DNA from: Escherichia phage 308Ecol101PP | Sequence record: OR062945.1 | DNA length: 64,000 nt | Reading direction: 5' to 3' (one strand) | Shown here: piece after piece, positions 1 through 64,000 of the stretch | How the letters are laid out: each line of letters opens with the position of its first letter | Numbering within the stretch: position 1 is the stretch's first letter | Program-made: the position numbers and the translations under genes | Notes under the pieces: generated by a model | What the model saw: the letters and a program-made list of their open reading frames with translations, nothing else | What the model was told of the DNA's origin: nothing | Databases searched by the model: none

Positions 1-1
1 T

Positions 2-82
2 TGTCCGCCTATTGTAAAGGCAGACCCAAAACAACTCGTGTGGGTCGATTCATTTCAAGTTAAGAAATGGTGGAAACGATGA
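2..82 (+). CDS. 3-prime end of an upstream gene (partial)
   Basis: Open frame from window edge to TGA at 80-82 (...VWVDSFQVKKWWKR*); start outside window. Confidence 0.3.
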   Translation, partial: CPPIVKADPKQLVWVDSFQVKKWWKR

Positions 83-121
83 GAGAAATCGATTTAGGTA
101 TTTTCTGAGAGGTGATTATGC

Positions 122-295
122 ATGACGAACGACCTGACCTCTGAAAATTTCGATAAAATCCGTAAAGGCAAAGCAGAAAGAATGAGACGTTTTAAAGAGT
201 CTTATGATAAAGCTAAAGCCGAAGGAACTATTACATACAAGCCCATTCGATTTAAAAGTTCAAATGAGCCTCTGTACGGTGTACTATGTGGATAG
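122..295 (+). CDS. small hypothetical protein (57 aa)
   Basis: ATG at 122 preceded by GAGAGGTGA; ends TAG 293-295; followed by terminator hairpin; below ORF-track size cutoff. Confidence 0.35.
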   Translation: MTNDLTSENFDKIRKGKAERMRRFKESYDKAKAEGTITYKPIRFKSSNEPLYGVLCG

Positions 296-318
296 GAACT
301 CTTCGGAGTTCCTTTTTT
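295..318 (+). terminator. intrinsic terminator, UUCG tetraloop hairpin plus T-run
   Basis: GGAACTC-TTCG-GAGTTCC followed by TTTTTT. Confidence 0.7.
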
Positions 319-364
319 GCTTTATAAACGGATGATAGAATGAATTAACTAATGAGGAAATAAT

Positions 365-1384
365 ATGAAAATTTTGCACTTAGGCGACTTCCATATCGGA
401 GTCAAACAAGATGACCCATGGGTTCAAGATATTCAACGTGATGGTATTCGTCAAGCAATTGAATACTCTAAGAAACACGGGATTAAAACTTGGATTCAGT
501 ACGGTGATTGGTTTGACGTCCGTAAAGCAATAACACATCGTACAATGGAATTCAATCGTGAAATCGTTGATATGATTTCTAAAGCAGGCATTCACGTTCA
601 TGTCACGATAGGAAACCACGACATGGCGTTTAAGAATACAATAACACCTAACACTGTTTCTGAATTGTTAACTCAATTTGAAAACTTTACTATTTATGAG
701 CATCCAACTACTGTAGATTTTGACGGATGTCTGATTGATATCGTTCCATGGATGTGTGAAGAAAATACGGGTGAAATCTTAGAGCACATCAAGACTTCTT
801 CTGCTGCGTATTGTGTTGGGCACTGGGAACTGAATGGCTTTTATTTCTATAAAGGAATGAAGTCTCATGGGCTTGAACCTGATTTCTTAAAGACCTATAA
901 ACAAGTCTGGTCCGGCCACTTCCACACAATCTCTGAAGCTGCTAACGTCAAATATATTGGGACACCATGGACCCTTACTGCAGGTGATGAGAACGACCCG
1001 CGCGGATTCTGGGTATTTGACACTGATGTTGAACGTATGGAATTTATTCCTAATGAAACAACATGGCATCGACGAATCACTTATCCATTTAAAGGCAAAA
1101 TCAATTATTCTGATTATACTAATCTAGCCGTACGTGTTATAGTATCAGAAATTGATTCAGAGTTGACTAAGTTTGAATCTGAACTTGAAAAAGTAGTTCA
1201 CTCTCTTCGTATGGTTTCTAAAGTTGATAACAGTGTTGAATCTGATGACGACCAGGAAATCGAGATTAAATCACTTCAAGATATCATTAAAGAATATATT
1301 GACGCGATTCCAGATATCTCAGACGAAGACAGAGAAGCGCTGGTCAAATATTCCAACGAACTTTATATTGAGGCAACACAATGA
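365..1384 (+). CDS. 47: gp47 recombination endonuclease subunit (Mre11/SbcD-like)
   Basis: 339 aa; N-terminal MKILHLGDFHIG phosphoesterase motif, GNHD motif; SD GAGGAAA upstream; position upstream of 46. Confidence 0.95.
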   Translation: MKILHLGDFHIGVKQDDPWVQDIQRDGIRQAIEYSKKHGIKTWIQYGDWFDVRKAITHRTMEFNREIVDMISKAGIHVHVTIGNHDMAFKNTITPNTVSELLTQFENFTIYEHPTTVDFDGCLIDIVPWMCEENTGEILEHIKTSSAAYCVGHWELNGFYFYKGMKSHGLEPDFLKTYKQVWSGHFHTISEAANVKYIGTPWTLTAGDENDPRGFWVFDTDVERMEFIPNETTWHRRITYPFKGKINYSDYTNLAVRVIVSEIDSELTKFESELEKVVHSLRMVSKVDNSVESDDDQEIEIKSLQDIIKEYIDAIPDISDEDREALVKYSNELYIEATQ

Positions 1385-1638
1385 CTTTAGATGAATTTAA
1401 CAATGCTGGACTCGGGCTTGAAGTTGAAATAGACGTTAAAGATGATGATGGATTCGAGAACACTATCAAGTATTGGATTGAGCCATTACGCGTTGAAGGC
1501 AATGAAGTTAAAGCAGTTCATGTCTGCACAGACTGGGCTATTGAATTTAGCTTTAATATAATGGACAACGATACTCCTGGCTCTATTCTTAAAATGGCTG
1601 AAGCGTGTATTGAGGACGCGTATAATGACGAAGACTGA
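1381..1638 (+). CDS. hypothetical protein (85 aa)
   Basis: ATG overlaps stop of gene 47 (ATGA); acidic small protein. Confidence 0.5.
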   Translation: MTLDEFNNAGLGLEVEIDVKDDDGFENTIKYWIEPLRVEGNEVKAVHVCTDWAIEFSFNIMDNDTPGSILKMAEACIEDAYNDED

Positions 1639-1864
1639 TTATGAAATCCATCGTCATGAATTTAGTATTGGTGACGGTTATATTGGTGTCGTTGAATGGA
1701 CTGAGAATTACGAGGAATCAACTCCTCGTTTCTTTGGAACAATGTATGTTACCTGTGAGTACGCGCCAGGTGTTGTTATTTATGCAGAACTAGATGAATA
1801 TTTTGCTGATAGAGATGACATGTTAAAATATGTAGAGGACTTCATTCGAAGAGAATACATATGA
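1625..1864 (+). CDS. hypothetical protein (79 aa)
   Basis: ORF track starts at TTG 1610; ATG at 1625 with GAGGA upstream is more plausible; stop overlaps gene 46 start. Confidence 0.45.
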   Translation: MTKTDYEIHRHEFSIGDGYIGVVEWTENYEESTPRFFGTMYVTCEYAPGVVIYAELDEYFADRDDMLKYVEDFIRREYI

Positions 1865-3549
1865 AATCATTTAAATTAAATCGTGTTCGTTATCAAAACA
1901 TCATGTCGGTAGGTGGGAATCCTATTGACATCCAATTAGATAAAGTCCAAAAGACATTAATCACTGGTAAAAATGGCGGTGGTAAATCTACGATGTTAGA
2001 AGCCATTACTTTCGGACTTTTCGGTAAACCATTTCGTGATGTTAAGAAAGGGCAAATCATTAATAGCACGAACAAGAAAGAGCTCTTAGTTGAGCTTTGG
2101 ATGGAATTCGATGGTAAAAAATACTTCATTAAACGTGGCCAAAAGCCCAATATTTTCGAAATCTCCGTTGACGGTGTTCGTCTCGATGAATCTGCCAGCA
2201 GTCGTGACTTCCAAGAAGAATTTGAACGTAGCATCGGAATGTCATACGCGTCTTTTAAACAAATCGTTGTGCTTGGGACGGCAGGGTATACCCCTTTCAT
2301 GGCTCTTAGCACCCCTGCTCGTAGAAAACTTGTCGAAGACCTTTTAGAAGTCGGCACACTCGCCGAAATGGATAAAATCAATAAGTCTCAAGTTCGAGAA
2401 CTTAATTCTCAGGGACAAGTTCTTGATGCCAAGAAAGATGGTATTATCCAACAAATTAAGATTTATAATGAGAATATCGAACGTCAAAAGAAATTATCTG
2501 GTGATAATGTAGCGCGTCTACAGAATATGTATGACGACCTAGCCAAAGAAGCTCGTTCATTAAAAGCAGAAATCGAAGAAGCTAATGAGCGACTACTTAA
2601 TATCGTTCTTGATGAAGACCCTACTGAGGCATTCAACAAGATCGGACAAGAAGCATTCTTGATTAAATCTAAAATCGACTCATATAACAAAGTTATTAAG
2701 ATGTATCATGACGGTGGTACATGTCCTACTTGTGCATCGCAGTTGCACCAGGGTGATCCTATTGTCTCTAAGATTACCGATAAGCTTCACGAATGTAATC
2801 ACTCATTCGAGCAACTTACATGTCACAGAGATAATCTGAGTGTCCTAGTGGACGAATATAGAGCTAATGTTAAGACTAAACAGGACCTTGCATCTGATAT
2901 TCGTACCAAGAAACAAGCAATGATTGCCACTATTGATAAAGCTAAGAAAGTTAAAGCTGCAATAGAGCAAGCCTCAGCAGAATTTATCGACCATGCCGAT
3001 GAGATAGCTTTGCTTCAAAAAGAACTTGATAAAATCATTAAAACAAAATCAGATATCGTTCTTGAAAAATACCATCGTGGTATTATCACAGATATGTTAA
3101 AAGATTCTGGTATTAAAGGTGCTATCATTAAAAAATATGTGCCTCTGTTCAACAAGCAGATTAACCATTATCTTAAAATCATGGAAGCTGATTACGTGTT
3201 TTCTATTGATGAAGAATTCAATGAATCTATAAAATCACGTGGCCGTGAAGAGTTCAGTTATGCTTCATTTAGTCAAGGCGAAAAAGCGCGTATCGATATC
3301 GCATTGTTGTTTACATGGCGAGATATTGCTGAAAAGGTCTCTGGTGTTAGAATCAATACATTAATTATGGACGAAGTCATGGATTCCGCGACTGATTCTG
3401 AAGGTATTAAAGCTATTTCAACAATTCTTAACTCTCTAACCGATGCAAACGTGTTTATAATTAGTCACAGAGACCATGACCCACAAGCTTATGGACAACA
3501 TCTTCAAATGAGCAAAGTTGGACGATTTACTGTAATGACTGTTTCATAA
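1861..3549 (+). CDS. 46: gp46 recombination endonuclease subunit (Rad50/SbcC-like ATPase)
   Basis: 562 aa; Walker A GKNGGGKST near N-terminus, central coiled coil with CPTC zinc hook, C-terminal signature/Walker B (LIMDEV). Confidence 0.95.
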   Translation: MKSFKLNRVRYQNIMSVGGNPIDIQLDKVQKTLITGKNGGGKSTMLEAITFGLFGKPFRDVKKGQIINSTNKKELLVELWMEFDGKKYFIKRGQKPNIFEISVDGVRLDESASSRDFQEEFERSIGMSYASFKQIVVLGTAGYTPFMALSTPARRKLVEDLLEVGTLAEMDKINKSQVRELNSQGQVLDAKKDGIIQQIKIYNENIERQKKLSGDNVARLQNMYDDLAKEARSLKAEIEEANERLLNIVLDEDPTEAFNKIGQEAFLIKSKIDSYNKVIKMYHDGGTCPTCASQLHQGDPIVSKITDKLHECNHSFEQLTCHRDNLSVLVDEYRANVKTKQDLASDIRTKKQAMIATIDKAKKVKAAIEQASAEFIDHADEIALLQKELDKIIKTKSDIVLEKYHRGIITDMLKDSGIKGAIIKKYVPLFNKQINHYLKIMEADYVFSIDEEFNESIKSRGREEFSYASFSQGEKARIDIALLFTWRDIAEKVSGVRINTLIMDEVMDSATDSEGIKAISTILNSLTDANVFIISHRDHDPQAYGQHLQMSKVGRFTVMTVS

Positions 3550-3603
3550 ACGCTTTAACACGATGTGGTTATAATGACCACATCAAATTAAATGGAGAAC
3601 AAC

Positions 3604-3792
3604 ATGGAGTATTCAACTGGCCAACATCTTCTCGTTGTCCCTGAAATTAAAAAATATGTTTTGACCAATACGTTTTCAGGTGAAGAACATATTGTTACTG
3701 AACAAATGCTCAAATCTGCTTTTAAAGATGAGTATAATAAAATAATGTCTAATCGCAATTCCGCATGGACAGTTACCGACTTCTACGAATAA
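3604..3792 (+). CDS. hypothetical protein (62 aa)
   Basis: ATG at 3604 with GGAGA upstream; ORF track used earlier ATG 3592. Confidence 0.45.
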   Translation: MEYSTGQHLLVVPEIKKYVLTNTFSGEEHIVTEQMLKSAFKDEYNKIMSNRNSAWTVTDFYE

Positions 3793-3804
3793 GAGAGAAA
3801 TAAT

Positions 3805-4221
3805 ATGTTTACTACTGCTAAAGGTTTCACTGCTGCTGATCTGAAAGTTACTTCTATCCGTACTGACGCTAACCCACATAACCATAATCGTGTTCGTAAA
3901 GCATGGGTCCTGCATTGTGATGACGCAAGTGCTAAAAAACTCCAATCTTTGCCACAAGAAACTCGTTTTATGATTTATGGTTTTATTGATAACGATGTAT
4001 CTGATATGTGGATTCATCTGATGCGTAAGCACTATAAAGATTCTATTGAAGCCGGCGGAAAAATCGTTCTTGATAAAGATGGTTCTGAGCGTCTGGAAGA
4101 TCTCTACTGTGTTGATGCCGACGAACAACTAATTGCAGCTGGTGAAATTGTTGCTTCTAAAATTCCAGAATATATTGAATCACTGCCTGAAGCTATTAAA
4201 AAGCAGATGGTTGCTGCATAA
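3805..4221 (+). CDS. rpbA: RpbA-like RNA polymerase-binding protein (by position between 46 and 45)
   Basis: 138 aa ORF with SD AGAGAGAAA; occupies the rpbA slot of the T4 gene order; sequence identity not verified. Confidence 0.5.
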   Translation: MFTTAKGFTAADLKVTSIRTDANPHNHNRVRKAWVLHCDDASAKKLQSLPQETRFMIYGFIDNDVSDMWIHLMRKHYKDSIEAGGKIVLDKDGSERLEDLYCVDADEQLIAAGEIVASKIPEYIESLPEAIKKQMVAA

Positions 4222-4263
4222 TAAATTTGTTATAAACTTTGAATTGTCTTGAAAGGAAATAAA

Positions 4264-4950
4264 ATGAAACTGTCTAAAGATACTATCGCTATTCTGAAAA
4301 ACTTTGCCTCTATTAACTCCGGCATTCTGCTGAGTCAAGGTAAATTTATTATGACTCGTGCAGTTAATGGCACCACTTATGCGGAAGCAAATATCTCTGA
4401 TGAAATTGATTTTGACGTAGCACTTTATGATTTGAATAGCTTCTTAAGCATTTTGAGTCTAGTGTCTGATGATGCTGAAATTTCGATGCACACCGATGGC
4501 AATATTAAAATTGCAGATACACGTTCCACGGTTTATTGGCCTGCCGCTGACAAGAGCACCATTGTTTTTCCTAATAAGCCAATTCAATTCCCAGTGGCTT
4601 CTGTGATTACTGAAATTAAAGCCGAAGACCTTCAACAATTGCTTCGAGTTTCACGTGGTCTTCAGATTGATACAATTGCTATTACAAATAAAGATGGTAA
4701 AATTGTTATCAACGGCTATAATAAAGTTGAAGATTCTGGACTAACTCGTCCTAAGTATTCTTTGACTCTTACCGATTATGATGGTTCTAACAATTTTAAC
4801 TTCGTAATCAATATGGCTAATATGAAAATCCAGCCAGGTAACTATAAAGTAATGTTGTGGGGAGCTGGTGATAAAGTTGCAGCCAAGTTTGAAAGCTCTC
4901 AAGTAAGTTATGTTATTGCGATGGAAGCCGATTCTACTCACGACTTCTAA
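4264..4950 (+). CDS. 45: gp45 sliding clamp
   Basis: 228 aa from ATG 4264 (ORF track starts at upstream TTG 4249); MKLSKDTIAILKNF... and C-terminal ...EADSTHDF match T4 gp45 as recalled. Confidence 0.95.
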   Translation: MKLSKDTIAILKNFASINSGILLSQGKFIMTRAVNGTTYAEANISDEIDFDVALYDLNSFLSILSLVSDDAEISMHTDGNIKIADTRSTVYWPAADKSTIVFPNKPIQFPVASVITEIKAEDLQQLLRVSRGLQIDTIAITNKDGKIVINGYNKVEDSGLTRPKYSLTLTDYDGSNNFNFVINMANMKIQPGNYKVMLWGAGDKVAAKFESSQVSYVIAMEADSTHDF

Positions 4951-5025
4951 GTCAAAGCTTTACGTTTATTGTGATACGATTATGGAGGAGAAATCCTCCG
5001 GTTTAATGATAATGAGGAAAATTAC

Positions 5026-5988
5026 ATGATTACTATCAATTCCAAAGAACACATTCTAGAACAGAAATATCGTCCTTCTTCCATTGACGAATGTATTCTG
5101 CCTGCGTATGACCATGAAACATTCAAGTCTTTAGTATCTAAAGGAAAACTTCCTCATATTATTTTGCACTCTCCTTCTCCTGGTACAGGTAAAACAACCG
5201 TAGCAAAAGCATTATGTAATGATATCAATGCCGAAATGATGTTCGTCAACGGTTCTGATTGTAAGATTGATTTTGTACGGGGACCGTTAACCGCATTCGC
5301 TCGTTCAGTCTCAATGGAAGGCAAGCCTAAAGTTATTGTTATTGATGAATTTGACCGTAGTGGCCTCGCCGAATCACAACGTCACCTTCGTACGTTTATG
5401 GAAGAATTCTCTAGTAACTGCTCTATTATTATTACTGCTAACAACATCGATGGAATTATTGAACCATTACGTAGTCGTTGTCGAGTTATCGAATTCGGAC
5501 GTCCAACCGAAGAAGATAAAATCTCGATGATGAAGAAAATGATTCATCGTATGGTTGAAATCTGTAAGAACGAAAATATCGAAATCGCTGATATGAAAGT
5601 TGTTGCAGCTCTGGTTAAAAAGAACTTCCCAGACTTTCGTCGAACAATTGGCCAATTAGACCAGTACTCGTCTAAAGGTGTTCTTGATGCGGGTATTTTG
5701 TCTATCGTAACTAATGACCGTGGCACAGTCTCTGATGTTATCGAAGCAATGAAGAACAAAGATATCAAACAGCTTCGTGCATTAGCTCCAAAATATGCCG
5801 CAGATTATTCATGGTTCATCGATAAATTAGTTTCAGAATGTTATGACCAAGTTGCACCTGGTAAAAGTATTATTTCGCTTTATGAAATTGCAGGCGAAAA
5901 CAATAAGTTTCATGGATTAGCAAGTAATATTGAATTACATGTTATGTATATGCTTCTTCAACTGACCTGCGAACTGACTTGGAAATAA
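5026..5988 (+). CDS. 44: gp44 clamp loader large subunit (AAA+)
   Basis: 320 aa; Walker [11 protein letters not shown], Walker [12 protein letters not shown] motif (LRSRCRV). Confidence 0.95.
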
Positions 5989-5989
5989 T

Positions 5990-6553
5990 ATGAACTTATT
6001 CGATGATGACGTCCAGCTTAACGAGCACCAAATTGCATGGAAGTCTAATGACGCTGATGCGATTCAAAAATGTGCTGATATGTTTAAAGAAAAACCTGAG
6101 AATGAATTCTTTAAAATCATTAATGCTATTAATGAAAAGAAATCTATGTCAATTGCTCAGGTCGACTACTCAAAATTTATGGTTGAGAACTCATTATCCC
6201 AGTTCCCAGAATGTATGCCAGCTGTTTACATGATGAACTTAGTCGGTTCTGAATTAAGTGATGAAGCGCACTTCAACTATATGATGGCGGCAATTCCGCG
6301 TGGTCGTCGATTCTCTAAATGGGCTAAACTAGTCGAAGACACTTCAGAGTTACTAGTTATCAAACTGTTGATGAAACATTACACAATCAACATGAATGAT
6401 GCTACTGAGTATAAGCGGCTCCTTGAAAAAAATAACAAGTTGCCAATAGTCCTTAAAGAACTGAAGGCCATGGTCACTGATGAGTTTCTCAAAGAAGTTA
6501 CAAAAAATGTGAAAGAACAAAAACAATTTAAAAAATTAGCATTGGAATGGTAA
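5990..6553 (+). CDS. 62: gp62 clamp loader small subunit
   Basis: 187 aa directly downstream of 44, coupled start; matches T4 gene order and size. Confidence 0.85.
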
Positions 6554-6555
6554 AA

Positions 6556-6924
6556 ATGATTGAAATTAAATTGAAGAACCCTGAAGATTTTCTGAAAGTC
6601 AAAGAGACTTTGACCCGTATGGGCATCGCTAATAACAAGGATAAAGTCCTTTACCAGTCTTGTCATATCCTCCAAAAGCAAGGTAAGTACTATATCGTCC
6701 ACTTTAAAGAAATGCTGCGTATGGACGGACGTCAGGTTGATATTGACGGTGAAGACTATCAGCGACGTGATTCGATTGCTCAGTTGCTTGAAGACTGGGG
6801 ATTGATTGTTATTGAAGACTCTGCTCGTGAAGATCTGTTTGGCCTGACTAATAACTTCCGTGTTATCTCTTTTAAACAGAAAGATGACTGGACTTTGAAA
6901 GCAAAATATACAATTGGTAATTAA
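6556..6924 (+). CDS. regA: RegA translational repressor
   Basis: 122 aa from ATG 6556 (TAAAAATG overlap with gene 62 stop); MIEIKLKNPEDFLKVKETLTRMGIANNKDKVLYQSCHILQK... matches T4 RegA as recalled. Confidence 0.85.
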   Translation: MIEIKLKNPEDFLKVKETLTRMGIANNKDKVLYQSCHILQKQGKYYIVHFKEMLRMDGRQVDIDGEDYQRRDSIAQLLEDWGLIVIEDSAREDLFGLTNNFRVISFKQKDDWTLKAKYTIGN

Positions 6925-6927
6925 AGC

Positions 6928-6947
6928 AATGGGACTTCGGTCCCATT
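6928..6947 (+). other. stable UUCG-tetraloop hairpin without T-run, regA-43 intergenic
   Basis: AATGGGAC-TTCG-GTCCCATT followed by GGAGTATAAT rather than a U-tract. Confidence 0.5.
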
Positions 6948-6977
6948 TGGAGTATAATAAGTTCATCAACAAACAAA

Positions 6978-7005
6978 AGACAATAACTCGTCTAAAGGAA
7001 ATTAA
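6978..7005 (+). promoter_or_regulatory. putative gene 43 translational operator (hairpin plus SD)
   Basis: AGAC-AAUAACUC-GUCU hairpin followed by AAAGGAAA SD just upstream of the gp43 ATG; loop resembles the T4 gene 43 operator loop as recalled. Confidence 0.45.
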
Positions 7006-9717
7006 ATGAAAGAATTTTACTTAACGGTTGAACAGATTGGTGATTCAATTTTTGAACGTTACATCGATTCTAACGGCCGTGAACGTACTCGTGAAGTAGA
7101 ATATAAACCATCACTGTTTGCTCATTGTCCAGAAAGTCAGGCTACGAAATATTTCGATATCTACGGTAAGCCGTGTACTCGTAAGTTGTTCGCCAATATG
7201 CGTGATGCCTCCCAATGGATTAAACGCATGGAAGATATCGGACTTGAAGCACTTGGCATGGATGATTTCAAATTGGCGTATTTGTCTGACACTTATAACT
7301 ATGAAATCAAATACGACCATACAAAAATTCGTGTGGCTAACTTCGACATCGAAGTAACATCTCCGGACGGGTTCCCTGAGCCGTCACAAGCAAAACATCC
7401 GATTGATGCTATCACTCATTATGACTCAATTGATGACAGGTTTTATGTATTTGACCTTTTGAATTCTCCATATGGTAATGTAGAAGAATGGTCTATTGAA
7501 ATCGCTGCTAAGCTTCAAGAACAAGGCGGTGATGAAGTTCCATCTGAAATTATCGATAAAATCATTTATATGCCGTTCGATAACGAAAAAGAATTGTTGA
7601 TGGAATATCTCAACTTCTGGCAACAGAAAACTCCTGTCATTTTGACTGGATGGAACGTTGAGTCATTTGATATTCCATATGTGTATAACCGAATCAAGAA
7701 TATTTTTGGCGAATCTACTGCGAAACGTTTATCACCACATCGTAAAACTCGTGTTAAAGTTATCGAAAACATGTATGGTTCTCGTGAAATCATTACATTG
7801 TTCGGTATCTCTGTTCTTGATTACATTGACCTTTACAAAAAATTCTCTTTTACCAATCAACCATCATATTCTCTGGATTACATTTCAGAATTTGAATTGA
7901 ACGTTGGTAAACTGAAATATGACGGCCCTATTTCTAAGCTTCGTGAAAGCAATCACCAACGATATATTTCTTATAACATTATCGACGTGTATCGTGTATT
8001 GCAAATTGATGCTAAACGTCAGTTCATCAACTTGAGTTTGGACATGGGTTATTATGCTAAGATACAGATTCAATCTGTGTTTAGCCCAATTAAAACATGG
8101 GATGCTATTATTTTTAATAGCCTTAAAGAGCAGAACAAGGTGATTCCACAAGGTCGTTCTCACCCGGTTCAACCTTATCCCGGCGCTTTTGTTAAGGAAC
8201 CTATTCCAAATCGATACAAATATGTAATGAGTTTCGACCTTACATCTCTGTATCCAAGTATTATTCGCCAAGTGAATATTAGCCCAGAAACAATAGCAGG
8301 AACGTTTAAAGTAGCTCCACTACATGATTATATTAACGCAATCGCTGAACGTCCTTCTGATGTGTACAGTTGTTCTCCTAACGGCATGATGTATTATAAA
8401 GACCGTGACGGTGTTGTTCCAACTGAAATCACTAAAGTCTTTAATCAACGTAAAGAACATAAAGGTTACATGCTTGCAGCTCAACGTAATGGCGAAATAA
8501 TTAAAGAGGCATTGCATAATCCTAATCTTTCTGTTGACGAACCATTAGATGTTGATTATCGTTTCGACTTCAGTGATGAGATTAAAGAAAAGATTAAAAA
8601 GTTGTCTGCTAAATCTCTTAATGAAATGTTGTTTAGAGCTCAACGTACTGAAGTTGCAGGTATGACTGCCCAAATTAACCGTAAATTGCTTATCAACTCA
8701 CTTTATGGTGCACTTGGCAACGTTTGGTTCCGTTATTATGATTTGCGTAATGCTACTGCAATCACAACATTCGGGCAAATGGCTTTACAGTGGATTGAAC
8801 GTAAAGTTAATGAATATCTGAATGAAGTTTGTGGCACAGAAGGTGAAGCTTTCGTTCTTTATGGTGATACAGACTCTATTTACGTATCTGCTGATAAAAT
8901 TATCGATAAGGTTGGTGAATCTAAATTCCGTGATACCAACCATTGGGTAGACTTCTTAGATAAGTTTGCACGTGAACGTATGGAACCAGCTATTGATAGA
9001 GGTTTCCGTGAAATGTGTGAATACATGAACAATAAACAACACTTAATGTTCATGGACCGAGAAGCTATCGCTGGGCCTCCACTCGGTTCTAAAGGTATTG
9101 GTGGATTCTGGACTGGTAAGAAACGTTATGCATTAAACGTGTGGGATATGGAAGGAACCAGATACGCTGAGCCTAAACTCAAAATCATGGGTCTAGAGAC
9201 TCAGAAATCTTCGACTCCTAAAGCAGTACAGAAAGCTCTTAAAGAATGTATTCGTCGTATGCTTCAAGAAGGTGAAGAATCATTACAAGAATATTTTAAA
9301 GAGTTTGAAAAAGAATTCCGTCAATTGAATTATATTAGCATCGCGTCGGTATCTTCTGCGAATAACATTGCTAAATATGATGTAGGTGGATTCCCTGGTC
9401 CTAAATGCCCGTTCCATATTCGTGGAATTCTGACGTATAACCGGGCTATCAAAGGTAATATCGATGCACCGCAAGTTGTAGAAGGTGAAAAAGTATATGT
9501 TCTGCCTTTACGTGAAGGAAACCCATTCGGTGATAAATGTATCGCATGGCCTTCTGGTACTGAAATCACAGATTTAATTAAAGACGATGTACTTCATTGG
9601 ATGGACTACACTGTTCTCCTTGAGAAGACATTTATTAAACCACTTGAAGGATTCACATCAGCAGCGAAACTCGATTACGAGAAGAAAGCATCTCTGTTCG
9701 ATATGTTCGATTTTTGA
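7006..9717 (+). CDS. 43: gp43 DNA polymerase (family B) with 3-prime to 5-prime exonuclease
   Basis: 903 aa; exo motifs FDIEV, YNIIDV; pol motifs SLYPSII, YGDTDS, KxxxNSxYG; sequence matches RB69 gp43 as I recall it. Confidence 0.98.
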   Translation: MKEFYLTVEQIGDSIFERYIDSNGRERTREVEYKPSLFAHCPESQATKYFDIYGKPCTRKLFANMRDASQWIKRMEDIGLEALGMDDFKLAYLSDTYNYEIKYDHTKIRVANFDIEVTSPDGFPEPSQAKHPIDAITHYDSIDDRFYVFDLLNSPYGNVEEWSIEIAAKLQEQGGDEVPSEIIDKIIYMPFDNEKELLMEYLNFWQQKTPVILTGWNVESFDIPYVYNRIKNIFGESTAKRLSPHRKTRVKVIENMYGSREIITLFGISVLDYIDLYKKFSFTNQPSYSLDYISEFELNVGKLKYDGPISKLRESNHQRYISYNIIDVYRVLQIDAKRQFINLSLDMGYYAKIQIQSVFSPIKTWDAIIFNSLKEQNKVIPQGRSHPVQPYPGAFVKEPIPNRYKYVMSFDLTSLYPSIIRQVNISPETIAGTFKVAPLHDYINAIAERPSDVYSCSPNGMMYYKDRDGVVPTEITKVFNQRKEHKGYMLAAQRNGEIIKEALHNPNLSVDEPLDVDYRFDFSDEIKEKIKKLSAKSLNEMLFRAQRTEVAGMTAQINRKLLINSLYGALGNVWFRYYDLRNATAITTFGQMALQWIERKVNEYLNEVCGTEGEAFVLYGDTDSIYVSADKIIDKVGESKFRDTNHWVDFLDKFARERMEPAIDRGFREMCEYMNNKQHLMFMDREAIAGPPLGSKGIGGFWTGKKRYALNVWDMEGTRYAEPKLKIMGLETQKSSTPKAVQKALKECIRRMLQEGEESLQEYFKEFEKEFRQLNYISIASVSSANNIAKYDVGGFPGPKCPFHIRGILTYNRAIKGNIDAPQVVEGEKVYVLPLREGNPFGDKCIAWPSGTEITDLIKDDVLHWMDYTVLLEKTFIKPLEGFTSAAKLDYEKKASLFDMFDF

Positions 9718-9757
9718 TATAATGACATGGACGGTAAACTAATTAAATGAGAGAAAT

Positions 9758-10393
9758 ATGAAAACTACTCCTATTACTATCGCTATTGACGCAATCATAA
9801 AACAAGCTTCTTCTTTGGCCGCTATGGCCAAAGTAATTAGTCAAAACCCTGCTCGTTATAATGCTATTCTAGAAACTCTTCGACGCCCAGGACTTAGTAA
9901 TTATGAAAGCCGAGTAATTATTACAGGTGTTGGTAAGAATGCTAATATTGCAACTAAAGCTTCTGAGACATTTGCTTCACTTGGTATCCCGAGTATGTAC
10001 TTGAACACTGGGCATTATTCTCACGGTGATGCAGGATTCATTGCGCCTAATGATGTGTTGATTCATATTAGTCGTTCTGGTAAAACTGAAGAAATGATAG
10101 GCGTGGCTAAGCATCTTAAAATGATTCGTCCGAACGTCAAACAGATTCTGTTGCATTGTAACCCGGACATTCCACAAGAATACGAAGCTCTTTTTGATTA
10201 TACGTTCTGTACAGGCATCGCAGTAGAGGTTGATGAGAATTCTCTGGCTCCGACCATGTCCACTACATTGTTGTTAGCGCTTATCGATACGTTTGCTATC
10301 AACCTTTCGTCTGAACGTGGATTTACCTCTAATGACTTCCTTAAGTTCCACCCTGGTGGTGCACTAGGTGCCATGTTACGAGGCGAACAATGA
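9758..10393 (+). CDS. SIS-domain sugar-phosphate isomerase, KdsD/GutQ-type (arabinose-5-phosphate isomerase-like), no CBS domains
   Basis: 211 aa; motifs TGVGKNANIATKASETFASLG, HGDAG, SRSGKTEE typical of KdsD-type SIS domains; not a T4 gene. Confidence 0.7.
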   Translation: MKTTPITIAIDAIIKQASSLAAMAKVISQNPARYNAILETLRRPGLSNYESRVIITGVGKNANIATKASETFASLGIPSMYLNTGHYSHGDAGFIAPNDVLIHISRSGKTEEMIGVAKHLKMIRPNVKQILLHCNPDIPQEYEALFDYTFCTGIAVEVDENSLAPTMSTTLLLALIDTFAINLSSERGFTSNDFLKFHPGGALGAMLRGEQ

Positions 10394-10533
10394 AAGCAAT
10401 AACAATAGGACTTTTACTATTGATGCTTGTCATGACTATCTACTGGAGCTTAACGGCTCCAGTAATGATTCCGACTCTTATAATCGGATGGATTATGATT
10501 GGACTACAAGCAAAGTATGAATGCTTTAACTAG
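10390..10533 (+). CDS. small hydrophobic membrane peptide (47 aa)
   Basis: ATGA overlap with SIS gene stop; MKAITIGLLLLMLVMTIYWSLTAPVMIPTLIIGWIMIGLQ...; below ORF-track cutoff. Confidence 0.4.
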   Translation: MKAITIGLLLLMLVMTIYWSLTAPVMIPTLIIGWIMIGLQAKYECFN

Positions 10534-10574
10534 AATAGTGTACAATACTCCTACTTACCAATGAGGACCACAAC

Positions 10575-12260
10575 ATGAAAAAAGCTGTTATTCTTGGTGC
10601 TGGACTGGCAACTCGTTTGTATCCAATAACGCATCATATTCCTAAGGTGCTTGTTAACTATAAACAAGACACTATTCTGAGCAATTTGTATACAATTTAT
10701 TCTGACCTTGGCGCAGATGAAATTATTGTAGTAGTTCATTCAAAATTTGCTGAAACTGTTCGAGCTTATTGTGAGCAAGAAGGGTTCAATGTGACTATTC
10801 GTACAGTTGATGAAGCGTATGGTTCTGCTTATGCTCTTGCTAAATTGCACAAAGATTTAGACGGCCATAATGTAATTGTTAACTGGTGTGATATTATTCC
10901 TGATTTTGGTTCGTGGTCTTGGAATGTTAACGCAATCTATGTTAAGGGTGACGAATGTCGATATAATTTCGACGGTGAAAATATCACTAATGTAGGTTCA
11001 ACAGGTGGTAATGTTGTAGGAATTTATCAGTTCAAAGACTGGGAATTCTATATGGGTTCTACTGATGAGGAAATTCATGAATACTGCAAAGGACGTGATT
11101 TCGTAGAATTCCTTTACGGCAGCGCATTCAATAAATCAGAGCTTATGAATCTAATTGATTTAGGTGATATGCCTAAACTTGAAAAAGCTCATGAAGTTCG
11201 TGAACTTAATCGTAGTTTTAATGCAGTTGAAATTGGTGAAGAAACTGTAACTAAATTCGCATTAACCGAACAGGGCCGAGCTCTTCAGAAAGATGAGATT
11301 TCATGGTATCTTAAAGTGAAATCAGATTCAGTTCCTCAGTTAGTTTCTGTTAATGAAAATAACTTTGAAATGGAACGCATTAAAGGTAAGCCGGCATTTG
11401 AATATATTAAATCCAAATCAAGTCTTGCTCGTCCACAAATTGTTGATGCAATTTTAGATGCACTGAAATTCAGCACAGACACTTATTTTGTAAGTCCTGA
11501 AACTGTTCGTCGTGATTTCACTAAAGAATTCTATACTAAAGTTATTGATCGTTGTGAAAGTATTCAACCATTGATTGATTCATTTGGTAAAATCACACAT
11601 GTGAACTACACTAAGATTGGGCGTCTGAAGCCAATGTTGAAACAAGCTTTAGAACACCTTATTCGTTATCATAACCGTTCTCAGGGACAGTACTCTGTTA
11701 TTCATGGTGACCCGAACTTCAGTAATACTATGATTACTGATAATGGTGAAGTCAAGTTTATCGACCCTCGTGGATATTTTGGTGAAACCAAGATTTATGG
11801 GCCAAAATTGTATGATGAAGCTAAAGTGCTTTACGCTGTTTCAGGTTATGATGAATTCAACGCTAATCCGACTTGGGGACAGTTTACTATTGATGAAACA
11901 ACTTGTAATGTGACTATTAACATCAATCCGTTAGTTTACAAATATGGAAAGATGAGTTCGTTTAACGAGTATCATCATTTGGCAGTGGCAATTATCTGGA
12001 TTGCATTAGGTGGTTATTTCAAGAATAATCCACTTAAAGCGGTAGCCGCATATTATAAAGGTATGGAACTTCTGACTAAGCAATTACGTAATATGGGCCG
12101 TGTACTTCAGGACGGCACTATTAGTTATGATGTAGCAGAACCTGTAACGGCTACTCTGATTACAAAAAATCCTGGTAAATGGGTACTAACTGATAAAGAA
12201 ACTGGTGTTTCTTATCGTCCAATCGGTGGCGATATCACTCATCAATGGGAACGAATCTAA
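10575..12260 (+). CDS. bifunctional protein: N-terminal sugar-1-phosphate nucleotidyltransferase (RmlA/GalU-like) fused to C-terminal APH/choline-kinase-like sugar kinase
   Basis: 561 aa; N-terminal GAGLATRLYPIT (RmlA signature G-x-G-T-R-L-x-P-I-T) ; C-terminal HGDPNFSNTMI...IDPRGYFG (Brenner motif plus DxxG of kinase-like phosphotransferases). Confidence 0.7.
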   Translation: MKKAVILGAGLATRLYPITHHIPKVLVNYKQDTILSNLYTIYSDLGADEIIVVVHSKFAETVRAYCEQEGFNVTIRTVDEAYGSAYALAKLHKDLDGHNVIVNWCDIIPDFGSWSWNVNAIYVKGDECRYNFDGENITNVGSTGGNVVGIYQFKDWEFYMGSTDEEIHEYCKGRDFVEFLYGSAFNKSELMNLIDLGDMPKLEKAHEVRELNRSFNAVEIGEETVTKFALTEQGRALQKDEISWYLKVKSDSVPQLVSVNENNFEMERIKGKPAFEYIKSKSSLARPQIVDAILDALKFSTDTYFVSPETVRRDFTKEFYTKVIDRCESIQPLIDSFGKITHVNYTKIGRLKPMLKQALEHLIRYHNRSQGQYSVIHGDPNFSNTMITDNGEVKFIDPRGYFGETKIYGPKLYDEAKVLYAVSGYDEFNANPTWGQFTIDETTCNVTININPLVYKYGKMSSFNEYHHLAVAIIWIALGGYFKNNPLKAVAAYYKGMELLTKQLRNMGRVLQDGTISYDVAEPVTATLITKNPGKWVLTDKETGVSYRPIGGDITHQWERI

Positions 12261-12646
12261 TGCACCGTGTAAAAAACATGCTTAATCTTTGTTTTGATGT
12301 CGATGATTGTATAACAGAGTGGAATAACAATCGTGATTACGTGAACTTCAAACCAGACGTCGAAATGGTGTCTGCCATTAATGCCCTGTATGATGCAGGG
12401 CATACCATAACGCTTTACACTGCTCGCGGTATGAAGTCAGTAGGTCCTGGTCGTATAGCAATTGACATTCTCCCAAGTCTGATTCAGAACTTGGCAAACA
12501 TTGGATTGAAGTACCATAATTTGCTAACACATAAACCAGTATATGATTGGATTATCGACGACAAAGCTATGCGTCCTGACGAATTCAAAGCTCTTATGAA
12601 TAAAGGCGAATTCGAAACATTTAAATCATATAAACCGAATCTATAA
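12260..12646 (+). CDS. small cap-less HAD-superfamily phosphatase-like protein
   Basis: 128 aa from ATG 12260 (TAATG overlap; ORF track starts at 12245); motif I FDVDD, motif II LYTAR, Lys (HKP), motif IV WIIDDK. Confidence 0.55.
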   Translation: MHRVKNMLNLCFDVDDCITEWNNNRDYVNFKPDVEMVSAINALYDAGHTITLYTARGMKSVGPGRIAIDILPSLIQNLANIGLKYHNLLTHKPVYDWIIDDKAMRPDEFKALMNKGEFETFKSYKPNL

Positions 12647-12692
12647 TAATTTAAGTAAGACCTGCAAAAACCATCGCATCAATTAACGTGGG

Positions 12693-13868
12693 ATGCAAAA
12701 AAAAAAAATGAATACTTTTAAAATCGGAACGAATTTTGATTTAGCTCTTCTTGATAAAATCGTAGAGCTCAATAAAACTTATCCTAATAGCTTGATAAAC
12801 GAAGTATACGGCTCTACAAGAGAAATGGCTTTTGTAGCAGCCAGACCTGATTTTAGGCTTCCTGACGTTGACAAAAAGATGTTAGAAGATTACGTTAAAC
12901 GTTGTAACGAATTAGGTATTTGCTTTAACTATACACTCAACACGATAAATCCTGGTTCAAAAAGAGAACTAGTTGAGTGGAAGAAGAAAGCTATTCAGGA
13001 TTATGTTCAGTATCTTTGGTCAATAGGCGTATGGCGTATTACTATCGCTAACCCTGTTGTTATGGAAATTGTTCGTGAAGTCAATAAAGACATTGAGATT
13101 GAAGTTTCAACAATTCTACATGTCGATGCTGTAACTCAAATCAAATACTTGCATGACCAATATAATATCAAAAAGGTCTGCTGTGGAATTCATAAGAACC
13201 GTTCAGTTTCTTTCCTGAAACGTGCAGCAGAGTTTTGTAATAAGAACAATATAATATTTGAAGTTCTTGTAAATGAGTTCTGTTCTAATGCTGGTAAAGG
13301 GTACACAACACATTGTAGCTATCGTGACTCTTGCTATATTTTCCATAGCACCGATGTTACAGTAGATGATGCCAAATCCTTAAATGGATATCCAATGCAA
13401 CACTGTATTAAAGCTCGTGATACAGATCCATTTAACTGGTTGAGAACTCGTTTTGTTCGTCCTCAAGATTTGAAACTTTATAATGATATTGGTATCACTC
13501 AATTTAAAGTTTCAGGACGTACAGGTAGCACCGACTACATTTTAAAAGTTCTTGAAGCTTACGCTTCTGAAAAGTTTGAAGGTAATTTGTTGGAATTGTG
13601 GAAGCCTTTAGAGACCATTTTCACTCTTGAAAATGAGACTGAGTTTTCACATACGGTAAATATTGAAACCTCTTTGTTAGACGGCTTTTTAGAAAAAAGG
13701 TGGTTCAAACATCCAGATTTCGATTGTGCTAATGAAATCTGCGGGACGACGTGTACATATTGTGAAAGATATTATAAACGTCAGTTATCTAAAAATGGGT
13801 TATCAGAAAACTCTATATCTATTATTGATATAACTAACTCTGATGACGCTTTGAGGTACCCAGAATGA
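12693..13868 (+). CDS. U32-family (peptidase U32 / UbiU-UbiV / RlhA-like) putative Fe-S protein
   Basis: 391 aa; U32-like blocks (ICFNYTLNT; EVLVNEFCSNAGKGYTTHCSY; FKVSGRTGS resembling the K-I-E-G-R motif); C-terminal CxxxCxxC (CGTTCTYC); alternative start ATG 12708 after an A12 run. Confidence 0.55.
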   Translation: MQKKKMNTFKIGTNFDLALLDKIVELNKTYPNSLINEVYGSTREMAFVAARPDFRLPDVDKKMLEDYVKRCNELGICFNYTLNTINPGSKRELVEWKKKAIQDYVQYLWSIGVWRITIANPVVMEIVREVNKDIEIEVSTILHVDAVTQIKYLHDQYNIKKVCCGIHKNRSVSFLKRAAEFCNKNNIIFEVLVNEFCSNAGKGYTTHCSYRDSCYIFHSTDVTVDDAKSLNGYPMQHCIKARDTDPFNWLRTRFVRPQDLKLYNDIGITQFKVSGRTGSTDYILKVLEAYASEKFEGNLLELWKPLETIFTLENETEFSHTVNIETSLLDGFLEKRWFKHPDFDCANEICGTTCTYCERYYKRQLSKNGLSENSISIIDITNSDDALRYPE

Positions 13869-14026
13869 TTTCTAGAAAAACTTTTAACCACCAACTTAAC
13901 GAAGAGATTTTGACTATTAAAATTAACAGCAACGAACAAATTCTTAAAAAGGCCCTTATGGGCCTGTTTGAAACTAAAGCGGCTAAAGTGATTAAAGAAA
14001 CCTGTTCAACTAGAATACTACGCTGA
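13865..14026 (+). CDS. small hypothetical protein (53 aa)
   Basis: ATGA overlap with preceding stop; below ORF-track cutoff. Confidence 0.3.
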   Translation: MISRKTFNHQLNEEILTIKINSNEQILKKALMGLFETKAAKVIKETCSTRILR

Positions 14027-14105
14027 TGCATTTCTTCATAGTGTTCTTGGAAATATCGATGCTGAAGCTTTACGTTATATCAACATCGCTAAGAAATTCA
14101 AATAA

Positions 14106-14128
14106 GCTTTATGAATTGAGTATATAAT
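14106..14128 (+). promoter_or_regulatory. putative MotA-dependent middle promoter upstream of gene 42 homologue
   Basis: GCTTTA (MotA-box-like) 11 nt upstream of TATAAT. Confidence 0.35.
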
Positions 14129-14146
14129 AACTGTATTGAGGTAAAC

Positions 14147-14863
14147 ATGGGAAAACATAACACAATGAAATATATTAAAGCCGCAGATTTTCAATCCGCA
14201 TTTAAAGCTGTCAATCGTGAAATTTTAGAAAATCCACAGTTCGTTACTGATTCTCGTATTGGACGTTGTAATGAAATTGGGTCTATGACAGTAGTTGTTG
14301 ATACCCCTTCATCATTCAAAATGACCGACCCACGTATTAATCGCATCTCTTATGAATATGCTGAAGATTTCTGGAAATTTATGATTTCTGGTGGTACTGA
14401 TGCAAAAGAAGCATTTAAGGCATATCCTAACGTTGCTAAATTTATTTCTAAACCTAAATCAGACGCTTTGCCTGCAAACTTCAACACTTTCTATGGTCCA
14501 CGAATTGCGGCCCAGTTACCAGCTCTTCTCAAAGAACTTAAAGAGAAACCTAATTCACGAAGAGTTGTGTTTCAAATTCTTGAAAGTTCAGATCAGGCTT
14601 TGCTTGATTCGGATGAAACGCTTGAATATCCATGTACTGACTCAGTGACTTATTATATTCGTGATGGTAAGCTTTATACCCACTGTCATATGCGTTCTCA
14701 GAACTGTGCTGTTGTTATGCAGTTGGATTTTTATCTCCAAGGAAAATTACTTCATTATATCGCTAACGAATGTGGTGTAGAAGTTGGTGATTATACTCAT
14801 ACCATGGTAAGTGCCCATGTGTTTGAACGTGATTTTGATTATGTTAAAGGATTCCTTGACTAA
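14147..14863 (+). CDS. 42: thymidylate-synthase-fold deoxynucleotide hydroxymethylase, gp42 (dCMP hydroxymethylase) homologue
   Basis: 238 aa; NSRRVVFQ, EYPCTDSVTYYIRDGKLYTHCHMRSQN, VSAHVFERDF align with T4 gp42/TS active-site blocks as recalled; T4 gene order. Confidence 0.7.
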   Translation: MGKHNTMKYIKAADFQSAFKAVNREILENPQFVTDSRIGRCNEIGSMTVVVDTPSSFKMTDPRINRISYEYAEDFWKFMISGGTDAKEAFKAYPNVAKFISKPKSDALPANFNTFYGPRIAAQLPALLKELKEKPNSRRVVFQILESSDQALLDSDETLEYPCTDSVTYYIRDGKLYTHCHMRSQNCAVVMQLDFYLQGKLLHYIANECGVEVGDYTHTMVSAHVFERDFDYVKGFLD

Positions 14864-15762
14864 TGGCTATTTTCCGCGTACCTATCTTGAGTATGCGGTC
14901 TTATGAAACTGGACAGTATGCTATCCTTAAGGATGGCAACTTCCAACTTCATTTGCACCGTGCTAATCCGGGTGATGTGATTACATATCCACGTAATGCA
15001 TCTGATATTAAAGAATGCGAACGTCTTTTTCCAGAATTTAAGTTTGTTCCATTATGGTATAAAGATAACGCGTATAACACTCGTAAATATTTCTGGTCTG
15101 AAAATGAATTTGTGGTTGATTCATTAATTGCTTATTATGATTGTGATTTTCTAATCACAGATATCACTGGATATGACGGCGCTTTTGATGTGGAATTCAA
15201 TTTCAATATCACTGCAGACCCTAATAAACCACGTTTTTATATTGACGAATTCTTAAAAACCGACATGTTGTCGGTTAATCGTTCACTTCAAACTACTGTG
15301 TTGAATGAACGTCAAAAAGAAGTGCTGGTTAACGCAGGTGCAGATGGTAATAAGATTATCGTAACCCAGAAAGTTATACGTCCTTCCATCATGCAGCGTC
15401 TTGTAGGTGATTTGGCTCCTATTCATCTAGATGGTATTTTTCATCCATTTCGAATTAGTGACCCGTGCTATCGTTTTGAACAAGTGGTTGAATGTGCAAT
15501 TCAATTAGGTCAACCGCTTTATATAACTGATCCAAATAATAGTTTCGACAGAAATAAGTATCCTGAAGAAGCGCTGATTCGAATTTTTAATCCAACTAAA
15601 ACTGAGTACTATCAAATTCTTAAAGGACGTCCGAAGATTCAATATTTCGAAAATCCTGAAGAAGTATTCCATCCAGGTCTTGGTGAGTTCATCTACTTTA
15701 ATGCTTTAATTTCTTCGCCGTATAATATACCTAAATACGAAGATGTCGTAATCGAGGAATAA
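14863..15762 (+). CDS. hypothetical protein in the position of T4 beta-glucosyltransferase (299 aa), no recognisable similarity to beta-gt
   Basis: TAATG coupled start after gene 42 homologue; no motif recognised. Confidence 0.5.
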   Translation: MAIFRVPILSMRSYETGQYAILKDGNFQLHLHRANPGDVITYPRNASDIKECERLFPEFKFVPLWYKDNAYNTRKYFWSENEFVVDSLIAYYDCDFLITDITGYDGAFDVEFNFNITADPNKPRFYIDEFLKTDMLSVNRSLQTTVLNERQKEVLVNAGADGNKIIVTQKVIRPSIMQRLVGDLAPIHLDGIFHPFRISDPCYRFEQVVECAIQLGQPLYITDPNNSFDRNKYPEEALIRIFNPTKTEYYQILKGRPKIQYFENPEEVFHPGLGEFIYFNALISSPYNIPKYEDVVIEE

Positions 15763-15763
15763 A

Positions 15764-16312
15764 ATGGTTAAAATTATTTTAGTAGATGGCCCGGATAATG
15801 CCGGTAAAACAACTTTCATTAATGACATAATGGAAATTAGTGAAAGATATGTAAAGATTGATTTCCCTAAACGAACAGTTGATGGACGTTTCGATGTTAA
15901 GTCTCGAAATGAAGTTGGCTGTTTCGAAACGATGTTGAATTATTTAGACCCTACTAAGATTTATCTGTTAGACCGTGGATATATTAGTAACTGGGTTTAT
16001 GGACGTATTCGACAAGATGCGGACTCGGTTCTTGACGTTTATGAACAGGATTATGTTCGTCTTTGCCAAAACCATGATGTGTTCACAATTATTTTAACAC
16101 GTAACGAAATGACTGAAAGTTTTGAAGACGACCTTATTACTTTGTCTTCATTCGGTTTTAATACAGTCATTTCATATTTTGAAGAGTTTGCAATTCATAA
16201 CAAAATCCAAACGTATCAATTACTTAATCATGACGGTGCTAACAAAGTTATAGGATTTAATGCAAGCGAACGTAATTATTTGATTACAGAAATTATCAAA
16301 TGGGCTCGTTAA
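15764..16312 (+). CDS. P-loop NTPase, putative nucleoside/nucleotide kinase-like protein
   Basis: 182 aa; Walker A LVDGPDNAGKTT at N-terminus, size typical of dNMP/dNK kinases. Confidence 0.5.
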   Translation: MVKIILVDGPDNAGKTTFINDIMEISERYVKIDFPKRTVDGRFDVKSRNEVGCFETMLNYLDPTKIYLLDRGYISNWVYGRIRQDADSVLDVYEQDYVRLCQNHDVFTIILTRNEMTESFEDDLITLSSFGFNTVISYFEEFAIHNKIQTYQLLNHDGANKVIGFNASERNYLITEIIKWAR

Positions 16313-16330
16313 GAGCCTGTTTAAAGTTTT

Positions 16331-16358
16331 AAATGCTGTATAACCCTTAGTATATAAT
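16331..16358 (+). promoter_or_regulatory. putative middle promoter upstream of uvsX
   Basis: AAATGCTGTA (MotA-box-like) 12 nt upstream of TATAAT. Confidence 0.35.
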
Positions 16359-16411
16359 CGTCTTATCTTTTAAACATGAGTAAAATATAATGATGCCTAT
16401 GGAAAAATACA

Positions 16412-17584
16412 ATGTCTGATTTAAAATCTCGTCTGATTAAAGCTTCTACTTCTAAAATGACTGCAGACTTGACTAAGTCTAAGCTGTTTAATAATCGTGA
16501 TGAAGTCCCTACTCGTATTCCGATGTTGAATATTGCATTAGGTGGTGCACTGAATGCCGGGTTGCAATCAGGCTTAACTATTTTTGCTGCTCCTTCTAAA
16601 CACTTTAAAACGTTGTTTGGGCTGACCATGGTTGCAGCATATATGAAGAAATATAAAGATGCAATTTGTTTGTTCTATGATTCAGAATTTGGTGCTTCAG
16701 AATCTTATTTTCGTTCAATGGGTGTTGATTTAGACCGTGTAGTTCATACTCCTATTCAATCTGTCGAACAACTTAAAGTTGATATGACTAATCAGCTTGA
16801 CGCGATTGAACGTGGTGATAAAGTTATTATCTTTATCGATTCAATCGGTAATACTGCATCTAAGAAAGAAACCGAAGATGCGTTGAACGAGAAAGTCGTA
16901 GGTGATATGTCTCGTGCTAAGGCACTTAAATCTCTTTTCCGTATTGTGACCCCGTATCTGACTATTAAAGATATTCCGTGTGTTGCAATTAACCATACAG
17001 CAATGGAAATCGGCGGATTGTATCCTAAAGAGATTATGGGCGGTGGTACAGGTATTCTTTATTCTGCCAACACGGTATTTTTTATCTCTAAACGTCAGGT
17101 TAAAGAAGGCACAGAATTGACCGGTTATGACTTCACGTTGAAAGCAGAAAAATCTCGAACCGTTAAAGAAAAATCTACTTTCCCAATCACGGTTAATTTT
17201 GATGGTGGTATCGACCCATTCAGTGGCTTGTTAGAAATGGCAACTGAAATTGGTTTTGTAGTTAAGCCTAAAGCCGGGTGGTATGCTCGAGAATTCCTTG
17301 ACGAAGAAACAGGCGAAATGATTCGTGAAGAAAAATCATGGCGTGCTAAAGCTACTGATTGTGTAGAATTCTGGGGACCGTTGTTTAAACACAAACCTTT
17401 CCGAGACGCAATTGAAACTAAATATAAACTAGGTGCTATCTCTTCTATTAAAGAAGTTGATGACGCTGTTAATGACCTTATTAATTGCAAAGCAACAACT
17501 AAAGTTCCGGTTAAAACTTCTGATGCACCGTCTGCAGCAGATATAGAAAACGACCTTGACGAAATGGAAGATTTCGATGAATAA
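16412..17584 (+). CDS. uvsX: UvsX recombinase (RecA/Rad51 family)
   Basis: 390 aa; Walker A-like FAAPSKHFKT, Walker B-like VIIFIDSIGN, acidic C-terminal tail; T4 gene order. Confidence 0.95.
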   Translation: MSDLKSRLIKASTSKMTADLTKSKLFNNRDEVPTRIPMLNIALGGALNAGLQSGLTIFAAPSKHFKTLFGLTMVAAYMKKYKDAICLFYDSEFGASESYFRSMGVDLDRVVHTPIQSVEQLKVDMTNQLDAIERGDKVIIFIDSIGNTASKKETEDALNEKVVGDMSRAKALKSLFRIVTPYLTIKDIPCVAINHTAMEIGGLYPKEIMGGGTGILYSANTVFFISKRQVKEGTELTGYDFTLKAEKSRTVKEKSTFPITVNFDGGIDPFSGLLEMATEIGFVVKPKAGWYAREFLDEETGEMIREEKSWRAKATDCVEFWGPLFKHKPFRDAIETKYKLGAISSIKEVDDAVNDLINCKATTKVPVKTSDAPSAADIENDLDEMEDFDE

Positions 17585-17918
17585 TCTCGATGATTTAAAT
17601 CTAGAAATCGTTGATGAATCCCCTTCTTCGGAAGGGGAAGACATTCGCAAAGAACGAGTGTTTAATGAATCTCTTAAAATTATCCGTTCAGCAATGGAAA
17701 ATGTCATTCAAGAGATTCTGATTACACTTGAAGACGGTTCTCATCATATAGTCTATATTACAAAACTAGACTGGGTTGATGGTAAAATCGTAATGGACTT
17801 TGCAGTTCTTGACCAGGATAGAAAAGCAGAACTTGCACCACATGTTGAAAAATGTGTTACAATGCAAGTACAACAAGCTTTTAATGAACGGACCAAGAAA
17901 AAATTTAAATTCTTTTAA
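17577..17918 (+). CDS. 40: gp40-like protein (by position between uvsX and 41)
   Basis: 113 aa from ATG 17577 overlapping uvsX stop; ORF track starts at 17556. Confidence 0.55.
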   Translation: MNNLDDLNLEIVDESPSSEGEDIRKERVFNESLKIIRSAMENVIQEILITLEDGSHHIVYITKLDWVDGKIVMDFAVLDQDRKAELAPHVEKCVTMQVQQAFNERTKKKFKFF

Positions 17919-17927
17919 GGAGTTATC

Positions 17928-19370
17928 GTGGTAGAAATTATTTTGTCTCATCTAGTATATGACCAGGCTTATTTTTCTAAGGTCTGGCCTTATATGGATT
18001 CTGAGTATTTTGAGCGTGGACCGGCAAAAAATGTCTTTAAAATTATAAAGAGCCACGTTAACGAATATAATGCAATGCCATCTATCAATGCGTTAAAGGT
18101 GGCTTTAGATAACAGTTCTTTAACTGAAGCCGAATATAAAGGAACTTCAGACCTAATTGAAAAATTGGCTGATACTCCTGAAGACCATGAATGGTTGGTT
18201 AAAGAAACTGAGAAATATGTCCAGCAAAAAGCGATGTATAATGCTACGTCCAAAATCATTGAGATTCAGTCTAATGCTGAATTACCTCCAGAACAACGTA
18301 ACAAGAAAATGCCTGATGTAGGAGCTATTCCTGATATTATGCGTCAAGCACTTTCAATTTCGTTTGATAGTTATGTTGGGCATGACTGGATGGAAGACTA
18401 TGAAGCACGCTGGCTTTCTTATCTAAACAAAGCACGTAAGGTCCCGTTCAAATTAAACATTCTGAATAAAATCACTAAAGGTGGTGCTGAAACCGGTACA
18501 CTGAATGTTTTAATGGCTGGTGTTAACGTTGGTAAATCTTTAGGCCTTTGTTCACTTGCTGCAGATTATCTTCAAACAGGTCATAACGTTCTTTATATTT
18601 CTATGGAAATGGCTGAAGAAGTTTGCGCTAAGCGTATAGATGCAAACATGCTTGACGTATCACTTGATGATATTGATGATGGTAACGTATCTTATGCTGA
18701 ATATAAAGCCAAGATGGAAAAATGGCGTTCAAAATCCACATTAGGACGTTTAGTAGTTAAACAGTATCCTACTGGCGGAGCTAATGCTAATACATTCCGT
18801 GCATTGCTTAATGAATTGAAACTCAAGAAGAACTTTGTGCCATCTGTAATCATGGTTGATTACTTAGGTATTTGTGGGTCTTGTCGTATCAGAGTTTACA
18901 CTGAAAATAGTTACACATTAGTTAAAGCTATCGCAGAAGAACTTCGTGCATTAGCAGTAGAATCTGAAACAGTTCTATGGACTGCAGCTCAAGTAGGACG
19001 TGCAGCATGGGATGCTTCGGATATGAACATGAGCGATATTGCAGAATCAGCAGGTTTACCAGCAACGGCAGATTTCATGTTGGCCGTAATTGAAACCGAA
19101 GAACTTGCACAAGCCGAACAACAACTTATCAAACAAATCAAATCACGATACGGCGATAAGAATAAGTGGAATAAATTCCTGATGGGTGTACGTAAAGGCA
19201 ACCAGAAATGGATTGAGATTGAGCAAGAAGGCATGAACACATCTAACACAGTAAATGAAAACGCAGGTGCTCAGATGCGTCAGGCAGAGGTGAATCGTAC
19301 GGAACGCGTAGGTAAAGCCAAAGCAACACGTGCTGACCTAGATAGCTTAGCCAATGAGTTAAAATTTTAA
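17928..19370 (+). CDS. 41: gp41 replicative DNA helicase (DnaB-like)
   Basis: 480 aa; GTG start 5 nt after AAGGAG; Walker A GVNVGKS; N-terminus MVEIILSHL... matches T4 gp41 as recalled. Confidence 0.95.
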   Translation: MVEIILSHLVYDQAYFSKVWPYMDSEYFERGPAKNVFKIIKSHVNEYNAMPSINALKVALDNSSLTEAEYKGTSDLIEKLADTPEDHEWLVKETEKYVQQKAMYNATSKIIEIQSNAELPPEQRNKKMPDVGAIPDIMRQALSISFDSYVGHDWMEDYEARWLSYLNKARKVPFKLNILNKITKGGAETGTLNVLMAGVNVGKSLGLCSLAADYLQTGHNVLYISMEMAEEVCAKRIDANMLDVSLDDIDDGNVSYAEYKAKMEKWRSKSTLGRLVVKQYPTGGANANTFRALLNELKLKKNFVPSVIMVDYLGICGSCRIRVYTENSYTLVKAIAEELRALAVESETVLWTAAQVGRAAWDASDMNMSDIAESAGLPATADFMLAVIETEELAQAEQQLIKQIKSRYGDKNKWNKFLMGVRKGNQKWIEIEQEGMNTSNTVNENAGAQMRQAEVNRTERVGKAKATRADLDSLANELKF

Positions 19371-19376
19371 TAAAAA

Positions 19377-19397
19377 GGAGACTTCGGTCTCCTTTCG
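19377..19397 (+). terminator. UUCG-tetraloop hairpin terminator after gene 41
   Basis: GGAGAC-TTCG-GTCTCC followed by TTTCGGGGTTT. Confidence 0.55.
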
Positions 19398-19399
19398 GG

Positions 19400-19429
19400 G
19401 TTTACATCTTCCTCTAGGCATGATACGAT
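19400..19429 (+). promoter_or_regulatory. putative early promoter
   Basis: GTTTAC at 19400-19405, weak -10 TACGAT about 18 nt downstream. Confidence 0.35.
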
Positions 19430-19458
19430 GTACTTACACCAACCAAGAGGAAAACATT

Positions 19459-19833
19459 ATGAATATGTCTCAAGCAATTTTTACTGCAATCACCGAAAAC
19501 ACAACTGTTGAAGTAGTTTCTCCACTGGCAACCTACGTTATTCTTGCTCCTAAAACTATTGTATCTCGTATGGAAAACATGGGCAAACGTATCGTACAAA
19601 TTGTTGGAGCCGGAAATCAAAAACTTGATTATCTGCGAACCATCAAAGCTTATGAACATTTCCAACTCGAAAAAGGTTCTCCTATCCAGGTAGAACTCGT
19701 AAATGGTGATATCGTTCGAGCAATGTTCCATCATTTCTATGCATTGAATGACCCATCTAAAGCAGTTCGTTTAATTGCATACGACGCAAACCAAACCGAA
19801 ATCAACGCAGATGTATCTAAATTACGTTTTTAA
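19459..19833 (+). CDS. hypothetical protein (124 aa)
   Basis: ATG 19459 after AGAGGAAAA; ORF track begins at 19420. Confidence 0.5.
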   Translation: MNMSQAIFTAITENTTVEVVSPLATYVILAPKTIVSRMENMGKRIVQIVGAGNQKLDYLRTIKAYEHFQLEKGSPIQVELVNGDIVRAMFHHFYALNDPSKAVRLIAYDANQTEINADVSKLRF

Positions 19834-19843
19834 GTTTACTTCT

Positions 19844-19872
19844 CCAGTAGTTGTGTTATTATAGACCTATCA
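19844..19872 (+). promoter_or_regulatory. early promoter (GTTTAC -35, 17-nt spacer, TATTAT -10, AGACCTATC downstream)
   Basis: Consensus elements present; embedded in a 13-bp inverted repeat. Confidence 0.6.
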
Positions 19873-19888
19873 ACTACTGGAGAACAAA

Positions 19889-20206
19889 ATGAAAACCATC
19901 GATTGTAAAGCAGAATTTAAGATTTTTTATCACGGTTCAAGTAGTTCAGCTAACATCGAAAACATGCTTTGTCCTCCTGAGGAAACAGGAGTTCTGTCTG
20001 AAACCGGACGTAAGAAAAACTTGGATCGTGTATTCTTTACTGAAGATATCGGTTTAGCAAAGATTTATGCAGGACGAGCAGCACGCTCTTATGGAGGTGA
20101 ACCACGTCTCTATCGAGTAATTTCTCCGGTAGACGTAGTTCAAATGAATGATACTAAAGGTGCTACAGTTTATCACGCTGAATGGGCATTTTGTGAGGAA
20201 ATATGA
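19889..20206 (+). CDS. hypothetical protein (105 aa) with H-G-S ... Y ... E residues
   Basis: ORF with SD GGAGAACAAA; FYHGSS, IYAGRA, YHAEW blocks. Confidence 0.5.
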   Translation: MKTIDCKAEFKIFYHGSSSSANIENMLCPPEETGVLSETGRKKNLDRVFFTEDIGLAKIYAGRAARSYGGEPRLYRVISPVDVVQMNDTKGATVYHAEWAFCEEI

Positions 20207-20394
20207 GCAAATTAACTAAAGTTACTTTTATAGGTTGGTTTAAAAGCGGTGAGATGTTCACTAAAGATATCATGTTATCAGGTGATCGCGAAGAAATCGA
20301 GTGGGTTACGGTACAACTTGCTGAAGTGAACAACGCATTAGTTAAAGCATTTGTTAATGACGAGAAAGTTTTTGAAGCTGATTTCAGAGGATAA
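20203..20394 (+). CDS. hypothetical protein (63 aa)
   Basis: ATGA-coupled start. Confidence 0.45.
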   Translation: MSKLTKVTFIGWFKSGEMFTKDIMLSGDREEIEWVTVQLAEVNNALVKAFVNDEKVFEADFRG

Positions 20395-20395
20395 T

Positions 20396-20608
20396 ATGTA
20401 TTCAACTGTGTTTAAACCATCAACATACGAATTTGCATCAACTACACAATGGAAAGCTCTTATTCTGGAAGGATGGGAACTAATGATGGACTGTGAAGCA
20501 TCTGAAAAGTTTCCGCACGGCAAAGTGGACTTCGTTAAATTTGCTGTACGTCCGACTAAACGACAGATTCGTCAAGAAAAACGCAAATTTCGCAAAAGTT
20601 TAAAATAA
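20396..20608 (+). CDS. hypothetical protein (70 aa)
   Basis: ATG 20396 after CAGAGGATAA; ORF track starts at 20351. Confidence 0.45.
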   Translation: MYSTVFKPSTYEFASTTQWKALILEGWELMMDCEASEKFPHGKVDFVKFAVRPTKRQIRQEKRKFRKSLK

Positions 20609-20610
20609 CT

Positions 20611-20640
20611 GTTTACAAGCACCACATACTGTGTTACTAT
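20611..20640 (+). promoter_or_regulatory. early promoter
   Basis: GTTTAC, 18-nt spacer, TACTAT. Confidence 0.5.
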
Positions 20641-20668
20641 CTTTTTATCAACTACAGAGGAAATTAAA

Positions 20669-21037
20669 ATGAAAAAATTAATCGCTTTAGCAATGGTATT
20701 TGGATTAACCGGATGTGGTGCCCATGGCTTTATCCCTAATAACGTTGGCCAATTGATTTACAATCCGAATGTTAAACAATATGAACAACCTAAAGTTGAA
20801 GTGGAAGACCCGGTTACTGTAGGTAATCGAATGATTCAAGCTGATGCCCATGCTCAACGTTATCGTGACTCTGATACTGTAGCTGTGTCAAAGGAACAGC
20901 GCGTTAAAGAACATTGCTTACAGGCTACTGAAATCGCATTCATTCGCTATGTTGAAACAACCGGTAAAGAGCCTACCCAGAAACAAATCGCGAATAACTA
21001 CGTCCAGTGTATTGAACGTTTAAACAAATTTAATTAA
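20669..21037 (+). CDS. putative lipoprotein (122 aa)
   Basis: Signal peptide MKKLIALAMVFGLTGC with lipobox L-T-G-C; SD GAGGAAA. Confidence 0.6.
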   Translation: MKKLIALAMVFGLTGCGAHGFIPNNVGQLIYNPNVKQYEQPKVEVEDPVTVGNRMIQADAHAQRYRDSDTVAVSKEQRVKEHCLQATEIAFIRYVETTGKEPTQKQIANNYVQCIERLNKFN

Positions 21038-21040
21038 TTG

Positions 21041-21073
21041 GTTTACGCCAAAGTTAAAACAAGATGCTATAAA
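21041..21073 (+). promoter_or_regulatory. putative early promoter
   Basis: GTTTAC with TATAAA about 21 nt downstream (spacing atypical). Confidence 0.3.
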
Positions 21074-21098
21074 CATAACAAATCAAGAGGAAATTAAC

Positions 21099-21347
21099 AT
21101 GGAATTATTCGTGGCTAGTTCAGTAGCAGTTTTAATCGCAGGTATTGGTTCAATCATCATTTACATGTTGCCTTGGGTAATCGCACTTATTCGTGGCACA
21201 AAAAGCACAACAGCAATCTTCTTTGTATCTTTACTCTTTAACTGGACGATGATTGGTTGGATTGGAACTTTAATTTGGTCTATTGTTGCCGAAAAGAAAT
21301 CTGCTCAGCAGCCTCAACAAGTAATTATTATTCGCGAAAAAGAATAA
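21099..21347 (+). CDS. small integral membrane protein (82 aa, 2-3 predicted TM helices)
   Basis: Hydrophobic stretches VAVLIAGIGSIIIYMLPWVIALI and FFVSLLFNWTMIGWIGTLIWSIVA; SD AGAGGAAA. Confidence 0.55.
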   Translation: MELFVASSVAVLIAGIGSIIIYMLPWVIALIRGTKSTTAIFFVSLLFNWTMIGWIGTLIWSIVAEKKSAQQPQQVIIIREKE

Positions 21348-21352
21348 ACTTG

Positions 21353-21382
21353 TTTACATTATAGATGGACTATAGTATAGTA
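21353..21382 (+). promoter_or_regulatory. early promoter
   Basis: GTTTAC, 18-nt spacer, TATAGT, AGTCCTATC downstream. Confidence 0.55.
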
Positions 21383-21410
21383 GTCCTATCAAATCAACTA
21401 AGGAGTTAAA

Positions 21411-21704
21411 ATGAAAAAGTTATCATTGGCAGCAATCTTACTCGCAGTATCATGTGCACCAGCTCCAGTTACGGCAGGTTATGATAAAGACCTCTGTGAG
21501 TGGTCAATGACTGCAAATCAAGAAGATGTTGAACAACAAATCTTCTCTGATATCATGAACATCACTAAACGAGACCGTCCTAATATGGTTAATAAAGTTG
21601 TTGAACAACTTAAGTCCGGTGGTATCATGCAGTACAATTATGTTTTGTATTGTGACCCTAATTTCGATAACAAAGATATCGTAACCGAAATCACAGGTGA
21701 ATAA
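21411..21704 (+). CDS. putative lipoprotein (97 aa)
   Basis: Signal peptide MKKLSLAAILLAVSC with lipobox; SD AAGGAG. Confidence 0.6.
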   Translation: MKKLSLAAILLAVSCAPAPVTAGYDKDLCEWSMTANQEDVEQQIFSDIMNITKRDRPNMVNKVVEQLKSGGIMQYNYVLYCDPNFDNKDIVTEITGE

Positions 21705-21705
21705 T

Positions 21706-22356
21706 ATGATTTATTACATGCACAAAAACGCGCCATTTAAATATGGTAAATTTCCTAATGCACAATGTTATAATATAACGCCGAATGAAAATAATAACGG
21801 TTATCATATTGGTGTAATTTTTGTAATTGTTAAAGATAACGAAATCGTTGCCTGGGCTGATTTTAAAGGTACAACGTATGATGTTAATCCGGTGCCTTTC
21901 ACATATTACAATATAATGGATTTGGCATATGATTATAATTGGTTTAATCATGACGCGTTGGCTCATATTGAAGGTGTAGGATTTGACATCTCTTATTCTA
22001 GCTATTCATTATGTCCTATGAGCCGAGCTCACGGTAAAGATGCATCATATCTTTCATTTCGGAAACGTGTAAACTTCAAACGTAGTACAGAGTATGTCGG
22101 TGGACTCTTTGTTAAAGATAATAAAATAACCCGTATTAGTTATCCTTTAAGTGTAGGTCAAAAAGATGTTGATGTTGATTTAGACTTAACTGAAAATAAC
22201 ATTAATCATATTGCTTCTGTATATTTTGATATCGATGAAAAAATTGTAGTGTGTGGATACGAATTACCACCTGAAGAAAAGGCTGAAGCAATTGAAGTCG
22301 AATTAGAAATTTCTGTTGATGACCAAATATTTAATGCATTTATGAATCGAGGTTAA
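21706..22356 (+). CDS. hypothetical protein (216 aa), AT-rich
   Basis: ATG 21706 after CAGGTGA; ORF track begins at GTG 21697. Confidence 0.5.
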   Translation: MIYYMHKNAPFKYGKFPNAQCYNITPNENNNGYHIGVIFVIVKDNEIVAWADFKGTTYDVNPVPFTYYNIMDLAYDYNWFNHDALAHIEGVGFDISYSSYSLCPMSRAHGKDASYLSFRKRVNFKRSTEYVGGLFVKDNKITRISYPLSVGQKDVDVDLDLTENNINHIASVYFDIDEKIVVCGYELPPEEKAEAIEVELEISVDDQIFNAFMNRG

Positions 22357-22357
22357 A

Positions 22358-22555
22358 ATGACTACTGCAATTTGCACTGGTTCTAAAATTAGTGTTTTTA
22401 CAAGTTTTGAAGATTATGAAGTTGTTTCAAAACACCAATACCATATTAGCGTAAAAGCTAATGATGGTGTAATTTGGAATATTCCACAGTATGAAGGCAC
22501 TACATATGAAGTCACAGATATAAATGGTGACAAAGCAATCTTTGTAATTGATTAA
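22358..22555 (+). CDS. hypothetical protein (65 aa)
   Basis: ATG after CGAGGTTAAA. Confidence 0.45.
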   Translation: MTTAICTGSKISVFTSFEDYEVVSKHQYHISVKANDGVIWNIPQYEGTTYEVTDINGDKAIFVID

Positions 22556-22574
22556 ATATACTCAGGAGGTACCT

Positions 22575-23042
22575 ATGGGTATTATTAACACTGCAATAGA
22601 TTCTGTTTACGCATATAAGTTTATTCGACTAATGCAAAAACCTTTTACCGAATGGAAAGCATACGAAGCCAAAATCATCGATGAACGTGGAAGTGTTCTT
22701 AAACGTCCTTCTACTCCCGAAGAGAAAGCGGCGTATACACCTTTTCATGCTTCAGTTCGTTCAATGAAGCGAATGATGAGCACTGTTCCAGGTCTTAATG
22801 GAATGGCCTCAATGATGTCTGCCTGGAGTGCTGTAGCTTCACGCTATAACATTACGGAAGAACAGCAGAAAGAAATATTTAAAGAACTCCCTTTATTTGA
22901 GGATATGGTTGCTGGTGATTCAGGTGGCAGCCCTCAAGCTATTGCATCAGGAACAACTACAGGTGCAGTCGTAAATAAAGGTCCAGAACAAATTCCTTCC
23001 AAGAAAAGAAAGCGAATTAAAGTAAATATTAATAAGTTGTGA
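22575..23042 (+). CDS. hypothetical protein (155 aa) with basic C-terminal tail
   Basis: ATG 22575 after strong SD CAGGAGGT; ORF track begins at 22548. Confidence 0.5.
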   Translation: MGIINTAIDSVYAYKFIRLMQKPFTEWKAYEAKIIDERGSVLKRPSTPEEKAAYTPFHASVRSMKRMMSTVPGLNGMASMMSAWSAVASRYNITEEQQKEIFKELPLFEDMVAGDSGGSPQAIASGTTTGAVVNKGPEQIPSKKRKRIKVNINKL

Positions 23043-23081
23043 TATGATGGCCTTATTAATTTAAGGCCTCTGGAGAATACT

Positions 23082-24104
23082 ATGGCTGAATGGATAGATA
23101 ATGAATTTGCTTATCGTGCGTTTTCTCACCTACCTCGTTTTAGACAAATCAATAATTCAAGCACATTTAAATTAACATTTCGTTGTCCAGTTTGTGGCGA
23201 CTCCCAGACAGATGCAATGAAAGCTCGTGGATGGTATTATGGCGGTACTCCTGGTAATGTACATTGCTATAATTGTCAATACCACAATACAATTTCCGGA
23301 TACTTAAAAGAATATGACGAAGAGCTTTATCGCGAATATCTAATGGAAGTTCGTAAAGAAAAAGCTAGAATGGAACCAAAGATTGAAAAGGTTCCTGAAG
23401 CTAAGCCGGAGCCAGAGAAAAAGACTATAAATTCTTTACCGTCTTGTTCTCGTCTGGACAAGCTGCCTGAAGAGCATCCTATTGTGAAATATGTTAAGTC
23501 TCGATGCATTCCTAAAGAATCATGGAACAGATTATGGTTCACATTAGAATGGCCTAAATTGGTCAACAAGATTCAACCTGGTACGTATAAGAAAGAGATT
23601 CCCGAACCACGTTTAGTGATTCCTATTTTTAATAAAGATGGGAAGGCCGAGTCATTCCAAGGGCGTGCACTTCGTAAAGATGCTCCTCAGAAATATATCA
23701 CTATTAAAGCGTTTGAGTCTGCAACAAAAATTTATGGTGTTGAACGTGTTAAGGAAGGAGACGTCTGGGTAATGGAAGGCCCTATTGATAGTTTATTCAT
23801 ACCCAATGCAATCGCTATTACAGGCGGCTCAATAGATTTAGATGTGGTACCATTTAAAGAACGTCGGGTATGGGTAATGGATAATGAACCTAGGCATCCG
23901 GATACTATAGCTCGCATGAAGCGATTAGTTGATGCAGGCGAACGTGTCATGTTCTGGGACCGAGCTCCATGGAGATCAAAGGATGTGAATGATATGGTAA
24001 TGAAAGAAAATGCAACACCACAAGAAATTTTAGAATATATGAAACAGAATATTTCAAGTGGGTTGCATGCTAAAATGAGATTATCTCGTTATTCGAAGAT
24101 TTAA
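23082..24104 (+). CDS. 61: gp61 DNA primase
   Basis: 340 aa; N-terminal zinc ribbon CPVCGD...CYNC, TOPRIM-type central region; T4 gene order and size. Confidence 0.85.
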   Translation: MAEWIDNEFAYRAFSHLPRFRQINNSSTFKLTFRCPVCGDSQTDAMKARGWYYGGTPGNVHCYNCQYHNTISGYLKEYDEELYREYLMEVRKEKARMEPKIEKVPEAKPEPEKKTINSLPSCSRLDKLPEEHPIVKYVKSRCIPKESWNRLWFTLEWPKLVNKIQPGTYKKEIPEPRLVIPIFNKDGKAESFQGRALRKDAPQKYITIKAFESATKIYGVERVKEGDVWVMEGPIDSLFIPNAIAITGGSIDLDVVPFKERRVWVMDNEPRHPDTIARMKRLVDAGERVMFWDRAPWRSKDVNDMVMKENATPQEILEYMKQNISSGLHAKMRLSRYSKI

Positions 24105-24298
24105 ACAAGCCCTATAATAGCAAAGGCCAAATCAACTACAGTATCCAATGGAACAGAAGGAACTATAATACCATTAGCAACTAACAATGGTGCAATCCCG
24201 AAGTTCCATGAAATAATGCCACCTACAACTATTGCGGCGATAGCAGTTTTCTTTTTATTGCCTTTAATAGCGTTTATTAACGATGGAAGTTTAAACAT
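24101..24298 (-). CDS. small membrane protein (65 aa) encoded antisense to the early gene direction
   Basis: Minus-strand ATG preceded by AAGGAG at 6-nt spacing; highly hydrophobic (AIAAIVVGGIISWNFGIAPLLVANGIIVP). Confidence 0.5.
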   Translation of the reverse strand: MFKLPSLINAIKGNKKKTAIAAIVVGGIISWNFGIAPLLVANGIIVPSVPLDTVVDLAFAIIGLV

Positions 24299-24386
24299 AA
24301 TATCTCCTTAGTTACCTATTATTTATTACGCTTTATAAAATTAATGTTAGAATTAACTCTCTTATACTGAATTGAAAGGAAAAATA

Positions 24387-24908
24387 ATGGCACACTTTAA
24401 CGAATGTTCACAACTTATTTCTGGTGTTGATAAAGCAGAAGAAGCTTATTTTAATGCTCTGATTCACGAAGATAAAGACCCACTTCAGGTAATGCTTGAT
24501 ATGCAGAAATCTTTACAGGTTCGTTTGGCAAATGACAAGCCTGAACATAACAAACATCCTGATGAATTGGCCACTGCAGGCGACGTTGTTGATTGGCTGC
24601 GTAATCAGAAAGATTATATTGATGATGAATTCCGTGAACTGCTGACTTCACTTGGTGGTATGAGCAATGGTGAAAAAGCCGCCAGCAGTGTATGGAAGCC
24701 GTGGAAAGCACAACATGCTGAATATCGTAATCGTCGTATCGATGAACTGTCTCCTGAAGACCAGCTTGAAATTAAATTTGAGATGATTGATATTCTGCAC
24801 TTCGTTCTGAACATGTTCCAAGGTCTGGGTCTTTCTGCTGAAGAAATCTTTAAACTGTATTATCTGAAGAATGCTGAAAACTTTGCTCGTCAAGACCGAG
24901 GTTATTAA
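24387..24908 (+). CDS. 56: gp56 dCTPase/dCTP pyrophosphatase (MazG-like)
   Basis: 173 aa from ATG 24387 (ORF track starts earlier at 24372); MAHFNEC..., DEFRELLTSLG, IDILHFVLNMF, C-terminal KNAENFARQDRGY match T4 gp56 as recalled. Confidence 0.85.
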   Translation: MAHFNECSQLISGVDKAEEAYFNALIHEDKDPLQVMLDMQKSLQVRLANDKPEHNKHPDELATAGDVVDWLRNQKDYIDDEFRELLTSLGGMSNGEKAASSVWKPWKAQHAEYRNRRIDELSPEDQLEIKFEMIDILHFVLNMFQGLGLSAEEIFKLYYLKNAENFARQDRGY

Positions 24909-25081
24909 TGGCTCGTTTAAATAAACGTCAGCTTAAGAAAGCTCATAAGAAACGTATTGACCAACTATTTAAAAATGATAACAGTGAGCTTATTTGTAAG
25001 CTCCTGTCTAATCAGCTTCAGCATGTTAGTCAATTATCAGACCATCTACATATGGTTGATTGGGTTGCAAATGAAACTTGA
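24908..25081 (+). CDS. small hypothetical protein (57 aa)
   Basis: TAATG-coupled to gene 56 stop; below ORF-track cutoff. Confidence 0.3.
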   Translation: MARLNKRQLKKAHKKRIDQLFKNDNSELICKLLSNQLQHVSQLSDHLHMVDWVANET

Positions 25082-25295
25082 TTTTTATGCATGGCAAAAA
25101 GCCGGGAGACCGGCTAATAAAGCATTCGGCTCTGATGGATATAATACTAGACTCCACTGGAAATTTAATACTCCAGATGATTATTCTCCGGTAATAATTA
25201 ACGGTGATGTTGTTATATTAGCTAAATTCGGATATTTTATTGTCCCGAAGAAATTCATTATAAATACACCTGTAATTAAACAACAAAGGAGTTAA
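25071..25295 (+). CDS. small hypothetical protein (74 aa)
   Basis: ATG 25071; ORF track alternative begins at 24957; weak SD. Confidence 0.3.
   Translation: MKLDFYAWQKAGRPANKAFGSDGYNTRLHWKFNTPDDYSPVIINGDVVILAKFGYFIVPKKFIINTPVIKQQRS
25259..25266 (+). promoter_or_regulatory. late promoter TATAAATA upstream of soc
   Basis: Exact TATAAATA 32 nt upstream of the soc ATG. Confidence 0.6.
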
Positions 25296-25297
25296 TT

Positions 25298-25534
25298 ATG
25301 GGTGGTTATGTAAACATCAAAACCTTTACGCATCCTGCTGGTGAAGGTAAAGAAGTTAAAGGTATGGAAGTTTCTGTGCCGTTTGAGATTTATTCAAACG
25401 AACATCGGATTGCAGATTCTCATTACCAAATCTTTCCATCAGAAAAGGCAGCTTATTCTACTGTAGTTTCTGATGCAGCTGACTGGAAAACTAAGAACGC
25501 TGCAATGTTTACCCCTACACCAGTAAGTGGTTAA
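25298..25534 (+). CDS. soc: Soc small outer capsid protein
   Basis: 78 aa; YVNIKTF..., AHYQ/SHYQ, FPSEKAAYSTV match T4 Soc as recalled; late promoter upstream, terminator downstream. Confidence 0.8.
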   Translation: MGGYVNIKTFTHPAGEGKEVKGMEVSVPFEIYSNEHRIADSHYQIFPSEKAAYSTVVSDAADWKTKNAAMFTPTPVSG

Positions 25535-25543
25535 ATAATTTAA

Positions 25544-25570
25544 GGAATCCTTCGGGGTTCCTTTTTTTTT
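25544..25570 (+). terminator. intrinsic terminator, UUCG hairpin plus T9
   Basis: GGAATCC-TTCG-GGGTTCC followed by TTTTTTTTT. Confidence 0.8.
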
Positions 25571-25579
25571 GTTTCTACA

Positions 25580-25609
25580 GTTTACAAACACTAAAAACTG
25601 TGTTAAGAT
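25580..25609 (+). promoter_or_regulatory. putative early promoter
   Basis: GTTTAC with TAAGAT about 18 nt downstream. Confidence 0.4.
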
Positions 25610-25637
25610 ATTCTTACTTACTCAAGAGGAGAATAAT

Positions 25638-25865
25638 ATGTTAAATCGTTGGATTAAACCTAATAACACATTAGGTGCTTTGATTGCTCAAGAAGTTTCG
25701 TTGAAATACGGTCTTGGATATTACGATGATGTAGTCGTACACTCATTCATGATGGATGGTGAAGACGTCAAATTTAATGCCGAAATCCGTTGGGATGATG
25801 GTGGTGTTCGTTTTGTTCGAGGAACAATTAATGCTTACGATACTGAAGAAGTTGTTTGCTGTTAA
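25638..25865 (+). CDS. hypothetical protein (75 aa)
   Basis: ATG 25638 after CAAGAGGAGAA; ORF track begins at 25569. Confidence 0.45.
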   Translation: MLNRWIKPNNTLGALIAQEVSLKYGLGYYDDVVVHSFMMDGEDVKFNAEIRWDDGGVRFVRGTINAYDTEEVVCC

Positions 25866-25879
25866 ACCAGGCGAAGGTA

Positions 25880-26067
25880 TGATGCCTATTCCTGATACAC
25901 ACGAAAAAAGTTGGGAATACATTGGTGACGGCATGATGGAAGAAGTTATTCGTCCTAAGTCTGCTTCAAACTCTTCAAGTTATAATCATTCATACGTATC
26001 GTCTTGGCCCGGTGATTCTGGGTCAAGTTATTCTGATTGTGGTTCAAGCTCAGGGAGCTGCGAATGA
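25880..26067 (+). CDS. hypothetical protein (62 aa), Ser/Gly-rich C-terminus
   Basis: ATG 25880 after GAAGG; ORF track begins at 25756. Confidence 0.3.
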
Positions 26068-26243
26068 ACAAGATAGTTAAATGGTTTAAAAGCTGGGACG
26101 ATGGTGTCGGTCCAGAAGATTGGCTGGATGTTCTTGAAGAGAATATGGCTAAAGAATTCCAGAAACATGAAGAAAAGCTCGTCGAAGATGAAGGCGAACG
26201 TATTGTAAAACTTTATATGGGTGAACCATCGAGGAAATTATAA
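26064..26243 (+). CDS. hypothetical protein (59 aa)
   Basis: ATGA-coupled start; ORF track begins at 26037. Confidence 0.35.
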   Translation: MNKIVKWFKSWDDGVGPEDWLDVLEENMAKEFQKHEEKLVEDEGERIVKLYMGEPSRKL

Positions 26244-26707
26244 TGGATGCTATGCTATTTAAAATGTATTTGCTTGAAGCCAAGTCATTTAAACATATAC
26301 CAGTGGAAGATAAGACTCCACTAGAAATAGCTATTCTAATTAACAAAAGTCTAAATAATCCGCAATATATCGTAGAAGAATTCTGCAAATTGCAGATTCC
26401 TAAAGGTTACAAAATTCGTGTAGAGCGAGTTGGAGCTATTACTCGTTCTAAAAATTCTCCGTTTAGTCTTGAAGAAGGCATAAAGGACTTAGGTTATGAA
26501 TCTACGGAAAATGCCGTTTATGTGAATCCTGAAAAGCGTTTAGACCTGTTTGAAAAGCGAGACCATAAGTATTTTGCCAAAAAATACTTTATTACATCAT
26601 TAGCAGATTTAATCCATTTGCAACGAGCTATTTGGAAATTTTTTAAGACAAAAGGTGTAGCACTAGAAACATTCTCTGAACCGGCTAGTTTTTATCTAGG
26701 TGAATAA
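26243..26707 (+). CDS. hypothetical protein (154 aa)
   Basis: TAATG-coupled start. Confidence 0.5.
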   Translation: MDAMLFKMYLLEAKSFKHIPVEDKTPLEIAILINKSLNNPQYIVEEFCKLQIPKGYKIRVERVGAITRSKNSPFSLEEGIKDLGYESTENAVYVNPEKRLDLFEKRDHKYFAKKYFITSLADLIHLQRAIWKFFKTKGVALETFSEPASFYLGE

Positions 26708-26708
26708 T

Positions 26709-26888
26709 ATGGACCTTATGAGTATGTTTGACGAGCCTGAAGTTGAGGCTCCTAAAGTGCATCGTAGTGAACTTATTGATGAACTAGATAGTATTATACA
26801 ACGACACGGCTTTAGTTTACCTGTTGAAGCCCTGAAAGACCTTGCATCTTATTATGACGACCCTCCACCATGGAGTCCTTGGAAATGA
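26709..26888 (+). CDS. hypothetical protein (59 aa)
   Basis: ATG 26709 after TAGGTGA; ORF track begins at GTG 26700. Confidence 0.4.
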   Translation: MDLMSMFDEPEVEAPKVHRSELIDELDSIIQRHGFSLPVEALKDLASYYDDPPPWSPWK

Positions 26889-27049
26889 AAGAGAAATTGA
26901 AAGAGAAATTCTTACTAGAAATCAAGGAAAAAGACTTTGAGACATGGTATCGAATGGTGAAAGGGCTGACATTGCTTTTTAAAGCATCGTTATTCATGTT
27001 AGAACAACCTGGTCCTGATGGGCCTTTAGTAGGAAAGCTTAAAAAGTAG
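26885..27049 (+). CDS. small hypothetical protein (54 aa)
   Basis: ATGA-coupled; contains direct 12-nt repeat GAAAGAGAAATT x2 at start. Confidence 0.3.
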   Translation: MKEKLKEKFLLEIKEKDFETWYRMVKGLTLLFKASLFMLEQPGPDGPLVGKLKK

Positions 27050-27077
27050 TTTACATTCCCTCCTCTCGTGTTATGAT
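27049..27077 (+). promoter_or_regulatory. early promoter
   Basis: GTTTAC, 17-nt spacer, TATGAT, AGGCTTATC. Confidence 0.5.
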
Positions 27078-27104
27078 AGGCTTATCTTTAAATGGAGGTC
27101 TATC

Positions 27105-27686
27105 ATGACATGTCAATCTGAACTTCAAGAACGTGAATACCTAACAAATCTGATTGATAGCAAATTCACCCGCCAAGAACAAAACATTCTCTGGGCTTGC
27201 ACCGATTCTAAGGAAGACCCAGATTTCCACTATGAATTAGACCATCTTGTTCGTAAGCATATGACTTCTACAGTACCAGTAGAACTCTACCGTGGTGTAA
27301 CTCCAGAAGAAGTAGAACGTCTTTCCCTTCTTTCTGTGGGATGCCATTGGTCTCCTGGACGAGTAACATCGTTCACAACTGATTTCAGTACAGCTCGTCA
27401 ATTCTCCGGGAGATGGGAATATCAGACGTACACTATTCTTAGTCTCAGGAATGCTCCGTTCATTTTTGATTACTACCAAAACATGGTTAACATTGTACTC
27501 GCCGGAAAGAACCCTAAGCATGTTATGGAAGAAACTCGTATCGATGTCCTAGATATGATTGAATCTGAGCAAGAGTACATGGTCTCAGGTATCTCTAGAT
27601 TTGAGATTGTGGAAATTGAAGACTTAGAATATGACCCTTTATCTCGGTTATACAAAATCATTCATTTGAAAATGTTGAATTTTTAG
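27105..27686 (+). CDS. ADP-ribosyltransferase, ModA/ModB-like (R-S-E class), paralogue 1
   Basis: 193 aa; LYRG (Arg), SFT (S-x-S), EYMV (Glu) ; paralogous to next gene; T4 modA/modB position upstream of dda. Confidence 0.6.
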   Translation: MTCQSELQEREYLTNLIDSKFTRQEQNILWACTDSKEDPDFHYELDHLVRKHMTSTVPVELYRGVTPEEVERLSLLSVGCHWSPGRVTSFTTDFSTARQFSGRWEYQTYTILSLRNAPFIFDYYQNMVNIVLAGKNPKHVMEETRIDVLDMIESEQEYMVSGISRFEIVEIEDLEYDPLSRLYKIIHLKMLNF

Positions 27687-27715
27687 TGTACAAACTCTTC
27701 CGATGATGATACTAT
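27686..27715 (+). promoter_or_regulatory. early promoter
   Basis: GTGTAC, 18-nt spacer, TACTAT. Confidence 0.45.
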
Positions 27716-27743
27716 ACCTTTATCAACCATAGGAGAAACCTAA

Positions 27744-28352
27744 ATGTTTATGCCGTATAACGAGTGTGAAATTGAAGAAATGGTTCGTCGTGCTCAAAAC
27801 CCCGAATATCAAGATGTATTGCAGTACGAAATTGATAGTCAATTCAGCGATAATGAACAAAGCGTCCTTTGGCAGTGTATGGAAAACAAGCCAGACTGTA
27901 TTCAACAGGAGTTAAGTTCAATCGTTCGTAGAAATTGGACGTCTTCTGTTCCTGAGACAATGTATCGTGGAATCTCTAAGAAAACTATGGCCACACTCGA
28001 TGATAAAGGCATTGGTAGTATTATTAAATTTGACAGAGTAATGAGCTTCAGCCCAGTGTTCGGTGTAGCGCGTAACTTTGCTTCGTATAATTTTTACGGA
28101 ACATTTAATATGTTCTGCATCAAAGATGCACCATTTGCTTTCAACTTCCGTGAACATATGCTTAATATGATTCTGGCTGCACCATCTTGTGAGTTCAATG
28201 GAGCTTTCCCTGAAGCGACAAGACGGTCTAATGCTAGACTTATATCTGACGAATGTGAATTTATGCTCCCTATAGGGACTACACTGCGTGTAGATTCTAT
28301 TATTCAAGATGGACGTTATACAATCTGGAATCTGTCTATTGTCAGTTACTGA
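27744..28352 (+). CDS. ADP-ribosyltransferase, ModA/ModB-like (R-S-E class), paralogue 2
   Basis: 202 aa; MYRG, SFS, ECEFM motifs; shares N-terminal block (Q..VLW.C...K.D) with paralogue 1. Confidence 0.6.
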   Translation: MFMPYNECEIEEMVRRAQNPEYQDVLQYEIDSQFSDNEQSVLWQCMENKPDCIQQELSSIVRRNWTSSVPETMYRGISKKTMATLDDKGIGSIIKFDRVMSFSPVFGVARNFASYNFYGTFNMFCIKDAPFAFNFREHMLNMILAAPSCEFNGAFPEATRRSNARLISDECEFMLPIGTTLRVDSIIQDGRYTIWNLSIVSY

Positions 28353-28426
28353 CTGAATTGGAATAACCGGATGGAACTCAGAACCATTATAACACATAAA
28401 AAATTAAAGCATTTTATGAAAAAAGA

Positions 28427-28455
28427 GTGTACACTACCTGAGGGCATGATATTAT
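28427..28455 (+). promoter_or_regulatory. early promoter
   Basis: GTGTAC, 17-nt spacer, TATTAT, AAGCTTATC. Confidence 0.5.
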
Positions 28456-28505
28456 AAGCTTATCAGCTAAACGACCTTAACGTCCGTAAGACAGAGGAAA
28501 ATATT

Positions 28506-29252
28506 ATGTTATCAAATAATAAAATTAACAAAATTAATCGTCGTCTTGACCACACCAGAGCTTCTGCGAAGAGACGCTCTAAGGATTTTAACTTAGACTT
28601 TAATTACCTTAAAAACATTCTTGATCAAAAGGTCTGTGCTTACTCAGGTGAATCTTTTAATAACTCTGTTGAAGGTGAGAAATTATCCTTAGAACGTTTT
28701 AATAATGATATAGGCTACATTAAAGGTAATGTTATCCCGGTTAAGAAAAAATATAACACGGCTCGTTCTGATTTAACATTAGAAGAACTTATTGAGAAAC
28801 GCGATGCCATTGCAAGACGTATCGCTAATCCTTCGGCCCGTAAAGTAGAGAAACTTAATCTCGACGAGAAGAAATGGGCCCAAATTAAAAAGGTTTATGG
28901 TACTATTTTAAAAATCCGAGCAAAACGTGAAAATCGTGTTAAGCATATGGCGAACATGATGAAAAATCAACCTTTATCTAACGAATCTAAACTTAGAATT
29001 GTTGCTTTGAAAGCACGCATTAATGGCTCACATCAAGCAGAAGGCCATGAACTTACTAAACTCAACGTTCTTCTTAAAGGCTCTGACTGGAAAACTAAAA
29101 CTAAATTAACTGACGCTGAATCGCTTTTCGATACATATGATAAAGTTATCCAAGGTCTGCAACGTTTTGAAAAGATTGGTTTCATTGGTAAATTAAAATT
29201 GAAACGTGGCTTACCACTTAGCGCATCATTATTCCAACTGATTAAAGGTTAA
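28506..29252 (+). CDS. hypothetical basic protein in the T4 srd position (248 aa)
   Basis: Position between mod genes and dda as for T4 srd; identity not verified. Confidence 0.4.
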   Translation: MLSNNKINKINRRLDHTRASAKRRSKDFNLDFNYLKNILDQKVCAYSGESFNNSVEGEKLSLERFNNDIGYIKGNVIPVKKKYNTARSDLTLEELIEKRDAIARRIANPSARKVEKLNLDEKKWAQIKKVYGTILKIRAKRENRVKHMANMMKNQPLSNESKLRIVALKARINGSHQAEGHELTKLNVLLKGSDWKTKTKLTDAESLFDTYDKVIQGLQRFEKIGFIGKLKLKRGLPLSASLFQLIKG

Positions 29253-29254
29253 TT

Positions 29255-29566
29255 ATGGTTTATGTATATGCAATAGTTTATCGAGATATGGAAGGATTTA
29301 CTGTCCCGGTTCCACTTGATGAGCATCGTCCTGCAGTATTTTTTAGAAAGGATATTGCAGATAAAGTTTTCGATACTTTGAAAACACAGTATAAAACAGA
29401 TTTAAAAATGGGAGTTCTAAGAATGGTTGAAACTCCGCGTAAGTTCTGGTTTAATAAGCTTGAAATGAAACACGTTAAACTAGATGCGGAGACGCAAAGA
29501 TTGTATCAACGAATCCTGGACACAGGCCGTATTGTTAGTATTCCAATTGCAGGGACTTTACGATGA
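29255..29566 (+). CDS. hypothetical protein (103 aa), dda.1 position
   Basis: ORF with SD AAAGG; stop overlaps dda start. Confidence 0.5.
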   Translation: MVYVYAIVYRDMEGFTVPVPLDEHRPAVFFRKDIADKVFDTLKTQYKTDLKMGVLRMVETPRKFWFNKLEMKHVKLDAETQRLYQRILDTGRIVSIPIAGTLR

Positions 29567-30876
29567 CATTTGATGATTTGACTGAAGGCCAGAAAAACGC
29601 CTTCAACGTTGTTATGGAAGCTATTAAAGAAAAGAAACATCATGTAACTATTAATGGACCTGCTGGTACAGGTAAAACAACCCTTACTAGATTCATCGTT
29701 GAAGCCCTTATTTCTTCTGGAGAATCAGGTATTATTTTAGCAGCCCCTACACATGCTGCTAAAAAGGTTCTAAGCAAACTTGCTGGTCAAGAAGCATCGA
29801 CTATTCATAGCATTCTTAAAATCAACCCAACTACATACGAAGAAAACGTATTGTTTGAACAGAAAAAGGTTCCAGACTTAGCCTTGTGTCGTGTACTGTT
29901 ATTTGATGAAGCGTCAATGTGCGACCGTTCTCTGTTTAAAATAATGTTAGCTAGTATCCCTAAATGGTGTACAGTAATTGGAATCGGCGACCGATGCCAG
30001 ATTCGTCCGGTAGACCCAGGCGAATCAACTGCGTATCTAAGTCCTTTCTTCACTCACAAAGACTTCGTGCAATGCAACCTTACAGAAGTTAAACGTAGCA
30101 ATGCACCAATTATTGATGTTGCGACTGATATTCGTAATGGCAAATGGATTTACGATAAAGTAGTTGATGGGCACGGCGTTCATGGATATACAGACCTTAA
30201 ATCGTATATGATGAACTATTTTAACGTCGTTAAAACTCCTGAAGACCTTTTCGAAAATCGAATGATGGCATTCACAAATAAGTCGGTGGACAAGTTAAAT
30301 TCAATTATTCGCCGAAAACTTCTTGAAACAGAAAAACCATTTATTAAAGACGAAGTCATTGTTCTACAAGAGCCATTTACTAAGACATATAAGCTAGACG
30401 GTAAAAATATGACCGAAATGCTTTTCAATAATGGGCAATTCGTTCGTATTCGAGATGCTGTAGAAACGTCTACATTCGTTAAAGCACGTGGTGTTTCAGG
30501 CGAATATATGATACGATACTGGAATCTTACAGTAGAAACATATGGTGATGATGAAGAATACGTCCGAGAGGATATAAAGGTTATTTCTTCTGAAGAAGAG
30601 CTTTATAAATTCAATTTGTTTTTGGCTAAGACCGCAGAAACATACAAATTCTGGAATAAAGGTGGTAAAGCTCCATGGAGCGAATTCTGGGATGCTAAAC
30701 GTATGTTCACTAAGGTGAAGGCACTACCAGTATCAACCTTCCATAAGGCCCAGGGTATGTCTGTTGACACAGCCTTTGTTTATACACCGTGTATCCATTA
30801 TGCCGATTCAGAATTAGCTAAACAGTTATTGTATGTCGGCACAACTCGTGGTCGGTTTGACGTCCATTTTATTTGA
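29563..30876 (+). CDS. dda: Dda DNA helicase (SF1B)
   Basis: 437 aa; Walker A GPAGTGKTT; MTFDDLTEGQKNAFN... and C-terminal YVGTTRGR match T4 Dda as recalled. Confidence 0.9.
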   Translation: MTFDDLTEGQKNAFNVVMEAIKEKKHHVTINGPAGTGKTTLTRFIVEALISSGESGIILAAPTHAAKKVLSKLAGQEASTIHSILKINPTTYEENVLFEQKKVPDLALCRVLLFDEASMCDRSLFKIMLASIPKWCTVIGIGDRCQIRPVDPGESTAYLSPFFTHKDFVQCNLTEVKRSNAPIIDVATDIRNGKWIYDKVVDGHGVHGYTDLKSYMMNYFNVVKTPEDLFENRMMAFTNKSVDKLNSIIRRKLLETEKPFIKDEVIVLQEPFTKTYKLDGKNMTEMLFNNGQFVRIRDAVETSTFVKARGVSGEYMIRYWNLTVETYGDDEEYVREDIKVISSEEELYKFNLFLAKTAETYKFWNKGGKAPWSEFWDAKRMFTKVKALPVSTFHKAQGMSVDTAFVYTPCIHYADSELAKQLLYVGTTRGRFDVHFI

Positions 30877-30885
30877 GAGAAAATT

Positions 30886-31563
30886 ATGAGCACTGACGTT
30901 ATTATAGATTTTGAAACATTCGGCAATACATCAAAAGCGGCTGTTATTGACCTTGCGGTTATTGCATATAATTCCGACCCTGAAGTTGTTGAATCATTTG
31001 AAGAACTTGTTCAACGAGGTAAGCGAATTAAATTTAATTTAGCTTCTCAGAAAGGGAAGCGAGTTTTCGCTAAATCCACTATGAAATGGTGGAAAGAACA
31101 ATCGGCTGAAGCACGTAAAAACTTGGCTCCGTCTGAAGACGATGTCACTACGCTTGAAGGCATCAAAATCTTTTTAGATTATTGCCGAGCTAATAAAGTT
31201 GACCAATGGAAATCACAGATGTGGTGCCGTGGTATGAGCTTTGACTTCCCGATCTTGGTCGATTTGATTCGTGACCTCTATCGTGATGAAGGTGTTCTTG
31301 AACCAGATATTGATACTGATAAATTAGAACCGGTTAAATTCTGGGCTCAACGCGATATTCGTACGGCAATCGAAGCTTACTCGTTGACACGAGGATTAAG
31401 TATGTGTCCATTACCGATGGGTACGCTAAAAGGATTCGTTGCCCATGATAGTGTTCATGATTGTGCTAAAGATATTTTGATGTTAAAATATGCTCAGCGT
31501 TATGCGCTTGGTCTTGAAGATGTCCCTGAGAATCCTGACCCGTTAAGTGTAAAACAGCGATAA
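30886..31563 (+). CDS. dexA: DexA exonuclease A (DEDD family)
   Basis: 225 aa; N-terminal IIDFETFG exo motif, later HDSVHDC; T4 gene order downstream of dda. Confidence 0.8.
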   Translation: MSTDVIIDFETFGNTSKAAVIDLAVIAYNSDPEVVESFEELVQRGKRIKFNLASQKGKRVFAKSTMKWWKEQSAEARKNLAPSEDDVTTLEGIKIFLDYCRANKVDQWKSQMWCRGMSFDFPILVDLIRDLYRDEGVLEPDIDTDKLEPVKFWAQRDIRTAIEAYSLTRGLSMCPLPMGTLKGFVAHDSVHDCAKDILMLKYAQRYALGLEDVPENPDPLSVKQR

Positions 31564-31568
31564 AATCA

Positions 31569-31598
31569 GTTTACAACCAAGGACGGTTGGAGTATAAT
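31569..31598 (+). promoter_or_regulatory. early promoter
   Basis: GTTTAC, 18-nt spacer, TATAAT. Confidence 0.6.
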
Positions 31599-31628
31599 CT
31601 TTCTATCTTAACCAAACGGGAAACAATT

Positions 31629-32123
31629 ATGAATATCAATACTACGTCTACTTACATCCTGAAAGACGAAAAACAAATCAACTGGTACGGTGCTTCAGTG
31701 CGAGCTTATGAAAAGTTTTGTGAAATTTTAGGTGCCACTCAAGGTAATAGTTTCACTATTGTTAACTTCATCAAACAAGTTGAAGGCCCTTGGTTATTCT
31801 TAGAAATTAAAAATTCATACGGTACAATTTCTACTACTGCCCTTCCGAGCACCGACTTTGAACTCTTGATTGAAGAAGCACCTGTTAAAGATGGTCTCCA
31901 CTTTGATATGGATATCGTTTGTATGTACGGTACTCTGATTAAGCCTATTGAGCCTACTGATTTATTGTGTAAATATGTTTCAATTCGACGCCCATTCGAT
32001 GGTCCAGTAAATGGATGGGTAACTGACCAGTGGATTGAAGATGGGGTTGAACTTCTGAACGTTGTTCATGCCGGTGATTTTAGTGTGGTTCCGCGTAGTG
32101 CTGTGGTTAATATCCTTAATTAA
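31629..32123 (+). CDS. hypothetical protein, member A of a tandem paralogue family (conserved C-terminal DQWIEDG module)
   Basis: 164 aa from ATG 31629 (ORF track begins at 31587 inside the promoter); C-terminus GWVTDQWIEDGVELLNVVHAGDFSVV. Confidence 0.5.
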   Translation: MNINTTSTYILKDEKQINWYGASVRAYEKFCEILGATQGNSFTIVNFIKQVEGPWLFLEIKNSYGTISTTALPSTDFELLIEEAPVKDGLHFDMDIVCMYGTLIKPIEPTDLLCKYVSIRRPFDGPVNGWVTDQWIEDGVELLNVVHAGDFSVVPRSAVVNILN

Positions 32124-32125
32124 TG

Positions 32126-32155
32126 TTGTACATCCAAGGATGGATGGAGTATAGT
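32126..32155 (+). promoter_or_regulatory. early promoter
   Basis: TTGTAC, 18-nt spacer, TATAGT; spacer resembles that of the promoter at 31569. Confidence 0.5.
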
Positions 32156-32183
32156 GAATTCAATTTAAACAAAGAGAGAAATT

Positions 32184-32714
32184 ATGATTACTATTGGTGA
32201 AATCCTTCGTGTATCTCCTGCTTCTCGTTCTAAAGCTGCAGGTCGTCTGGTTGAAGTAGCAGGACTTCGTACTAACGGCATGGGACGTGTTAAAGAAGTT
32301 AAAGTTCGAATCATCCCCAGTTTTGGCGGACAAGACGCCCAGTATGCTTACGTAAGTCCTAAATTCCTGGAAAAACATATACGAGTCCAATTTGCTTCAA
32401 GCGAAGAAGTTGCACCTGCACACTTTGCTTCTGTTGAAGAAGTTGAATCACGTGATGGATACGTATGTGAATCCACTGAGCCTAATGTACAGTTCAAATG
32501 GGCCCTTTGCAAAGGCGTTGAATTTATAACCGATAAAGAATTTGATTACATCGACGAATACGGTTATCCAAGCAAAACTGATATTATGTGTGGCTTCATT
32601 AGTGACCAATGGGTTGAAGATGGTGAAAAGTTATACAATATCGTATTCTTAGGTGACTTCCGAGTTGTTAAAGAATCTGAAATCACTCGCTATGTGTCTC
32701 CTCGTAAAGCTTAA
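32184..32714 (+). CDS. hypothetical protein, member B of tandem paralogue family
   Basis: 176 aa; N-terminus SPASRSKAAGRLVEV and C-terminus GFISDQWVEDGEKLYNIVFLGDFRVV shared with member C. Confidence 0.55.
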   Translation: MITIGEILRVSPASRSKAAGRLVEVAGLRTNGMGRVKEVKVRIIPSFGGQDAQYAYVSPKFLEKHIRVQFASSEEVAPAHFASVEEVESRDGYVCESTEPNVQFKWALCKGVEFITDKEFDYIDEYGYPSKTDIMCGFISDQWVEDGEKLYNIVFLGDFRVVKESEITRYVSPRKA

Positions 32715-32723
32715 GGAATTATT

Positions 32724-33143
32724 ATGAATATTGTAAATCTCTCTACAGGTGATTACGTATATGTATCTGTTGCTTCTCGCTCTAAAGTTGCCGGGAAGTT
32801 GGTTGAAGTTCTTTCTGTGAGTGATCCGGTTTTTGGTCGTAACCAAGTTAAAGTTCGTGACGCTGATGGCAACATTGGTTACGTTAAAAGCCAATTCATT
32901 GAACCGGAAGAAAAAGCGTTCAAATGGAAACTGTGCAGGTCTGTTTTAGTTGTAAAAGACCATGAATTTACTATTGCTGCTGCAACTGACGGGTCTCCAT
33001 GGTCAACGAATCAAGTTGCTGGTTTTATTTCGGACCAATGGGTAGAAGATGGTGTTAAGCTTTATAACATCGTTTTCGCTGGACAGTTCATGGTAGTTCC
33101 TGAGTTCCAAATCAAAAAATATTGTCCAGCATCTTTTGCATAA
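32724..33143 (+). CDS. hypothetical protein, member C of tandem paralogue family
   Basis: 139 aa; SVASRSKVAGKLVEV and GFISDQWVEDGVKLYNIVFAGQFMVV. Confidence 0.55.
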   Translation: MNIVNLSTGDYVYVSVASRSKVAGKLVEVLSVSDPVFGRNQVKVRDADGNIGYVKSQFIEPEEKAFKWKLCRSVLVVKDHEFTIAAATDGSPWSTNQVAGFISDQWVEDGVKLYNIVFAGQFMVVPEFQIKKYCPASFA

Positions 33144-33147
33144 AGTT

Positions 33148-33176
33148 GTTTACTTCTCCTCTGGATTTGGTATTAT
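33148..33176 (+). promoter_or_regulatory. early promoter
   Basis: GTTTAC, 17-nt spacer, TATTAT. Confidence 0.55.
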
Positions 33177-33202
33177 ATCCATATCAACCAGAGGAGAATA
33201 AT

Positions 33203-33727
33203 ATGTTAGTTTACCGCGTAGAACGTAGTTTTTGTACTCAACGTGAATCATTACCAGGAATTGCTATCGAAGATGGTAAAGCCGTCAGAATTTGGGAAAC
33301 CTCTTGGAATAAAGAACCTCGCTCGCCATACGGCTGGTCGGGCACCGACAACTCTGAAGAAACATGGGAGTTCCTTGATAAGCATGGAATACTCTCAGGT
33401 AACTTCTACCATCATGGCGACAACTATAATGTCCCTAATCGTCCTACAGTAAATGAAGACAAACTCCTTGAACAAAATATCTTAAGATACTATAGAATTG
33501 ATCACACATTTGAATTGAGTGAAGATTGGGCTCAAGGGTTCTATTTTGGATTTGAAAGTGTTGACGCGGTTTATGCATGGTTTGATGACCAGGTGGATGT
33601 TGAACTCTTGAAAGCTAAAGGATACTACATCGCGGTCTATGAAGCACCTGATTTCATCCTCGGAAGTTGTCAATTAATGTTTAGACGTTCATTGGCAGAA
33701 CAAGTTGATTTTATTTTGCTAAAATGA
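33203..33727 (+). CDS. hypothetical protein (174 aa)
   Basis: ATG 33203 after CAGAGGAGAATAAT; ORF track begins at 33122. Confidence 0.5.
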   Translation: MLVYRVERSFCTQRESLPGIAIEDGKAVRIWETSWNKEPRSPYGWSGTDNSEETWEFLDKHGILSGNFYHHGDNYNVPNRPTVNEDKLLEQNILRYYRIDHTFELSEDWAQGFYFGFESVDAVYAWFDDQVDVELLKAKGYYIAVYEAPDFILGSCQLMFRRSLAEQVDFILLK

Positions 33728-33756
33728 TGTACAACAACTATGGCCTATGATACTAT
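33727..33756 (+). promoter_or_regulatory. early promoter
   Basis: ATGTAC, 18-nt spacer, TACTAT, AGACCTATCAA. Confidence 0.5.
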
Positions 33757-33784
33757 AGACCTATCAAAACAAGAGGAGAATATT

Positions 33785-34012
33785 ATGAAACGTCAAATCA
33801 TTAAAAACGTAACTACTGATTCAAACATCGATGAGTTTGAAGATGTTCTGTTTAATCCTGATTTAGTTGTTGTACAGAAAAACTGGACCGAATTTTTATG
33901 CTACACCGAAGTGGTTTACGTTTACGAAAAACTCGGTGATGAAATGCCTATCTATGGTATCTTCCGTGAAATCACTGAAAACGGTACAACTTATTGGAAG
34001 GAAACTTATTAA
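33785..34012 (+). CDS. hypothetical protein (75 aa)
   Basis: ATG 33785 after CAAGAGGAGAA; ORF track begins at 33740. Confidence 0.45.
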
Positions 34013-34422
34013 TGGCTAATAAATTCCGCGTTAACTCATGGTACCAATTTATAGATAAACGTACCCAAAAAGAGTTTATTAAAAACCACACTGATAATGG
34101 GATTTATGCACGACGTCTTGGCATGGAACCATTTAAAGTATTAGATGTTGACCATCTTGGCCGTCCTACTAAAATTGTGACATCTACTGGCACGGTTGGA
34201 TACGCAACAGGCGGTGATATTCTTGATGAAAACTTTATCTGGCTCTCTACTAGTGAAGCAGAGTTTTTTGATGAAGTGGGAAATCCATATCAAGCGTCCG
34301 AAGAGCAAGATTCTGGTGAACTTGACGAATTGACTGAATTTCCTGTGACGACGATTACTATCGAAAATAACGACCAGGCATGGTCTTTGTATCAAATGTT
34401 GAAAGCACATTTTAAGGAATAA
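34012..34422 (+). CDS. hypothetical protein (136 aa)
   Basis: TAATG-coupled start at 34012; ORF track begins at 33994. Confidence 0.5.
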
Positions 34423-34424
34423 TA

Positions 34425-34604
34425 ATGCCGTTATACGACTATAAATGTCAATCTGAAGATTGTGGCCATGAATATGAAAAAATTAAAAGGATTTCTGAAC
34501 GAGAAAACGATGTTTGTCCTGAATGTCATCGTCTGTCTACTCGTCGGGTTTCTGCTCCTAAACATGTGAACGGTGGTTTTTACGACTTACTTAAGAAGGG
34601 TTAA
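34425..34604 (+). CDS. small zinc-ribbon protein (59 aa), FmdB-like CxxC...CxxC
   Basis: MPLYDYKCQSEDCGHEY...DVCPECHR; SD TAAGGAATAATA; below ORF-track cutoff. Confidence 0.5.
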   Translation: MPLYDYKCQSEDCGHEYEKIKRISERENDVCPECHRLSTRRVSAPKHVNGGFYDLLKKG

Positions 34605-34606
34605 TT

Positions 34607-35029
34607 ATGGCTTTTAAAGGTTTTGAAGTTGGTAAGAAATATCGTATTATCAAAGGACAGGAAGATAATTTCTTGAGAATTCTTAATACGACTGGTAAAC
34701 GTCTTAACACTACTCTGCATACAGTTTTATTATCAAGAGATTTTATCGTAGAAGAGATGATTGGTTACGGTGTTTCAATGATTGCCGCTGAAACCGATGG
34801 ACCTGGACGTACAATCATTAGTATGCAAGGTGATATTCTGATTTATGGTGCAGAATTTAAATTCTTTGAAGAAGTTCCGGAACCAGATACAACTGTCGAT
34901 TTCAAAAAAGGCTCTATAGAATTTGTTGATGGTTCGGTGATCGTATCAGGCGATGTGGTCATTACAGTTAAAAGTGAACAAGGGCGTTTGGCTGCAATTG
35001 ATGCACTTCAGAAAATTAAATTTAAATAA
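34607..35029 (+). CDS. hypothetical protein (140 aa)
   Basis: ATG after AAGGGTTAATT; terminator immediately downstream. Confidence 0.5.
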   Translation: MAFKGFEVGKKYRIIKGQEDNFLRILNTTGKRLNTTLHTVLLSRDFIVEEMIGYGVSMIAAETDGPGRTIISMQGDILIYGAEFKFFEEVPEPDTTVDFKKGSIEFVDGSVIVSGDVVITVKSEQGRLAAIDALQKIKFK

Positions 35030-35047
35030 GGGCTTCGGCCCTTTTTG
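35030..35047 (+). terminator. UUCG hairpin terminator
   Basis: GGGC-TTCG-GCCC followed by TTTTTGCTTT. Confidence 0.6.
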
Positions 35048-35092
35048 CTTTAGATTTCGGATGATAGAATACCTTCATAACGAGGAGACAAC

Positions 35093-36910
35093 ATGATTAA
35101 AAATGAAATTAAGGTATTGTCAGATGTAGAACATATTAAGAAACGTAGTGGCATGTATATTGGTTCTTCGGCCAAAGAAGCCCACGAGCGTTTTTTGTTT
35201 GGTAAATATCAACAAGTTGAATATGTTCCTGGTCTGGTTAAATTAATCGATGAGATTATTGACAACTCGGTTGATGAAGCTATTCGTACATCATTTAAGT
35301 TTGCAAATAAAATCGATGTGCAAATTAAAAATAATCAAGTTTCGGTGGAAGATAACGGACGTGGTATTCCTCAAGGTTTAGTTACCGACCAAACAGGTGA
35401 ACAAATTCCTGGGCCTGTAGCAGCCTGGACTATTCCAAAGGCTGGTGGTAACTTTGGTGATGACTCTGAACGCAAGACTGGCGGTATGAACGGCGTCGGG
35501 AGTAGTTTAACTAATATCTTCTCTACGTTGTTTACAGGCATAACGTCAGATGGCGAAAATGAAATCACTGTTAACTGTTCAAACGGAATGGAAAACAAAT
35601 CGTGGTCTTCTAAGAAATCTAAAGGTAAAGGCACTAAAGTAATCTTCACTCCTGATTTCTCTTCGTTTGAAGAACATAATTTATCTCAAATTTATTTAGA
35701 TATTACTTTAGACCGACTTCAAACATTGGCAGTCGTTTATCCTGATATCAAGTTCACATTTAATGGTAAAAAGGTTGATGGTAATTTTAAACGATTTGCT
35801 AAACAATTTGGCGAAGATAACATCATTCAAGAAAATGATAAAGTCTCTATAGCATTCACAACATCACCAGATGGCTTCCGTCATTTAACTTATGTGAATA
35901 ACATCCATACTAAAAATGGTGGTCATCATGTTGAATGTGTAATGGATGATATCTGCGAACATCTTTTGCCGGGTATTAAAAAGAAATATAAGGGTATTGA
36001 AGTCACTAAAGCTCGTGTTAAAGAATGTCTCACAATGTTGATGTTTATTAGAGACATGAGCAACATGCGTTTTGATTCTCAGACTAAAGAACGTTTAACG
36101 TCAACGTATGGTGATATTCGTAATCATATCCAATTGGATGCTAAGAAAATTGCTCAGGCACTTCTTAAAAACGAAGCCTTGATTATGCCTATTGTTGAAG
36201 CAGCATTAGCTCGTAAATTGGCAGCAGAAAAGGCTGCAGAAACTAAAGCAGCTAAAAAGGCAACTAAAGCTAAGGTTCATAAGCATATTAAAGCTAACCA
36301 ATGTGGTAAAGATGCAGATACGACATTGTTCTTAACAGAAGGTGATTCGGCAATTGGTTATCTCATTGATGTTCGTGACCGTGAACTACACGGCGGATTC
36401 CCATTACGTGGTAAGGTGATGAATAGCTGGGGTATGTCATATGCTGATATGATGAAGAACAAAGAGCTCTTTGATATCTGTGCTATCACAGGTCTTATTC
36501 TTGGTGAAAAGGCAGAGAACACGAACTATCGTAATATTGCAATTATGACCGATGCCGATCATGACGGTCTTGGAAGTATTTATCCGGCTTTGCTTGCTTT
36601 CTTTAGTAATTGGCCTGAATTGTTTGAACAAGGACGTATTCGCTTTGTTAAAACGCCTGTAATTATTGCACAAATTGGCAAAACTCAAAAATGGTTTTAT
36701 ACTGTAGCTGAGTATGAAGAAGCTAAAGATACACTTCCTAAGCATAGTATTCGATACATCAAGGGATTAGGCTCCCTTGAAAAGTCAGAATATCGTGAAA
36801 TGATTCAGAACCCTGTGTACGACGTAGTTAAACTTCCTGAAAATTGGAAAGAACTCTTTGAAATGTTGTTGGGTGATGATTCAGAACTTCGTAAAGAATG
36901 GATGTCCTAA
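35093..36910 (+). CDS. 39: gp39 DNA topoisomerase II large subunit (GyrB-like ATPase plus TOPRIM), unsplit form
   Basis: 605 aa; GHKL ATPase motifs (IDEIIDNSVDEA, EDNGRGIP), TOPRIM (LTEGDSA, DADHDG); one continuous ORF. Confidence 0.9.
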   Translation: MIKNEIKVLSDVEHIKKRSGMYIGSSAKEAHERFLFGKYQQVEYVPGLVKLIDEIIDNSVDEAIRTSFKFANKIDVQIKNNQVSVEDNGRGIPQGLVTDQTGEQIPGPVAAWTIPKAGGNFGDDSERKTGGMNGVGSSLTNIFSTLFTGITSDGENEITVNCSNGMENKSWSSKKSKGKGTKVIFTPDFSSFEEHNLSQIYLDITLDRLQTLAVVYPDIKFTFNGKKVDGNFKRFAKQFGEDNIIQENDKVSIAFTTSPDGFRHLTYVNNIHTKNGGHHVECVMDDICEHLLPGIKKKYKGIEVTKARVKECLTMLMFIRDMSNMRFDSQTKERLTSTYGDIRNHIQLDAKKIAQALLKNEALIMPIVEAALARKLAAEKAAETKAAKKATKAKVHKHIKANQCGKDADTTLFLTEGDSAIGYLIDVRDRELHGGFPLRGKVMNSWGMSYADMMKNKELFDICAITGLILGEKAENTNYRNIAIMTDADHDGLGSIYPALLAFFSNWPELFEQGRIRFVKTPVIIAQIGKTQKWFYTVAEYEEAKDTLPKHSIRYIKGLGSLEKSEYREMIQNPVYDVVKLPENWKELFEMLLGDDSELRKEWMS

Positions 36911-36930
36911 GCTCCTTCTGGAGCTTCATT
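36909..36930 (+). terminator. possible terminator hairpin after gene 39
   Basis: AGCTCC-TTCT-GGAGCT followed by TCATTTTAATTTT. Confidence 0.35.
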
Positions 36931-36952
36931 TTAATTTTAATAAGGCTTAATT

Positions 36953-38053
36953 ATGAAAGTTATGTTTATCCCATCTCGCGCAGTCCCATTTAATCCTGAC
37001 CGTGTACAAGGTGGTCTTGAAGCAGTACATTTAAATGTGTTGAAATATCTTGTGTCCATCGGTGCTGATATTGATTATATCGGCTTTGATAATGACACGT
37101 TTGGTGACTGGAAAGTTACACACCATCCTGTTGGTCATCTGACTAAATTTAGTCTAGGTATGAGTTATACTATGGCTCGTAAGATTGTTGAACTAGCCGG
37201 CATCCATGAATACGATTTTGTTGTTACTATGGAACCGACTAAACTAACCGTTCAGGCAATTAAAGACGCAGGTCTCTCTAAAGTTCATAAGAATTTTATG
37301 GCAACACCATTTGAACCGGTATCTCGTGGCATTGTTCAAATTTGGGACCAGACTATTCAAATTCATAAGAATGGTGGTAAGAGTTATGCTCCTACTAAAG
37401 CCTTCCGTGAATTTGAACGCAAATATTGTTATATGACTTCAGGTCTGACTGACAAAATTGATTATGATTATTGGCGAGCAAATCCGTTGTTTGAAGCCGA
37501 AGATTATCCGGTTATTTGTTTGAATGAGAAACCTGAAGTTCTTCCGGCGACTGATCTGATTATTAGTGCACAACGTTATGACACTAAAATGCGTCGTACT
37601 GATGTTGCTCTTGAAGCGATTAAAGCACTAGGCGAAAATGGTGTAGGATACTGTCCAAGCAAATGGGCACCACCAGCTAAATATCCTGTTATTATTGATG
37701 CTCCACACAGTGAAATCATGGAACGTCTTAAAACAGCTAAAGCGCTTATTAATACGTGTCCTGACACAGGTACGGTAGAGAATAGTTCTATTGAAGCCAT
37801 CTCTAAAGGTGTCCCTGTAATCCAGTTAGTTTTTAAGGATTATCCTCATGCGACATTCGAATACGACCCAGATACTGTGCGTGTAGAAATTGATTCCTCT
37901 ACTCCTAAGAAAGAAGTAGTTGCGCTTTACACAAAAGCTGTATTAGAATTCACTGACACATACGAAGCTCGAGTTAAACGTGCTGAAGCAGTATGGAAGA
38001 AGTATAACCGAGATGCAGTTGTTGCGATGTGGGATAAAATCTTCACAGCGTAA
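36953..38053 (+). CDS. GT-B fold glycosyltransferase (GT4-like), candidate DNA hydroxymethylcytosine glycosyl (pentosyl) transferase
   Basis: 366 aa; C-terminal GT-B donor-binding pattern CPDTGTVENSSIEAISKGVPVI (E-x7-E); located between gene 39 and rIIA. Confidence 0.6.
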   Translation: MKVMFIPSRAVPFNPDRVQGGLEAVHLNVLKYLVSIGADIDYIGFDNDTFGDWKVTHHPVGHLTKFSLGMSYTMARKIVELAGIHEYDFVVTMEPTKLTVQAIKDAGLSKVHKNFMATPFEPVSRGIVQIWDQTIQIHKNGGKSYAPTKAFREFERKYCYMTSGLTDKIDYDYWRANPLFEAEDYPVICLNEKPEVLPATDLIISAQRYDTKMRRTDVALEAIKALGENGVGYCPSKWAPPAKYPVIIDAPHSEIMERLKTAKALINTCPDTGTVENSSIEAISKGVPVIQLVFKDYPHATFEYDPDTVRVEIDSSTPKKEVVALYTKAVLEFTDTYEARVKRAEAVWKKYNRDAVVAMWDKIFTA

Positions 38054-38145
38054 ATCCTGAATCGCCTGAGGCACTATTACACATAAGATGATAAATTATA
38101 TGGTCTTTAGTAATAGTGCCCTAGGAATCTACTGAAGAGAATATT

Positions 38146-38346
38146 ATGAGAACATATAACGTGGACTTGGAACTTTTTGATAAAGCAGTGCTCCGGGAAT
38201 TCCGGCTTATCCAAAGATTTTTTGATATCGAGTCAGCAGAGTCCTTTAAAGAACGCTTTAAAGAAATTCGATATAAAATACAAACCGATACAGCTACTAA
38301 AGAAGAACTTCTTGAAGTAGCAGAAATTTTTAAACGTAACTTGTGA
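38146..38346 (+). CDS. hypothetical protein (66 aa)
   Basis: SD GAAGAGAATATT; helical small protein. Confidence 0.45.
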   Translation: MRTYNVDLELFDKAVLREFRLIQRFFDIESAESFKERFKEIRYKIQTDTATKEELLEVAEIFKRNL

Positions 38347-38358
38347 TGAGAGAAAAAT

Positions 38359-40572
38359 ATGATTATTGAAACGGCTAAAGAAACGATTATTGGTTCAGGC
38401 GGTAAGAGCACAGCATTTACTATTCAAGGCAATAGCAAAGTTTATAAGATTTTGTCTAATGACCTTTATACAAACAAAGAATTGGCTTGTGTACGTGAAT
38501 TAATCACAAACTGTATTGATGGGCAAATTCTTAATGGTTGCACTGATAAGTTTATTGTTCAGGCTCCAGGTCGTTTAGACCCACGTTTTGTAGTTCGTGA
38601 TTTTGGACCTGGTATGAGTGATTTCACTATTCGTGGTAATGACGAAGAGCCAGGAATTTATAACTCATATTTTGCTTCAACTAAAACATCGAGTAACGAT
38701 TTCATTGGTGGATTCGGACTCGGCTCTAAAGCTCCATTAGCATATACTGATACGTTTAACCTTACGTCTTATCATAATGGTGAAGTTCGTGGTTACGTAA
38801 TCTACCAAGATGACACAGGTCCACAGATTAAGCCGACCTTTGTAGATAAGATGGGTCCTGATGACCGTACGGGTGTAGAAGTAGTTGTACCGGTTAACCC
38901 GGAAGATTTTGAAAAGTTTGCATCCGAAATTGCATATGTTATGCGTCCTCTAGGTGATATTGCAGAAGTTCGTGGTGTTAAAGATATTAAATACTTCCCA
39001 GAATTTGATGATGTATATTTGGCCAAGGAAGCTCCATGGGGTGAACGTGGTAATATCATGGCTGTTTATGGCGGTATTGTATATCCAATCGGAAGTGTTA
39101 TTAAAGAACAAACATGGATGATGACACGATGCACTACAGCTTATATTAAATTCCCAATGGGTGAACTAGATGTTGCTCCGTCTCGCGAAGCATTGTCATT
39201 TGATAAACGTACAGTAGCAAATATCCATAAACGCGTTGCAGAAATCGATGCTAAATTGTTCGCTGAAGATTCTAAGAAATGGATTGATTGTAAATACCCA
39301 CGACATGTGTTCCGCGAAATTGATTCTCTTGGCTATACCGCTCGTAAATACATGGAAAAGGCCGGGTCTAATATTGAATCACTGAAATACTCTAAAGAAC
39401 AACTAACTTATTCTGAGTTGTACAAACGTTTTAAAATGGGACCTGAGTGGTGTAATCTTGGTGTCGTATACGATATCGTTGAATCCCCTCGTCTTCGTCG
39501 TATTCGTGAAAGTGGTAGCTCATCATCAACCATTTCAATTAACAGCCTGATTGGCATTAACATTAAAAACGTTGAAATTGTTATTGACGATGTTAAGGGA
39601 CGCGTTCCATTAATGCGAGCTCTTAATTCAATTGAAATGTCTAAAGACGAGGTTAAATTATCCGGTAAAGTTCCACGCGGTTTTGGTAAAAGCGTACTAT
39701 TCGTTGACCCTACAGACGAAGATGCAATGAAACTTCTGGAACGCCTTAAAGTTATCTTTGATGGCGACAACATTAACATGTACAAGACTTCAGAGCTTTT
39801 ACAAATCGTTAAGCCATGGATTGAAGTCAGGAAACGGACTAATGAGCCTCGTCCTAAATCCCCGAGTGCTCATCGATTCTTTAAGAATGAAAACGATGTT
39901 TGGGTATCAGAAGACCTCTTTATTCCGGCAAGTGAAGCAGATGAAATCCAAGGTTATGCTATAGTTCGTAATCGTTCTAATGCTGAATGTCTTGACGCAG
40001 ATAAAGGTTGGTTGAACTATGACTCCAATTTCTTGACCCGTATTGCTGATTTGTCAGGTATTAAAGAGTTCACTGTAGTTCGTCCACAGATTGCTAAGAA
40101 AGTTCGTAAACTTGGTGAAGTAGAATGCTTGTTCGAAAAATCAATTAATGACTATATTACGCTAATTGATAAAGTGGATTATGATGAGTATGTATCACCA
40201 AGTCGTAGAGCACAGCCTTATTTGAATCATATTACTCGTAACGAAGAGCTTAACTTCCTTAGTAAGTATTTTAGCTCTAAGAACAAAGAAATCAGTAAAG
40301 ACTTTGCAAAACTCTCAACAGTAAATAATCGTTGGGGATGGAATCGATTCGCAGGTGCTACTAATACAGACCTGAATAAGAAGTTAGAATTGTGTGCTAA
40401 AATTTTCGATAAGCTTAAAGATAATGCTTACGATAATGATGATAAAATGGTTATTGAATTCGAAACCAATTATCATATTGTGTCAGAATACATGGGACGA
40501 CGTGGTACTCTTTCCAAAGAACAGGTCGCTCAAATCGTTAAATTCATGAAGGCCGTGGAAGCGGCCAAATAA
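38359..40572 (+). CDS. rIIA: rIIA protein
   Basis: 737 aa; N-terminal GHKL-type ATPase-like motif (VRELITNCIDG, DFGPGM); followed by rIIB; T4 gene order. Confidence 0.8.
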   Translation: MIIETAKETIIGSGGKSTAFTIQGNSKVYKILSNDLYTNKELACVRELITNCIDGQILNGCTDKFIVQAPGRLDPRFVVRDFGPGMSDFTIRGNDEEPGIYNSYFASTKTSSNDFIGGFGLGSKAPLAYTDTFNLTSYHNGEVRGYVIYQDDTGPQIKPTFVDKMGPDDRTGVEVVVPVNPEDFEKFASEIAYVMRPLGDIAEVRGVKDIKYFPEFDDVYLAKEAPWGERGNIMAVYGGIVYPIGSVIKEQTWMMTRCTTAYIKFPMGELDVAPSREALSFDKRTVANIHKRVAEIDAKLFAEDSKKWIDCKYPRHVFREIDSLGYTARKYMEKAGSNIESLKYSKEQLTYSELYKRFKMGPEWCNLGVVYDIVESPRLRRIRESGSSSSTISINSLIGINIKNVEIVIDDVKGRVPLMRALNSIEMSKDEVKLSGKVPRGFGKSVLFVDPTDEDAMKLLERLKVIFDGDNINMYKTSELLQIVKPWIEVRKRTNEPRPKSPSAHRFFKNENDVWVSEDLFIPASEADEIQGYAIVRNRSNAECLDADKGWLNYDSNFLTRIADLSGIKEFTVVRPQIAKKVRKLGEVECLFEKSINDYITLIDKVDYDEYVSPSRRAQPYLNHITRNEELNFLSKYFSSKNKEISKDFAKLSTVNNRWGWNRFAGATNTDLNKKLELCAKIFDKLKDNAYDNDDKMVIEFETNYHIVSEYMGRRGTLSKEQVAQIVKFMKAVEAAK

Positions 40573-40581
40573 GGAAACATT

Positions 40582-41529
40582 ATGTACAATATTAAATGCT
40601 TGTCCCAAGAAGAACAGTTAGAAGCTTACGGCCTGGTTGAATCAGGCAAATGGACTCGTAAAGAAATTGCCGATTACTTCGACATTTCAACAGATACTCT
40701 TCGTAAGATTGTTAAGAATTTTAAAGCAGAAGGCGTTGTCCCTGAAGCAAACGATGCCTCTTATGTAATCGAAGAAGTTCCAGAAAATGATGAACCTATT
40801 ATCGGCGGACATCGTCCTGAAATCGTATGGAACGCGTCATCTAAATTTATTTCAATTATTGAAGGACGCGTAGCATACAATGCGACTCCATCAAGTCATG
40901 CAAATTTTGAAGAAATTAAAGCTAATCTGGTCGCAGGAAACCTTAGTAAAGCTGTCGAACTTATTAACATCAAGAAAGCTATTAGTAAGTTTGTTGACGG
41001 TAATGTTGTTATTGAAGGTGGTAGTTTATTTTATCAAGGTATAGAGATTCGTTCTGGCCTGGTTAATCGTATTATTGATTCTATGGAAAAAGGCGAAGAC
41101 TTTAAATTCTATCTACCGTTCCTTGAAAACCTGTTAGAAAACCCAAGCGAAAAAGCTGTACAACGTTTATTCGACTTCTTGGTTGCAAATGATATTGAAA
41201 TCACTGAAGATGGGCATTTCTACGCGTGGAAAGTAGTTCGTAAAGATTATTTAGATTGCTATAGCGGTACATTTGATAACTCACCAGGTAAAGTTGTTTC
41301 AATGCCTCGTACTCGTGTTAACGATGATGATACACAAACCTGCTCCCGTGGTCTACATGTTTGCGCTAAATCGTATATTCGTTACTTTGGTTCTAGCTCA
41401 GATAAAGTTGTTAAGGTTAAAGTTCATCCACGTGATGTTGTGTCCATCCCAGTTGACTATGGCGATGCTAAGATGCGTACTTGTCGTTATGAAGTAATTT
41501 CAGACGTTACTGAATTATTTGCAGAATAA
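40582..41529 (+). CDS. rIIB: rIIB protein
   Basis: 315 aa immediately downstream of rIIA; size and position as in T4. Confidence 0.75.
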   Translation: MYNIKCLSQEEQLEAYGLVESGKWTRKEIADYFDISTDTLRKIVKNFKAEGVVPEANDASYVIEEVPENDEPIIGGHRPEIVWNASSKFISIIEGRVAYNATPSSHANFEEIKANLVAGNLSKAVELINIKKAISKFVDGNVVIEGGSLFYQGIEIRSGLVNRIIDSMEKGEDFKFYLPFLENLLENPSEKAVQRLFDFLVANDIEITEDGHFYAWKVVRKDYLDCYSGTFDNSPGKVVSMPRTRVNDDDTQTCSRGLHVCAKSYIRYFGSSSDKVVKVKVHPRDVVSIPVDYGDAKMRTCRYEVISDVTELFAE

Positions 41530-41534
41530 TAATT

Positions 41535-41557
41535 GGGGACTTCGGTCCCCTTTTTTT
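41535..41557 (+). terminator. intrinsic terminator, UUCG hairpin plus T7
   Basis: GGGGAC-TTCG-GTCCCC followed by TTTTTTT. Confidence 0.8.
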
Positions 41558-41571
41558 CTTTAGGGGTAATT

Positions 41572-41859
41572 ATGATTCATCCATTTGACGTATCAGAATC
41601 CAAAATTGCTAATCTTCGTGGTCATCATAAGTGTAAATCAGTTTATTGTGCTAAATTGGTAAAACATCCTGGCGATGCACACTATGGTTGGTTAGAATGC
41701 GACGAAGTTGTTATTGAAATCCCACCGGTAGATGCAGAATATCTTGAAGAAGGTGACCGCATTTATTTTGGCGAACTACACATCAGAGGTATCTATGGTA
41801 AAGACGAACTTGGGACTGTTGAGACTGAAGAATCTTCCGACATTTATCCTGTCGAATGA
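41572..41859 (+). CDS. hypothetical protein (95 aa) with Cys/His cluster
   Basis: ATG 41572; ORF track begins at 41533 inside the terminator; HHKCKSVYCAKLVKHPGDAH. Confidence 0.4.
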   Translation: MIHPFDVSESKIANLRGHHKCKSVYCAKLVKHPGDAHYGWLECDEVVIEIPPVDAEYLEEGDRIYFGELHIRGIYGKDELGTVETEESSDIYPVE

Positions 41860-41875
41860 GTTTTTGACTAGTGAA

Positions 41876-42352
41876 ATGAAGGTGAAGATTGCTGACACTG
41901 CTCGGTATTCCCTGAGCCAAAATCCTGACCAAAACAAAGAAGATGTAGTTCGACGTTGTAAGGTTGCGGTCTTTGCAGAGTATGTAGTAGCAAATTGGCT
42001 AGACGGATATGTTAATAAAGGTATTGAAGACGTAGAAGACCCGTACACGTATGCATGGGACGTGTTAGCCCATCCCAAGTATTGTGGAATTCGTGTAGAA
42101 GTCAAGACACACCAGATAGATTCTAAATGGATTTCTGTTACCACAGGATACAGTGGTGATTATCCAGGTGGCAACGGAATCAACATAGGGCCCTTCTTGA
42201 ACCATCGAGTCGCAGATTGCATTATTATATTAGATGTCAAAGAAACCTCACCTGACGTCTTCTCTTATTCTATAAAGTTCGTGGGAGACCATGAAGACCT
42301 AAAGAAAATCGTCCGCAAGAGCAACTACAACGGGTGGTATCTTCAACTTTAA
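41876..42352 (+). CDS. hypothetical protein (158 aa) in the T4 denB position
   Basis: ATG 41876 after stop of preceding ORF; ORF track begins at 41732; identity with DenB not verified. Confidence 0.35.
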   Translation: MKVKIADTARYSLSQNPDQNKEDVVRRCKVAVFAEYVVANWLDGYVNKGIEDVEDPYTYAWDVLAHPKYCGIRVEVKTHQIDSKWISVTTGYSGDYPGGNGINIGPFLNHRVADCIIILDVKETSPDVFSYSIKFVGDHEDLKKIVRKSNYNGWYLQL

Positions 42353-42363
42353 TTTCATAAAAG

Positions 42364-42393
42364 TGTTTACAACTAAGTAGGACTATGATATAG
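42364..42393 (+). promoter_or_regulatory. early promoter
   Basis: GTTTAC, 18-nt spacer, TATAGT, AGTCCTATC. Confidence 0.55.
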
Positions 42394-42420
42394 TAGTCCT
42401 ATCTAAAAGAGGATAACATC

Positions 42421-42684
42421 ATGAAATTTAAATTTTTCTACGCAAAACATAAAGTAACAGGCGAATTTGTTTCAATGTACAACACTGCAGATGACGAAGG
42501 GATGATTTATACCCATTTGGGTCTATCTCATTGGGACTCAGACGTGCCTTATATGTCATCTGAAGCCGAAATAACTCGTCTGGTTAATGGACATATGAAC
42601 TACCATTTTAGTGTTATTCTTTCTAAAGACCTTAAAGAGGTTATCAACAAAGGATATATGGAACTCGCGGAAGTTGAGATATGA
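42421..42684 (+). CDS. hypothetical protein (87 aa)
   Basis: SD AAGAGGATAA. Confidence 0.5.
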   Translation: MKFKFFYAKHKVTGEFVSMYNTADDEGMIYTHLGLSHWDSDVPYMSSEAEITRLVNGHMNYHFSVILSKDLKEVINKGYMELAEVEI

Positions 42685-42767
42685 GCTCTAAAATGTGGAT
42701 CGGAATATGGTTGCTTAGTATCCCTATGATTTGTATAGTATTTTCAATTGTATTGAGGTACTTATGA
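42681..42767 (+). CDS. hydrophobic micro-protein (28 aa)
   Basis: ATGA-coupled; MSSKMWIGIWLLSIPMICIVFSIVLRYL. Confidence 0.3.
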   Translation: MSSKMWIGIWLLSIPMICIVFSIVLRYL

Positions 42768-42874
42768 AAAATGCACTTATTATTGTACTAAGAACAATTT
42801 GTGATACGGGTTTTTACATCGCATGTTCGTTCACTGGATCATGGTTGGCTTTAACATATTTTAATGTAATTTAA
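42764..42874 (+). CDS. hydrophobic micro-protein (36 aa)
   Basis: ATGA-coupled, SD GAGGT; MKNALIIVLRTICDTGFYIACSFTGSWLALTYFNVI. Confidence 0.3.
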   Translation: MKNALIIVLRTICDTGFYIACSFTGSWLALTYFNVI

Positions 42875-42876
42875 TT

Positions 42877-42906
42877 GTTTACAACAAGGTAGGATTATGG
42901 TATAGT
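42877..42906 (+). promoter_or_regulatory. early promoter
   Basis: GTTTAC, 18-nt spacer, TATAGT, AGTCCTAC. Confidence 0.55.
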
Positions 42907-42934
42907 AGTCCTACTGAAACATGAGGAACACAAA

Positions 42935-43135
42935 ATGGCTAAGCTTTTTAAAGATGTTGAAATTGGTGAAAAATTTGTTCTGAATAATGGTCAGCAGCTT
43001 ATTCGTGTAGCTTCTATCGCCGGACAAACTCATAACTGTATCGCCACAACGTGTTGGACTCGATTCTTTATTGAAGATGACACTGAATGTTTAACTATTG
43101 AAGAGCTTTTTGAACGTTCTGATATAGCCGAATAA
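42935..43135 (+). CDS. hypothetical protein (66 aa)
   Basis: SD GAGGAACACAAA. Confidence 0.45.
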   Translation: MAKLFKDVEIGEKFVLNNGQQLIRVASIAGQTHNCIATTCWTRFFIEDDTECLTIEELFERSDIAE

Positions 43136-43137
43136 AA

Positions 43138-43167
43138 TTGTACAAACTCTTGAGAGCAGAGTATAAT
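43138..43167 (+). promoter_or_regulatory. early promoter
   Basis: TTGTAC, 18-nt spacer, TATAAT; -10 lies between 8-bp inverted repeat arms. Confidence 0.55.
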
Positions 43168-43211
43168 GCTCTCATGGATTACAAAAACATTAATCAATTG
43201 AGGAAATTAGC

Positions 43212-43658
43212 ATGTCCAAATATTTAACTCGTAAAGACCTTCTGGCAGTTGGCGGTGAAGTTGTTGCAGTAGTTCGTAATGGCGAATACGGTTCTGAAGT
43301 TTCTAAAGAGTTTCGTTCTCGTGAAGGTTTTTACTTCTTTGTTAAAGGTTCATCTGACTGGCGTCAAGTTGCAGCACGATTCTTTGTAGGACGTCAACGT
43401 TCTAAACAAGGGTTGGATGCAATTCTTTCTCACATTCGTCAAGGCCGTTCGCAACTAGCCCGTACTATGGGCACTAACAATATTGAATATGATGTAATCT
43501 TTGTTGCAGCTAAGAACATGAAACCCCTGACTACTGGTTATGGTAAAGGACAATTGGCTCTGGCATTCACTCGCAATCATACATCAGAATATCAAACACT
43601 CACTGAAATGAACCGTCTTCTGGCAGATAATTTCAAATTCGTTCTGCAGAGTTACTAA
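43212..43658 (+). CDS. ndd: Ndd nucleoid disruption protein
   Basis: 148 aa; [29 protein letters not shown]..., [31 protein letters not shown] match T4 Ndd as recalled. Confidence 0.75.
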
Positions 43659-43710
43659 TTTATACGGGCCTATTAAGTTAGGCCTTTAATTTATTTTTGA
43701 GGTAATTAAA

Positions 43711-43860
43711 ATGGTAGCATGGATTATTGCATTGCTGTGTTGGTCGTTTTTATTCGTTAACACTTTAGTTACAGGCGAAACAACAGTATTTCAACAGGCT
43801 GTGTCACAAGGTACCTTAGCGGTCTTAGCTCTTCTTAACGTATTAAAAGGCGAGCAATGA
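43711..43860 (+). CDS. small membrane protein (49 aa)
   Basis: SD GAGGTAATTAAA; MVAWIIALLCWSFLFVNTLV...; position resembles the T4 ac/ndd.x region. Confidence 0.4.
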   Translation: MVAWIIALLCWSFLFVNTLVTGETTVFQQAVSQGTLAVLALLNVLKGEQ

Positions 43861-43997
43861 TTAAGAAAATCTTAGCAGGAGCCTTCGGGCTCTTGTTTTT
43901 GCTTACGGTTCTGTACTACGGTGTGATGTTTGGGCTAATCCAAGTAGTGCTTTTCATTTCAGATGTTATAATGGTTATTCGTTCATTAATATGGTGA
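43857..43997 (+). CDS. small membrane protein (46 aa)
   Basis: ATGA-coupled; MIKKILAGAFGLLFLLTVLYYGVMFGLIQVVLFISDVIMVI. Confidence 0.4.
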   Translation: MIKKILAGAFGLLFLLTVLYYGVMFGLIQVVLFISDVIMVIRSLIW

Positions 43998-44001
43998 AAA
44001 T

Positions 44002-45327
44002 ATGCAATTGAATTCTCGTAATCTAAAAAGTATTATTGATAACGAAGCCTTAGCATATGCGATGTACACCGTTGAAAACCGTGCAATCCCAAACATGATT
44101 GATGGATTTAAGCCGGTTCAACGTTTTGTGGTTCATCGTGCGTTAGATTTGGCTCGTGGTAATAAAGAAAAATTTCATAAACTTGCGTCAATTGCAGGCG
44201 GTGTTGCAGATTTAGGTTATCACCATGGTGAATCTTCTGCACAAGATGCAGGTGCATTGATGGCTAACACATGGAACAACAACTATCCGTTGTTAGATGG
44301 CCAAGGCAACTTTGGTTCTAGAACAGTCCAAAAAGCTGCAGCATCTCGTTATATTTTTGCTCGTGTAAGTAAAAATTTCTATAACGTATATAAAGATACT
44401 GAATATGCTCCAGCTCATGAAGATAAAGAACACATTCCACCAAAATTCTATCTTCCTATTATTCCGACAGTTCTTTTGAATGGTGTCTCTGGTATTGCAA
44501 CCGGTTACGCAACAAATATTCTGCCTCATAGTTTTAAATCAGTCAAAAAGGCTGTATTACAAGCTCTTCAAGGTAAAAATGTCACTAAGCCAAAAGTTGA
44601 ATTCCCGGAATTCCGTGGTGAAGTACATGAAGTTGATGGGCGTTATGAGATTCACGGAACATATAAGTTCACATCTCGCACTCAAATGCAGATAACTGAA
44701 ATCCCGTATAAATTCGACCGTGAAACGTATGTGAGTAAGGTTCTTGACCCGTTGGAAGACAAAGGTCTAATCTCATGGGAAGATGATTGCGGTGAACACG
44801 GCTTTGGATTTAAGGTGAAGTTCCGTAAAGAGTACTCGCTTCCTGATGATGAAGAGCTACGTCATGAAAAAATCATGAAAGATTTTAGTCTCATCGAACG
44901 TCGTTCACAAAACATCACAGTGATTAATGAAAAGGGTAAATTAGCGGTCTATGATAACGTAGTAGACTTAATCAAAGATTTTGTTGAAGTCCGTAAGACT
45001 TACGTTCAGAAACGTATTGACAACAAAATCCTTGAATCTGAAAAAGCATTTAAACTTGCTTTTGCTAAGGCGCACTTCATCAAAAAAGTTATCAACGGTG
45101 AAATTGTGATTCAAGGCAAGACTCGTAAAGCTTTGACTGAAGAGCTAGCACAAATCGAAATGTATAAAGAACATGTCGATAAACTGGTAGGTCTTAACAT
45201 CTTCCATATCACTTCCGATGAAGCACGTAAATTAGCAGAAGAAGCTAAAGCTAAGAAAGAAGAAAATGAGTATTGGAAGTCTACTGATGTTGTGACAGAG
45301 TACACTAAAGACTTGGAGGCACTTTGA
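44002..45327 (+). CDS. 52: gp52 DNA topoisomerase II medium subunit (GyrA-like)
   Basis: 441 aa; GyrA-type N-terminal region (IPNMIDGFKPVQRFVVH), active-site region; T4 gene order. Confidence 0.9.
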   Translation: MQLNSRNLKSIIDNEALAYAMYTVENRAIPNMIDGFKPVQRFVVHRALDLARGNKEKFHKLASIAGGVADLGYHHGESSAQDAGALMANTWNNNYPLLDGQGNFGSRTVQKAAASRYIFARVSKNFYNVYKDTEYAPAHEDKEHIPPKFYLPIIPTVLLNGVSGIATGYATNILPHSFKSVKKAVLQALQGKNVTKPKVEFPEFRGEVHEVDGRYEIHGTYKFTSRTQMQITEIPYKFDRETYVSKVLDPLEDKGLISWEDDCGEHGFGFKVKFRKEYSLPDDEELRHEKIMKDFSLIERRSQNITVINEKGKLAVYDNVVDLIKDFVEVRKTYVQKRIDNKILESEKAFKLAFAKAHFIKKVINGEIVIQGKTRKALTEELAQIEMYKEHVDKLVGLNIFHITSDEARKLAEEAKAKKEENEYWKSTDVVTEYTKDLEAL

Positions 45328-45403
45328 GTGCCCTAGCCTTAGGATTTCTCAGTGCAATAGCTGCACTAGTGATTTGGCTGTATTGGTTGGACAAACATGA
45401 TTA

Positions 45404-45437
45404 GGGAGCTTCGGCTCCCTTTTGTGCATTTTTTTTT
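45404..45437 (+). terminator. intrinsic terminator, UUCG hairpin plus T-rich tract
   Basis: GGGAGC-TTCG-GCTCCC followed by TTTTGTGCATTTTTTTTT. Confidence 0.75.
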
Positions 45438-45446
45438 CACAAAACA

Positions 45447-45475
45447 GTTTACATGTGCTTCAAACATGATATTAT
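45447..45475 (+). promoter_or_regulatory. early promoter
   Basis: GTTTAC, 17-nt spacer, TATTAT, AGACCTATCAA. Confidence 0.6.
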
Positions 45476-45514
45476 AGACCTATCAAATCAAAACAACCAA
45501 ATTGGAGAAATAAA

Positions 45515-46147
45515 ATGTCTAAAGTTACTTACATCATCAAAGCTTCTGAAAACGCTCTGAATGAAAAAACTGCTGCAATAATGGTTTATATCATTAAGAA
45601 CAACTTCACCACTGCTGCCAATGTCCGTGAAGCTCTGGAAGCAGAATACAATGCATCGGTTGTTAACTCTAACATTGGTGTATTGATTAAGAAAGGTTTA
45701 GTCGAAAAATCTGGTGATGGACTTGTAGCAACAGGCGAAGCAATGGATATTATCCAAAAAGCTGCAGACCTCTTTGCCCAAGAAAATGCTCCAGAACTTC
45801 TTCAGAAACGTAACACTAGAAAAGCACGTGGAGTTACTCCTGAAATGCATGAATTAGCAAACTTTGTTTTTGAAAATATTAAAGATAAAGTTGAAGTTAA
45901 AGAAATTGGTGAAAACCGTAGTAACTTGGAAGTTCGATTCGCTAAACGAGTTCTAGGCATTCGCCAAATTGAAATTCGACGAGATGGCGCTCTTAGAATC
46001 TTTGCATACAACATGTCAGAAACTGAATCAAAGCTGTTTACTTCTCTTGAAAATGATGTTAAGATTAAGATCGGTGGTAAATATACTTACATTGACTTCC
46101 CTAATGTGTCCAAAGAAATCATTACCCTTGTAACTAACGTACTGTGA
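45515..46147 (+). CDS. motA: MotA middle-transcription activator
   Basis: 210 aa; MSKVTYIIKAS..., NSNIGVLIKKGLVEKSGDGL, QENAPELL match T4 MotA as recalled. Confidence 0.8.
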   Translation: MSKVTYIIKASENALNEKTAAIMVYIIKNNFTTAANVREALEAEYNASVVNSNIGVLIKKGLVEKSGDGLVATGEAMDIIQKAADLFAQENAPELLQKRNTRKARGVTPEMHELANFVFENIKDKVEVKEIGENRSNLEVRFAKRVLGIRQIEIRRDGALRIFAYNMSETESKLFTSLENDVKIKIGGKYTYIDFPNVSKEIITLVTNVL

Positions 46148-46157
46148 GGAATACATA

Positions 46158-46487
46158 ATGAATAAGCTGAATATTATTAACGAACTTCGTAAATGTGCAG
46201 AACCTACTCAGGAAGGATGGGATATTTGGTACCACGGGGCTTATTTAGGGACAATTGTAAAGATTAAAGCAGGCCAATATACGGTTATTCGTGAAAATAA
46301 TGACGCGCCATTTGGCCTTCGTAAAAACTACATGGCAGCGATCAGTTCATTTGTTGATGCAGCTTACGAAATCTATAAAGAAGATTATAAAGAATATCAA
46401 CAGTCACAACCGGTTATTCGTTCGATTGGTGTAAATAAACAAGCACAAAAATCTATTTGGCAACGTATTAAGGAATGGTTTAAATGA
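46158..46487 (+). CDS. hypothetical protein (109 aa)
   Basis: SD GTGAGGAATACATA. Confidence 0.5.
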
Positions 46488-46945
46488 AAACTTTTAAAGA
46501 ACGTTTAGCTCTGTTAGATAAAGCTTTGTCGCGTGAGACTCCGGAAAGTCTAGCTGCTAAATTAGCTTCTTACGGTGGTGAATATACAGAACAAAATGTT
46601 TTAGATGAAGTTCCTGAAATCTGTTGGCAGACTCTGTATTGGGATGAAAACCAAAAGTATCAACGACGAATTGTCTGCGCAGCCAACCGTTTTAAATTAA
46701 AAGATGGACGAACTCTTATTATTCCAGGTGCTCGTCATTACTCTAAAGATATGGCTGAAGTACTTGATATAGTTGGTCCTCAATTAGTCTCGCAACAAGT
46801 TTGTGGCGACGACCAAGGCTTTATCGACCAATACTCTAATTACTGGACGCGTGAAGAAGCAATGATTATTGCAACGTATGCTGGACAGGTACGTATTGAA
46901 CGTGGCGGAAGTGAGAAAGAACTTTATTCAGAGGACCTTTATTAA
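46484..46945 (+). CDS. hypothetical protein (153 aa)
   Basis: ATGA-coupled start. Confidence 0.5.
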
Positions 46946-47226
46946 TGAATATTAAACAACTCCAGATTGATGCTATTGAAGCCCACATTAATCATATCAA
47001 ACGCCTGAATGCTATGATGGAAGAAAATTATGGTATGTATGCTAATCAGCCTGGTTGGGATGCTTTAGACCATCCTTATTTGGTTAATTTATGTAAAGGT
47101 GACACGTTAGCAATTATTCGTGATGGGTTAAAACCTTTCTTGCGTGACATGTATATTAAAATGAACGAAGAAATTATTAGCTCGTTGCAATATCAATTAA
47201 GGAAATTAGACGATGAGAATAATTGA
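46945..47226 (+). CDS. hypothetical protein (93 aa)
   Basis: TAATG-coupled start. Confidence 0.5.
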   Translation: MNIKQLQIDAIEAHINHIKRLNAMMEENYGMYANQPGWDALDHPYLVNLCKGDTLAIIRDGLKPFLRDMYIKMNEEIISSLQYQLRKLDDENN

Positions 47227-47437
47227 TTCTAAAGTAGATTATTTTAATTCCGTTAATGATAAGAATAAAGCTTTAATTCGCCACTTTATTACTGAGATGG
47301 GTTATACCGACTCTAAAGATTTGAAAGAGCACATTATCGAATGTTCTGTGGCTAAAAAGTTTTCTTTCACAGACAAATGTTTAAACGAGGTTATAAAGCA
47401 TTATGAACAATCTTGTAGCAAAACACGATTTCAATAA
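47213..47437 (+). CDS. hypothetical protein (74 aa)
   Basis: SD AAGGAAA; overlaps preceding stop. Confidence 0.45.
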   Translation: MRIIDSKVDYFNSVNDKNKALIRHFITEMGYTDSKDLKEHIIECSVAKKFSFTDKCLNEVIKHYEQSCSKTRFQ

Positions 47438-47511
47438 GGCTTCCGTCCATAAGGACAAAAAGAAATCAGAACTTCAATCTAAACGTAAACAAAAACATAA
47501 GGGTAAAGACT

Positions 47512-47811
47512 ATGCTTACTAAAATCAAAGAAAATCCTGCCACTGAACTTGTTATTCGATGTGAAGAACTTGCAGAGCTTTATCAGGTTAACCGAGAAGT
47601 GTGTCGTAGTGTTATCGTAGATATGGAAGATGAAGTCTGTTCTCGAATTGAGTTTAGTGTTGATTTCAGTCATTCTAAACCCGGTGAAATCACTATCGTA
47701 TTTGGTTCTGACTACACTGAAGAACAGGCTCTTAATGTCTTAGAATATGAAATGTCATTCTTTGACATACAGGACTACATTGATAGTTATAAGGAACAAT
47801 ATGAGTCATAA
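47512..47811 (+). CDS. hypothetical acidic protein (99 aa), possible Arn-like anti-restriction protein by position
   Basis: SD AAGGGTAAAGACT; net acidic; sits between motA and asiA. Confidence 0.4.
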   Translation: MLTKIKENPATELVIRCEELAELYQVNREVCRSVIVDMEDEVCSRIEFSVDFSHSKPGEITIVFGSDYTEEQALNVLEYEMSFFDIQDYIDSYKEQYES

Positions 47812-47962
47812 TCTTCAGAACGTAGTAGAGGCCGAACGTGAGCGTGAGGCTTTAGTCTATAATGAACTATTAGTTCAGTTCTTGGCCTTACACTCGTACG
47901 AACAGGAAGACTATACCAATTACGTTAAAAGCGTAGAAAAAGCTGTTTACAATCAACACTGA
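47801..47962 (+). CDS. hypothetical protein (53 aa)
   Basis: ATG 47801 overlapping preceding gene; ORF track begins at 47747. Confidence 0.35.
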   Translation: MSHNLQNVVEAEREREALVYNELLVQFLALHSYEQEDYTNYVKSVEKAVYNQH

Positions 47963-47972
47963 TAATGGTACT
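47943..47972 (+). promoter_or_regulatory. early promoter upstream of asiA
   Basis: GTTTAC, 18-nt spacer, TACTAT. Confidence 0.55.
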
Positions 47973-48008
47973 ATATCCATATCAACTAAGTGGAATGAAT
48001 AAAACGTT

Positions 48009-48281
48009 ATGAATAAAGACATTGAAATCGTACGTGAAATTATTACTATTGCTTCTATTTTGATTAAATTCTCTAGGGAAGATATTGTTGAAGACCGAGC
48101 AAGTTTCATCGGATTCTTGAATGAGATTGGAATTAAAAAAGATGGTCGGCAGCTAAATCAGAATTCTTTTAGAAAACTAATTACAAATTTAACTGCCGAA
48201 GAAAAGAAAACACTGATTAGTGAATTCAATGAAGGTTTTGAAAATATTTATCGTCATTTAGCGATGTATTCTAACAACTAA
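48009..48281 (+). CDS. asiA: AsiA anti-sigma-70 factor
   Basis: 90 aa; VREIITIASILIKFSREDIVE..., NQNSFRK, LISEFNEGFE match T4 AsiA as recalled. Confidence 0.85.
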   Translation: MNKDIEIVREIITIASILIKFSREDIVEDRASFIGFLNEIGIKKDGRQLNQNSFRKLITNLTAEEKKTLISEFNEGFENIYRHLAMYSNN

Positions 48282-48941
48282 TTATTTAGCCCTTCCTAGT
48301 ATTCGGATCGCTTGGTTGCATATAGCCGCTAAGCGATCTTCCTCAAGTATATTACTCCCCTTATACCAATACATCGTCACAGTTCCGGCATAGATGTTAT
48401 CCAAATTAAAGTATGGACAACTATACATATAAGAAAGTTCGGCAGTCTTAGATTTTGTAGGCAAAAATGCAAATTCTGATTTAGATGAGAAATGACGGCC
48501 ACTTAAATGAATTATATATTCATTGGCCGTTTTATCCACCGGGAATCCGCCAAGGGACTTTTCAGAAATTGTGCTAGGTAGTTTGCCTTCATAAGCTATA
48601 AGGTCGACAAAATAATTTAAGTTTTTAGGTCTGAAAGAATACACAGCACTAAAATCTGCACCAGATGAGATATGAACTATTTGCAGTTGTTCTAGAGCCG
48701 CAGATTCAAAACGTAAAGCTCGTTCTTTTTGGATTATTTCAGTATAAGTATCATACTTAGCTCTTACATAATAATCCAGCAAAATACTTCCTTTGTACCA
48801 TATTAGTGCCATTAGGAACAAAAGAATAATTACCGCTACTCGGGACATTAAAACCTTTCCGGTAGCGTTATCTTTGAAAATACGATCTAGCAACCCAAAT
48901 AGAATATCACTAAGCGAAAATGATACTTTTGGTGTTGCCAT
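48282..48941 (-). CDS. t: holin T
   Basis: 219 aa; single N-terminal TM helix (VAVIILLFLMALIWY) plus large C-terminal domain; position next to gene 38. Confidence 0.8.
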   Translation of the reverse strand: MATPKVSFSLSDILFGLLDRIFKDNATGKVLMSRVAVIILLFLMALIWYKGSILLDYYVRAKYDTYTEIIQKERALRFESAALEQLQIVHISSGADFSAVYSFRPKNLNYFVDLIAYEGKLPSTISEKSLGGFPVDKTANEYIIHLSGRHFSSKSEFAFLPTKSKTAELSYMYSCPYFNLDNIYAGTVTMYWYKGSNILEEDRLAAICNQAIRILGRAK

Positions 48942-48950
48942 AATACCTCC

Positions 48951-49502
48951 TTACTTAAAGATATTTATAATCGCTTTGATAATAGATTTGTTTTCAAGGT
49001 CAGGGAATTTAGGGAATTCGCCGCCAAGATGTTCATGTTTTTCTAAAAGGGCAAAGAATTTTTTGAGCTCTTTAAATTTTCGTTTTTCTTCTCTATTAGC
49101 AACCTCTGCGTCAATAAGAGAACTTAAAACACTGAATAATTTATAGAGTTCATGAATTTTCTTATCACGTTGAACTACGCGTTTATATGCTTCATCTTCC
49201 TTCCACCCGTCGTCGGTCCAAATGTCAAATTCACCGGGTTCTTCTGTAGTAACATTTTGAAGAGCACCTGGAGTGTCAATAACAATTTTTTGCTTATCAT
49301 AAGTCCATACTGTTTTTCCACGATGGTCTTCAACATATACCCATTCTTGTTCGCGTTCATCAAATACAACAGCATAGCCTTCTTTAGGGTCTAAAGGTTT
49401 TTTTGGTGTCGAATGAGCCGGAAATCCTACGCCTTTTAATGGTTTATAATTTTCTTCTTTGTAAAATTCTTTAGTGTCAAAATAATAGTGATAGAGTTTC
49501 AT
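48951..49502 (-). CDS. 38: gp38 long tail fibre assembly chaperone (T4-type)
   Basis: 183 aa; MKLYHYYFDTKEFYKEENYKP..., FALLEKHEHLGGEFP match T4 gp38 as recalled. Confidence 0.8.
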   Translation of the reverse strand: MKLYHYYFDTKEFYKEENYKPLKGVGFPAHSTPKKPLDPKEGYAVVFDEREQEWVYVEDHRGKTVWTYDKQKIVIDTPGALQNVTTEEPGEFDIWTDDGWKEDEAYKRVVQRDKKIHELYKLFSVLSSLIDAEVANREEKRKFKELKKFFALLEKHEHLGGEFPKFPDLENKSIIKAIINIFK

Positions 49503-49528
49503 ATTATAAAAAAGGGACAGAAGTCCCT
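49503..49528 (-). terminator. minus-strand terminator between genes 37 and 38
   Basis: Minus-strand AGGGAC-UUCU-GUCCCU followed by U-run. Confidence 0.5.
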
Positions 49529-49533
49529 TCTCC

Positions 49534-52500
49534 TTATGCTAAACGAACGATATAGTTAAAAGCAACGTTTTTAACTGTGTTTTCTGTATTTCCTGTGGCA
49601 TTTACAGTTATTGTATGACCATGAGAACCAATCGCTACCGAATGAGAGTGGGCACCAATACCTACAGTATGTGTATGGGCACCAATACCAACGGTGTGGG
49701 CATGGTTACCTGTGGTACTTGTAGTTCCTGACCAACTATGAGTGTGGGCACCATCTGAAGAAGTTTTGGCCATATTCGACGCTGCAGTAGCACCGCTCAC
49801 GGATCCAGTGATTTTAGCGTTGCCGTTTGGTCCCGCACTATTGTATCCATCATAGAATATGCTAGTGGGTACGCCGCCTTGTATCTGAGGGCCTGAACGC
49901 GCGTGTTGGTGCGCACCAGCGGAACCAGTATTACCACTCACTGTATGGTTATGATTACCAGTGGTATTGCTGGTCTTAGTACCATAGTCGAAGCTACTTG
50001 TCGTCTTAGTACCATAATCAAAACTTGACGTGGTCTTAGTACCCAAATCTGTGCTTGATGCACTTGCACTATGGCTATGTGACTTAACACCGTCTGCTTC
50101 TGTACTTAGTACAGCACGCCCGGATGGTTTACCCTTGATAGTTTGACCACGCATATCAGGCAGAGCGCCGGAAGGATACACCGCAGCTAACTTAGGATAC
50201 AAGCCAGCATCAAATGTTTGACCTTCCATTATGGCATAACCTTCAGGAGGTGTATCAGTAGGCCAAGGAATCGGAGCACCAATTGGATAACTTGAGACAA
50301 TATCTGTCTTAAGGTTATTTATTGTGGTATTCAAGTTAGCAAAATTACCAGAACCACCAGTAATATTACCATCAGTACCGAATTGAGCATTACCAACTTT
50401 TAATGGTTTAGTAATATCGACAGAATCAGAGTTTAATGCAATACCATGTGAATATGTGTAGCTGTGCATACGAACGACGTTGCCGCCATCGCCAATACCT
50501 AAATACCATTTCGGAACATCTGCTTTACGTCCTTGAATGAAGTTAGAAGACTCTTGTGTTGGAGCATTTATTCTAATAGCATCTGATGCCATATTTACTG
50601 TTATGCGTTGACCAGCCGTAGTACCAGTTGTATCTACTTTAAATCTACCACCGCCGATATCTACTACATGGTCCATAGAAACTTGGCCATCGCCTAAATT
50701 GATATAAAACGGGCGAAGATTACTTATTCCACCACTTTCACCGGCATCTTTAGGAGTCGGAATAATGTACAGACTTGTTTCTGAACGTCGGAAAATAGCG
50801 CCGTATTCAGCGTTCCAAATTCTTAATGCGTCGGCTGTTCCACCGAATTTAGCTTGGCCGTTTACAGATAATCCATTATTTGCAACTAAACTTGATTCGC
50901 TAACAATAGAACCGGCCGATATAATACCACCACCCACACGTAAAGCGCCGGAAATTCTGAATTGAAGAGCACCGACAGTTTCAGAACCCGTCGGTGCTAA
51001 ACGTTGAGAATAAAAATGATAGCCCTGGCCATCATACAATTCAAATACGGTTTCACGATTACCGGCGGTGGAGTCGAATGCATTACCCCAGGCTTTCATA
51101 GTCAGATAACTTTTATTTTGTCCTGAACGGGTCCCGGCGTTCCACTGGATAGTTCTCGAGCCATCAACTTTGCTAGGGGCGCCAAATTTAAGGCCTTCGG
51201 TATTATTAGAACTATTTAAAAATAATTCGTTGTCTAATTTAACAGGTTGGATAGAAGAAATAGTGCCGTCAGCATAAAACTGTACATTATTAGAGCCAGT
51301 TACCAATTTCAAAATACCCGGATTAACTTCCATGCCTTCTTGAGTATTAATATTAGTTTTGCCTTTACCACGGAAATAGTGGTTCATTTTTCCGCCAGAA
51401 TTATATCCAATATGGGTTTGACCATCTCCAGCAGAGTTTTCATCAGCCTGAGTTTGGACTGATAAAAGAGCGGCGTTGGTTCCAGGCATAATCCATGTGG
51501 TTCCTTGGTCTTCTGAACGTCCAAATAAACCTTTGCGAGTACTACGGAAACTGTCAGGAGTAATAGAAGCAACAGAATTCCCTGAACCAACTAAATCATA
51601 AACACCGGTTTTTTTGTATGATAGCCCCGTCCCGTTATCGCCTAGAGCTAAATAAACACCGAATCCTAAAGCGGCACCATTACCATAGTCGCTTGACGGG
51701 TATCCTGCAGTCACAGTACCGATGGCCAGGCTATTGCGGATAATCATTCTGCCGTCATTACGAATACCATATAATTTAAATGATGGTGTATTACCAGACC
51801 ACCAAGAAACTTCATCAGCCTGGCCTGTTTGTGCAGTAACAATTTCATGATACATTGTACTACCGGATTTAGCTCGCACTTTACGAAGATAGTTTACACC
51901 ATTCGTTTCGCCGGTGCCTGGATATACATAATTAACTAATGAATCTGTATCATATACACCAAAGGCTTTGCCACCGTGGATAACTGTATCAGCTGCAATG
52001 CGTTTAGTTACTAACGAATCTGATGCTAAAATACGGTTGGCTTGAAATTCACCGCCGTTTATAGAACGGAAATAGAATTCGCTATTAACGGTGCTTCCTG
52101 TTCCTTGTCTAACTCTAAGACGTATTTCACCATCAGTTGTAGTTTGAGGACGAGCATATATAACGCCTCGTTCAGTGCCATCAGCATTTTCAAACCATAA
52201 ATGGGCATTTGATGTTTCACCAGGTGAAGCTCTTGTATAAAACGAACCTTGCAATGCTCTAAAAGTTTGAGCTGAAATACTAGTACCAGCGGTAATCTGG
52301 CCACTTGTGGAAAAATTTCCAAAATTGTTTATTGGCCCATTAACACGTAAAGTTCCATTAATAGTAACGTTGCCGTCAACCTGGCCACCTTTAGCAAAGC
52401 CTAGGCTAATAATATTACCGAGGTCATCTTTAGTAAAAAGAGTTCGATCTTTTAAGTTTATCGCTAATTCGCCTTCGGCTAATTGTGCTGCAGTAGGATT

Positions 52501-52551
52501 AACTCCTGCCACTTTGCTTCTTTTAAATTGTATCTGTTTTAATGTAGCCAT
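49534..52551 (-). CDS. 37: gp37 long tail fibre distal subunit (receptor-binding)
   Basis: 1005 aa; C-terminal His-x-His boxes (GNHNHT, GAHQHA, GAHTHS, GNHAHT, GAHTHT, GAHSHS, GSHGHT); order 34-35-36-37-38. Confidence 0.9.
49972..50062 (-). repeat. three tandem ~30-nt repeats inside gene 37 (protein repeat [10 protein letters not shown])
   Basis: GTCTTAGTACCATA...-like unit repeated three times on the + strand; in-frame within gp37. Confidence 0.6.
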
Positions 52552-52559
52552 AAGTCCTC

Positions 52560-53222
52560 TTAATAATAGCCGAAATCTTGAACAGAATCTTTAATTACAA
52601 TCTGGTCGAAACGAGGAACATGATTAGCCTCAGACGCCGGATTCTGTGAGAAAAAGTTTGGTGCTGTTAAAGTACCAATCATGGTATCGCCAGAACGCAA
52701 TACACGGGAATTTGTGTTATCCGTAACAATATTTATTCGTCCATCAACATAATCTTTTCGTGTGAGATCATTTGCTGCAACCGGAGCAGTAGCGTTAGAA
52801 CGGACAGGACCAATTGCATAAAAACCGCCCTTAGTGCTGATATCACCGGTACGAGCGTTAATAACAACAGTTCGGTCTGCTGAACCTTGTGATGACTTAA
52901 AACCAATACCATTCCACGAAACGATGTCAATATTTGCCATATCAAAAGTAGCTGCATCACCGTTACCTGGATAAACACCACACTGTTGACTACTACCTAC
53001 AGTAGGAACATGTACGCCTCCATTAAATCGAACAGTTGCAGCGTAAGTACCACCATTAGCTTTAGAAACGAAATCGTTATCAGCAGCTTGTGGTTTATTA
53101 TATTCTGAATAGAGTTTAAACGTTTTATACAGGACGTCATCACCTGCTGGCATTAAAGGGAAATTACCTTGATGCCATATAACGGCACCGCCAGTTGTAC
53201 TACCAGCTTTTAAATCGGCCAT
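52560..53222 (-). CDS. 36: gp36 long tail fibre hinge connector
   Basis: 220 aa between 35 and 37; T4 gene order and size. Confidence 0.8.
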
Positions 53223-53246
53223 AGTTGTCTCCTTATATGTATACCA

Positions 53247-53254
53247 TATTTATA
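53247..53254 (-). promoter_or_regulatory. late promoter TATAAATA (minus strand) upstream of gene 36
   Basis: + strand TATTTATA = minus-strand TATAAATA about 25 nt upstream of gp36 start. Confidence 0.55.
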
Positions 53255-53279
53255 CAAAAATGGGAGACCGAAGTCTCCC
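53255..53279 (-). terminator. minus-strand UUCG hairpin terminator after gene 35
   Basis: Minus-strand GGGAGAC-UUCG-GUCUCCC followed by CAUUUUUG. Confidence 0.6.
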
Positions 53280-53284
53280 TAAAT

Positions 53285-54412
53285 TTATTCTGATGCTTCT
53301 TTAAATTCTTGTCCAAATACCTTACCAGTATCAGTTGAAGATTGAGTAGGTAATGTCATTATGTCTGGAGCACTTAAAGATTCTGAAACATAATTTACAC
53401 GAATACCATTTACACCAAACTCAGCAGGTTTTGAAACACTTCCATTACATGATACTTCAGTGAATATAACGTTTCTTAATCCACCTTGCCCGACTGGAGC
53501 TGTACGATAACAATAAATCGTGTACCCATCAGCTCCAGCAGGAATTTCTATATAGTCTTCATATATCTTCCATTCACCTGCGCCCCCATCAAAGTTTATA
53601 TCCTTAAATGAAATAGGTGAAGTAGAAGGAGATTTAAAGAACCGAATAGAAAGTCGTGTCGTCCCTTGTGCTAACAAATCAGCATCAGCCATTAGTTGGA
53701 ATTTCATATAAAGGAAATCTCCAGGCTTCAATTTATACCCAGCGAGAGGTGTAATAAGGGACGTTGTAGGCATCCTTTTAATTTCATTATTAGTACCTCC
53801 AACAGCAGATAAAAATGTGTCTGTCGATTCGTACGTACGACTAGGGAAGCCGGTAGCACCAATATCATCGATCGTGTCGTACACAACATCAAGTGGTGTA
53901 CTATAGTCGGTTGAAGTTTTCTTATTACTATACTTAATATGTTCTAGTGCTATAGCATTCTTACCAGAAATATAAAATGCTGAATAAGAAATGTCCACTA
54001 TATTTAAAACTTGTTGAGCTAATGGAATAACAGAACTCCCAGCTTTAGTAAACCATGCGAGAACTTCGGGTGGAAAGTTTGTTTTAGCATTAGTAACAAG
54101 AGCAAATATAAAATTTGAAGCGTATGTGTCCATGTAAGTAACGAATGCGCTTGACGTGGCGTCGTTTTCAGTAGAGAAATTATATGTCTTAGATTCAACT
54201 ACTGCACCTGTTGTAGGATTTATTACACGAACGTTTAATCCAACAGAAAAAACCTGGGACCCAAGTGGATTATCTTGGAACTTAATATAAGCAGGAGATG
54301 TTGATAGCGGGCAAGAGCCCGCTATGCTTAATTTAAATCGTACTGAATTGCTTTCCGATAAAAATGGCGTTTGGACGTATCCTTGTCCAAACTTAGCCAT
54401 AAATTTTTCCAT
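53285..54412 (-). CDS. 35: gp35 long tail fibre proximal connector
   Basis: 375 aa between 34 and 36; T4 gene order and size. Confidence 0.8.
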   Translation of the reverse strand: MEKFMAKFGQGYVQTPFLSESNSVRFKLSIAGSCPLSTSPAYIKFQDNPLGSQVFSVGLNVRVINPTTGAVVESKTYNFSTENDATSSAFVTYMDTYASNFIFALVTNAKTNFPPEVLAWFTKAGSSVIPLAQQVLNIVDISYSAFYISGKNAIALEHIKYSNKKTSTDYSTPLDVVYDTIDDIGATGFPSRTYESTDTFLSAVGGTNNEIKRMPTTSLITPLAGYKLKPGDFLYMKFQLMADADLLAQGTTRLSIRFFKSPSTSPISFKDINFDGGAGEWKIYEDYIEIPAGADGYTIYCYRTAPVGQGGLRNVIFTEVSCNGSVSKPAEFGVNGIRVNYVSESLSAPDIMTLPTQSSTDTGKVFGQEFKEASE

Positions 54413-54420
54413 AATACCTC

Positions 54421-57400
54421 TTATTCAATCCACTCAAATTTAACAGTTTTATTCACAGGGTCTGGAATAATGCGGACATTACCAATCCTTAAGAAATCCC
54501 TTATTGTCAAGTTTCCGATTGTTGCATTATCAGAAGGTAAAGCGCCAATATCAGAAGGTTGAGGAGGGTTACCTCCGTCAAATACCTGAACAAAACTTGA
54601 CCAAGAGTTTTTGGTTTTCTGCCATGTACGTGTCCAACGGGTTGTACGTGCTTCTGTAGTTGTTGGATAAGTAATCCAATCTTGGTAAAGCGAATCAAGT
54701 GTATTACCAAACTGAGTCAGTGTACCAGGAGATTTAACTTCTTCGCCACGTTCTAAGTATGGAAGTCCAGTCACTTCATTAGTTTTTTCAACCATTTTAA
54801 AATAACCCGGGAATTGGTTATAAGTGGCTGAATCGTTAATATCGATTGACCAGAATCCGACTGTATCAGCAGTAGGAGCACGAGTGTATAAATCAGCAGT
54901 TTTAGAACCCTGAGAACGAATTCTCGAGTTAACAGTTAAACCACCTGAATTTATAGTAGCACCTTTGGCAATGATTAAGCCTTCACCAATCGTTACTTGG
55001 CCGGATGCATTATTAATAGCTAAAGGACGTAATCCATTAAATCCGCCAGTCTGATCACCTGATGCAGTAAGCATAAAATAGGTATTAGCAGCATCATTAC
55101 GAATAAAGAATCCGTAATCACCACTAATTGCTCTGAATGCGTTTGCACTATAGGTTATAAATTCACCCTGTGCTGTCACCGAACGTCCAAATGTTGCCGC
55201 ACCATTAGCATTCAATGTTCCGGATGCATTAACATTAATCGGCCGAACTGTACCGTTGATGCTGAAAGTAATATTACCAAGGTTATCCCGTTGTGAATAA
55301 AAGTGGTTAGATGTTTCATCACCAACTTCAAATATCGTAGCACGAGATGTATCAGAACCGCCGGCGAATTGGTTACCCCATACACGGATATTCATCGCCT
55401 GAGCAGGGTTGTTTCCAGTTTGTGGACCTTTTTCAAATATTAAGCGAGTTGAAGCACCTGTATTAGAAATAGTTAATGTACTATTAGCAGATACCGAACC
55501 ACCAAACGTAGCCGTACTAGATGATACAAGAGGGGCACTCAGATTCGTTTGTTGGGTTAAGGTTAGTGAACCATTAACCGTCTGTGTAATGTCCCTACGA
55601 ATGAACTGAGATGAATCTAGGCCATCTAATAAATTTGCGTCAGCAGCTTTTGCTTTTAATGGCAAATAGTTAGCAAGTACACGGTTTAATTCATATGGTG
55701 ATACCGCATAACTATTTTTCTCATATGATTCTAAAGGTTGTGTTGAACCAACTGTATCATTACCAACAAATGTAATAGAACCGGATGAAGTTTTAACGAA
55801 TCCGCGAATTGCTGTAGTAGCAGCCCATGTTGGTTCACTCTGCACAATCCATTTTAAATTCTTAGGAGATACAGCAGTGTTCGCTGACGTTCCAGTCACA
55901 GTTTCAGACTGGGTTGCAACCTTGATTACACCTTCAGACGTTTCAGTGGACTTAGTCCCTAAAAGCTTTTTAGGAGTAATAAGAACATCATCTAAAGTTC
56001 CTGCATTAGATTCTGCCTGGGTCGCTACGCGAAGTGTACCACGTTGTGTTTCATTTGCTTTAGAAATATCAAGAGTATAATGGTTCCACAAGGTTCCTTC
56101 TTCAATAAGTCCGGAATCAGAATTAACACTGGTACGGTCAGAAGAATCAAAATGAGTTTTAATTTTCAGTGGAGTCGAGATACGAGTATCATCAGTTCCA
56201 GTATCAAATTCAACTTGCGTAGCAATTTCGGCTATGCCGGATAATCCTTCCGTCGCTCTCCTATCATTTAACGTCTTAGGCGTTACTGCACGTGTATAAT
56301 CAGTCCCAGCATTAGTTTCTGCTTGCGTAGCAATTTCAATTAAACCAATACGTCCATCAGTAGAAGTTTTCTTATGTAGTGTTTCAGGAGTTACTACAGC
56401 ATGAGAGTATCCAGACTGAGATTGTCCAGCAATTACTTCACTATCAATAGCTAAAATTACTGCACCTTGTTGGGCGTAAGTTGCTTTATATTGGTCAAGG
56501 GCTTTAGGAGAAATAGTTAAATTATTTACGGTTTTATTATAAACATTAGTGCCTGCAGCCCCACGAGTTTCGGCAGGAGTAGCAGAAGTAGTTGATACAT
56601 ATTTAACTATACCCGATAGTGTTTCGGAACCCTGACGTGCCTGTAATTTCTTAGGCGTAATAATCGTTGTGTCATCAAGACCAGCATCGGTTTCAGTCTG
56701 AGTAGCAATTTCAGCAAGACCGCGACGAGTTTCAGTTGCTGTACGCTCATTTAGTTTTTTAGGCGTAACAATAGTATCGTCCACAAATGATGCTGTGGAA
56801 TTCTGGTTAACTTGTGCTGTTGTAGCAATTTTAGCGATACCACGTCGAGCTTCAGTTGCTGTACGATTTGCCAACGTTTCAGGAGTAATAGCAACTTCTT
56901 TAGCCGGAGTATTCTCTAAATCAACATTTGCTTGCGCTTGAGTAGCAAGAGCAATAACACCTAAACGAGCTCGTGTAGCATCAGTTCCAGCATCAACACG
57001 TTCTACCGTAGGGACATTCTGTTGAACAACCCAATAATGAGTGTCAGAATCGGTGTCTTCGATATACGCTAATTCTAATACAGGAACATATGAAGTAGTG
57101 CCATTGAATTCTAGTTCAGTAACAGAGACCCATTGAGCATCAGGTGGATATTCAGAACGTTTAGGGAACTGAAGCAACGCAATAGAAGAAGCAATTGTAT
57201 CACCTTCGGCAGCTTTAATTTTTACTGTTTGGCCTTTACGCATGTAGTTCATTGAAATTTTAACAGTGTCACCACTCAAAATTCCAGTAGGCAGCGTAAG
57301 ATTAATAGTTCCGGCTGTAGCGTTATTTGTGCCAAAAATAAGAACTTCTTCATTTGGACGAATATTTGAATCCGCACGGATAATACGAAGACGCGATTTC

Positions 57401-58296
57401 TGGTCGCCTTCCCATATACGCCATAAACTATTTGCAGCATCAAAAACAAAAAACGCGTCAGAGTCATTTCTGCCTTCGGCAATATGAGTCCCGACTTCAC
57501 CAATAGACGTTGTATCATCAAATGTTTTAACAATTGTATGATACAGTGGGTTTAATCTATCTAAATCGACTAGGCTGATTATATCACCATTGTTAGCATT
57601 ACGTGGAAGTGTAATGTTGATTGGTGCTGCACTAGTAAAACGACGAACGATAAAATCATTTGCTTGTGCTTGGTATGGTGTCGCAGGTGTAACAGTGATT
57701 GATTCTTTACCGTAATCAATGATATACATCTGCCACAAACGATTACTAAACACAAACACTAGTTGTGAACGTGGTCGCGTCATTAAAACTGTACGAACTT
57801 GTTCACCTCTAAAGTTTAAAATACTCTGCACAGACGCGTTAATCTGTACTTTAACTGTCCCGGTTCTTCCACCAATATCAGCCAAAACAACAGTATCACC
57901 ATCAACCGGCGCATTTGGCAATGTGAAAACCATATCATTGCCAGCACCAGTGTTAACCGAAATCGATTCACCTGAAGAAAGTTGATAAGTCCCAGAAGCG
58001 ACAGTTATCCATTGTGCATCGGTACGAACTGCACGCCATTGTAAAAGGTTAAATGCCCCGGAAGGAGACACGATATCATTTATTGCTTGATATAAACGGT
58101 TGTCATAAAGAACAACAAATCCTTTGTTATATCCACGCGTAGAATCATATACTTGAACGGTGTTTTCTTGTACCAGGAAGTCAACGTTTACGCCATCAGT
58201 ACCTACTGTACGGTCGGCTAATGCTACGTTAACAATCTTGTCGCCACCGGCGTCCAGACCGTCTTCGGCTCTGAACTTACGTTTGATGTCGGCCAT
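54421..58296 (-). CDS. 34: gp34 long tail fibre proximal subunit
   Basis: 1291 aa; repetitive beta-rich sequence with recurring TPKKL/ATQAE-like units; late promoter upstream. Confidence 0.9.
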   Translation of the reverse strand: MADIKRKFRAEDGLDAGGDKIVNVALADRTVGTDGVNVDFLVQENTVQVYDSTRGYNKGFVVLYDNRLYQAINDIVSPSGAFNLLQWRAVRTDAQWITVASGTYQLSSGESISVNTGAGNDMVFTLPNAPVDGDTVVLADIGGRTGTVKVQINASVQSILNFRGEQVRTVLMTRPRSQLVFVFSNRLWQMYIIDYGKESITVTPATPYQAQANDFIVRRFTSAAPINITLPRNANNGDIISLVDLDRLNPLYHTIVKTFDDTTSIGEVGTHIAEGRNDSDAFFVFDAANSLWRIWEGDQKSRLRIIRADSNIRPNEEVLIFGTNNATAGTINLTLPTGILSGDTVKISMNYMRKGQTVKIKAAEGDTIASSIALLQFPKRSEYPPDAQWVSVTELEFNGTTSYVPVLELAYIEDTDSDTHYWVVQQNVPTVERVDAGTDATRARLGVIALATQAQANVDLENTPAKEVAITPETLANRTATEARRGIAKIATTAQVNQNSTASFVDDTIVTPKKLNERTATETRRGLAEIATQTETDAGLDDTTIITPKKLQARQGSETLSGIVKYVSTTSATPAETRGAAGTNVYNKTVNNLTISPKALDQYKATYAQQGAVILAIDSEVIAGQSQSGYSHAVVTPETLHKKTSTDGRIGLIEIATQAETNAGTDYTRAVTPKTLNDRRATEGLSGIAEIATQVEFDTGTDDTRISTPLKIKTHFDSSDRTSVNSDSGLIEEGTLWNHYTLDISKANETQRGTLRVATQAESNAGTLDDVLITPKKLLGTKSTETSEGVIKVATQSETVTGTSANTAVSPKNLKWIVQSEPTWAATTAIRGFVKTSSGSITFVGNDTVGSTQPLESYEKNSYAVSPYELNRVLANYLPLKAKAADANLLDGLDSSQFIRRDITQTVNGSLTLTQQTNLSAPLVSSSTATFGGSVSANSTLTISNTGASTRLIFEKGPQTGNNPAQAMNIRVWGNQFAGGSDTSRATIFEVGDETSNHFYSQRDNLGNITFSINGTVRPINVNASGTLNANGAATFGRSVTAQGEFITYSANAFRAISGDYGFFIRNDAANTYFMLTASGDQTGGFNGLRPLAINNASGQVTIGEGLIIAKGATINSGGLTVNSRIRSQGSKTADLYTRAPTADTVGFWSIDINDSATYNQFPGYFKMVEKTNEVTGLPYLERGEEVKSPGTLTQFGNTLDSLYQDWITYPTTTEARTTRWTRTWQKTKNSWSSFVQVFDGGNPPQPSDIGALPSDNATIGNLTIRDFLRIGNVRIIPDPVNKTVKFEWIE

Positions 58297-58326
58297 TCGT
58301 TTTTCCTTTATTGTTTCAATAATACT

Positions 58327-58334
58327 TATTTATA
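58327..58334 (-). promoter_or_regulatory. late promoter TATAAATA (minus strand) upstream of gene 34
   Basis: + strand TATTTATA about 31 nt upstream of gp34 start codon. Confidence 0.6.
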
Positions 58335-58399
58335 CCAGTTTACGCTTTCAAATGAGTATGTTACTATAGTCAAGTTGACTAACTGAACAAGAGGTTCAT

Positions 58400-59317
58400 A
58401 TGGATTTAGAAATGATGTTGGATGAAGATTACAAAGAAGGTATTGCACTTGCCGACTTTAGTAACATTGCATTGGCAGCCGCATTAAACAACTTTGAAGA
58501 TGGCGATAAAATTACTGTTCCGATGGTTCGCCATGTAATCTTGAATTCAATTCGTAAAAACGTAGTGATGTTCCGTAAGCAAGGCTATACAAAATTTGTA
58601 TTGTGTATGGATAATGCTACTTCAGGTTATTGGCGTCGTGACTTTGCTTACTATTACAAGAAAAATCGTAAAACCGATCGTGAAGCTTCAAAGTGGGATT
58701 GGGAAGGATATTTTACTGCACTCCGTCAAGTTGTTGATGAGATTAAGAAATACATGCCGTACGTTGTAATGGATATTGACAAGTATGAAGCAGATGACCA
58801 TATCGGTGTATTAACTAAATATTTGTCATTAGCTGGACATAAGGTATGTATTGTTGCATCAGATGGTGACTTTACACAATTACACAAATATCCTAACGTT
58901 AAACAGTGGTCGCCACCACAGAAAAAATGGGTTAAAATTAAGAACGGTTCTGCTGAAATTGATTGCATGACTAAAATTCTTAAAGGTGACCGTAAAGACG
59001 GCGTTGCATCTGTTCGAGTTCGTGGCGACTTCTGGTTTACCAGAGTTGATGGTGAACGAACTCCGAGCATGAAAACAACGATTATTGAAGCAATTGCCAA
59101 TGACCGTTCTCAAGCTGAAGTATTATTAAGTGCGGAAGAATATAAACGGTATCAAGAAAATTTGGTTCTTATTGATTTTGATTATATCCCTGATAATATT
59201 GCTTCAACCATTATAGAGTATTATAACTCATATAAACCACAACCTAAAGGCAAGATTTATTCATACTTTGTAAAATCTGGTCTTTCTAAATTAACAAGTG
59301 TAATTAATGAATTCTGA
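58400..59317 (+). CDS. rnh: RNase H (5-prime to 3-prime exonuclease / FEN-like)
   Basis: 305 aa; acidic active-site blocks (VLCMDN, KYEADDHIG, VASDGDF); T4 position adjacent to gene 34. Confidence 0.85.
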   Translation: MDLEMMLDEDYKEGIALADFSNIALAAALNNFEDGDKITVPMVRHVILNSIRKNVVMFRKQGYTKFVLCMDNATSGYWRRDFAYYYKKNRKTDREASKWDWEGYFTALRQVVDEIKKYMPYVVMDIDKYEADDHIGVLTKYLSLAGHKVCIVASDGDFTQLHKYPNVKQWSPPQKKWVKIKNGSAEIDCMTKILKGDRKDGVASVRVRGDFWFTRVDGERTPSMKTTIIEAIANDRSQAEVLLSAEEYKRYQENLVLIDFDYIPDNIASTIIEYYNSYKPQPKGKIYSYFVKSGLSKLTSVINEF

Positions 59318-59324
59318 GGTAAAC

Positions 59325-59594
59325 ATGGCTAAGAAAGAAGCAGTTGAATTTAATCAAGATGTGCATGGTGAAGAACTGGCTAAACTAGTCAAGGAAGCTT
59401 CCGATAACAAACTTAAAATTTCTGGTTATAATGAACTGATTAAAGACATTCGTACTCGTGCTAAAGAAGAGCTTGGCGTCGATGGAAAAATGTTTAATCG
59501 TTTGTTAGCTCTTTATCATAAAGACGCACGTGACCAATTTGAAGCTGAAAACGAAGAGGTAGTCGAGCTTTATGACACAGTTTTCACTAAGTGA
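59325..59594 (+). CDS. dsbA: DsbA-like dsDNA-binding protein (by position between rnh and 33)
   Basis: 89 aa from ATG 59325 after CTGAGGTAAAC; ORF track begins at 59307. Confidence 0.55.
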   Translation: MAKKEAVEFNQDVHGEELAKLVKEASDNKLKISGYNELIKDIRTRAKEELGVDGKMFNRLLALYHKDARDQFEAENEEVVELYDTVFTK

Positions 59595-59910
59595 TATTAA
59601 ACCGGTTGATGAGACCGGTTTATCTGAACAAGAATTAGCAGTAAAACACGATAAAGATGATATCGCTAAATTGCTTGACCGACAAGAAAATGGATTCATT
59701 ATCGAATCCATGGTTGAACAATTTGGTATGTCTTATTTAGAAGCAACAACTGCTTTCTTGGAAGAAAATTCTATTCCAGAAACACAATTTGCTAAATTTA
59801 TTCCTACAGGAATTGTTGAAAAAATTACAAGCGAAGCAATTGACGAAAATATGCTTCGCCCATCAGTTGCTCGTGGTGAAAAAACTAATACGTTAGATTT
59901 CTTATTATGA
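59572..59910 (+). CDS. 33: gp33 late transcription co-activator
   Basis: 112 aa; acidic, C-terminal ...TNTLDFLL hydrophobic tail; position upstream of gene 59. Confidence 0.75.
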   Translation: MTQFSLSDIKPVDETGLSEQELAVKHDKDDIAKLLDRQENGFIIESMVEQFGMSYLEATTAFLEENSIPETQFAKFIPTGIVEKITSEAIDENMLRPSVARGEKTNTLDFLL

Positions 59911-60560
59911 TTAAAATACGCATGCCTCCTGATGGAGAACGTTATATTAACGGAAAATCGGTATACAAACTATACTTGATGTGCAAACAACATTTTAATG
60001 GTCGGTATGACGTAATCAAATATAACTGGTGCATGCGTGTTTCGGATAATGCGTATCAAAAACGCCGAGATAAATATTTCTTTGAAAAACTAGCAGAGAA
60101 ATATAAATTGAAGGAACTCACCTTGATATTCATAAGCAACTTAGTTGCTAACCAAGACGCATGGATTGGTGAGATATCAGACGCTGATGCATTAGTTTTC
60201 TATAGGGAATATATTGGACGTCTCAAACAAGCCAAGGAGACGTTTGCTGAAGATGTACGTAACATCTACTATTTCGGTAAGAAAGTTGAAGTTAGCGCGC
60301 TTCAAGAGATATTTGATTATAATAATAAAGTTCAGTCGAGCTACATATTTAAATTGCTACAAAGCAATATAATTTCATTTGAAACCTTCTTGTTGTTAGA
60401 TTCATTTTTGAATATTATAGATAAGCACGACGAACTCACCGATAACTTAGTCTGGCAAAATTATTCTACCAAATTAAAGGCATATCGAAAAATACTTCAA
60501 ATCGATGGAAATGCTGCTAAGAAATTGTTCATAGAAACAATCAAATCATGTAAGTATTAA
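59907..60560 (+). CDS. 59: gp59 helicase loader
   Basis: 217 aa; ATGA-coupled; position immediately upstream of gene 32 as in T4. Confidence 0.8.
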   Translation: MIKIRMPPDGERYINGKSVYKLYLMCKQHFNGRYDVIKYNWCMRVSDNAYQKRRDKYFFEKLAEKYKLKELTLIFISNLVANQDAWIGEISDADALVFYREYIGRLKQAKETFAEDVRNIYYFGKKVEVSALQEIFDYNNKVQSSYIFKLLQSNIISFETFLLLDSFLNIIDKHDELTDNLVWQNYSTKLKAYRKILQIDGNAAKKLFIETIKSCKY

Positions 60561-60599
60561 GCTTTATTTCTTGTGTGTTAAAATTACTTTATAAATAAA

Positions 60600-60682
60600 T
60601 CATACCAGCTACGAGGTATAAGTGTCGTAGCAACCAACTGTAAGTAAATAAATTAAATAATCTAAATAAAAGGTAATAATCC
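60600..60682 (+). promoter_or_regulatory. gene 32 autoregulatory translational operator (hairpin/pseudoknot plus unstructured AU-rich tract)
   Basis: GCUACGA-10 nt loop-UCGUAGC stem at 60608-60631, then AU-rich tract AAGUAAAUAAAUUAAAUAAUCUAAAUAAAAGGUAAUAAUCC up to the gp32 ATG. Confidence 0.6.
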
Positions 60683-61585
60683 ATGTTTAAACGTAAATCT
60701 ACTGCTGACCTCGCTGCTCAAATGGCTAAACTGAATGGTAACAAAGGTTTCTCTTCAGAAGATAAAGGCGAATGGAAGCTGAAGCTAGATGCATCCGGTA
60801 ATGGTCAAGCGGTAATTCGTTTCTTGCCAGCAAAAACTGATGATGCACTACCATTTGCAATTCTTGTTAACCACGGTTTCAAGAAAAATGGTAAATGGTA
60901 TATTGAAAATTGCTCTTCTACACATGGTGATTACGACTCTTGTCCTGTATGTCAGTACATTAGTAAAAATGACCTGTACAATACCAACAAAGCTGAATAT
61001 TCTCAACTGAAACGTAAAACTTCTTATTGGGCTAATATTCTGGTTGTTAAAGACCCTCAAGCTCCAGATAACGAAGGTAAAGTATTTAAATATCGTTTCG
61101 GTAAAAAGATTTGGGACAAAATCAATGCAATGATTGCAGTTGATACCGAAATGGGTGAAACTCCAGTTGATGTTACTTGTCCGTTTGAAGGTGCTAACTT
61201 CGTTCTGAAAGCTAAGCAGGTTTCTGGTTTTAGCAACTATGACGAATCTAAATTCTTGGGTCAATCTGAAATTCCTCGTATTAATGATGAAGCATTCCAG
61301 AAAGAACTATATGACCAGATGGTAGACCTTACCACTTTGACGGCTAAAGACCAGTTCAAATCCTTTGAAAAATTAAATGAATCTTTCGCTAAGGTTCTTG
61401 GTACTGCCGCTCTTGGTGGTGCAGCAGCCGCAGCAGCTTCTGTTGCAGATAAAGTTGCTTCTGACCTTGACGATTTTGATAAAGACATGGAAGCCTTTAG
61501 TTCTGCAAAAACTGAAGATGACTTCATGAGCTCTACCTCATCCTCTGATGATGGTGACCTCGATGACCTGTTAGCCGGTCTATAA
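60683..61585 (+). CDS. 32: gp32 single-stranded DNA-binding protein
   Basis: 300 aa; zinc-binding H...C...C...C, acidic Ser/Asp-rich C-terminus ([18 protein letters not shown]). Confidence 0.95.
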
Positions 61586-61592
61586 TAAATCG

Positions 61593-61613
61593 GGAGACTT
61601 CGGTCTCCCTTTT
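61593..61613 (+). terminator. intrinsic terminator after gene 32
   Basis: GGGAGAC-TTCG-GTCTCCC followed by TTTTGAG. Confidence 0.7.
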
Positions 61614-61640
61614 GAGTATCTGTAAATTGCCGAAAAAGTT

Positions 61641-61669
61641 GTTTACTTCTTCCCTGGATGTGTTAGTAT
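61641..61669 (+). promoter_or_regulatory. early promoter
   Basis: GTTTAC, 17-nt spacer, TAGTAT, AGACCTATCAA. Confidence 0.55.
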
Positions 61670-61698
61670 AGACCTATCAACAACATGAGGAAATCAAA

Positions 61699-62103
61699 AT
61701 GGAAATCGGAAAATCTTATATCATTAACCCTTTATTTAAAGATGACTTTGTTCAAGAAGCACCACACAATAACGCTAAGATGTTAAAATTGATTGAACTC
61801 CACGGGCCTAGTTTTGTTGTAAACGGAATGGAACCTGATTATGATAGCGATACGTCAAACGTAGTAAGTGTAACTATGGAAGATGGTACTGTATGTTCTG
61901 CCGGTGGTGAAATTGAAACTTATTTTGAGATTTATCCTGACGAGTTCAAATACTTTATTGAGTACTTTACTGAGGTAACTTTAGAAAAGCCTCAACCTAC
62001 TAACGAAGGTATAACTTTAGGTGTAACAAAAATCCATTGTATCGTAGATGAAACCAACGTCGACGAAATCATCAAACTTTTGCAAAAAACTTTTAAAAAG
62101 TAG
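61699..62103 (+). CDS. hypothetical protein (134 aa)
   Basis: SD CATGAGGAAATCAAA. Confidence 0.5.
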   Translation: MEIGKSYIINPLFKDDFVQEAPHNNAKMLKLIELHGPSFVVNGMEPDYDSDTSNVVSVTMEDGTVCSAGGEIETYFEIYPDEFKYFIEYFTEVTLEKPQPTNEGITLGVTKIHCIVDETNVDEIIKLLQKTFKK

Positions 62104-62132
62104 TGTACAATCAGATAGGGTTATGTTATAGT
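62103..62132 (+). promoter_or_regulatory. early promoter
   Basis: GTGTAC, 18-nt spacer, TATAGT, AGCCCTATCAA. Confidence 0.5.
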
Positions 62133-62167
62133 AGCCCTATCAAATCAAAAGTGAAGCGGAGAATAAA

Positions 62168-62416
62168 ATGAGATTGCAACGCCAGAGCATCAAAGATTCG
62201 GAAGTTAGAGGTAAATGGTACTTCAACATCGTCGGTAAAGACGCTGAACTCCTTGAACAAGCTGAAGAAGCTTTACGAGAAATGGGTTGGAACGAAGAAT
62301 GTGATGGATGTCCACTCTACGAAGATGGTGAAAGTGCAGGATTCTGGATTTATCATTCTGACGTCGATCAGTTTAAAGCTGATTGGAAAGTTGTTAAGAA
62401 AAATCTGAGGAAATAA
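62168..62416 (+). CDS. hypothetical protein (82 aa)
   Basis: SD GAAGCGGAGAATAAA. Confidence 0.45.
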   Translation: MRLQRQSIKDSEVRGKWYFNIVGKDAELLEQAEEALREMGWNEECDGCPLYEDGESAGFWIYHSDVDQFKADWKVVKKNLRK

Positions 62417-62418
62417 TT

Positions 62419-64000
<1,582 letters not shown>

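Follow-up and report, generated by a model that had tools for sequence, protein, structure and literature searches.

An RB69-type counterpart of the T4 mrh/modA.x cluster and a tentative link between ModA.2 and the gp45 sliding clamp

A known counterpart of the gene cluster considered here is the interval between soc and modB of phage T4 (NC_000866, 13198-15232), which carries mrh.2, mrh.1, mrh, srh, modA.4, modA.3 and modA.2. The sole published phenotype for any of these genes comes from T4 Mrh, which modulates late gene expression in rpoH (sigma-32) mutant hosts. The Mrh protein forms a large oligomer; a cryo-EM structure has been cited as 'data not shown' and was apparently not deposited. 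T4 Srh (phrog_2441) has been postulated to act as a sigma-32 decoy. Our literature search found no paper on the function of mrh.1, mrh.2 or modA.2-4. In HIDEN-SEQ, T4 mrh, mrh.1, mrh.2, srh, modA.2, modA.3 and modA.4 were all non-essential, with every insertion site hit. Moreover, Cas9 escape mutants with as much as 526 bp deleted at mrh.2 are viable, and the classical 39-56 deletions of T4 span the region. Outside the genus Mosigvirus, the closest arrangement is that of the Dhakavirus phages Bp7 and VR5, with the order mrh.2-mrh.1-srh-modA.4-modA.3-modA.2.

Here we analyzed a 64,000-nucleotide window from Escherichia phage 308Ecol101PP (OR062945.1), an RB69-like phage (Mosigvirus) of the T-even type. 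Six tightly coupled ORFs lie on the plus strand, preceded by an early-type promoter and flanked by the soc terminator on one side and by the ADP-ribosyltransferase genes modB and modA on the other (Table 1). A first-pass annotation made from the sequence alone had already described six short coupled ORFs of 54-154 aa after the soc terminator, and this arrangement was reproduced, with the coupling read from the sequence. ATGA overlaps join ORF2 to ORF3 and ORF5 to ORF6, the ORF3/ORF4 junction is TAATG, a gap of 1 nt separates ORF4 from ORF5, and ORF1 and ORF2 overlap by 35 nt. The soc terminator hairpin (25542-25563) has a 9-bp stem closed by a UUCG loop and is followed by a T run. Its folding energy (dG -13.5 kcal/mol, z -4.45) was equalled by none of 200 shuffles. 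A further terminator-like hairpin (26003-26027) was set aside as incidental, because it falls within the coding region of ORF2 and lacks a proper T run. As a class, promoter-like sites were not enriched in the window (12 observed vs 12.2 expected in shuffles), so that the putative sigma-70/T4-early-like promoter of the cluster was called from its position and sequence form and not from statistics. A second such site is found directly 5' of the modB-like gene.

Table 1. Features of the soc-modB region and clamp-related context features in the 64-kb window
Feature	Coordinates	Strand	Evidence
Intrinsic terminator 3' of soc: stem, UUCG loop, T run	25542..25572	+	stem-loop scan
Early-type sigma-70 promoter-like site, TTTACA-17-TAAGAT with upstream TG	25581..25609	+	position, sequence form
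ORF1, 75 aa, T4 mrh.2 orthologue	25638..25865	+	phrog_1873, E 3.3e-30
ORF2, 78 aa, T4 mrh.1 orthologue/DUF7206, Ser/Cys-rich C-terminus	25831..26067	+	PF23836, phrog_2031
ORF3, 59 aa, acidic Mosigvirus-restricted ORFan	26064..26243	+	phrog_10443, E 1.2e-43
ORF4, 154 aa, Mrh-family protein	26243..26707	+	PF24070 T4_MRH; phrog_1234, E 5.2e-49
ORF5, 59 aa, ModA.2 family member	26709..26888	+	phrog_1647, E 1.7e-26
ORF6, 54 aa, ModA.4-like, C-terminal PDGPLVGKLKK	26885..27049	+	phrog_5790, E 1.2e-22
Second early-type promoter-like site, TTTACA-16-TATGAT with upstream TG	27050..27077	+	10/12 matches
modB-like ADP-ribosyltransferase gene (context)	27105-27686	+	phrog_832, E ~1e-37; 34% identity to T4 ModB
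modA-like ADP-ribosyltransferase gene (context)	27744-28352	+	phrog_832, E ~1e-37; 29-31% identity to T4 ModA
gp45 sliding clamp (context)	4264..4950	+	matches RB69 clamp structures 1B77/1B8H, E 5.9e-147
gp43 clamp-binding C-terminal tail KKASLFDMFDF (context)	9685..9714	+	motif from literature
RNase H N-terminal clamp-interaction motif MDLEMMLDED (context)	58400..58429	+	motif from literature
gp33 clamp-binding C-terminal tail ...TNTLDFLL (context)	59887..59907	+	motif from literature

All six ORFs are real genes; matches to protein families speak against chance frames. The first-pass annotation had seen no recognizable motifs in them. This no longer holds, as ORF4 belongs to PF24070 (T4_MRH), ORF2 to PF23836 (DUF7206), and every one of the six matches a PHROG family (E 1e-17 to 1e-49). 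Alignments of ORF1, 2, 4, 5 and 6 with T4 and Dhakavirus proteins, all of which could be made, assign ORF1 to mrh.2, ORF2 to mrh.1, ORF4 to an mrh-like gene, ORF5 to modA.2 and ORF6 to a modA.4-like gene. We are almost certain that the cluster is the RB69-type version of the T4 mrh/modA.x cluster and that it is non-essential. As in T4, small coupled early ORFs occupy the slot from soc to modB/modA/srd/dda with the same strand logic, and five of the six are homologous to T4 genes of the interval, although identities amount to only 28-55%. There are, however, six genes instead of seven, and a single Mrh-family gene stands against mrh plus modA.3 in T4. Gene order differs as well: the ModA.4-like gene comes after modA.2 here, but T4 has modA.4 ahead of its Mrh paralogue modA.3. 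The srh slot holds an ORFan without significant similarity to Srh. Like the Dhakavirus phages, the cluster starts with mrh.2 and mrh.1 and has a single Mrh-family gene followed directly by modA.2. In Dhakavirus, in contrast, srh and modA.4 separate mrh.1 from the Mrh-family gene. Our phage has ORF3 where srh would be, and its ModA.4-like gene is found downstream of modA.2.

ORF1 can be placed in the T4 Mrh.2 family by homology (55% identity to T4 Mrh.2, 76% to Bp7 Mrh.2) and by position, since soc is followed directly by mrh.2 in T4, Bp7, VR5 and this phage. Homologs were found by tblastn in 741 phage records. For ORF2, the earlier reading had given a 62-aa form (25879-26067), but the true start is probably at 25831, inside ORF1. 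An AGGA Shine-Dalgarno sequence lies 7 nt upstream of this start, and the N-terminus that it adds aligns with Bp7 and VR5 Mrh.1. The 78-aa form matches phrog_2031 over positions 1-92 of 92 with E 1.3e-26, compared with 1.7e-17 for the 62-aa form. Membership in DUF7206 follows from a PF23836 score of 52 bits at a cut-off of 25.6. ORF2 shares a PGEG..PI N-terminal segment and the Ser/Cys-rich C-terminus with the T4, Bp7, VR5 and IME523 proteins; identity to Bp7 and VR5 Mrh.1 is about 40%, and homologs occur in 252 records.

ORF3 occupies the slot directly after mrh.1 that is held by srh in the Dhakavirus phages Bp7 and VR5, and it resembles Srh in size (59 vs 66-67 aa), in its acidic helical composition and in a W-x-K-x-W and DW/GW pattern near the N-terminus. 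Yet it does not match phrog_2441 even at E up to 10. An Srh HMM gave 4.6 bits on ORF3, a score equalled by 217 of 5000 shuffles (shuffle p about 0.04-0.055), and hhalign returned a probability of 11.7% (P 0.0026). As this similarity is not significant, ORF3 was left as an ORFan in the srh position, and we caution against calling it Srh. A search of 5.8 billion proteins gave just 7 clusters of ORF3-like sequences, each with an identity of 71% or more.

ORF4 covers model positions 1-142 of 144 of PF24070 with 130.2 bits (cut-off 24.4, E 7e-38), placing it in the family; its identity is 28% with T4 Mrh and 22% with T4 ModA.3. When ORF4 alone was used in a word-index homolog search, only near-identical proteins were recovered, and an alignment query was needed for wider members; T4-mrh-type members were absent from the 120 matches listed for this query. 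The AF2 model, built from a 47-sequence alignment with about five distinct subfamilies, is of low confidence (pLDDT 59.8). Compared with BFVD, this low-confidence model indicates a fold shared with other T4_MRH family members, since only such members, from Citrobacter, Yersinia, Enterobacter and Klebsiella phages, were matched (TM 0.6-0.7, E 1e-7 to 1e-9). Foldseek against the PDB gave no neighbor for the model (best E 0.17, TM below 0.3), and PDB sequence searches with ORF4 and with a ModA.2 profile yielded no meaningful match. With a poor model and fold matches confined to the family, the function of ORF4 cannot be deduced from structure. A role of ORF4 in late gene expression would be carried over by analogy from old genetics on T4 mrh, across only 28% identity, which counts against the explanation favored below.

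ORF5 begins with MDLMSMFDE, continues through a variable linker into a two-helix core and ends in DPPPWSPWK. Homology, the C-terminal motif and synteny place it in the T4 ModA.2 family. Identity to ModA.2 of T4, Bp7, IME523 and TU02 is 36-58%, with Bp7 at 58%, and in cross-genus alignments the C-terminal DPPPWxPW is invariant; we found no known counterpart of this motif. In T4, Bp7, VR5, IME523 and this phage, modA.2 directly follows an Mrh-family gene and lies upstream of the ADP-ribosyltransferase gene. No other gene of the cluster is conserved as widely as modA.2, and homologs of ORF5 occur in 966 records. In public annotations, homologs of ModA.2 and ModA.3 are widely mislabeled as 'molybdenum ABC transporter'. 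AF2 models the core of ORF5 as a two-helix hairpin (pLDDT 82-88) and assigns low confidence to residues 1-18 (pLDDT about 53 for residues 1-20). A NikR/ribbon-helix-helix assignment was rejected, as the match reached 14 bits (E 0.04) against a cut-off of 175 and the predicted hairpin lacks the preceding strand. ORF6 can be attributed to the T4 ModA.4 family (phrog_2681/phrog_5790): T4 ModA.4 cross-matches phrog_5790 at 2.5e-8, identity between the two proteins is 37%, and both share a C-terminal PDGPL[VA]GK[LR]K.

Whereas the assignments above concern known families, the N-terminus of ModA.2 offers a new lead, as it resembles the docking motif of gp45 clamp ligands. In T4-type phages, gp45 is bound by an N-terminal PIP motif of RNase H, by C-terminal tails of gp43, gp33 and gp55 and by an LDFLF loop of DNA ligase. 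In gp55, gp33 and gp43, the clamp epitope is in each case a short hydrophobic-acidic terminus attached through a variable linker, and these epitopes can replace one another. In 1B8H, the gp43 peptide occupies a hydrophobic pocket of gp45 formed by Tyr39, Ile107, Phe109, Trp199 and Val217. For RNase H, a review describes the N-terminal peptide as the gp45-interacting motif, removal of which abolishes clamp interaction. The first 15 residues of RNase H from our phage are identical to those of T4 RNase H (1TFR/2IHN), and its head MDLEMMLDED may be set beside MDLMSMFDEP of ORF5. Across at least five genera, MDL[FM]xM[FLM] is nearly invariant at the ModA.2 N-terminus, and the linker behind it varies in sequence and length, as expected for the flexible linkers of clamp ligands. 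ORF5 would thus share with these ligands a short hydrophobic-acidic terminal motif on a variable, probably flexible linker. It differs from them in its small size of 59 aa and in having no enzymatic or sigma-like domain, and its binding is a prediction only.

A strict motif, derived solely from gp43, gp33 and RNase H as known clamp binders, occurred four times in the six-frame ORFs of the window (51,196 residues), always at protein termini, against 0.34 expected occurrences. A relaxed motif added the ORF5 N-terminus only; residues 2-7 of ORF5 (DLMSMF) fit only this relaxed pattern, which was widened after ORF5 had been seen. The strict pattern is present in the Dhakavirus, Kanagawavirus and Winklervirus homologs of ModA.2 (DLFDMF, DLFDML). 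The clamp-like motif in ORF5 is just 6-7 residues long. The gp43 tail reads SLFDMFDF in our phage, IME523 and Kc304 and TLFDMFDF in Bp7; ModA.2 heads are MDLFDMF in Bp7 and VR5 and MDLFDML in IME523 and Kc304. In T4, the gp43 tail is changed (SLDFLFG), whereas the ModA.2 head is kept (MDLFEML). Across genera, we saw no co-variation of gp43 tail and ModA.2 head, a result that is uninformative or mildly negative.

Within Mosigvirus, the cluster is conserved. The full region is present in 153 records and the primase gene in 154, so that nearly every Mosigvirus record (about 153 of 154) has the complete cluster; tblastn gave 153 records each for ORF3, ORF4 (at 95% identity or more) and ORF6 (E <=1e-3). 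In the presence/absence comparison proposed in the first-pass annotation, gene content varies between genera, but is fixed within this one. Compared with phage Mizar, the six ORFs show 25 synonymous and 10 non-synonymous differences, and pN/pS is 0.00-0.15 in five of the six, both on small numbers. Purifying selection acts on the cluster.

Could some of the ORFs, notably ORF3, ORF6 or the short form of ORF2, be chance open frames in AT-rich DNA? ORF3 and ORF6 were seen in Mosigvirus only, at the sensitivity of tblastn, and ORF3 is known worldwide from just those few clusters. However, both have their own PHROG family, that of ORF6 being recognized by T4 ModA.4, and the start/stop overlaps between the ORFs are precise. 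Against Mizar, ORF6 shows six synonymous differences and one non-synonymous one and ORF3 one and none, and the divergent ORF3 copy of ESCO47 (71% identity) keeps frame and length. We therefore regard chance frames as hardly credible. As to the ModA.2 N-terminus, its gp45-ligand likeness might also be convergent or incidental if the motif targeted a host protein, such as the E. coli beta clamp (DnaN), and aided in shutting off host replication. The bacterial beta-clamp consensus is QL[SD]LF. The core 'DLF' of ModA.2 resembles its end, ModA.2 is made early, at the time of host shut-off, and its motif does not follow the change of the T4 gp43 tail. Nevertheless, the motif is most similar to gp45 ligands of the phage itself: it agrees with the RNase H N-terminus at 7 of 10 positions, and in Bp7 its LFDMF recurs unchanged in the gp43 tail. 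It also lacks the leading Gln of the beta-clamp consensus, and the ModA.2 family occurs only in Tevenvirinae, phages with clamps of the gp45 type. A host target thus seems a distant alternative. N-terminal conservation of ModA.2 could also serve another partner or translation initiation.

A broader question is whether the six products are anti-defense factors, each neutralizing one host immunity system and kept because natural hosts carry such systems. The first-pass annotation had pointed to like positions in T-even genomes, where accessory genes are dispensable in the laboratory and in many cases counteract host defenses. Of these two parts, dispensability is supported by analogy with the T4 orthologs and their transposon and deletion data, whereas interference with host defenses found no support. 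The genes are small, early and non-essential, they lie in a plastic region beside other host-takeover genes, their content differs by genus and ORF3 is genus-restricted. In this they resemble T-even anti-defense proteins (IPI-III, nrdC.1, and Alt and ModA in the Mokosh context), which are likewise early, small, non-essential in K-12 and encoded in plastic regions; recent cases among small early T-even genes of unassigned function are nrdC.1, which acts against Septu, and a ModA ortholog, which has been linked to Mokosh. Moreover, existing tests cover few hosts and systems, none of them with a Mosigvirus. Those proteins, however, have a defined defense partner and a conditional-essentiality signal. 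In one T4 and two Bas37 conditional tables of HIDEN-SEQ, the cluster orthologs gave log2FC values of about -0.5 to +0.4 with an adjusted p of 1.0, hence no such signal, and they are not among the anti-defense hits that this study reported. Our literature search found no paper linking the cluster genes to a defense system, and PADLOC (defense systems) and NCBIfam returned nothing relevant for the cluster. Further, an anti-defense role fits poorly with a cluster that is fixed and under purifying selection within the genus rather than variably present, and with a sole known phenotype in sigma-32/late transcription. We consider this explanation improbable, though less so than a host target of ModA.2. 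For transcription or replication machinery, and not defense systems, as the main target of the cluster, we see close to an even chance, though not quite one.

Taken together, a Mosigvirus soc-modB early cluster of adaptors, one of them a possible clamp ligand, is the best explanation overall, and we lean toward it. The six genes form one translationally coupled early operon, read from the putative promoter just 3' of the soc terminator and probably continuing into modB, modA and srd. It encodes Mrh.2 and Mrh.1, the small acidic genus-specific protein of the srh slot, one protein of the Mrh family, ModA.2 and a ModA.4-like product. We infer that these proteins are not enzymes but small factors that adapt or modulate the machinery of transcription and replication, and that they might act alongside the neighboring host-takeover genes ModB, ModA and Srd. 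ORF5 might dock on gp45 via its disordered N-terminal hydrophobic-acidic motif MDLMSMFDE, and the helical core and the DPPPWxPW tail would then either recruit a further protein to gp45, with the adjacent Mrh-family protein, RNA polymerase and ModB as candidates, or compete with other ligands of the clamp. Docking could in this way tune clamp-dependent late transcription, a process affected by Mrh. The docking step is tentative, with the odds somewhat against it. Against it stands the absence of a fitness effect of the T4 orthologs in the conditions covered by these tables, which speaks against any strong laboratory role of the cluster genes, clamp docking included. A still bolder generalization, namely that the ModA.2 family of about 1000 Tevenvirinae genomes is an unrecognized small early gp45 ligand, docking by a PIP-like N-terminus in common with RNase H and presenting the DPPPWxPW tail, and the Mrh cluster a regulator of clamp-dependent late transcription or replication instead of an anti-defense island, is in our view rather unlikely.

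The cluster genes themselves are already known: in RB69 and some 150 related phages their products are annotated as hypothetical, and the T4 counterparts have had names since the 1990s. The finding as it stands adds little: it consists of ordinary, known genes together with one testable hypothesis. Our analysis provides an orthology map between the RB69-type and T4-type clusters along with the revised ORF2 start. The clamp hypothesis is cheaply testable with peptides and the existing RB69 gp45 crystal system. If it is true, ModA.2 would be a new client of the T4 clamp 'tool-belt' and would provide a first molecular handle on the long-unexplained effect of Mrh on late transcription.

By sequence, the phage belongs to the RB69-type T-even phages of the genus Mosigvirus, since the region is 98% identical to Escherichia phage moskry across 2 kb and 96–98% identical to about 150 further phages, including Shf125875 and JS09, and since the match to ORF6 in RB69 is RB69ORF020c. 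Along the direction of early transcription, the window shares the order 61-56-soc-...-modB-modA-srd-dda with T4 (Table). Unlike in T4, neither dam nor segF is present between gene 61 and soc. Two further short ORFs lie here, one on the opposite strand, the other of 57 aa, coupled to the gp56 end and followed by about 215 nt of unannotated sequence ahead of soc.

Table. Features of the early accessory cluster and related loci
Feature	Position	Strand	Family match	Remark
gp45 sliding clamp	4264-4950
Primase gp61	23082-24104	+
65-aa ORF	24101-24298	-		between primase and gp56; one transmembrane segment annotated in Mizar
dCTPase gp56		+		between primase gp61 and soc
57-aa ORF and unannotated stretch	24908-25295
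soc	25298-25534	+
Early-type promoter	25581-25609			TTTACA-17-TAAGAT with extended TG; 3' of soc terminator
ORF1	25638-25865	+	phrog_1873, E 3e-30	55% identity to T4 Mrh.2, 76% to Bp7 Mrh.2
ORF2	25831-26067 (most probable start)	+	Pfam DUF7206; phrog_2031	T4 Mrh.1 counterpart
Hairpin in ORF2	26003-26037
ORF3	26064-26243	+	phrog_10443	no T4 family assigned
ORF4	26243-26707	+	Pfam T4_MRH, 130 bits (cut-off 24)	28% identity to T4 Mrh, 22% to its paralogue ModA.3
ORF5	26709-26888	+	phrog_1647	36% identity to T4 ModA.2, 58% to Dhakavirus/Kanagawavirus proteins
ORF6	26885-27049	+	phrog_5790	T4 ModA.4 also matches (2.5e-8)
Second early-type promoter	27050-27077			TTTACA-16-TATGAT; between ORF6 and modB-like gene
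modB-like ADP-ribosyltransferase	27105-27686	+
modA-like ADP-ribosyltransferase	27744-28352	+
srd, dda.1, dda		+		in that order, 3' of modA-like gene
Putative gp32	60683-61585			acidic tail at 61556-61585

An ORF check recovered the six ORFs with the positions and sizes of the first-pass annotation, together with the tight coupling it had described: ORF2/3 and ORF5/6 overlap in ATGA and ORF3/4 in TAATG, and a single nucleotide separates ORF4 from ORF5. The terminator of soc is indeed a strong UUCG-loop hairpin (dG −13.5 kcal/mol, z −4.45) followed by a T run. An early promoter had been placed behind it, and the site is present; promoter-like sites were no more frequent than in shuffled sequence, and hence this call and that of the second promoter are based on where the sites lie and on their sequence form. 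The six ORFs evolve as genes do: of their differences from phage Mizar (DNA 97.5% identical), 25 are synonymous and 10 non-synonymous, with pN/pS of 0.00–0.15 in five ORFs and of 0.52, from three differences, in ORF1. A terminator scan also picked up a hairpin of 10 bp, rich in G+C and followed by a weak tail with some Ts, in the Ser/Gly-rich coding part of ORF2; it is probably incidental, although a role in RNA processing or pausing is conceivable.

The earlier observation was thus essentially right, except for one ORF boundary and for the statement that the ORFs hold no recognisable motifs: profile libraries give family matches for all six, and by profile and pairwise similarity five are assigned to named T4 gene families. 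For ORF2 the frame stands, and its start is most probably 25831 rather than 25879, because the ATG at 25831 has an AGGA 7 nt upstream, the PHROG match grows from profile positions 18–92 to full length (1–92 of 92, E 1.3e-26), and the resulting N-terminus, MLTILKKLFAVKPGEG, is collinear with MIQWLKNLFKITPGEG of Bp7. With this start ORF2 overlaps ORF1 by 35 nt. ORF2 and T4 Mrh.1 have ...PGEG..PI...GDGMMEEVIR in common, as well as a Ser/Cys-rich C-terminus ending in ...SGSC[DE]. Among Mrh.1/DUF7206 proteins (ORF2, T4, Bp7, VR5, IME523), the C-terminus ...W[PT]GDS..YS..GSC.SSSGSC[DE] is kept in at least four genera, next to a middle part of highly variable length (whole proteins of 78–122 aa), and it might be a metal binding or modification site. 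For ORF4, AF2 produced a low-confidence model (pLDDT 59.8); a search for neighbors in the PDB found none, and in BFVD it matched only Mrh/ModA.3-family models (TM 0.6–0.7), which at the level of the model confirms a family-specific alpha/beta fold without a functional clue. ORF6 ends, like T4 ModA.4, in PDGPLVGK[LR]K. PADLOC and NCBIfam searches returned nothing relevant. In many GenBank and UniProt records, homologs of ORF4 (ModA.3/Mrh-like) and ORF5 (26243–26888) are labeled 'molybdenum ABC transporter, periplasmic molybdenum-binding protein'; the sequences give this label no support, and it appears to be a propagated mix-up of the T4 locus names modA.2/modA.3 with the bacterial molybdate-binding ModA.

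The cluster is fixed within Mosigvirus: 153 records cover the 2-kb region to 80% or more, and 154 carry the primase gene at ≥90% identity. Among 50,697 phage records (tblastn, E ≤1e-3), matches were obtained in 741 for ORF1, 423 for ORF4, and 153 each for ORF6 and ORF3, those of ORF3 all being Mosigvirus-type; the 252 records for ORF2 reflect its N-terminal half alone, because the tail is of low complexity. ORF5 is most widespread (966 records), also in Klebsiella, Enterobacter, Serratia, Erwinia and Kosakonia phages. Between genera, content and order vary: T4 has mrh.2-mrh.1-mrh-srh-modA.4-modA.3-modA.2, Dhakavirus mrh.2-mrh.1-srh-modA.4-modA.3-modA.2, and Kanagawavirus a lipase, a 62-aa ORF, mrh.1-like and Mrh-like genes, modA.2 and a 75-aa ORF; Jiaodavirus carries modA.2 immediately 5' of its ADP-ribosyltransferase. 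What recurs as a core is the pair of an Mrh-family gene and, directly behind it, modA.2, upstream of the ADP-ribosyltransferase. In Enterobacter phage IME523 (Kanagawavirus, locus 826–2340), the 504-aa gene annotated as GDSL lipase lies directly 3' of soc and before the mrh-type cluster; the first ~45 residues of its product (MKYINLKLRSGIEVSVYFTVYSNAHKIAGSFY...) resemble the N-terminal part of Soc, which points to a fusion of a Soc-like N-terminal module with another domain.

ORF3 occupies the position of srh in Dhakavirus Bp7 and VR5, directly 3' of mrh.1, and has about the size and charge of Srh, along with a similar W-x-K-x-W / [DG]W[LV][DE] pattern. The PHROG search gave no match to phrog_2441 (Srh), and the similarity is not significant (shuffle p ~0.04–0.055, hhalign probability 12%). 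We hence regard ORF3 as a genus-specific ORFan in srh position, not to be filed as Srh. From a set of 5.8 billion proteins, no more than seven clusters (at 90% identity) belong to its family, and identity is at least 71% in each of them.

The first-pass interpretation, accessory genes often directed against host defenses, was half right. Dispensability holds for the T4 orthologs: in the HIDEN-SEQ transposon study, mrh, mrh.1, mrh.2, srh, modA.2, modA.3 and modA.4 were non-essential with every insertion site hit, as were soc, srd, modA and modB. Cas9 targeting of T4 mrh.2 gave viable deletions of 35–526 bp, and classical T4 39-56 deletions span the cluster region. An anti-defense role is possible but unsupported. 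In one T4 and two Bas37 conditional essentiality tables of HIDEN-SEQ, the orthologs show log2FC of about −0.5 to +0.4 at an adjusted p of 1.0, and mrh/srh/modA.2-4-type orthologs are not among the anti-defense genes it reports, i.e., Alt, the glucosyltransferase bas37_0154, nrdC.1, bas37_0203, bas37_0260 and a ModA ortholog. T4 Mrh was described as a modulator of late gene expression connected with host sigma-32. Recombinant Mrh behaves as a very large oligomer. A cryo-EM structure was mentioned without display; our PDB search did not find it. The literature searched held no paper on the function of mrh.1, mrh.2, modA.2, modA.3 or modA.4.

For ModA.2, the termini may offer a lead. Across ORF5 and homologs from at least five genera, conservation is concentrated at both ends: an M-D-L-[FM]-x-M-[FLM] head, a linker variable in length and sequence, a short helical core and an invariant DPPPWxPW. 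In the AF2 model of ORF5, residues 1–18 are of low confidence and a two-helix hairpin (19–50) is confident. The head resembles the phage's own ligands of the gp45 sliding clamp, which makes ModA.2 a candidate gp45 ligand. In gp55, gp33 and gp43, the clamp epitopes were described as short hydrophobic-acidic termini on divergent linkers, freely interchangeable, and the gp43 tail contains a PIP box whose RB69 peptide was co-crystallized with RB69 gp45. In the window, gp43 ends in KKASLFDMFDF and gp33 in TNTLDFLL; RNase H starts with MDLEMMLDEDY, its first 15 residues being those of T4 RNase H. In a review, this N-terminal peptide of RNase H is given as its PIP motif for gp45, and contact with the clamp is lost when the peptide is removed. 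Seven of the first 10 residues of ORF5 (MDLMSMFDEP) agree with RNase H, and LFDMF in Dhakavirus ModA.2 (MDLFDMF) recurs in the gp43 tail of the same phage, TLFDMFDF.

When all six-frame ORFs of the window (51,196 residues) were scanned with a strict pattern built solely from the three known ligands, it matched four times against 0.34 expected, and always at a protein terminus: those of gp43, gp33 and RNase H, and an acidic tail in a putative gp32. Relaxing it to admit ORF5, after ORF5 had been seen, added solely the ORF5 N-terminus, a short motif and the least canonical of its family. It is also possible that the ModA.2 head targets the host, for example its beta clamp. The T4 gp43 tail, SLDFLFG, differs while T4 ModA.2 keeps MDLFEML, and the two therefore do not co-vary. 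The fourth strict match lies 3 residues from the end of a 300-aa ORF, which we take to be gp32 by size and position only; the acidic tail there is clamp-epitope-like in form. In Kosakonia phage Kc304 (MZ348424, locus 2501–2692), the annotated ModA.2 homolog starts MLVIPDP; its frame extends upstream to an ATG giving MDLFDMLVIPDP, which restores the conserved family N-terminus, and the true start probably lies 8 codons ahead of the deposited one.

As a whole, the feature is already known and carries annotation in RB69 and relatives. The reading of the ModA.2 head as a clamp motif, which we did not find in the literature searched, is the one new lead and is put forward as a hypothesis from sequence likeness. 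The locus is the RB69-type version of a known non-essential T-even early accessory operon, set among the host-takeover genes for ModB, ModA and Srd. The proteins that it encodes resemble small adaptors with conserved terminal motifs and variable middles, namely the Ser/Cys-rich tail of Mrh.1, the MDLF head and PPPW tail of ModA.2 and the PDGPLVGK tail of ModA.4. The best-supported functional theme, based on the genetics of Mrh and on the clamp-motif lead, is that they modulate the machinery of transcription and replication.

Follow-up and report, generated by a model that had tools for sequence, protein, structure and literature searches.

The locus and its relatives

The Mod enzymes of phage T4 are textbook host-takeover factors, and the question raised by two adjacent genes of Escherichia phage 308Ecol101PP (record OR062945.1) is whether they encode such a pair of ADP-ribosyltransferases, which of them corresponds to which T4 enzyme, and how each of them is expressed. 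The analysis covered a stretch of 64,000 nucleotides, hereafter the window. As developed in the next sections, the two genes, ORF1 and ORF2, very probably encode the ModB-type and ModA-type early ADP-ribosyltransferases, respectively, of a Mosigvirus, i.e., an RB69-like T-even coliphage. The interval singled out by an initial annotation, 27105-28352, fits the pair exactly, from the start codon of ORF1 to the stop codon of ORF2. The genes of the region are the following.

26243-26707, mrh-family gene, upstream of the pair (PF24070, E 7e-38)
about 26709-27049, two small ORFs between the mrh-family gene and ORF1
27105-27686, + strand, ORF1, 193 aa, ATG at 27105, stop codon at 27684-27686; predicted ModB-type arginine mono-ADP-ribosyltransferase
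27744-28352, + strand, ORF2, 202 aa, ATG at 27744, stop codon at 28350-28352; predicted ModA-type arginine mono-ADP-ribosyltransferase
28506-29252, srd, downstream of ORF2 (PHROG 1400, E 1.4e-99)
29255-29566, dda.1/Y01A gene, downstream
29563-30876, Dda helicase gene, downstream

Both genes of the pair are intact, and each is preceded by a Shine-Dalgarno sequence, GGAGG located 7 nt upstream of ORF1 and AGGAG upstream of ORF2. The pair occupies the location of the Mod family, between the mrh/modA.x ORFs and srd-dda.1-dda, and the gene order matches the modA.2-modB-modA-srd-dda.1-dda order of T4 when the latter is read in the direction of early transcription. The region 26800-28700 is found at 95-99% DNA identity in 137 deposited phage records, nearly all of them from Escherichia/Shigella phages of the RB69-like genus Mosigvirus (Straboviridae, Tevenvirinae), and the labels used in the matching records are "RNA polymerase ADP-ribosylase", "modA", "modB" or "ribosyltransferase". 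In phage NRG-P0074, for instance, the mod locus is colinear with the window and both genes lie at the same relative coordinates.

Some observations concern the surroundings of the pair. In several GenBank records a neighbouring small ORF (within about 26709-27049) is named 'molybdenum ABC transporter, periplasmic molybdenum-binding protein', which looks like an annotation artefact, apparently because the phage modA.x and the bacterial modA names collide. The record of NRG-P0074, a close relative, includes four annotated homing endonuclease genes (102-956, 2657-3373, 12095-12856 and 36843-37640), together with genes annotated for sugar modification, namely an arabinose-5-phosphate isomerase, a phosphoheptose isomerase and two glycosyltransferases (9608-10243, 12822-13196, 15409-16308 and 37683-38783), which probably have to do with the arabinosyl-hydroxymethylcytosine found in the DNA of RB69-type phages. 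Scanning the entire window for Rfam families and tRNA genes gave no matches.

Catalytic motifs

The initial annotation attributed an intact R-S-E triad to each paralogue, and all of the motifs that it quoted were found, at the following positions.

ORF1, Arg motif LYRG: R63, codon 27291-27293
ORF1, Ser motif SFT: S89, codon 27369-27371
ORF1, Glu motif E-Q-E-Y-M: E155, 27567-27569, and E157, 27573-27575
ORF2, Arg motif MYRG: R75, codon 27966-27968
ORF2, Ser motif SFS: S101, codon 28044-28046
ORF2, Glu motif E-C-E-F-M: E170, 28251-28253, and E172, 28257-28259

An alignment with T4 ModA and ModB, which had been proposed as a check, bears this out, as the four proteins all have the Arg, the Gly next to it, the first Ser and both Glu. 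In a wider alignment of 37 family sequences, R63, G64 and S89 (ORF1 numbering) are invariant, and E155 and E157 are conserved in at least 90%. The residues R63-G64 of ORF1 and R75-G76 of ORF2 align with R73-G74 of T4 ModB, and the double substitution R73A,G74A abolishes the ADP-ribosylation as well as the RNAylation by ModB (PMC10468400). The Glu pairs E155/E157 of ORF1 and E170/E172 of ORF2 align with E163/E165 of T4 ModA and E171/E173 of T4 ModB, and the E165A mutant of T4 ModA loses all ADP-ribosylation (PMC11404850).

One detail of the description has to be amended: a Ser-x-Ser element had been ascribed to both proteins, and the Ser element is indeed present in both, as SFS in ORF2, but that of ORF1, SFT, is Ser-x-Thr, as also occurs in T4 ModB, only the first Ser being invariant. 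Conversely, the statement that the paralogues differ substantially outside the triad holds, since they are only 33% identical over 147 aa (BLASTP, E 1e-27), with 54 identical residues among 186 aligned positions.

Family membership and predicted fold

Both proteins match PHROG 832, 'RNA polymerase ADP-ribosylase', with E values of 6.6e-38 for ORF1 (residues 6-193) and 1e-37 for ORF2 (residues 17-202). The BLASTP comparisons with the T4 enzymes, ModB (NP_049636, 207 aa) and ModA (NP_049635, 200 aa), are given below.

ORF1 with T4 ModB: 38% identity over 160 aa, E 7.5e-28, 91.3 bits
ORF1 with T4 ModA: 26% identity, E 8e-10, 42.4 bits, a weak match
ORF2 with T4 ModB: 31% identity, E 6e-33, 104 bits
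ORF2 with T4 ModA: 30% identity over 199 aa, E 2e-20, 71.6 bits

The 35 homologue clusters retrieved by a profile search all come from T4-like phages, and include proteins with 99% and 96% identity that are already named ribosyltransferase. All of these clusters carry the label PF26816, which comes only from precomputed tags on the homologues; in the copy of Pfam-A searched, ORF1 matched no family and ORF2 gave only a sub-threshold match to DUF6597, and the copy of NCBIfam searched gave no match for either protein. A sequence search of the PDB returned nothing for ORF2 and, for ORF1, matches to nucleophosmin (E 0.02) that were discarded as spurious. No solved structure of a Mod protein was found in this search, so that the fold evidence rests on predicted models.

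AlphaFold2 models of both proteins were built from the 37-sequence alignment, with a pLDDT of 89.9 and a pTM of 0.85 for ORF1, and of 94.2 and 0.88 for ORF2. The best PDB matches of both models are R-S-E ADP-ribosyltransferases throughout, and not proteins of an unrelated fold, so that both are predicted to adopt the ART fold and the ModA/ModB-like identity originally proposed for the pair is upheld by family, predicted fold, catalytic residues and synteny alike. The layout of the active site is canonical in each model. The Arg lies on the predicted β-1 strand in an aromatic-R-G motif (Y62-R63-G64 in strand 60-64 of ORF1, Y74-R75-G76 in strand 72-76 of ORF2), the Ser motif on β-2 (S89-F-T91 in strand 88-91, followed by helix 94-101, in ORF1; S101-F-S103 in strand 100-103, followed by helix 106-113, in ORF2), and the Glu-x-Glu of the ARTT loop at the entry to a later strand. 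In the R-S-E clade, the first Glu of this turn is associated with arginine specificity and the second is catalytic. In both models the catalytic core is preceded by a bundle of four N-terminal helices.

The bacterial R-S-E toxins and effectors with which the models share this fold include Tre1 (6drh), HopU1 (3u0j), Vis (4xzj), CPILE-a (5gtt) and Certhrax (4fk7), i.e., C3/iota/VIP2-like proteins, and the resemblance is structural, as the Mod proteins are only 10-18% identical to them. Unlike these toxins, the Mod proteins are phage early proteins that are small, cytoplasmic and stand-alone; they possess a four-helix N-terminal region of their own and have neither a secretion or delivery domain nor an immunity partner.

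It is common for one copy of a duplicated enzyme to become inactive, and ORF1 is lost in some relatives (see below), which raises the possibility that one of the two proteins is a catalytically dead pseudo-enzyme retained only for binding. This is scarcely credible, because both proteins retain the Arg, the Gly, the Ser, both Glu and the other family-invariant residues, both models are confidently predicted as complete ART folds, and proteins at least 90% identical to each of the two are present in over 130 phage records.

Assignment of the ModB and ModA types

The initial annotation did not say which paralogue is of which type. To distinguish them, a neighbour-joining tree was computed from 201 alignment columns of 42 proteins of the family, with 100 bootstraps, a midpoint root and no outgroup. 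ORF2 falls in one clade with T4 ModA, which is on a long branch, and the second-position genes of Dhakavirus (bootstrap 81), and ORF1 falls in another with T4 ModB, the first-position genes of Dhakavirus and the single-copy genes of Karamvirus and Jiaodavirus (bootstrap 79). Furthermore, the column four residues before the first Glu contains Leu in 14 of 14 proteins of the ModA clade (L166 in ORF2) and Met in 28 of 28 of the ModB clade (M151 in ORF1), and a second column also discriminates between the clades, with F124 in ORF2 and L112 in ORF1. Because tree, discriminating columns and gene position agree, ORF1 was assigned to the ModB type and ORF2 to the ModA type, the latter with moderate support from these sequence comparisons. 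The ModA and ModB clades cannot be told apart by isoelectric point or net charge, which therefore provide no simple electrostatic clue to RNA handling.

ORF1 resembles T4 ModB in coming first in the pair, 3' of modA.2/mrh-like ORFs and with an early-promoter motif before it, and in its R-G, S-F-T and E-Q-E motifs, its tree clade and the clade-specific Met. It is 14 aa shorter, lacking the N-terminal ~12 residues of the T4 protein, and the 'YEDTDGLD' insert that T4 ModB has in the loop preceding the conserved Arg145 is absent from ORF1, ORF2 and T4 ModA. Outside Mosigvirus and Dhakavirus, ORF1 is closest not to T4 ModB but to the mod genes that Karamvirus-like phages carry in single copy (41-47% identity). 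ORF2 resembles T4 ModA in being the second gene of the pair, immediately upstream of srd, in size (202 versus 200 aa), in the alignment of R75, S101, E170 and E172 with R72, S96, E163 and E165, and in the clade and the Leu and Phe columns described above. It differs from T4 ModA in having S-F-S instead of S-A-S and E-C-E instead of E-Q-E, and in having a promoter motif of its own in the 57-nt spacer, whereas T4 modA overlaps modB. Overall, the differences of the Mosigvirus pair from that of T4 are minor.

The ModA orthology of ORF2, and hence RNA polymerase α as its target, is not secure, on account of the bit scores and of the limits of a midpoint-rooted distance tree with bootstraps of about 80. 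Another reading is that ORF2 is not a functional ModA and is instead a second ModB-like enzyme, derived from a separate duplication or from an old paralogue whose target has drifted; then Alt alone, or ORF1, would modify RNA polymerase α, and ORF2 would have other targets. This agrees with the higher score of ORF2 against T4 ModB (104 bits, E 6e-33) than against ModA (72 bits, E 2e-20), although faster divergence of T4 ModA can account for that difference. Comparison of the models does not separate the types, since Foldseek against viral models gave a TM of 0.86 to both ModA and ModB, the score to the T4-type ModA model thus being equal, and the best viral structural match of ORF2 is annotated modB (Serratia phage CBH8, 39% identity). 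The bootstrap of only 81 for the ModA grouping, in a midpoint-rooted tree where T4 ModA is on a long branch, also leaves room for it. Nevertheless, independent duplications would predict that ORF2 groups with ORF1 and T4 ModA with ModB, and neither grouping is seen; moreover, ORF2 adjoins srd as T4 modA does, and at L166 and F124 it agrees with the clade of T4 ModA. A ModB-like ORF2 is thus rather unlikely, and the ModA-type assignment is preferred.

As for the origin of the pair, two mod genes occupy the slot in Tequatrovirus (T4), Mosigvirus and Dhakavirus (JS10), and a single one does so in Karamvirus (CkP1 and PG7; locus coordinates 2462-3085 and 2411-3088) and Jiaodavirus (JD18; 2363-3052). 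The two-group tree, the discriminating columns and gene position argue for one duplication that would have preceded the split of Tequatrovirus, Mosigvirus and Dhakavirus. The single mod genes fall in the ModB clade, suggesting that the ModB type may be ancestral and the ModA type a derived duplicate.

Predicted early promoters

The consensus of T4 early promoters is GTTTAC ... TGn-TATAAT (PMC2988021, PMC1524935), and a motif for the early promoters of this phage was modelled on it, T[GT]TAC-N14-16-TGnTAnnnT. Three consecutive matches to this motif lie before ORF1, ORF2 and srd.

27050-27077, + strand, early-promoter-like site of ORF1: TTTACA-16-TATGAT with TGn, 10/12 in the generic σ70 consensus scan
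27687-27715, + strand, early-promoter-like site of ORF2: TGTACA-17-TACTAT with TGn, 8/12 against the σ70 consensus
28428-28455, + strand, early-promoter-like site of srd, outside the pair and given for context: TGTACA-16-TATTAT with TGn

The site of ORF2 begins directly after the ORF1 stop codon; it fits the early-promoter motif of the phage, and it is missing from the generic σ70 list because its score of 8/12 is below the threshold of that scan. All 17 occurrences of the motif in the window are on the + strand, with none on the - strand; shuffled sequences contain 0.86 per strand, so the count is far above chance. Besides the three sites above, the 17 include those starting at 19401, 19835, 20612, 25581, 33149, 33728, 42366, 42878, 45448, 47946, 61642 and 62104, all on the + strand. 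At nearly all sites, the motif is followed by a conserved start region, ..cTATCAa.., then by a Shine-Dalgarno sequence and then by an ATG, and the set constitutes a usable early-promoter map for this window. The T4-type GTTTAC is replaced by GTGTAC at five of the 17 sites, among them those of ORF2 and srd.

The site of ORF1 is kept in the Mosigviruses vB_EcoM_G2285 and phiC120, and an equivalent is found upstream of modB in T4 and JS10; that of ORF2 is kept in G2285 (as TTTACA), in phiC120 and in Dhakavirus JS10. Thus, as far as the sequence goes, the proposal of the initial annotation that the two genes have separate early promoters is well supported by motifs that lie directly upstream of both genes and are strand-specific in the window, although the promoters themselves are predicted. 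The arrangement differs from that of T4, whose modB and modA genes overlap (ATGA), lack an intervening promoter motif and share a single promoter upstream of both; because of this overlap, T4 has no counterpart of the ORF2 site. In Mosigvirus and in Dhakavirus JS10, instead, a spacer of 54-57 nt (27687-27743 in the window, 57 nt; 2447-2500 in the JS10 locus) separates the two genes and contains an early-promoter motif for the second, which may in this way be expressed independently.

A terminator-like hairpin of 9 pairs, strong and with a T run behind it, is located at 25542-25563, 3' of a soc-like small ORF (25298-25534). In a relative, the homologue of this ORF goes under the label 'virion structural protein', and the same record gives a terminator at the matching site; in the window, the early-promoter motif at 25581-25609 comes directly after the hairpin. 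Three terminator-like hairpins within ORF2 (27923, 28116 and 28279) are weak six-pair stems in coding sequence and were regarded as chance occurrences.

Natural loss of ORF1

In at least two Mosigviruses, G2285 and phiC120, about 447 bp of ORF1 are deleted in frame, the ends of the deletion falling at an imperfect 11-nt direct repeat, TCAATCTGAAC / TGAATCTGAGC (27112-27122 and 27560-27570 in the window). What remains is an ORF of 44-52 aa (2486-2644 and 2309-2443 in the locus coordinates of these relatives) that has lost the Arg and Ser motifs, whereas ORF2 and both promoter-like sites are intact. Consistent with such deletions, proteins at least 90% identical to ORF2 are found in 152 phage records and those to ORF1 in 136, i.e., in about 16 fewer records. 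The occurrence of the deletion in natural relatives indicates that the ModB-type gene is dispensable under at least some conditions, which fits the fact that the mod genes of T4 are non-essential.

Variable presence among close relatives is a pattern common for accessory counter-defence genes, and the Mod family evolves fast, with 30-40% identity between genera. It could therefore be asked whether one or both Mod proteins serve mainly to counter host defences, e.g., by modifying a defence protein with ADP-ribose, as the ART AcrIF11 does with a CRISPR protein; anti-defence functions are thus known among phage ARTs (AcrIF11, PMC12421852). However, the pair sits in the conserved early host-takeover cluster of the T-even phages (mrh, srd, dda), its T4 homologues act on RNA polymerase and on ribosomal and translation proteins (PMC2988021, PMC10468400), and nothing in this analysis points to a defence target. 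A mainly counter-defensive role is thus very unlikely, and a role in host takeover remains the preferred one.

The loss of ORF1 also bears on a scenario in which the tasks of the Mod enzymes would be repartitioned in RB69-type phages as compared with T4, the substrates of ORF2 being other than RNA polymerase α and ORF1 being an accessory, losable enzyme. It draws on the closeness of ORF2 to ModB as much as to ModA, on the separate promoter motif of ORF2 and on the repeat-mediated, in-frame deletion of ORF1, and we consider it improbable.

Proposed mechanism

The literature searched contains no biochemical data on the Mod proteins of this phage or of any other Mosigvirus, and the mechanism was modelled on the T4 precedent (PMC2988021, PMC10468400, PMC9503650), from which we infer the enzymatic activity, the arginine specificity, the targets and the promoter use of the present pair. 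The different host targets that the initial annotation suggested for the paralogues correspond to what is established for T4, and would hold for the present pair by analogy. T4 ModA modifies Arg265 of both RNA polymerase α subunits, and T4 ModB modifies the proteins S1, L2, EF-Tu and trigger factor and also performs RNAylation (PMC2988021, PMC10468400 and the notes of the T4 record).

Right after infection, the still unmodified host σ70 RNA polymerase would transcribe each gene from its own strong early promoter. In each protein, the Arg on β-1 and the Ser on β-2 would hold NAD+ in the R-S-E cleft and the second Glu of the Glu-x-Glu turn would act as the catalyst, so that both enzymes would transfer ADP-ribose to arginine side chains of host proteins. 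Judging from T4 orthology, gene position and the tree clade, ORF2 would most likely modify Arg265 of both RNA polymerase α subunits, blocking the contacts of the latter with UP elements and activators. On the same grounds, the targets of ORF1 would most likely be S1, L2, EF-Tu and trigger factor, and by analogy with T4 ModB this enzyme may also accept NAD-capped RNA for RNAylation.

Significance

The pair is the standard ModB/ModA set of an RB69-like phage, already known and annotated in more than 100 public genomes, and its study has little import beyond correct annotation, with a modest comparative value. The latter resides in the divergence of the natural Mosigvirus and Dhakavirus pairs, which share 30-38% identity with the T4 enzymes and could help to map substrate choice and the ability for RNAylation among ModB-type enzymes, while the natural strains with a deleted ORF1 represent ready-made knock-outs.

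Follow-up and report, generated by a model that had tools for sequence, protein, structure and literature searches.

A conserved motB.1/motB/motB-like gene block in an Escherichia Mosigvirus with a common, predicted SH3/Tudor-like carboxy-terminal barrel

Three consecutive open reading frames of Escherichia phage 308Ecol101PP (OR062945.1) end in a common carboxy-terminal module, raising the question of which family they belong to, how old their relationship is and what the module contributes during infection. We analyzed a window of 64,000 nucleotides, in which the initial annotation had described these frames as a tandem triplet of paralogues. Pairwise BLASTP bore out this relationship, aligning ORF2 with ORF3 at 38% identity over 170 aa (E 7e-27), ORF1 with ORF3 at 62% over 29 aa (E 2e-10), and ORF1 with ORF2 at an E value of 2e-9. 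When every six-frame segment of the window was searched with a profile of the carboxy-terminal domain (C-domain), exactly ORF1–3 were recovered (E 5e-25 to 7e-31), with no fourth copy within the 64 kb; the next-best match had an E value of 0.8. The originally proposed length of ~30 aa captured a segment that is indeed common to all three, but the homology is longer, extending over ~55 aa in the case of ORF1 and ~75 aa in the other two frames (Table 1). Likewise, the description of the carboxy-termini as nearly identical is accurate for ORF2 and ORF3 (22/26 residues) but overstated for ORF1 (15/26).

Table 1 Features of the locus. Nucleotide positions are those of the window; residues are numbered within each protein.
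Feature	Nucleotides	Strand	Residues	Remarks
Putative T-even early-type promoter, 5' of ORF1	31570–31598	+		TTTACA-17-TATAAT within GTTTACA...
ORF1, motB.1 orthologue	31629–32123	+	164 aa	Intact
ORF1 N-domain			1–85	Homologue of the T4 MotB.1 domain described as LSm-like (PMC12152347)
ORF1 interdomain segment			86–108	
ORF1 MotB.1-type C-terminal barrel	31953–32120	+	109–164	
ORF1 DQWIEDG motif	32024–32044	+		β2–β3 hairpin of the barrel
Putative early-type promoter, 5' of ORF2	32127–32155	+		TGTACA-17-TATAGT; twin of the ORF1 promoter
ORF2, motB orthologue	32184–32714	+	176 aa	
ORF2 N-domain			1–65	KOW-like, basic
ORF2 linker			66–100	Acidic, disordered
Duplicated 33-bp unit in ORF2 linker	32388–32456	+		FASSEEVAPAH / FASVEEVESRD
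ORF2 MotB-type C-terminal barrel	32484–32711	+	101–176	
ORF2 motif equivalent to DQWIEDG	32603–32623	+		
ORF3, second motB paralogue	32724–33143	+	139 aa	RB69p010 counterpart
ORF3 N-domain			1–58	KOW-like
ORF3 linker			6 aa	
ORF3 MotB-type C-terminal barrel	32916–33140	+	65–139	
ORF3 motif equivalent to DQWIEDG	33032–33052	+		

The module, for which no function had initially been thought assignable, corresponds to the carboxy-terminal half of the Pfam family PF17613 (motB, modifier of transcription), whose T4 member has been characterized experimentally. All three proteins score above the gathering threshold of 25 bits (ORF1 34.6, ORF2 123.2 and ORF3 79.2 bits), where ORF2 matches the model over its full length and ORF1 only its carboxy-terminal half. 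MotB-like matches were also obtained in PHROG for ORF1 (phrog_2333, E 8e-81) and ORF3 (phrog_1671, E 3e-51), and a search of NCBIfam yielded zero matches. ORF2 and ORF3 both show the composition of MotB proper, a KOW-like N-domain with the SRSKxAG block followed by a FKWxL...DQWVEDGxKLYN C-domain. ORF1 has an unrelated N-domain, of the T4 MotB.1 type, together with the DPTDLLCK...GWVTDQWIEDGVELLNVVHAG C-domain characteristic of MotB.1, and groups within the MotB.1 clade in a tree of C-domains. These types correspond to "Category 1" (MotB) and "Category 2" (MotB.1) of PMC7827196, the latter being the LSm-like family of PMC12152347.

The genomic context is in line with this assignment. The window is 97% identical to phage ST0, placing it within Mosigvirus, and in Mosigvirus genomes 95–97% identical to it the three frames carry annotations as MotB, as MotB-like or as a transcriptional regulator. 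The gene order dda-dexA-[trio]-motB.2-cef-goF-39.2 is that of RB69, and together with the promoter-like site upstream of ORF2 it provides the location expected of motB proper, the dexA–cef region behind an early promoter. The trio is thus the Mosigvirus version of the T-even motB.1/motB/motB-like block between dexA and motB.2-cef-goF. The genes, the PF17613 family, the common C-terminal domain and the extra RB69-type copy are already present in the literature and in GenBank annotation; Patterson-West et al. 2021 (PMC7827196) described the C-terminal domain shared by MotB and MotB.1 as well as the two motB copies of RB69.

We analyzed the fold of the shared domain using AlphaFold2 (AF2) models. 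For ORF2 both domains were predicted confidently, with the linker at pLDDT <50, and the ORF1 C-domain modeled alone (aa 88–164) gave a barrel with pLDDT >90. Its strand order, β-β-β-3(10)-β, is the same as in the C-domain of ORF2 (pLDDT >90). The similarity is not one of low-complexity sequence lacking a common predicted fold, the outcome that the initial annotation had named as a refutation. The common domain is predicted to be a five-stranded SH3/Tudor-like β-barrel whose β2–β3 hairpin bears the D-Q-W-x-E-x-G signature. The D, Q, W, E and G of this motif are invariant across 24 diverse family members, and the DNA encoding it forms a repeat family (D2) with 81–90% identity within the trio. 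Searching all PDB chains with ORF2 and with the C-domain profile gave no usable match and no solved relative, and the possibility that the two barrels of MotB arose by internal duplication found no support (hhalign probability 0.7%). To look for homologues outside the phage family, we searched 1.84 billion representative proteins with a profile; only 37 clusters reached E ≤1e-3. We read 19 of the newly found sequences. With the exception of one sequence and two short fragments, these are small proteins with the C-domain, mostly preceded by a KOW-like N-domain; distant family members score above the 22.3-bit gathering threshold of the Pfam KOW motif (PF00467). A 600–860 aa profile match (P0281) was rejected as a homologue, as it matches only via a repeated GYATEQWV motif, and other long matches with multiple stretches were discounted on the same basis.

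Previous in-silico work, based on HHpred, regarded the C-domain as an OB-fold DNA-binding domain (PMC7827196). In this published OB-fold/cold-shock-like view the common barrel itself binds DNA, the N-domains only modulate, and all three proteins, including ORF1, coat DNA. Besides the HHpred-based prediction, it is favored by DNA binding of some structural neighbors (PWWP, KIN17 and HspQ-type barrels) and by the slightly basic C-domain of T4 MotB, with a pI of 7.95. Judged by barrel topology and structural neighbors together, the C-domain did not qualify as an OB fold. The other C-domains have pI values of 4.6–6.8, compared to 9.2–10.4 for the KOW domains. We consider DNA binding by the barrel itself rather unlikely. 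The acidic character of the common barrel and its predicted SH3/Tudor-like fold argue for the KOW domain, and not the C-domain, as the probable DNA binder, and from domain charge and fold we infer that the acidic common domain is a protein-contact module. At the level of whole proteins, ORF1 has a pI of 4.6 and ORF2 is net acidic with a pI of 5.4, owing to its linker and C-domain, whereas T4 MotB has a pI of 9.2 and a net charge of +6. As ORF2 shares 42% identity with T4 MotB and is net acidic, strong non-specific DNA coating cannot be assumed for it.

ORF2 and ORF3 additionally share the amino-terminal block noted at the outset (VSPASRSKAAGRLVEV in ORF2, VSVASRSKVAGKLVEV in ORF3), detected at the DNA level as a 67-nt repeat with 72% identity. 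The internal direct repeat reported for ORF2 was found as well, with a 33-nt period and 80% identity between positions 32388–32412 and 32421–32445. It falls into the segment with pLDDT <50, and the ORF2 orthologues, which are 151, 154, 157, 158, 165 or 176 aa long once upstream mis-starts are set aside, differ in length only at this site. The upstream-extended ORF2 forms (172–197 aa) and the "split" annotation in HX01 are artefacts, since the additional codons start within the promoter, in a frame set by a (GA)n run of the leader that is itself variable.

The site upstream of ORF1 matches the early consensus at 11/12 positions in a consensus scan, and its homologous site in phage NBG1 is annotated as a promoter. 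As noted initially, it shares a near-identical spacer with the putative promoter of ORF2: CCAAGGAYGGWTGGAGTATA occurs at 31577 and 32134 and nowhere else in the 64-kb window, even when three mismatches are allowed (chance expectation 0.07). Both twin sites are kept in five other Mosigviruses; the loci examined in T4, T6, RB27 and Dhakavirus contain neither. The whole promoter scan gave 19 sites versus 21.8 in shuffled sequence, i.e. no excess, so that the promoter calls rest on position and conservation. ORF3, lacking a promoter of its own, starts 9 nt past the end of ORF2 and has its own AAGGA ribosome-binding site.

The tandem arrangement had been taken to suggest recent duplication and diversification. 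Paralogy and modular diversification are real, but a recent origin is not supported: between paralogues synonymous sites are saturated (NG86 dS undefined, or 1.1) at 47–62% nucleotide identity, and orthologues of every one of the three exist in further phages and in other genera. All five Mosigviruses compared carry their own orthologue of each of ORF1, ORF2 and ORF3, with the RB69 counterpart of ORF1 split by frame changes. Within Tequatrovirus, T4 has genes of the ORF1 and ORF2 types and RB27 genes of the ORF3 type; RB7 and Sf25 contain three module copies per genome (tblastn). Because saturated dS renders dN/dS between paralogues uninformative, we used comparisons with the orthologues of the five Mosigviruses, which gave values of 0.07–0.52, below 1 throughout, indicating purifying selection on the trio and no diversifying burst. 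We read ORF3 as an older tandem copy of motB. A recently duplicated, fast-diversifying module, engaged for example in an arms race with host defence, would fit the tandem arrangement, the length polymorphism of the ORF2 linker, the domain shuffling across the family and the faster evolution of the trio relative to its neighbors (dN 0.01–0.07 versus 0.001–0.005 for dda and dexA). In view of the saturated synonymous sites, the dN/dS values and the distribution of orthologues, we regard it as very improbable.

All MotB activities established by experiment are those of T4 MotB. This protein binds DNA tightly without sequence specificity and co-purifies with both H-NS and StpA; in vitro, it overrides the footprint of H-NS. 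It also de-represses a part of the H-NS regulon, is toxic to E. coli and doubles the burst size (PMC6070864, PMC7827196). For T4 motB.1, deletion and amber mutants had no growth phenotype and a reporter assay found no activity of the protein (PMC12152347). By orthology, ORF2 and probably ORF3 would be made from the early promoter within minutes of infection. They would then coat the DNA, and nucleoid proteins of the H-NS type would be remodeled or displaced, to the advantage of the phage. In both, the C-terminal barrel is joined to a basic KOW-like barrel, via a disordered, length-variable linker in ORF2 and a very short one in ORF3, and in ORF1 to the unrelated N-domain. Judging from its charge and fold, the KOW domain may contact nucleic acid, while the acidic-to-neutral barrel may allow the proteins to self-associate as they coat DNA cooperatively and/or to reach a shared partner, for instance H-NS/StpA, to which ORF1 would bring a different effector domain. 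As a whole, an early motB.1/motB/motB-like block with a common barrel, a role of the T4 MotB type and a division of labor between KOW domain and barrel is, in our view, very likely the correct explanation.

A more specific version, which we put forward only tentatively, has the barrel as a Tudor-like adaptor that does not bind nucleic acid and recognizes one common partner, be it H-NS/StpA, some other protein of the host or, in hetero-oligomers, the paralogues. If true, interchangeable effector domains would be delivered to one host target: the KOW domain would act on DNA and the LSm-like domain possibly on RNA, and other genera would use one or two LSm-like domains. The block would then represent a modular toolkit for taking over the host, rather than a set of three DNA binders with redundant roles. 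A direct effect on RNA polymerase or on the elongation complex, suggested by the historical name "modifier of transcription", would employ a NusG-like KOW domain and a Tudor-like barrel for contacts of the kind that NusG, RfaH, CarD and Mfd make with the transcription machinery; this we consider improbable.

Known systems close to the trio include the KOW domains of NusG/Spt5 and the SH3-like barrels of the "royal family" (Tudor, PWWP, chromo, BAH core); in sequence, the C-domain shows no significant similarity to any solved structure. The best-studied family member is T4 MotB (NP_049626), to which ORF2 is 42% identical over the full length and ORF3 39% identical. T4 MotB, ORF2 and ORF3 have in common the KOW-like N-domain, the C-terminal barrel and the early neighborhood near dexA, cef and goF, and the early-type promoter immediately upstream is a further likeness. 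ORF2 departs from T4 MotB in being net acidic and in its linker, which is longer, acidic and disordered and contains an 11-aa unit in duplicate; ORF3 is almost devoid of a linker.

ORF1 is 37% identical to T4 MotB.1 (NP_049627) over 134 aa (BLASTP, E 4e-27) and 91% identical over the N-part to RB69 MotB.1 (RB69p013 plus RB69p012), sharing with both the place immediately 5' of motB and the MotB.1-type C-domain. It contains a 21-aa interdomain insert lacking in the 143–145 aa Tequatrovirus forms of MotB.1. Whereas ORF1 is intact, the T4 and RB69 reference records contain frameshifts inside the C-domain. In the T4 reference, one extra G, which resequenced T4 strains lack, truncates motB.1, so that the recorded 119-aa protein lacks half of the barrel; recent MotB.1 experiments cite this 119-aa reference via NC_000866.4. 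The 29-aa "Category 3 peptide" of RB69 is the out-of-frame tail of motB.1.

ORF3 is the direct orthologue of RB69p010 ("MotB-like transcriptional regulator", the second motB copy of PMC7827196; 139 aa, 89% identical), found at the same place after motB and with no difference of substance. Across RB69, HX01, NBG1, ST0 and PNJ-6, the homologous frames are 89–96% identical to ORF3. As a discovery our analysis carries little weight; it may be of modest use for work on T4 host takeover with respect to the acidic barrel, the extra G of T4 motB.1 and the RB69 peptide. Functional analogues among early phage proteins, for which relief or redirection of nucleoid proteins of the H-NS type has likewise been proposed, include T7 gp5.5, T4 Arn and Mip of the Pseudomonas phage LUZ24. 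The mechanisms differ: gp5.5 binds the oligomerization region of H-NS, Arn mimics DNA, and MotB is itself a DNA binder.

All three consecutive ORFs described in the initial annotation, and the other elements that it listed, are present in the window. Alignment of their C-terminal segments revealed an invariant D-Q-W-x-E-D-G motif together with invariant L, N, V and G residues. These segments, described as nearly identical over ~30 aa, are indeed shared, but that of ORF1 is only ~58% identical to the other two, and the homologous stretch, the common C-domain, measures ~55 aa in ORF1 as against ~75 aa in ORF2 and ORF3, both of which have an insertion of 17–20 aa after the first strand. BLASTP aligned ORF2 with ORF3 over 170 aa (38% identity, E 7e-27) and ORF1 with ORF3 over 29 aa (62% identity, E 2e-10), and matched ORF1 to ORF2 with E 2e-9. 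A C-domain profile run against all six-frame segments of the window recovered ORF1–3 (E 5e-25 to 7e-31) and no further copy below E 0.8. ORF2 and ORF3 also share the N-terminal block SxASRSKxAGxLVEV, a 67-nt repeat of 72% identity at the DNA level, and ORF2 contains the proposed internal repeat, with a 33-nt period and 80% identity.

Positions of the three ORFs and associated features, with T4 counterparts and dN/dS against five Mosigviruses
Feature	Position	Strand	Length	T4 counterpart (identity, E)	dN/dS
ORF1	31629–32123	+	164 aa	MotB.1 (37% over 134 aa, 4e-27)	0.09–0.18
ORF2	32184–32714	+	176 aa	MotB (42%, 2e-40)	0.07–0.52
ORF3	32724–33143	+	139 aa	MotB, as second paralogue (39%, 1e-26)	0.13–0.32
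motB.2-like ORF, next after ORF3, begins MLVYRVERSF	33203–33727				
Promoter spacer sites	31577 and 32134				
Twin promoter-leader regions	31570–31616 and 32127–32173				
ORF1 interdomain segment (aa 86–108)	31884–31952				
ORF1 C-terminal part, as modelled	31890–32120				
ORF2 leader	32125–32183				
ORF2 linker	32379–32483				
ORF2 internal repeat	32388–32412 and 32421–32445				
dda					0.02–0.06
dexA					0.03–0.11

Pfam PF17613 ('motB, modifier of transcription'; curated threshold 25 bits) scored 34.6, 123.2 and 79.2 bits for ORF1, ORF2 and ORF3, respectively; for ORF1 the match is limited to the model's C-terminal half. The PHROGs assignment is phrog_1671 ('MotB-like transcriptional regulator') for ORF2 and ORF3 and phrog_2333 for ORF1, which has a secondary MotB-like match on its last 37 residues. 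By architecture and position, ORF2 and ORF3 correspond to MotB and ORF1 to MotB.1. The window DNA is 95–97% identical to that of Mosigvirus phages (RB69-type T-even phages), among them ST0, PNJ-6, NBG1 and HX01, and the Mosigvirus counterparts of the three ORFs carry the labels MotB, MotB-like, transcriptional regulator or hypothetical protein. Patterson-West et al. 2021 described the common C-terminal domain and differing N-terminal domains of MotB and MotB.1, suggested that motB or motB.1 originated from the other by duplication, and noted that RB69 has motB twice and motB.1 once, besides a 29-aa peptide (PMC7827196). Publications and existing annotation already cover the trio, the domain that it shares and the additional copy in RB69-type phages.

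The AlphaFold2 model of ORF2 (65-sequence alignment, mean pLDDT 78.5) comprises a β-rich domain at residues 1–62 (pLDDT 85–91), a stretch with pLDDT below 50 at residues 66–97, which contains the duplicated FAS units, and a second β domain at residues 101–176 (pLDDT about 90). The strands of this C-domain cover residues 111–123, 129–145, 148–155, 158–163 and 167–170, with a short helical turn preceding the last. Modelled alone with AlphaFold2 from a 78-sequence alignment, the C-terminal part of ORF1 yielded a barrel with pLDDT above 90 and the same order of elements (strands 29–32, 40–50, 53–60 and 63–68, a 3(10) turn, and strand 72–76 in model numbering), in which DQWIEDG closes the long second strand and makes up the next hairpin. 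The two C-domains share a predicted fold, and their similarity is not restricted to low-complexity sequence. No significant structure match was obtained in BFVD outside MotB-family phage proteins. The OB-fold that HHpred gave for the C-domain in the published analysis (PMC7827196) was not reproduced; based on the predicted structures and a generic small-barrel similarity, the C-domain is modelled as an SH3/Tudor-like barrel.

The initial suggestion of a recent duplication was not supported. Pairwise NG86 analysis gave an undefined dS for ORF1 versus ORF2 or ORF3 and a dS of 1.1 for ORF2 versus ORF3, the paralogues are 47–62% identical in nucleotide sequence, and five other Mosigviruses (RB69, HX01, NBG1, ST0 and PNJ-6) each carry separate orthologues of all three ORFs. 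Synonymous sites between the paralogues are saturated and the duplications are old. The dN/dS values show that all three ORFs are under purifying selection and constrained less than the adjacent replication genes.

Clustering the N-terminal parts of 266 proteins from three homologue searches resulted in three architectures: a KOW-type N-domain with the C-domain (ORF2, ORF3, T4 MotB), a MotB.1-type N-domain with the C-domain (ORF1, T4 MotB.1), and proteins of ~180 or ~250 aa with other N-terminal parts and a MotB.1-type C-domain 74–89% identical to that of ORF1, a class without a member in the window. The ORF1 interdomain segment (GLHFDMDIVCMYGTLIKPIEP), of low pLDDT in the model, is a conserved short motif that recurs close to the N-terminus of the 180/250-aa class as IDFDVVSTYVCPVKPLEIKEP; it is present in some MotB.1 forms (164–169 aa) and absent from those of 143–145 aa. 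A neighbour-joining C-domain tree (midpoint root, no bootstrap) separates a MotB-type clade, in which the Mosigvirus MotB group is sister to the ORF3 group, from a MotB.1-type clade including ORF1. By tblastn, the ORF3 C-domain was found at 1474 places in 778 phage records, named as Escherichia, Shigella, Enterobacteria, Yersinia, Klebsiella and Salmonella phages and Tequatrovirus; these names, and every record whose taxonomy was read, point to T-even-type phages as carriers. Among 1.84 billion representative proteins the C-domain profile matched only 37 clusters at E<=1e-3. Most of the 19 newly found sequences that we read have a KOW-like N-terminus, with a C-domain of either type, and two distant family members pass the Pfam KOW threshold. 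The MotB family is small, and KOW plus barrel looks like its commonest and is probably its older architecture. Combinations of a KOW N-domain with a MotB.1-type C-domain, observed in P0188 (Enterobacter phage ZX14) and several distant proteins among P0269–P0279, indicate N- and C-domain shuffling within the family. P0031, a 172-aa protein on a 1110-bp metagenome contig, joins the ORF2 body to the ORF3 tail directly after DQWVEDG; either the two tandem paralogues recombined at this conserved motif, with a deletion as the result, or the sequence is a chimera of the assembly. Proteins of 530–860 aa with multi-stretch matches at the DQW motif were treated as spurious repeat matches; the only one inspected, P0281, was rejected as a long homologue, as it matches the profile only via a repeated GYATEQWV motif (GYATEQWV(x)KGYLTxHQSL).

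The near-identical promoter spacers were confirmed: at up to 3 mismatches, CCAAGGAYGGWTGGAGTATA occurs at only two sites in the whole window (18/20 identical; chance expectation 0.07), and the twin promoter-leader regions are 73% identical over 45 nt. Each of the five Mosigvirus loci examined retains both sites, which are absent from T4, T6, RB27 and the one Dhakavirus locus examined. Shared regulation and gene conversion are both possible explanations for the same spacer at promoters of diverged paralogues. Across the window and five homologous loci, the ORF2 leader contains a variable (GA)n/A-run (AAAGAGAGAAATT, AAAGAGAGAGAGAAATT and others) that lies shortly before the start codon and alters the frame of an ATG inside the promoter, giving rise to spurious 'long' ORF2 forms of 172–197 aa in databases and to the 'split' 22-aa plus 154-aa annotation in HX01. 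The ORF2 gene is unannotated in ST0. Mosigvirus ORF2 orthologues (151, 154, 157, 158, 165 or 176 aa) differ only in the linker, a length-polymorphism hotspot through gain and loss of FAS-initiated ~11-aa units. The window and ST0 have the longest allele; that of the window reads as a combination of variant A (FASSEEVAPAH-FASNDIVEP) and variant B (FASVEEVESRDGYVCESTEP), with the junction at FAS microhomology. The FAS duplication is a length polymorphism in a predicted disordered spacer, not a functional repeat.

In the T4 reference (NC_000866.4, 7141–7650), one extra G (ATTGGAAGATGG) makes motB.1 end after 119 aa with GWVTDQWIGRWR and a stop. T4 GT7, T4_583L, T6 and RB27 have ATTGAAGATGG and encode an intact C-domain, with MotB.1 annotated at 143 aa in the T4_583L record. 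The remainder of the reference C-domain, EDGVELLNVVHAGEYSVVPRSAVVAILN and a stop, lies undamaged in the next frame within the 'intergenic' gap before motB. An error in the reference or a variant of the strain is the probable explanation of the extra G. In the paper of Kim et al. 2025, which cites NC_000866.4 and a MotB.1 of 13.8 kDa, the term 'frameshift' does not appear. RB69 motB.1 (RB69p013, 132 aa; NC_004928, 8376–8872) is broken by two frame changes, and RB69p012, the 29-aa 'hypothetical protein' and 'Category 3 peptide' of Patterson-West 2021, is the out-of-frame motB.1 tail (VVELLNVVHAGDFSVVPRSAVVNILN). ORF1 is the intact form of this interrupted gene.

T4 MotB binds DNA tightly at any sequence, glucosyl-hydroxymethylcytosine DNA included, co-purifies with H-NS and StpA, and dominates the H-NS footprint; it upregulates 75 host genes, ~1/3 of them H-NS-regulated, leaves the phage transcriptome almost unaffected, is toxic to E. 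coli and increases burst size two-fold (PMC6070864, PMC7827196). All of these effects are experimental for T4 MotB only; by orthology, ORF2 would act likewise early in infection, and ORF3 probably would as well. The early-type promoter in the ORF1–ORF2 gap fits such a role. ORF3 begins 9 nt after ORF2 with its own AAGGA site, and this arrangement suggests a bicistronic unit. The KOW N-domains have a pI of 9.2–10.4 and the shared C-domains of 4.6–6.8 (7.95 in T4 MotB), while ORF1 as a whole has a pI of 4.6 and a net charge of −9. None of the barrel residues that are invariant across the family (D, Q, W, E, G, L, N, V) is basic. From the charges of the domains and a barrel devoid of invariant basic residues, we infer that the KOW domain probably contacts nucleic acid; a possible rival view is that the barrel itself binds DNA. 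With the KOW domain on nucleic acid, the barrel may make a protein contact, either self-association for cooperative coating or binding of a partner such as H-NS/StpA, and ORF1 would couple a different effector domain to the same contact. A barrel acting as common-target adaptor for interchangeable effector domains is a tentative, rather doubtful reading. What is new is limited to minor details: the C-domain is predicted to be SH3/Tudor-like instead of an OB-fold, the domains differ in charge, the RB69 29-aa peptide is explained, and T4 reference motB.1 has a single-base discrepancy.

The motB.2-like ORF resembles T4 MotB.2 at its start (MKIYRVESSF in T4) and shares 96.6% identity with the ORF that bears the name motB.2 in RB69. 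In T2, neither motB.1 nor motB.2 is found at the corresponding position. In the window and RB69, motB.2 follows the motB genes, and in T4 and RB27 it precedes them, a difference between genera that is a local rearrangement. The T4 order is dexA, motB.2, motB.1, motB, cef, without the third copy, and in Tequatrovirus RB27 an ORF3-type gene comes after motB.2, motB.1 and motB, whereas the window and RB69 share the order dexA, motB.1, motB, MotB-like (RB69p010, 139 aa), motB.2, cef, goF.

Follow-up and report, generated by a model that had tools for sequence, protein, structure and literature searches.

The window analysed here is a stretch of 64,000 nucleotides from Escherichia phage 308Ecol101PP (sequence record OR062945.1), an RB69-like phage of the T4 type (Mosigvirus, Straboviridae). 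In it, dexA is followed by MotB-like genes, cef, a goF-like gene, a 59-aa gene, a 140-aa gene, gene 39, a 366-aa gene, rIIA.1 and rIIA. The 59-aa gene, which from its sequence we assign to gene 39.2 (nwgI) of T4 and RB69, occupies positions 34425..34604, opens with ATG and closes with TAA; like the other window features given below, unless a strand is named, it lies on the plus strand. Its translation, MPLYDYKCQSEDCGHEYEKIKRISERENDVCPECHRLSTRRVSAPKHVNGGFYDLLKKG, is a protein of 6.9 kDa with one zinc-ribbon domain, a pI of 7.7 and a net charge of +0.7. Upstream lie the early-cluster gene cef (33785..34012) and, in the same early cluster, the goF-like gene (34012..34422), the counterpart of RB69 goF. 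Within the 3' end of the latter the sequence reads TAAGGA (34413..34418), a Shine-Dalgarno sequence with a spacing of 7 nt from its last G to the ATG at 34425. The stop codon of the goF-like gene (34420-34422, TAATAATG) comes 2 nt before the start of 39.2, and the 140-aa gene, a member of phrog_622 (34607..35029), starts at 34607 (TAATTATG), 2 nt after the stop of 39.2. Gaps this short on both sides suggest that translation of 39.2 is coupled to that of its neighbours.

Between the 140-aa gene and gene 39 lies a terminator-like hairpin (AAGGGCTTCGGCCCTT, 35028..35043) followed by a T-run (TTTTG) that extends to 35048. An equivalent hairpin is present ahead of gene 39 in T4, and the hairpin is the probable end of a cef-goF-39.2-ORF140 unit. 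Directly after it, at 35044..35070, a pattern match marks a putative MotA-box middle promoter (TTTGCTTTA-N12-TAGAAT) serving gene 39. The pattern WWTGCTTYA-N12-TANNNT has five exact matches in the window (at 3009, 10520, 15700, 35044 and 59198), all five of them on the plus strand, where 0.23 would be expected by chance. Given that gene 39, encoding the large subunit of topoisomerase II (35093..36910, 605 aa), has a promoter of its own, 39.2 belongs to the upstream cluster and not strictly to a topoisomerase operon. An earlier note, made from the letters of this DNA, had placed the ORF just upstream of that operon; as an approximate location this holds, but the 140-aa ORF, the terminator-like hairpin and the MotA-box promoter intervene.

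A question arises, is so short a reading frame a gene at all? The DNA is A+T-rich, and 8 kb of it contain 81 ORFs of 30 aa or longer, so that length alone is no evidence for a gene. We find that the 59-aa protein scores 49.3 bits against Pfam PF09723 (Zn_ribbon_8; gathering cut-off 34.4, E 5e-13) and 48 bits against NCBIfam TIGR02605 (FmdB family zinc ribbon protein; cut-off 31.3). By tblastn, homologs are found in 955 phage records, with coverage of at least 80% in 912 of them. Among 21 distinct DNA versions of the gene, variable sites number 12, 11 and 39 at codon positions 1, 2 and 3, respectively, and the median dN/dS is 0.04 (Nei-Gojobori, 141 pairs). The gene is under purifying selection and is genuine. 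The earlier note had described an ORF with a good Shine-Dalgarno sequence, a C-x4-C ... C-x2-C pattern and a zinc ribbon of the FmdB type, and all of this is borne out, by the TAAGGA at 7 nt, the family cut-offs passed, the number of records, the selection on the gene, the four cysteines C8, C13, C31 and C34, and a structural model with four short strands that is described below. An overlapping ORF of 44 aa on the minus strand (34431..34565) was rejected because the substitutions track the codons of the plus frame. PADLOC defence models returned nothing meaningful for the ORF and both its neighbours, and Rfam at gathering thresholds gave zero matches in the whole window.

The gene is true but already known. 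Over 1.5 kb around the ORF the window is 97-98% identical to Mosigvirus phages, for example LH01, JS09 and O157 typing phages 3 and 6. The 59-aa protein is 100% identical to RB69p006 of RB69 and to gp132 of O157 typing phage 3 (O157tp3); the window gene differs from the RB69 gene by four nucleotides, all synonymous. Gene 39.2 of RefSeq T4 is found at the same site, between goF and gene 39, with RB69p006 as its RB69 counterpart, and identity to the protein of T4 GT7 is 82.5% over 57 aligned residues. Compared with Gp39.2/NwgI of T4 and RB69, the window protein has the same ligands (C-x4-C...C-x2-C) and the same C-terminal NGGFYDLLK, its gene likewise lies between goF and gene 39, and nothing of substance differs; the 45 aa of the RefSeq T4 protein are due to a difference of 1 nt. 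On sequence and position, then, we identify the 59-aa gene as the ortholog of T4/RB69 gene 39.2 (nwgI). Moonvirus (Moon), Krischvirus (ECD7, where it is labelled gp39.2) and Pseudotevenvirus (Miller) also have 39.2 between dexA and gene 39, and T4, RB69, Moon, ECD7 and Miller all have the order cef-goF-39.2-ORF140-gene 39, the same or reduced. In Muldoon (Muldoonvirus) 39.2 comes just after dexA and a MazG-like gene, in an examined stretch that excludes gene 39. The description of the ORF as unannotated is therefore wrong, since RB69 (RB69p006) and O157 typing phage 3 both have an annotation for the identical gene, as most of the 955 phage records have for its homologs. In relatives it goes by the names "FmdB-like transcriptional regulator", "zinc ribbon domain protein", "transcriptional regulator" and "hypothetical protein", the first being the label of phrog_1076 and of many GenBank records.

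The copy of 39.2 in the T4 reference deserves attention of its own. In RefSeq T4 (NC_000866, 5640..5839) the gene is annotated as 45 aa, and downstream of this ORF the other frame reads on through PKHGNNGFYDLLKG to a stop. Deleting one C yields a protein of 58 aa, and the single nucleotide behind the truncation is seen by setting GCTTCCTAAG against GCTCCTAAA. T4 GT7 (KJ477686) carries at 151..327 an intact 58-aa ORF, MPLYDYKCQSKDCAKEYEKIKKISERDTDVCPDCHRLAVRLVSAPKHVNGGFYDLLKG, without annotation, and its length agrees with the "58-amino acid peptide" of Georgopoulos. The RefSeq T4 and GT7 translations differ at four residues (G25/E, G29/D, G47/V, N49/G). In Table S2 of PMC9697503 the 39.2 transcript of T4 falls in the early class, and Gp39.2 was undetected by mass spectrometry (class "NA"). 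For the proteomic search the 45-aa RefSeq form may well have served as the reference; from it trypsin would release two peptides of more than six residues, and the presence of only two usable peptides helps explain the absent signal. Predicted tryptic peptides of the intact 59-aa sequence are CQSEDCGHEYEK, ENDVCPECHR and HVNGGFYDLLK. Thus, with a truncated RefSeq entry and a missing annotation in GT7, proteomic and comparative work can overlook 39.2. Between 39.2 and 39.1 on the minus strand of NC_000866 (about 5585..5660) there is also a short, signal-peptide-like ORF, MKYISRSIAALVLAVSLINSTDAD followed by a stop, that continues into the annotated 39.1 in a different frame; the T4 reference may contain a second frameshift at 39.2/39.1.

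The protein opens with MPLYDYKC, which fits the MPxYxYxC start of the family at the initiator methionine. In an alignment of 59 family sequences M1, Y4 and C8 are invariant, P2 and Y6 are at least 90% conserved, C34 is invariant and C31 nearly so. The first zinc knuckle of the window protein, C8-x4-C13 (CQSEDC, 34446..34463), is followed after 17 residues by the second, C31-x2-C34 (CPEC, 34515..34526). The four ligands are thus retained, but the strict family spacing of two CxxC motifs 17 residues apart is not: the C-x4-C spacing of the first knuckle is a peculiarity of the T4/RB69 lineage (4 of the 59 members) and most members have C-x2-C there. The commonest form combines C-x2-C in knuckle 1 with C-x2-C in knuckle 2 (22/59). 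ECD7 and Muldoon have C-x2-H followed by C-x2-C (5/59), Moon has C-x-C followed by C-x4-C (3/59), and Miller has C-x2-C followed by C-x-C (8/59). Despite this varying spacing two ligands per knuckle are kept in 58 of the 59 members, the pattern that metal binding predicts; by analogy with its family, the window protein would bind zinc through its four cysteines. Beyond the ribbon lies the motif A44-P45-K-H-V-N-G-G-F-Y-D54 (34554..34586), which is conserved across genera of Straboviridae. This tail motif, AP..V.GGFYD, is not phage-specific; cellular proteins of the FmdB/Ruc type carry AP...FKGSGFY.

An AlphaFold2 model built on the 59-sequence alignment has a mean pLDDT of 77.7, with predicted strands at residues 3-8, 16-20, 28-30 and 37-41 and lower confidence over residues 43-59 (pLDDT 63-68). 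The predicted four-strand pattern is compatible with two zinc knuckles. A sequence search of the PDB gave as its best match only ribosomal protein bL31, at a non-significant E of 0.3-0.5, and Foldseek against the PDB gave a best E of 0.24, likewise not significant, with generic zinc ribbons (RbpA, Rpo12/RPB12, the MCM N-domain). We also considered the tail GGFYDLL as a mimic of the GroES mobile loop (GGIVL) and set this aside; G-[FWY]-Y is found in cellular FmdB/Ruc proteins as well (KGSGFY) and is therefore ancestral to the domain, not mimicry peculiar to the phages. The motif is a possible contact surface.

What, then, does the product of 39.2 do? Folding of the T4 major capsid protein needs GroEL and Gp31. 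In Genetics in 2012, Ang and Georgopoulos reportedly characterised Gp39.2/NwgI, with a selection that is said to have first recovered 39.2 of RB69. Homologs from T4, RB43 and RB49 reportedly behaved alike, overproduction of Gp39.2 is said to be lethal, and mutants of groEL and groES were reportedly suppressed in an allele-specific manner. Gp31 of T4, CocO of RB49 and host GroES are generally known to share with Gp39.2 both the target, GroEL, and the end, which is the folding of phage proteins. Gp31 and GroES, however, are heptameric lids of β-barrel subunits of about 10 kDa, unrelated to Gp39.2 in sequence and fold; Gp39.2, in contrast, is a zinc ribbon said to bias the conformational equilibrium of GroEL. 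Papers that cite the 2012 work credit Gp39.2 with moving host GroEL into its open form, competent for the co-chaperonin, and report that T4 requires it to grow on some groEL mutants. In an account by one of the discoverers, Gp39.2 is a 58-aa peptide that shifts GroEL toward an open state competent for GroES binding, and a T4 39.2 deletion mutant is completely blocked on specific groEL mutant hosts (PMC5153855). The functional data on Gp39.2/NwgI all come from one laboratory. The literature searched yielded no structure of Gp39.2 and no direct binding site.

Since the window protein is identical to Gp39.2 of RB69, we take the GroEL role as the best explanation of the locus, and it is highly probable that the window ORF is the 39.2 ortholog and that its product modulates host GroEL. 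The RB69-type protein would then act as Gp39.2 of T4 does, and its conserved tail would contribute to the GroEL interaction. The gene would be transcribed early, probably within the cef-goF-39.2-ORF140 cluster, and translated from its own Shine-Dalgarno sequence. Its product would act on GroEL to favour the open conformation, which binds the co-chaperonin, be it host GroES or phage Gp31. Given that the major capsid protein depends on GroEL and Gp31, Gp39.2 would keep its folding going in hosts whose GroEL is suboptimal, and would be dispensable on ordinary laboratory hosts.

A second line of evidence connects the family to chaperones. Rv0991c of Mycobacterium tuberculosis is annotated as "FmdB family transcriptional regulator". 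It has been named Ruc and binds one zinc via C8, C11, C29 and C32 (Becker et al., mBio 2020, PMC7448276); the 1:1 stoichiometry was shown by PAR assay and ICP-MS. According to the same paper, oxidation turns Ruc into a holdase, and Ruc promotes refolding by DnaK/DnaJ/GrpE, interacts with DnaK and shares its regulation with hsp60 and hsp70 genes. Homologs of Ruc adjoin dnaK, grpE, clpB and hrcA, as well as groES/groEL in certain phyla. A construct of residues 1-49 (RucNterm) loses holdase activity, and the disordered hydrophilic C-terminus of Ruc homologs measures 7-61 residues (PMC7448276). The primers published for Ruc encode MPTYSYE(C)TQ(C)ANRFDVV, DDALTT(C)ER(C)SGRLRKLF and AVGVVFKG, which fit the pattern of the window protein (PMC7448276). 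We compared a profile of 27 phage 39.2-type proteins with one of 7 Ruc-like cellular proteins, which have Cys 8, 11, 29 and 32, the FKGSGFY motif and Ser-rich tails. The hhalign probability is 99.2%, with E 7.4e-20 over 57 columns. The sequences thus indicate clear homology between the phage 39.2 family and the N-terminal zinc-ribbon domain of Ruc. Both have the MPxYxYxC start, 17 residues between the knuckles and a later G-F-Y motif, and both are tied to chaperone systems, Ruc to DnaK and to oxidation, Gp39.2 to GroEL. Ruc, in contrast, uses C-x2-C for each knuckle and ends in a Ser-rich, disordered stretch of some 60 residues, which holdase activity requires, whereas the window protein extends only about 9 residues (GFYDLLKKG) past the RucNterm cut point. 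This length is at the lower limit of that reported for homologs, and the conserved GFY is counted in it. In form the phage protein resembles the N-domain of Ruc with hardly any tail. Phage are absent from the Ruc paper (PMC7448276), and no paper that treats both Rv0991c and bacteriophage T4 was found in the literature searched.

One rival reading is that the ORF arose by chance or is a decaying, functionless remnant, as might be read from its shortness, the lack of a T4 product in proteomics and the 45-aa RefSeq copy. The T4 GT7 copy is intact, however, homologs are spread over several genera at a conserved position, the third-position bias is strong and dN/dS is very low, and a deletion phenotype is published. 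This reading has practically no chance of being right; the conservation data refute it. For a regulatory role, the earlier note had taken the FmdB-like ribbon as the sign of a small nucleic-acid-binding or regulatory protein, and phrog_1076 and many GenBank records carry the regulator name. Zinc ribbons are indeed common in nucleic-acid-binding proteins, and the nominal top Foldseek matches, RbpA and Rpo12/RPB12, are ribbons associated with RNA polymerase. Yet those matches are not significant (E >0.2), the protein is nearly neutral, it lacks a DNA-binding domain, the zinc-ribbon model being the only one to pass its threshold, and the two studied members of the family both act on folding. To our knowledge the regulatory name of FmdB stems from an untested suggestion, so that it denotes a name and not a tested function. 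FmdB itself, from Methylophilus methylotrophus, gives its name to the family (PF09723, TIGR02605) whose cut-offs the window protein exceeds, although the first knuckle is C-x2-C in the family and C-x4-C in the window protein. Experimental support for nucleic-acid binding or regulation by the phage protein of this family was not found in the literature searched. We consider the regulatory role very unlikely; the proposal rests on the FmdB name, and the published role of Gp39.2 is modulation of GroEL, that of Ruc a chaperone's.

Another view is that the phage protein is, like Ruc, a stand-alone holdase activated by redox change, in which oxidation frees the zinc and unfolded phage or host proteins are passed on to DnaK or GroEL. 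Homology to Ruc is clear over the whole zinc-ribbon domain, G-[FWY]-Y included. However, the reported allele-specific suppression of groEL and groES mutants fits a direct effect on GroEL better, and some phage orthologs have His in place of Cys (C-x2-H). That Ruc binds zinc 1:1 and is active on oxidation, and that genes of its family adjoin chaperone genes, including groES/groEL in some phyla, would speak for such a holdase (PMC7448276), but Ruc needs its long disordered C-terminus, and the window protein ends about 9 residues beyond the equivalent point. The near absence of a tail argues against a holdase and fits action on GroEL. We regard the holdase reading as improbable, if a little less so than the regulatory one, and keep modulation of GroEL as the preferred reading.

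Within the FmdB family we found experimental work on Gp39.2 and Ruc only, and both act on protein folding, neither as a regulator. It is conceivable, although we hold it with considerable reserve, that FmdB/Zn_ribbon_8 is a module of chaperone systems, that the Gp39.2 family is a tail-less viral offshoot of Ruc, and that the conserved core (MPxYxYxC...CxxC...G-F-Y) docks on Hsp60 or Hsp70 machines or tunes them allosterically. If so, the label "FmdB-like transcriptional regulator" would be wrong for many phage records, as for many genomes of bacteria, and GroEL might be a target of bacterial Ruc proteins too. Regardless, no experimental basis was found for that label, which hides the published GroEL role of Gp39.2. 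The homology of Gp39.2 with Ruc connects two bodies of literature that had stood apart, and suggests a common folding role for a very widespread family of small bacterial proteins. Together with the misleading annotation and the truncated T4 reference entry, it is a by-product of the analysis of a gene that was already on record.

Several further observations concern relatives of the 39.2 protein and the surroundings of the gene. A partial "FmdB family zinc ribbon protein [Enterococcus faecalis]" of 38 aa, from a contig of 336 bp, is 79% identical to the phage protein and probably represents T4-like phage DNA inside a bacterial assembly. The 140-aa and goF-like proteins both match phrog_622 (E 2.9e-19 and 3.8e-38, respectively), and a direct BLASTP comparison of the two shows hardly any similarity (E 0.036); at the position of the 140-aa gene T4 has 39.1, an unrelated protein of 65 aa. 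Upstream, at 31587..33143, three MotB-like ORFs in tandem (178, 176 and 139 aa) have in common the C-terminal motif ..DQW(V/I)EDG..L(Y/L)N(I/V)V..G.F.VV and, from their sequences, look like tandem paralogs. Gene 39 is undivided here, with its 605 aa, and in T4 it is split into 39 and 60 with a translational bypass of 50 nt; the gene 39 region of the window contains no mobA remnant and no bypass element. After gene 39, at 36953..38053, comes the 366-aa gene, of the RB69 ORF003c type (phrog_8302), whose product has zero matches in Pfam and is nearly identical to structures 9iqz/9ir0, [quoted passage not shown] (E 4.7e-251). This gene occupies the site of mobA, 60.1 and 60 in T4. The DNA modification of RB69 is arabinosyl-hydroxymethylcytosine, and because RB69 DNA carries it, the 366-aa product may be the transferase for this modification.
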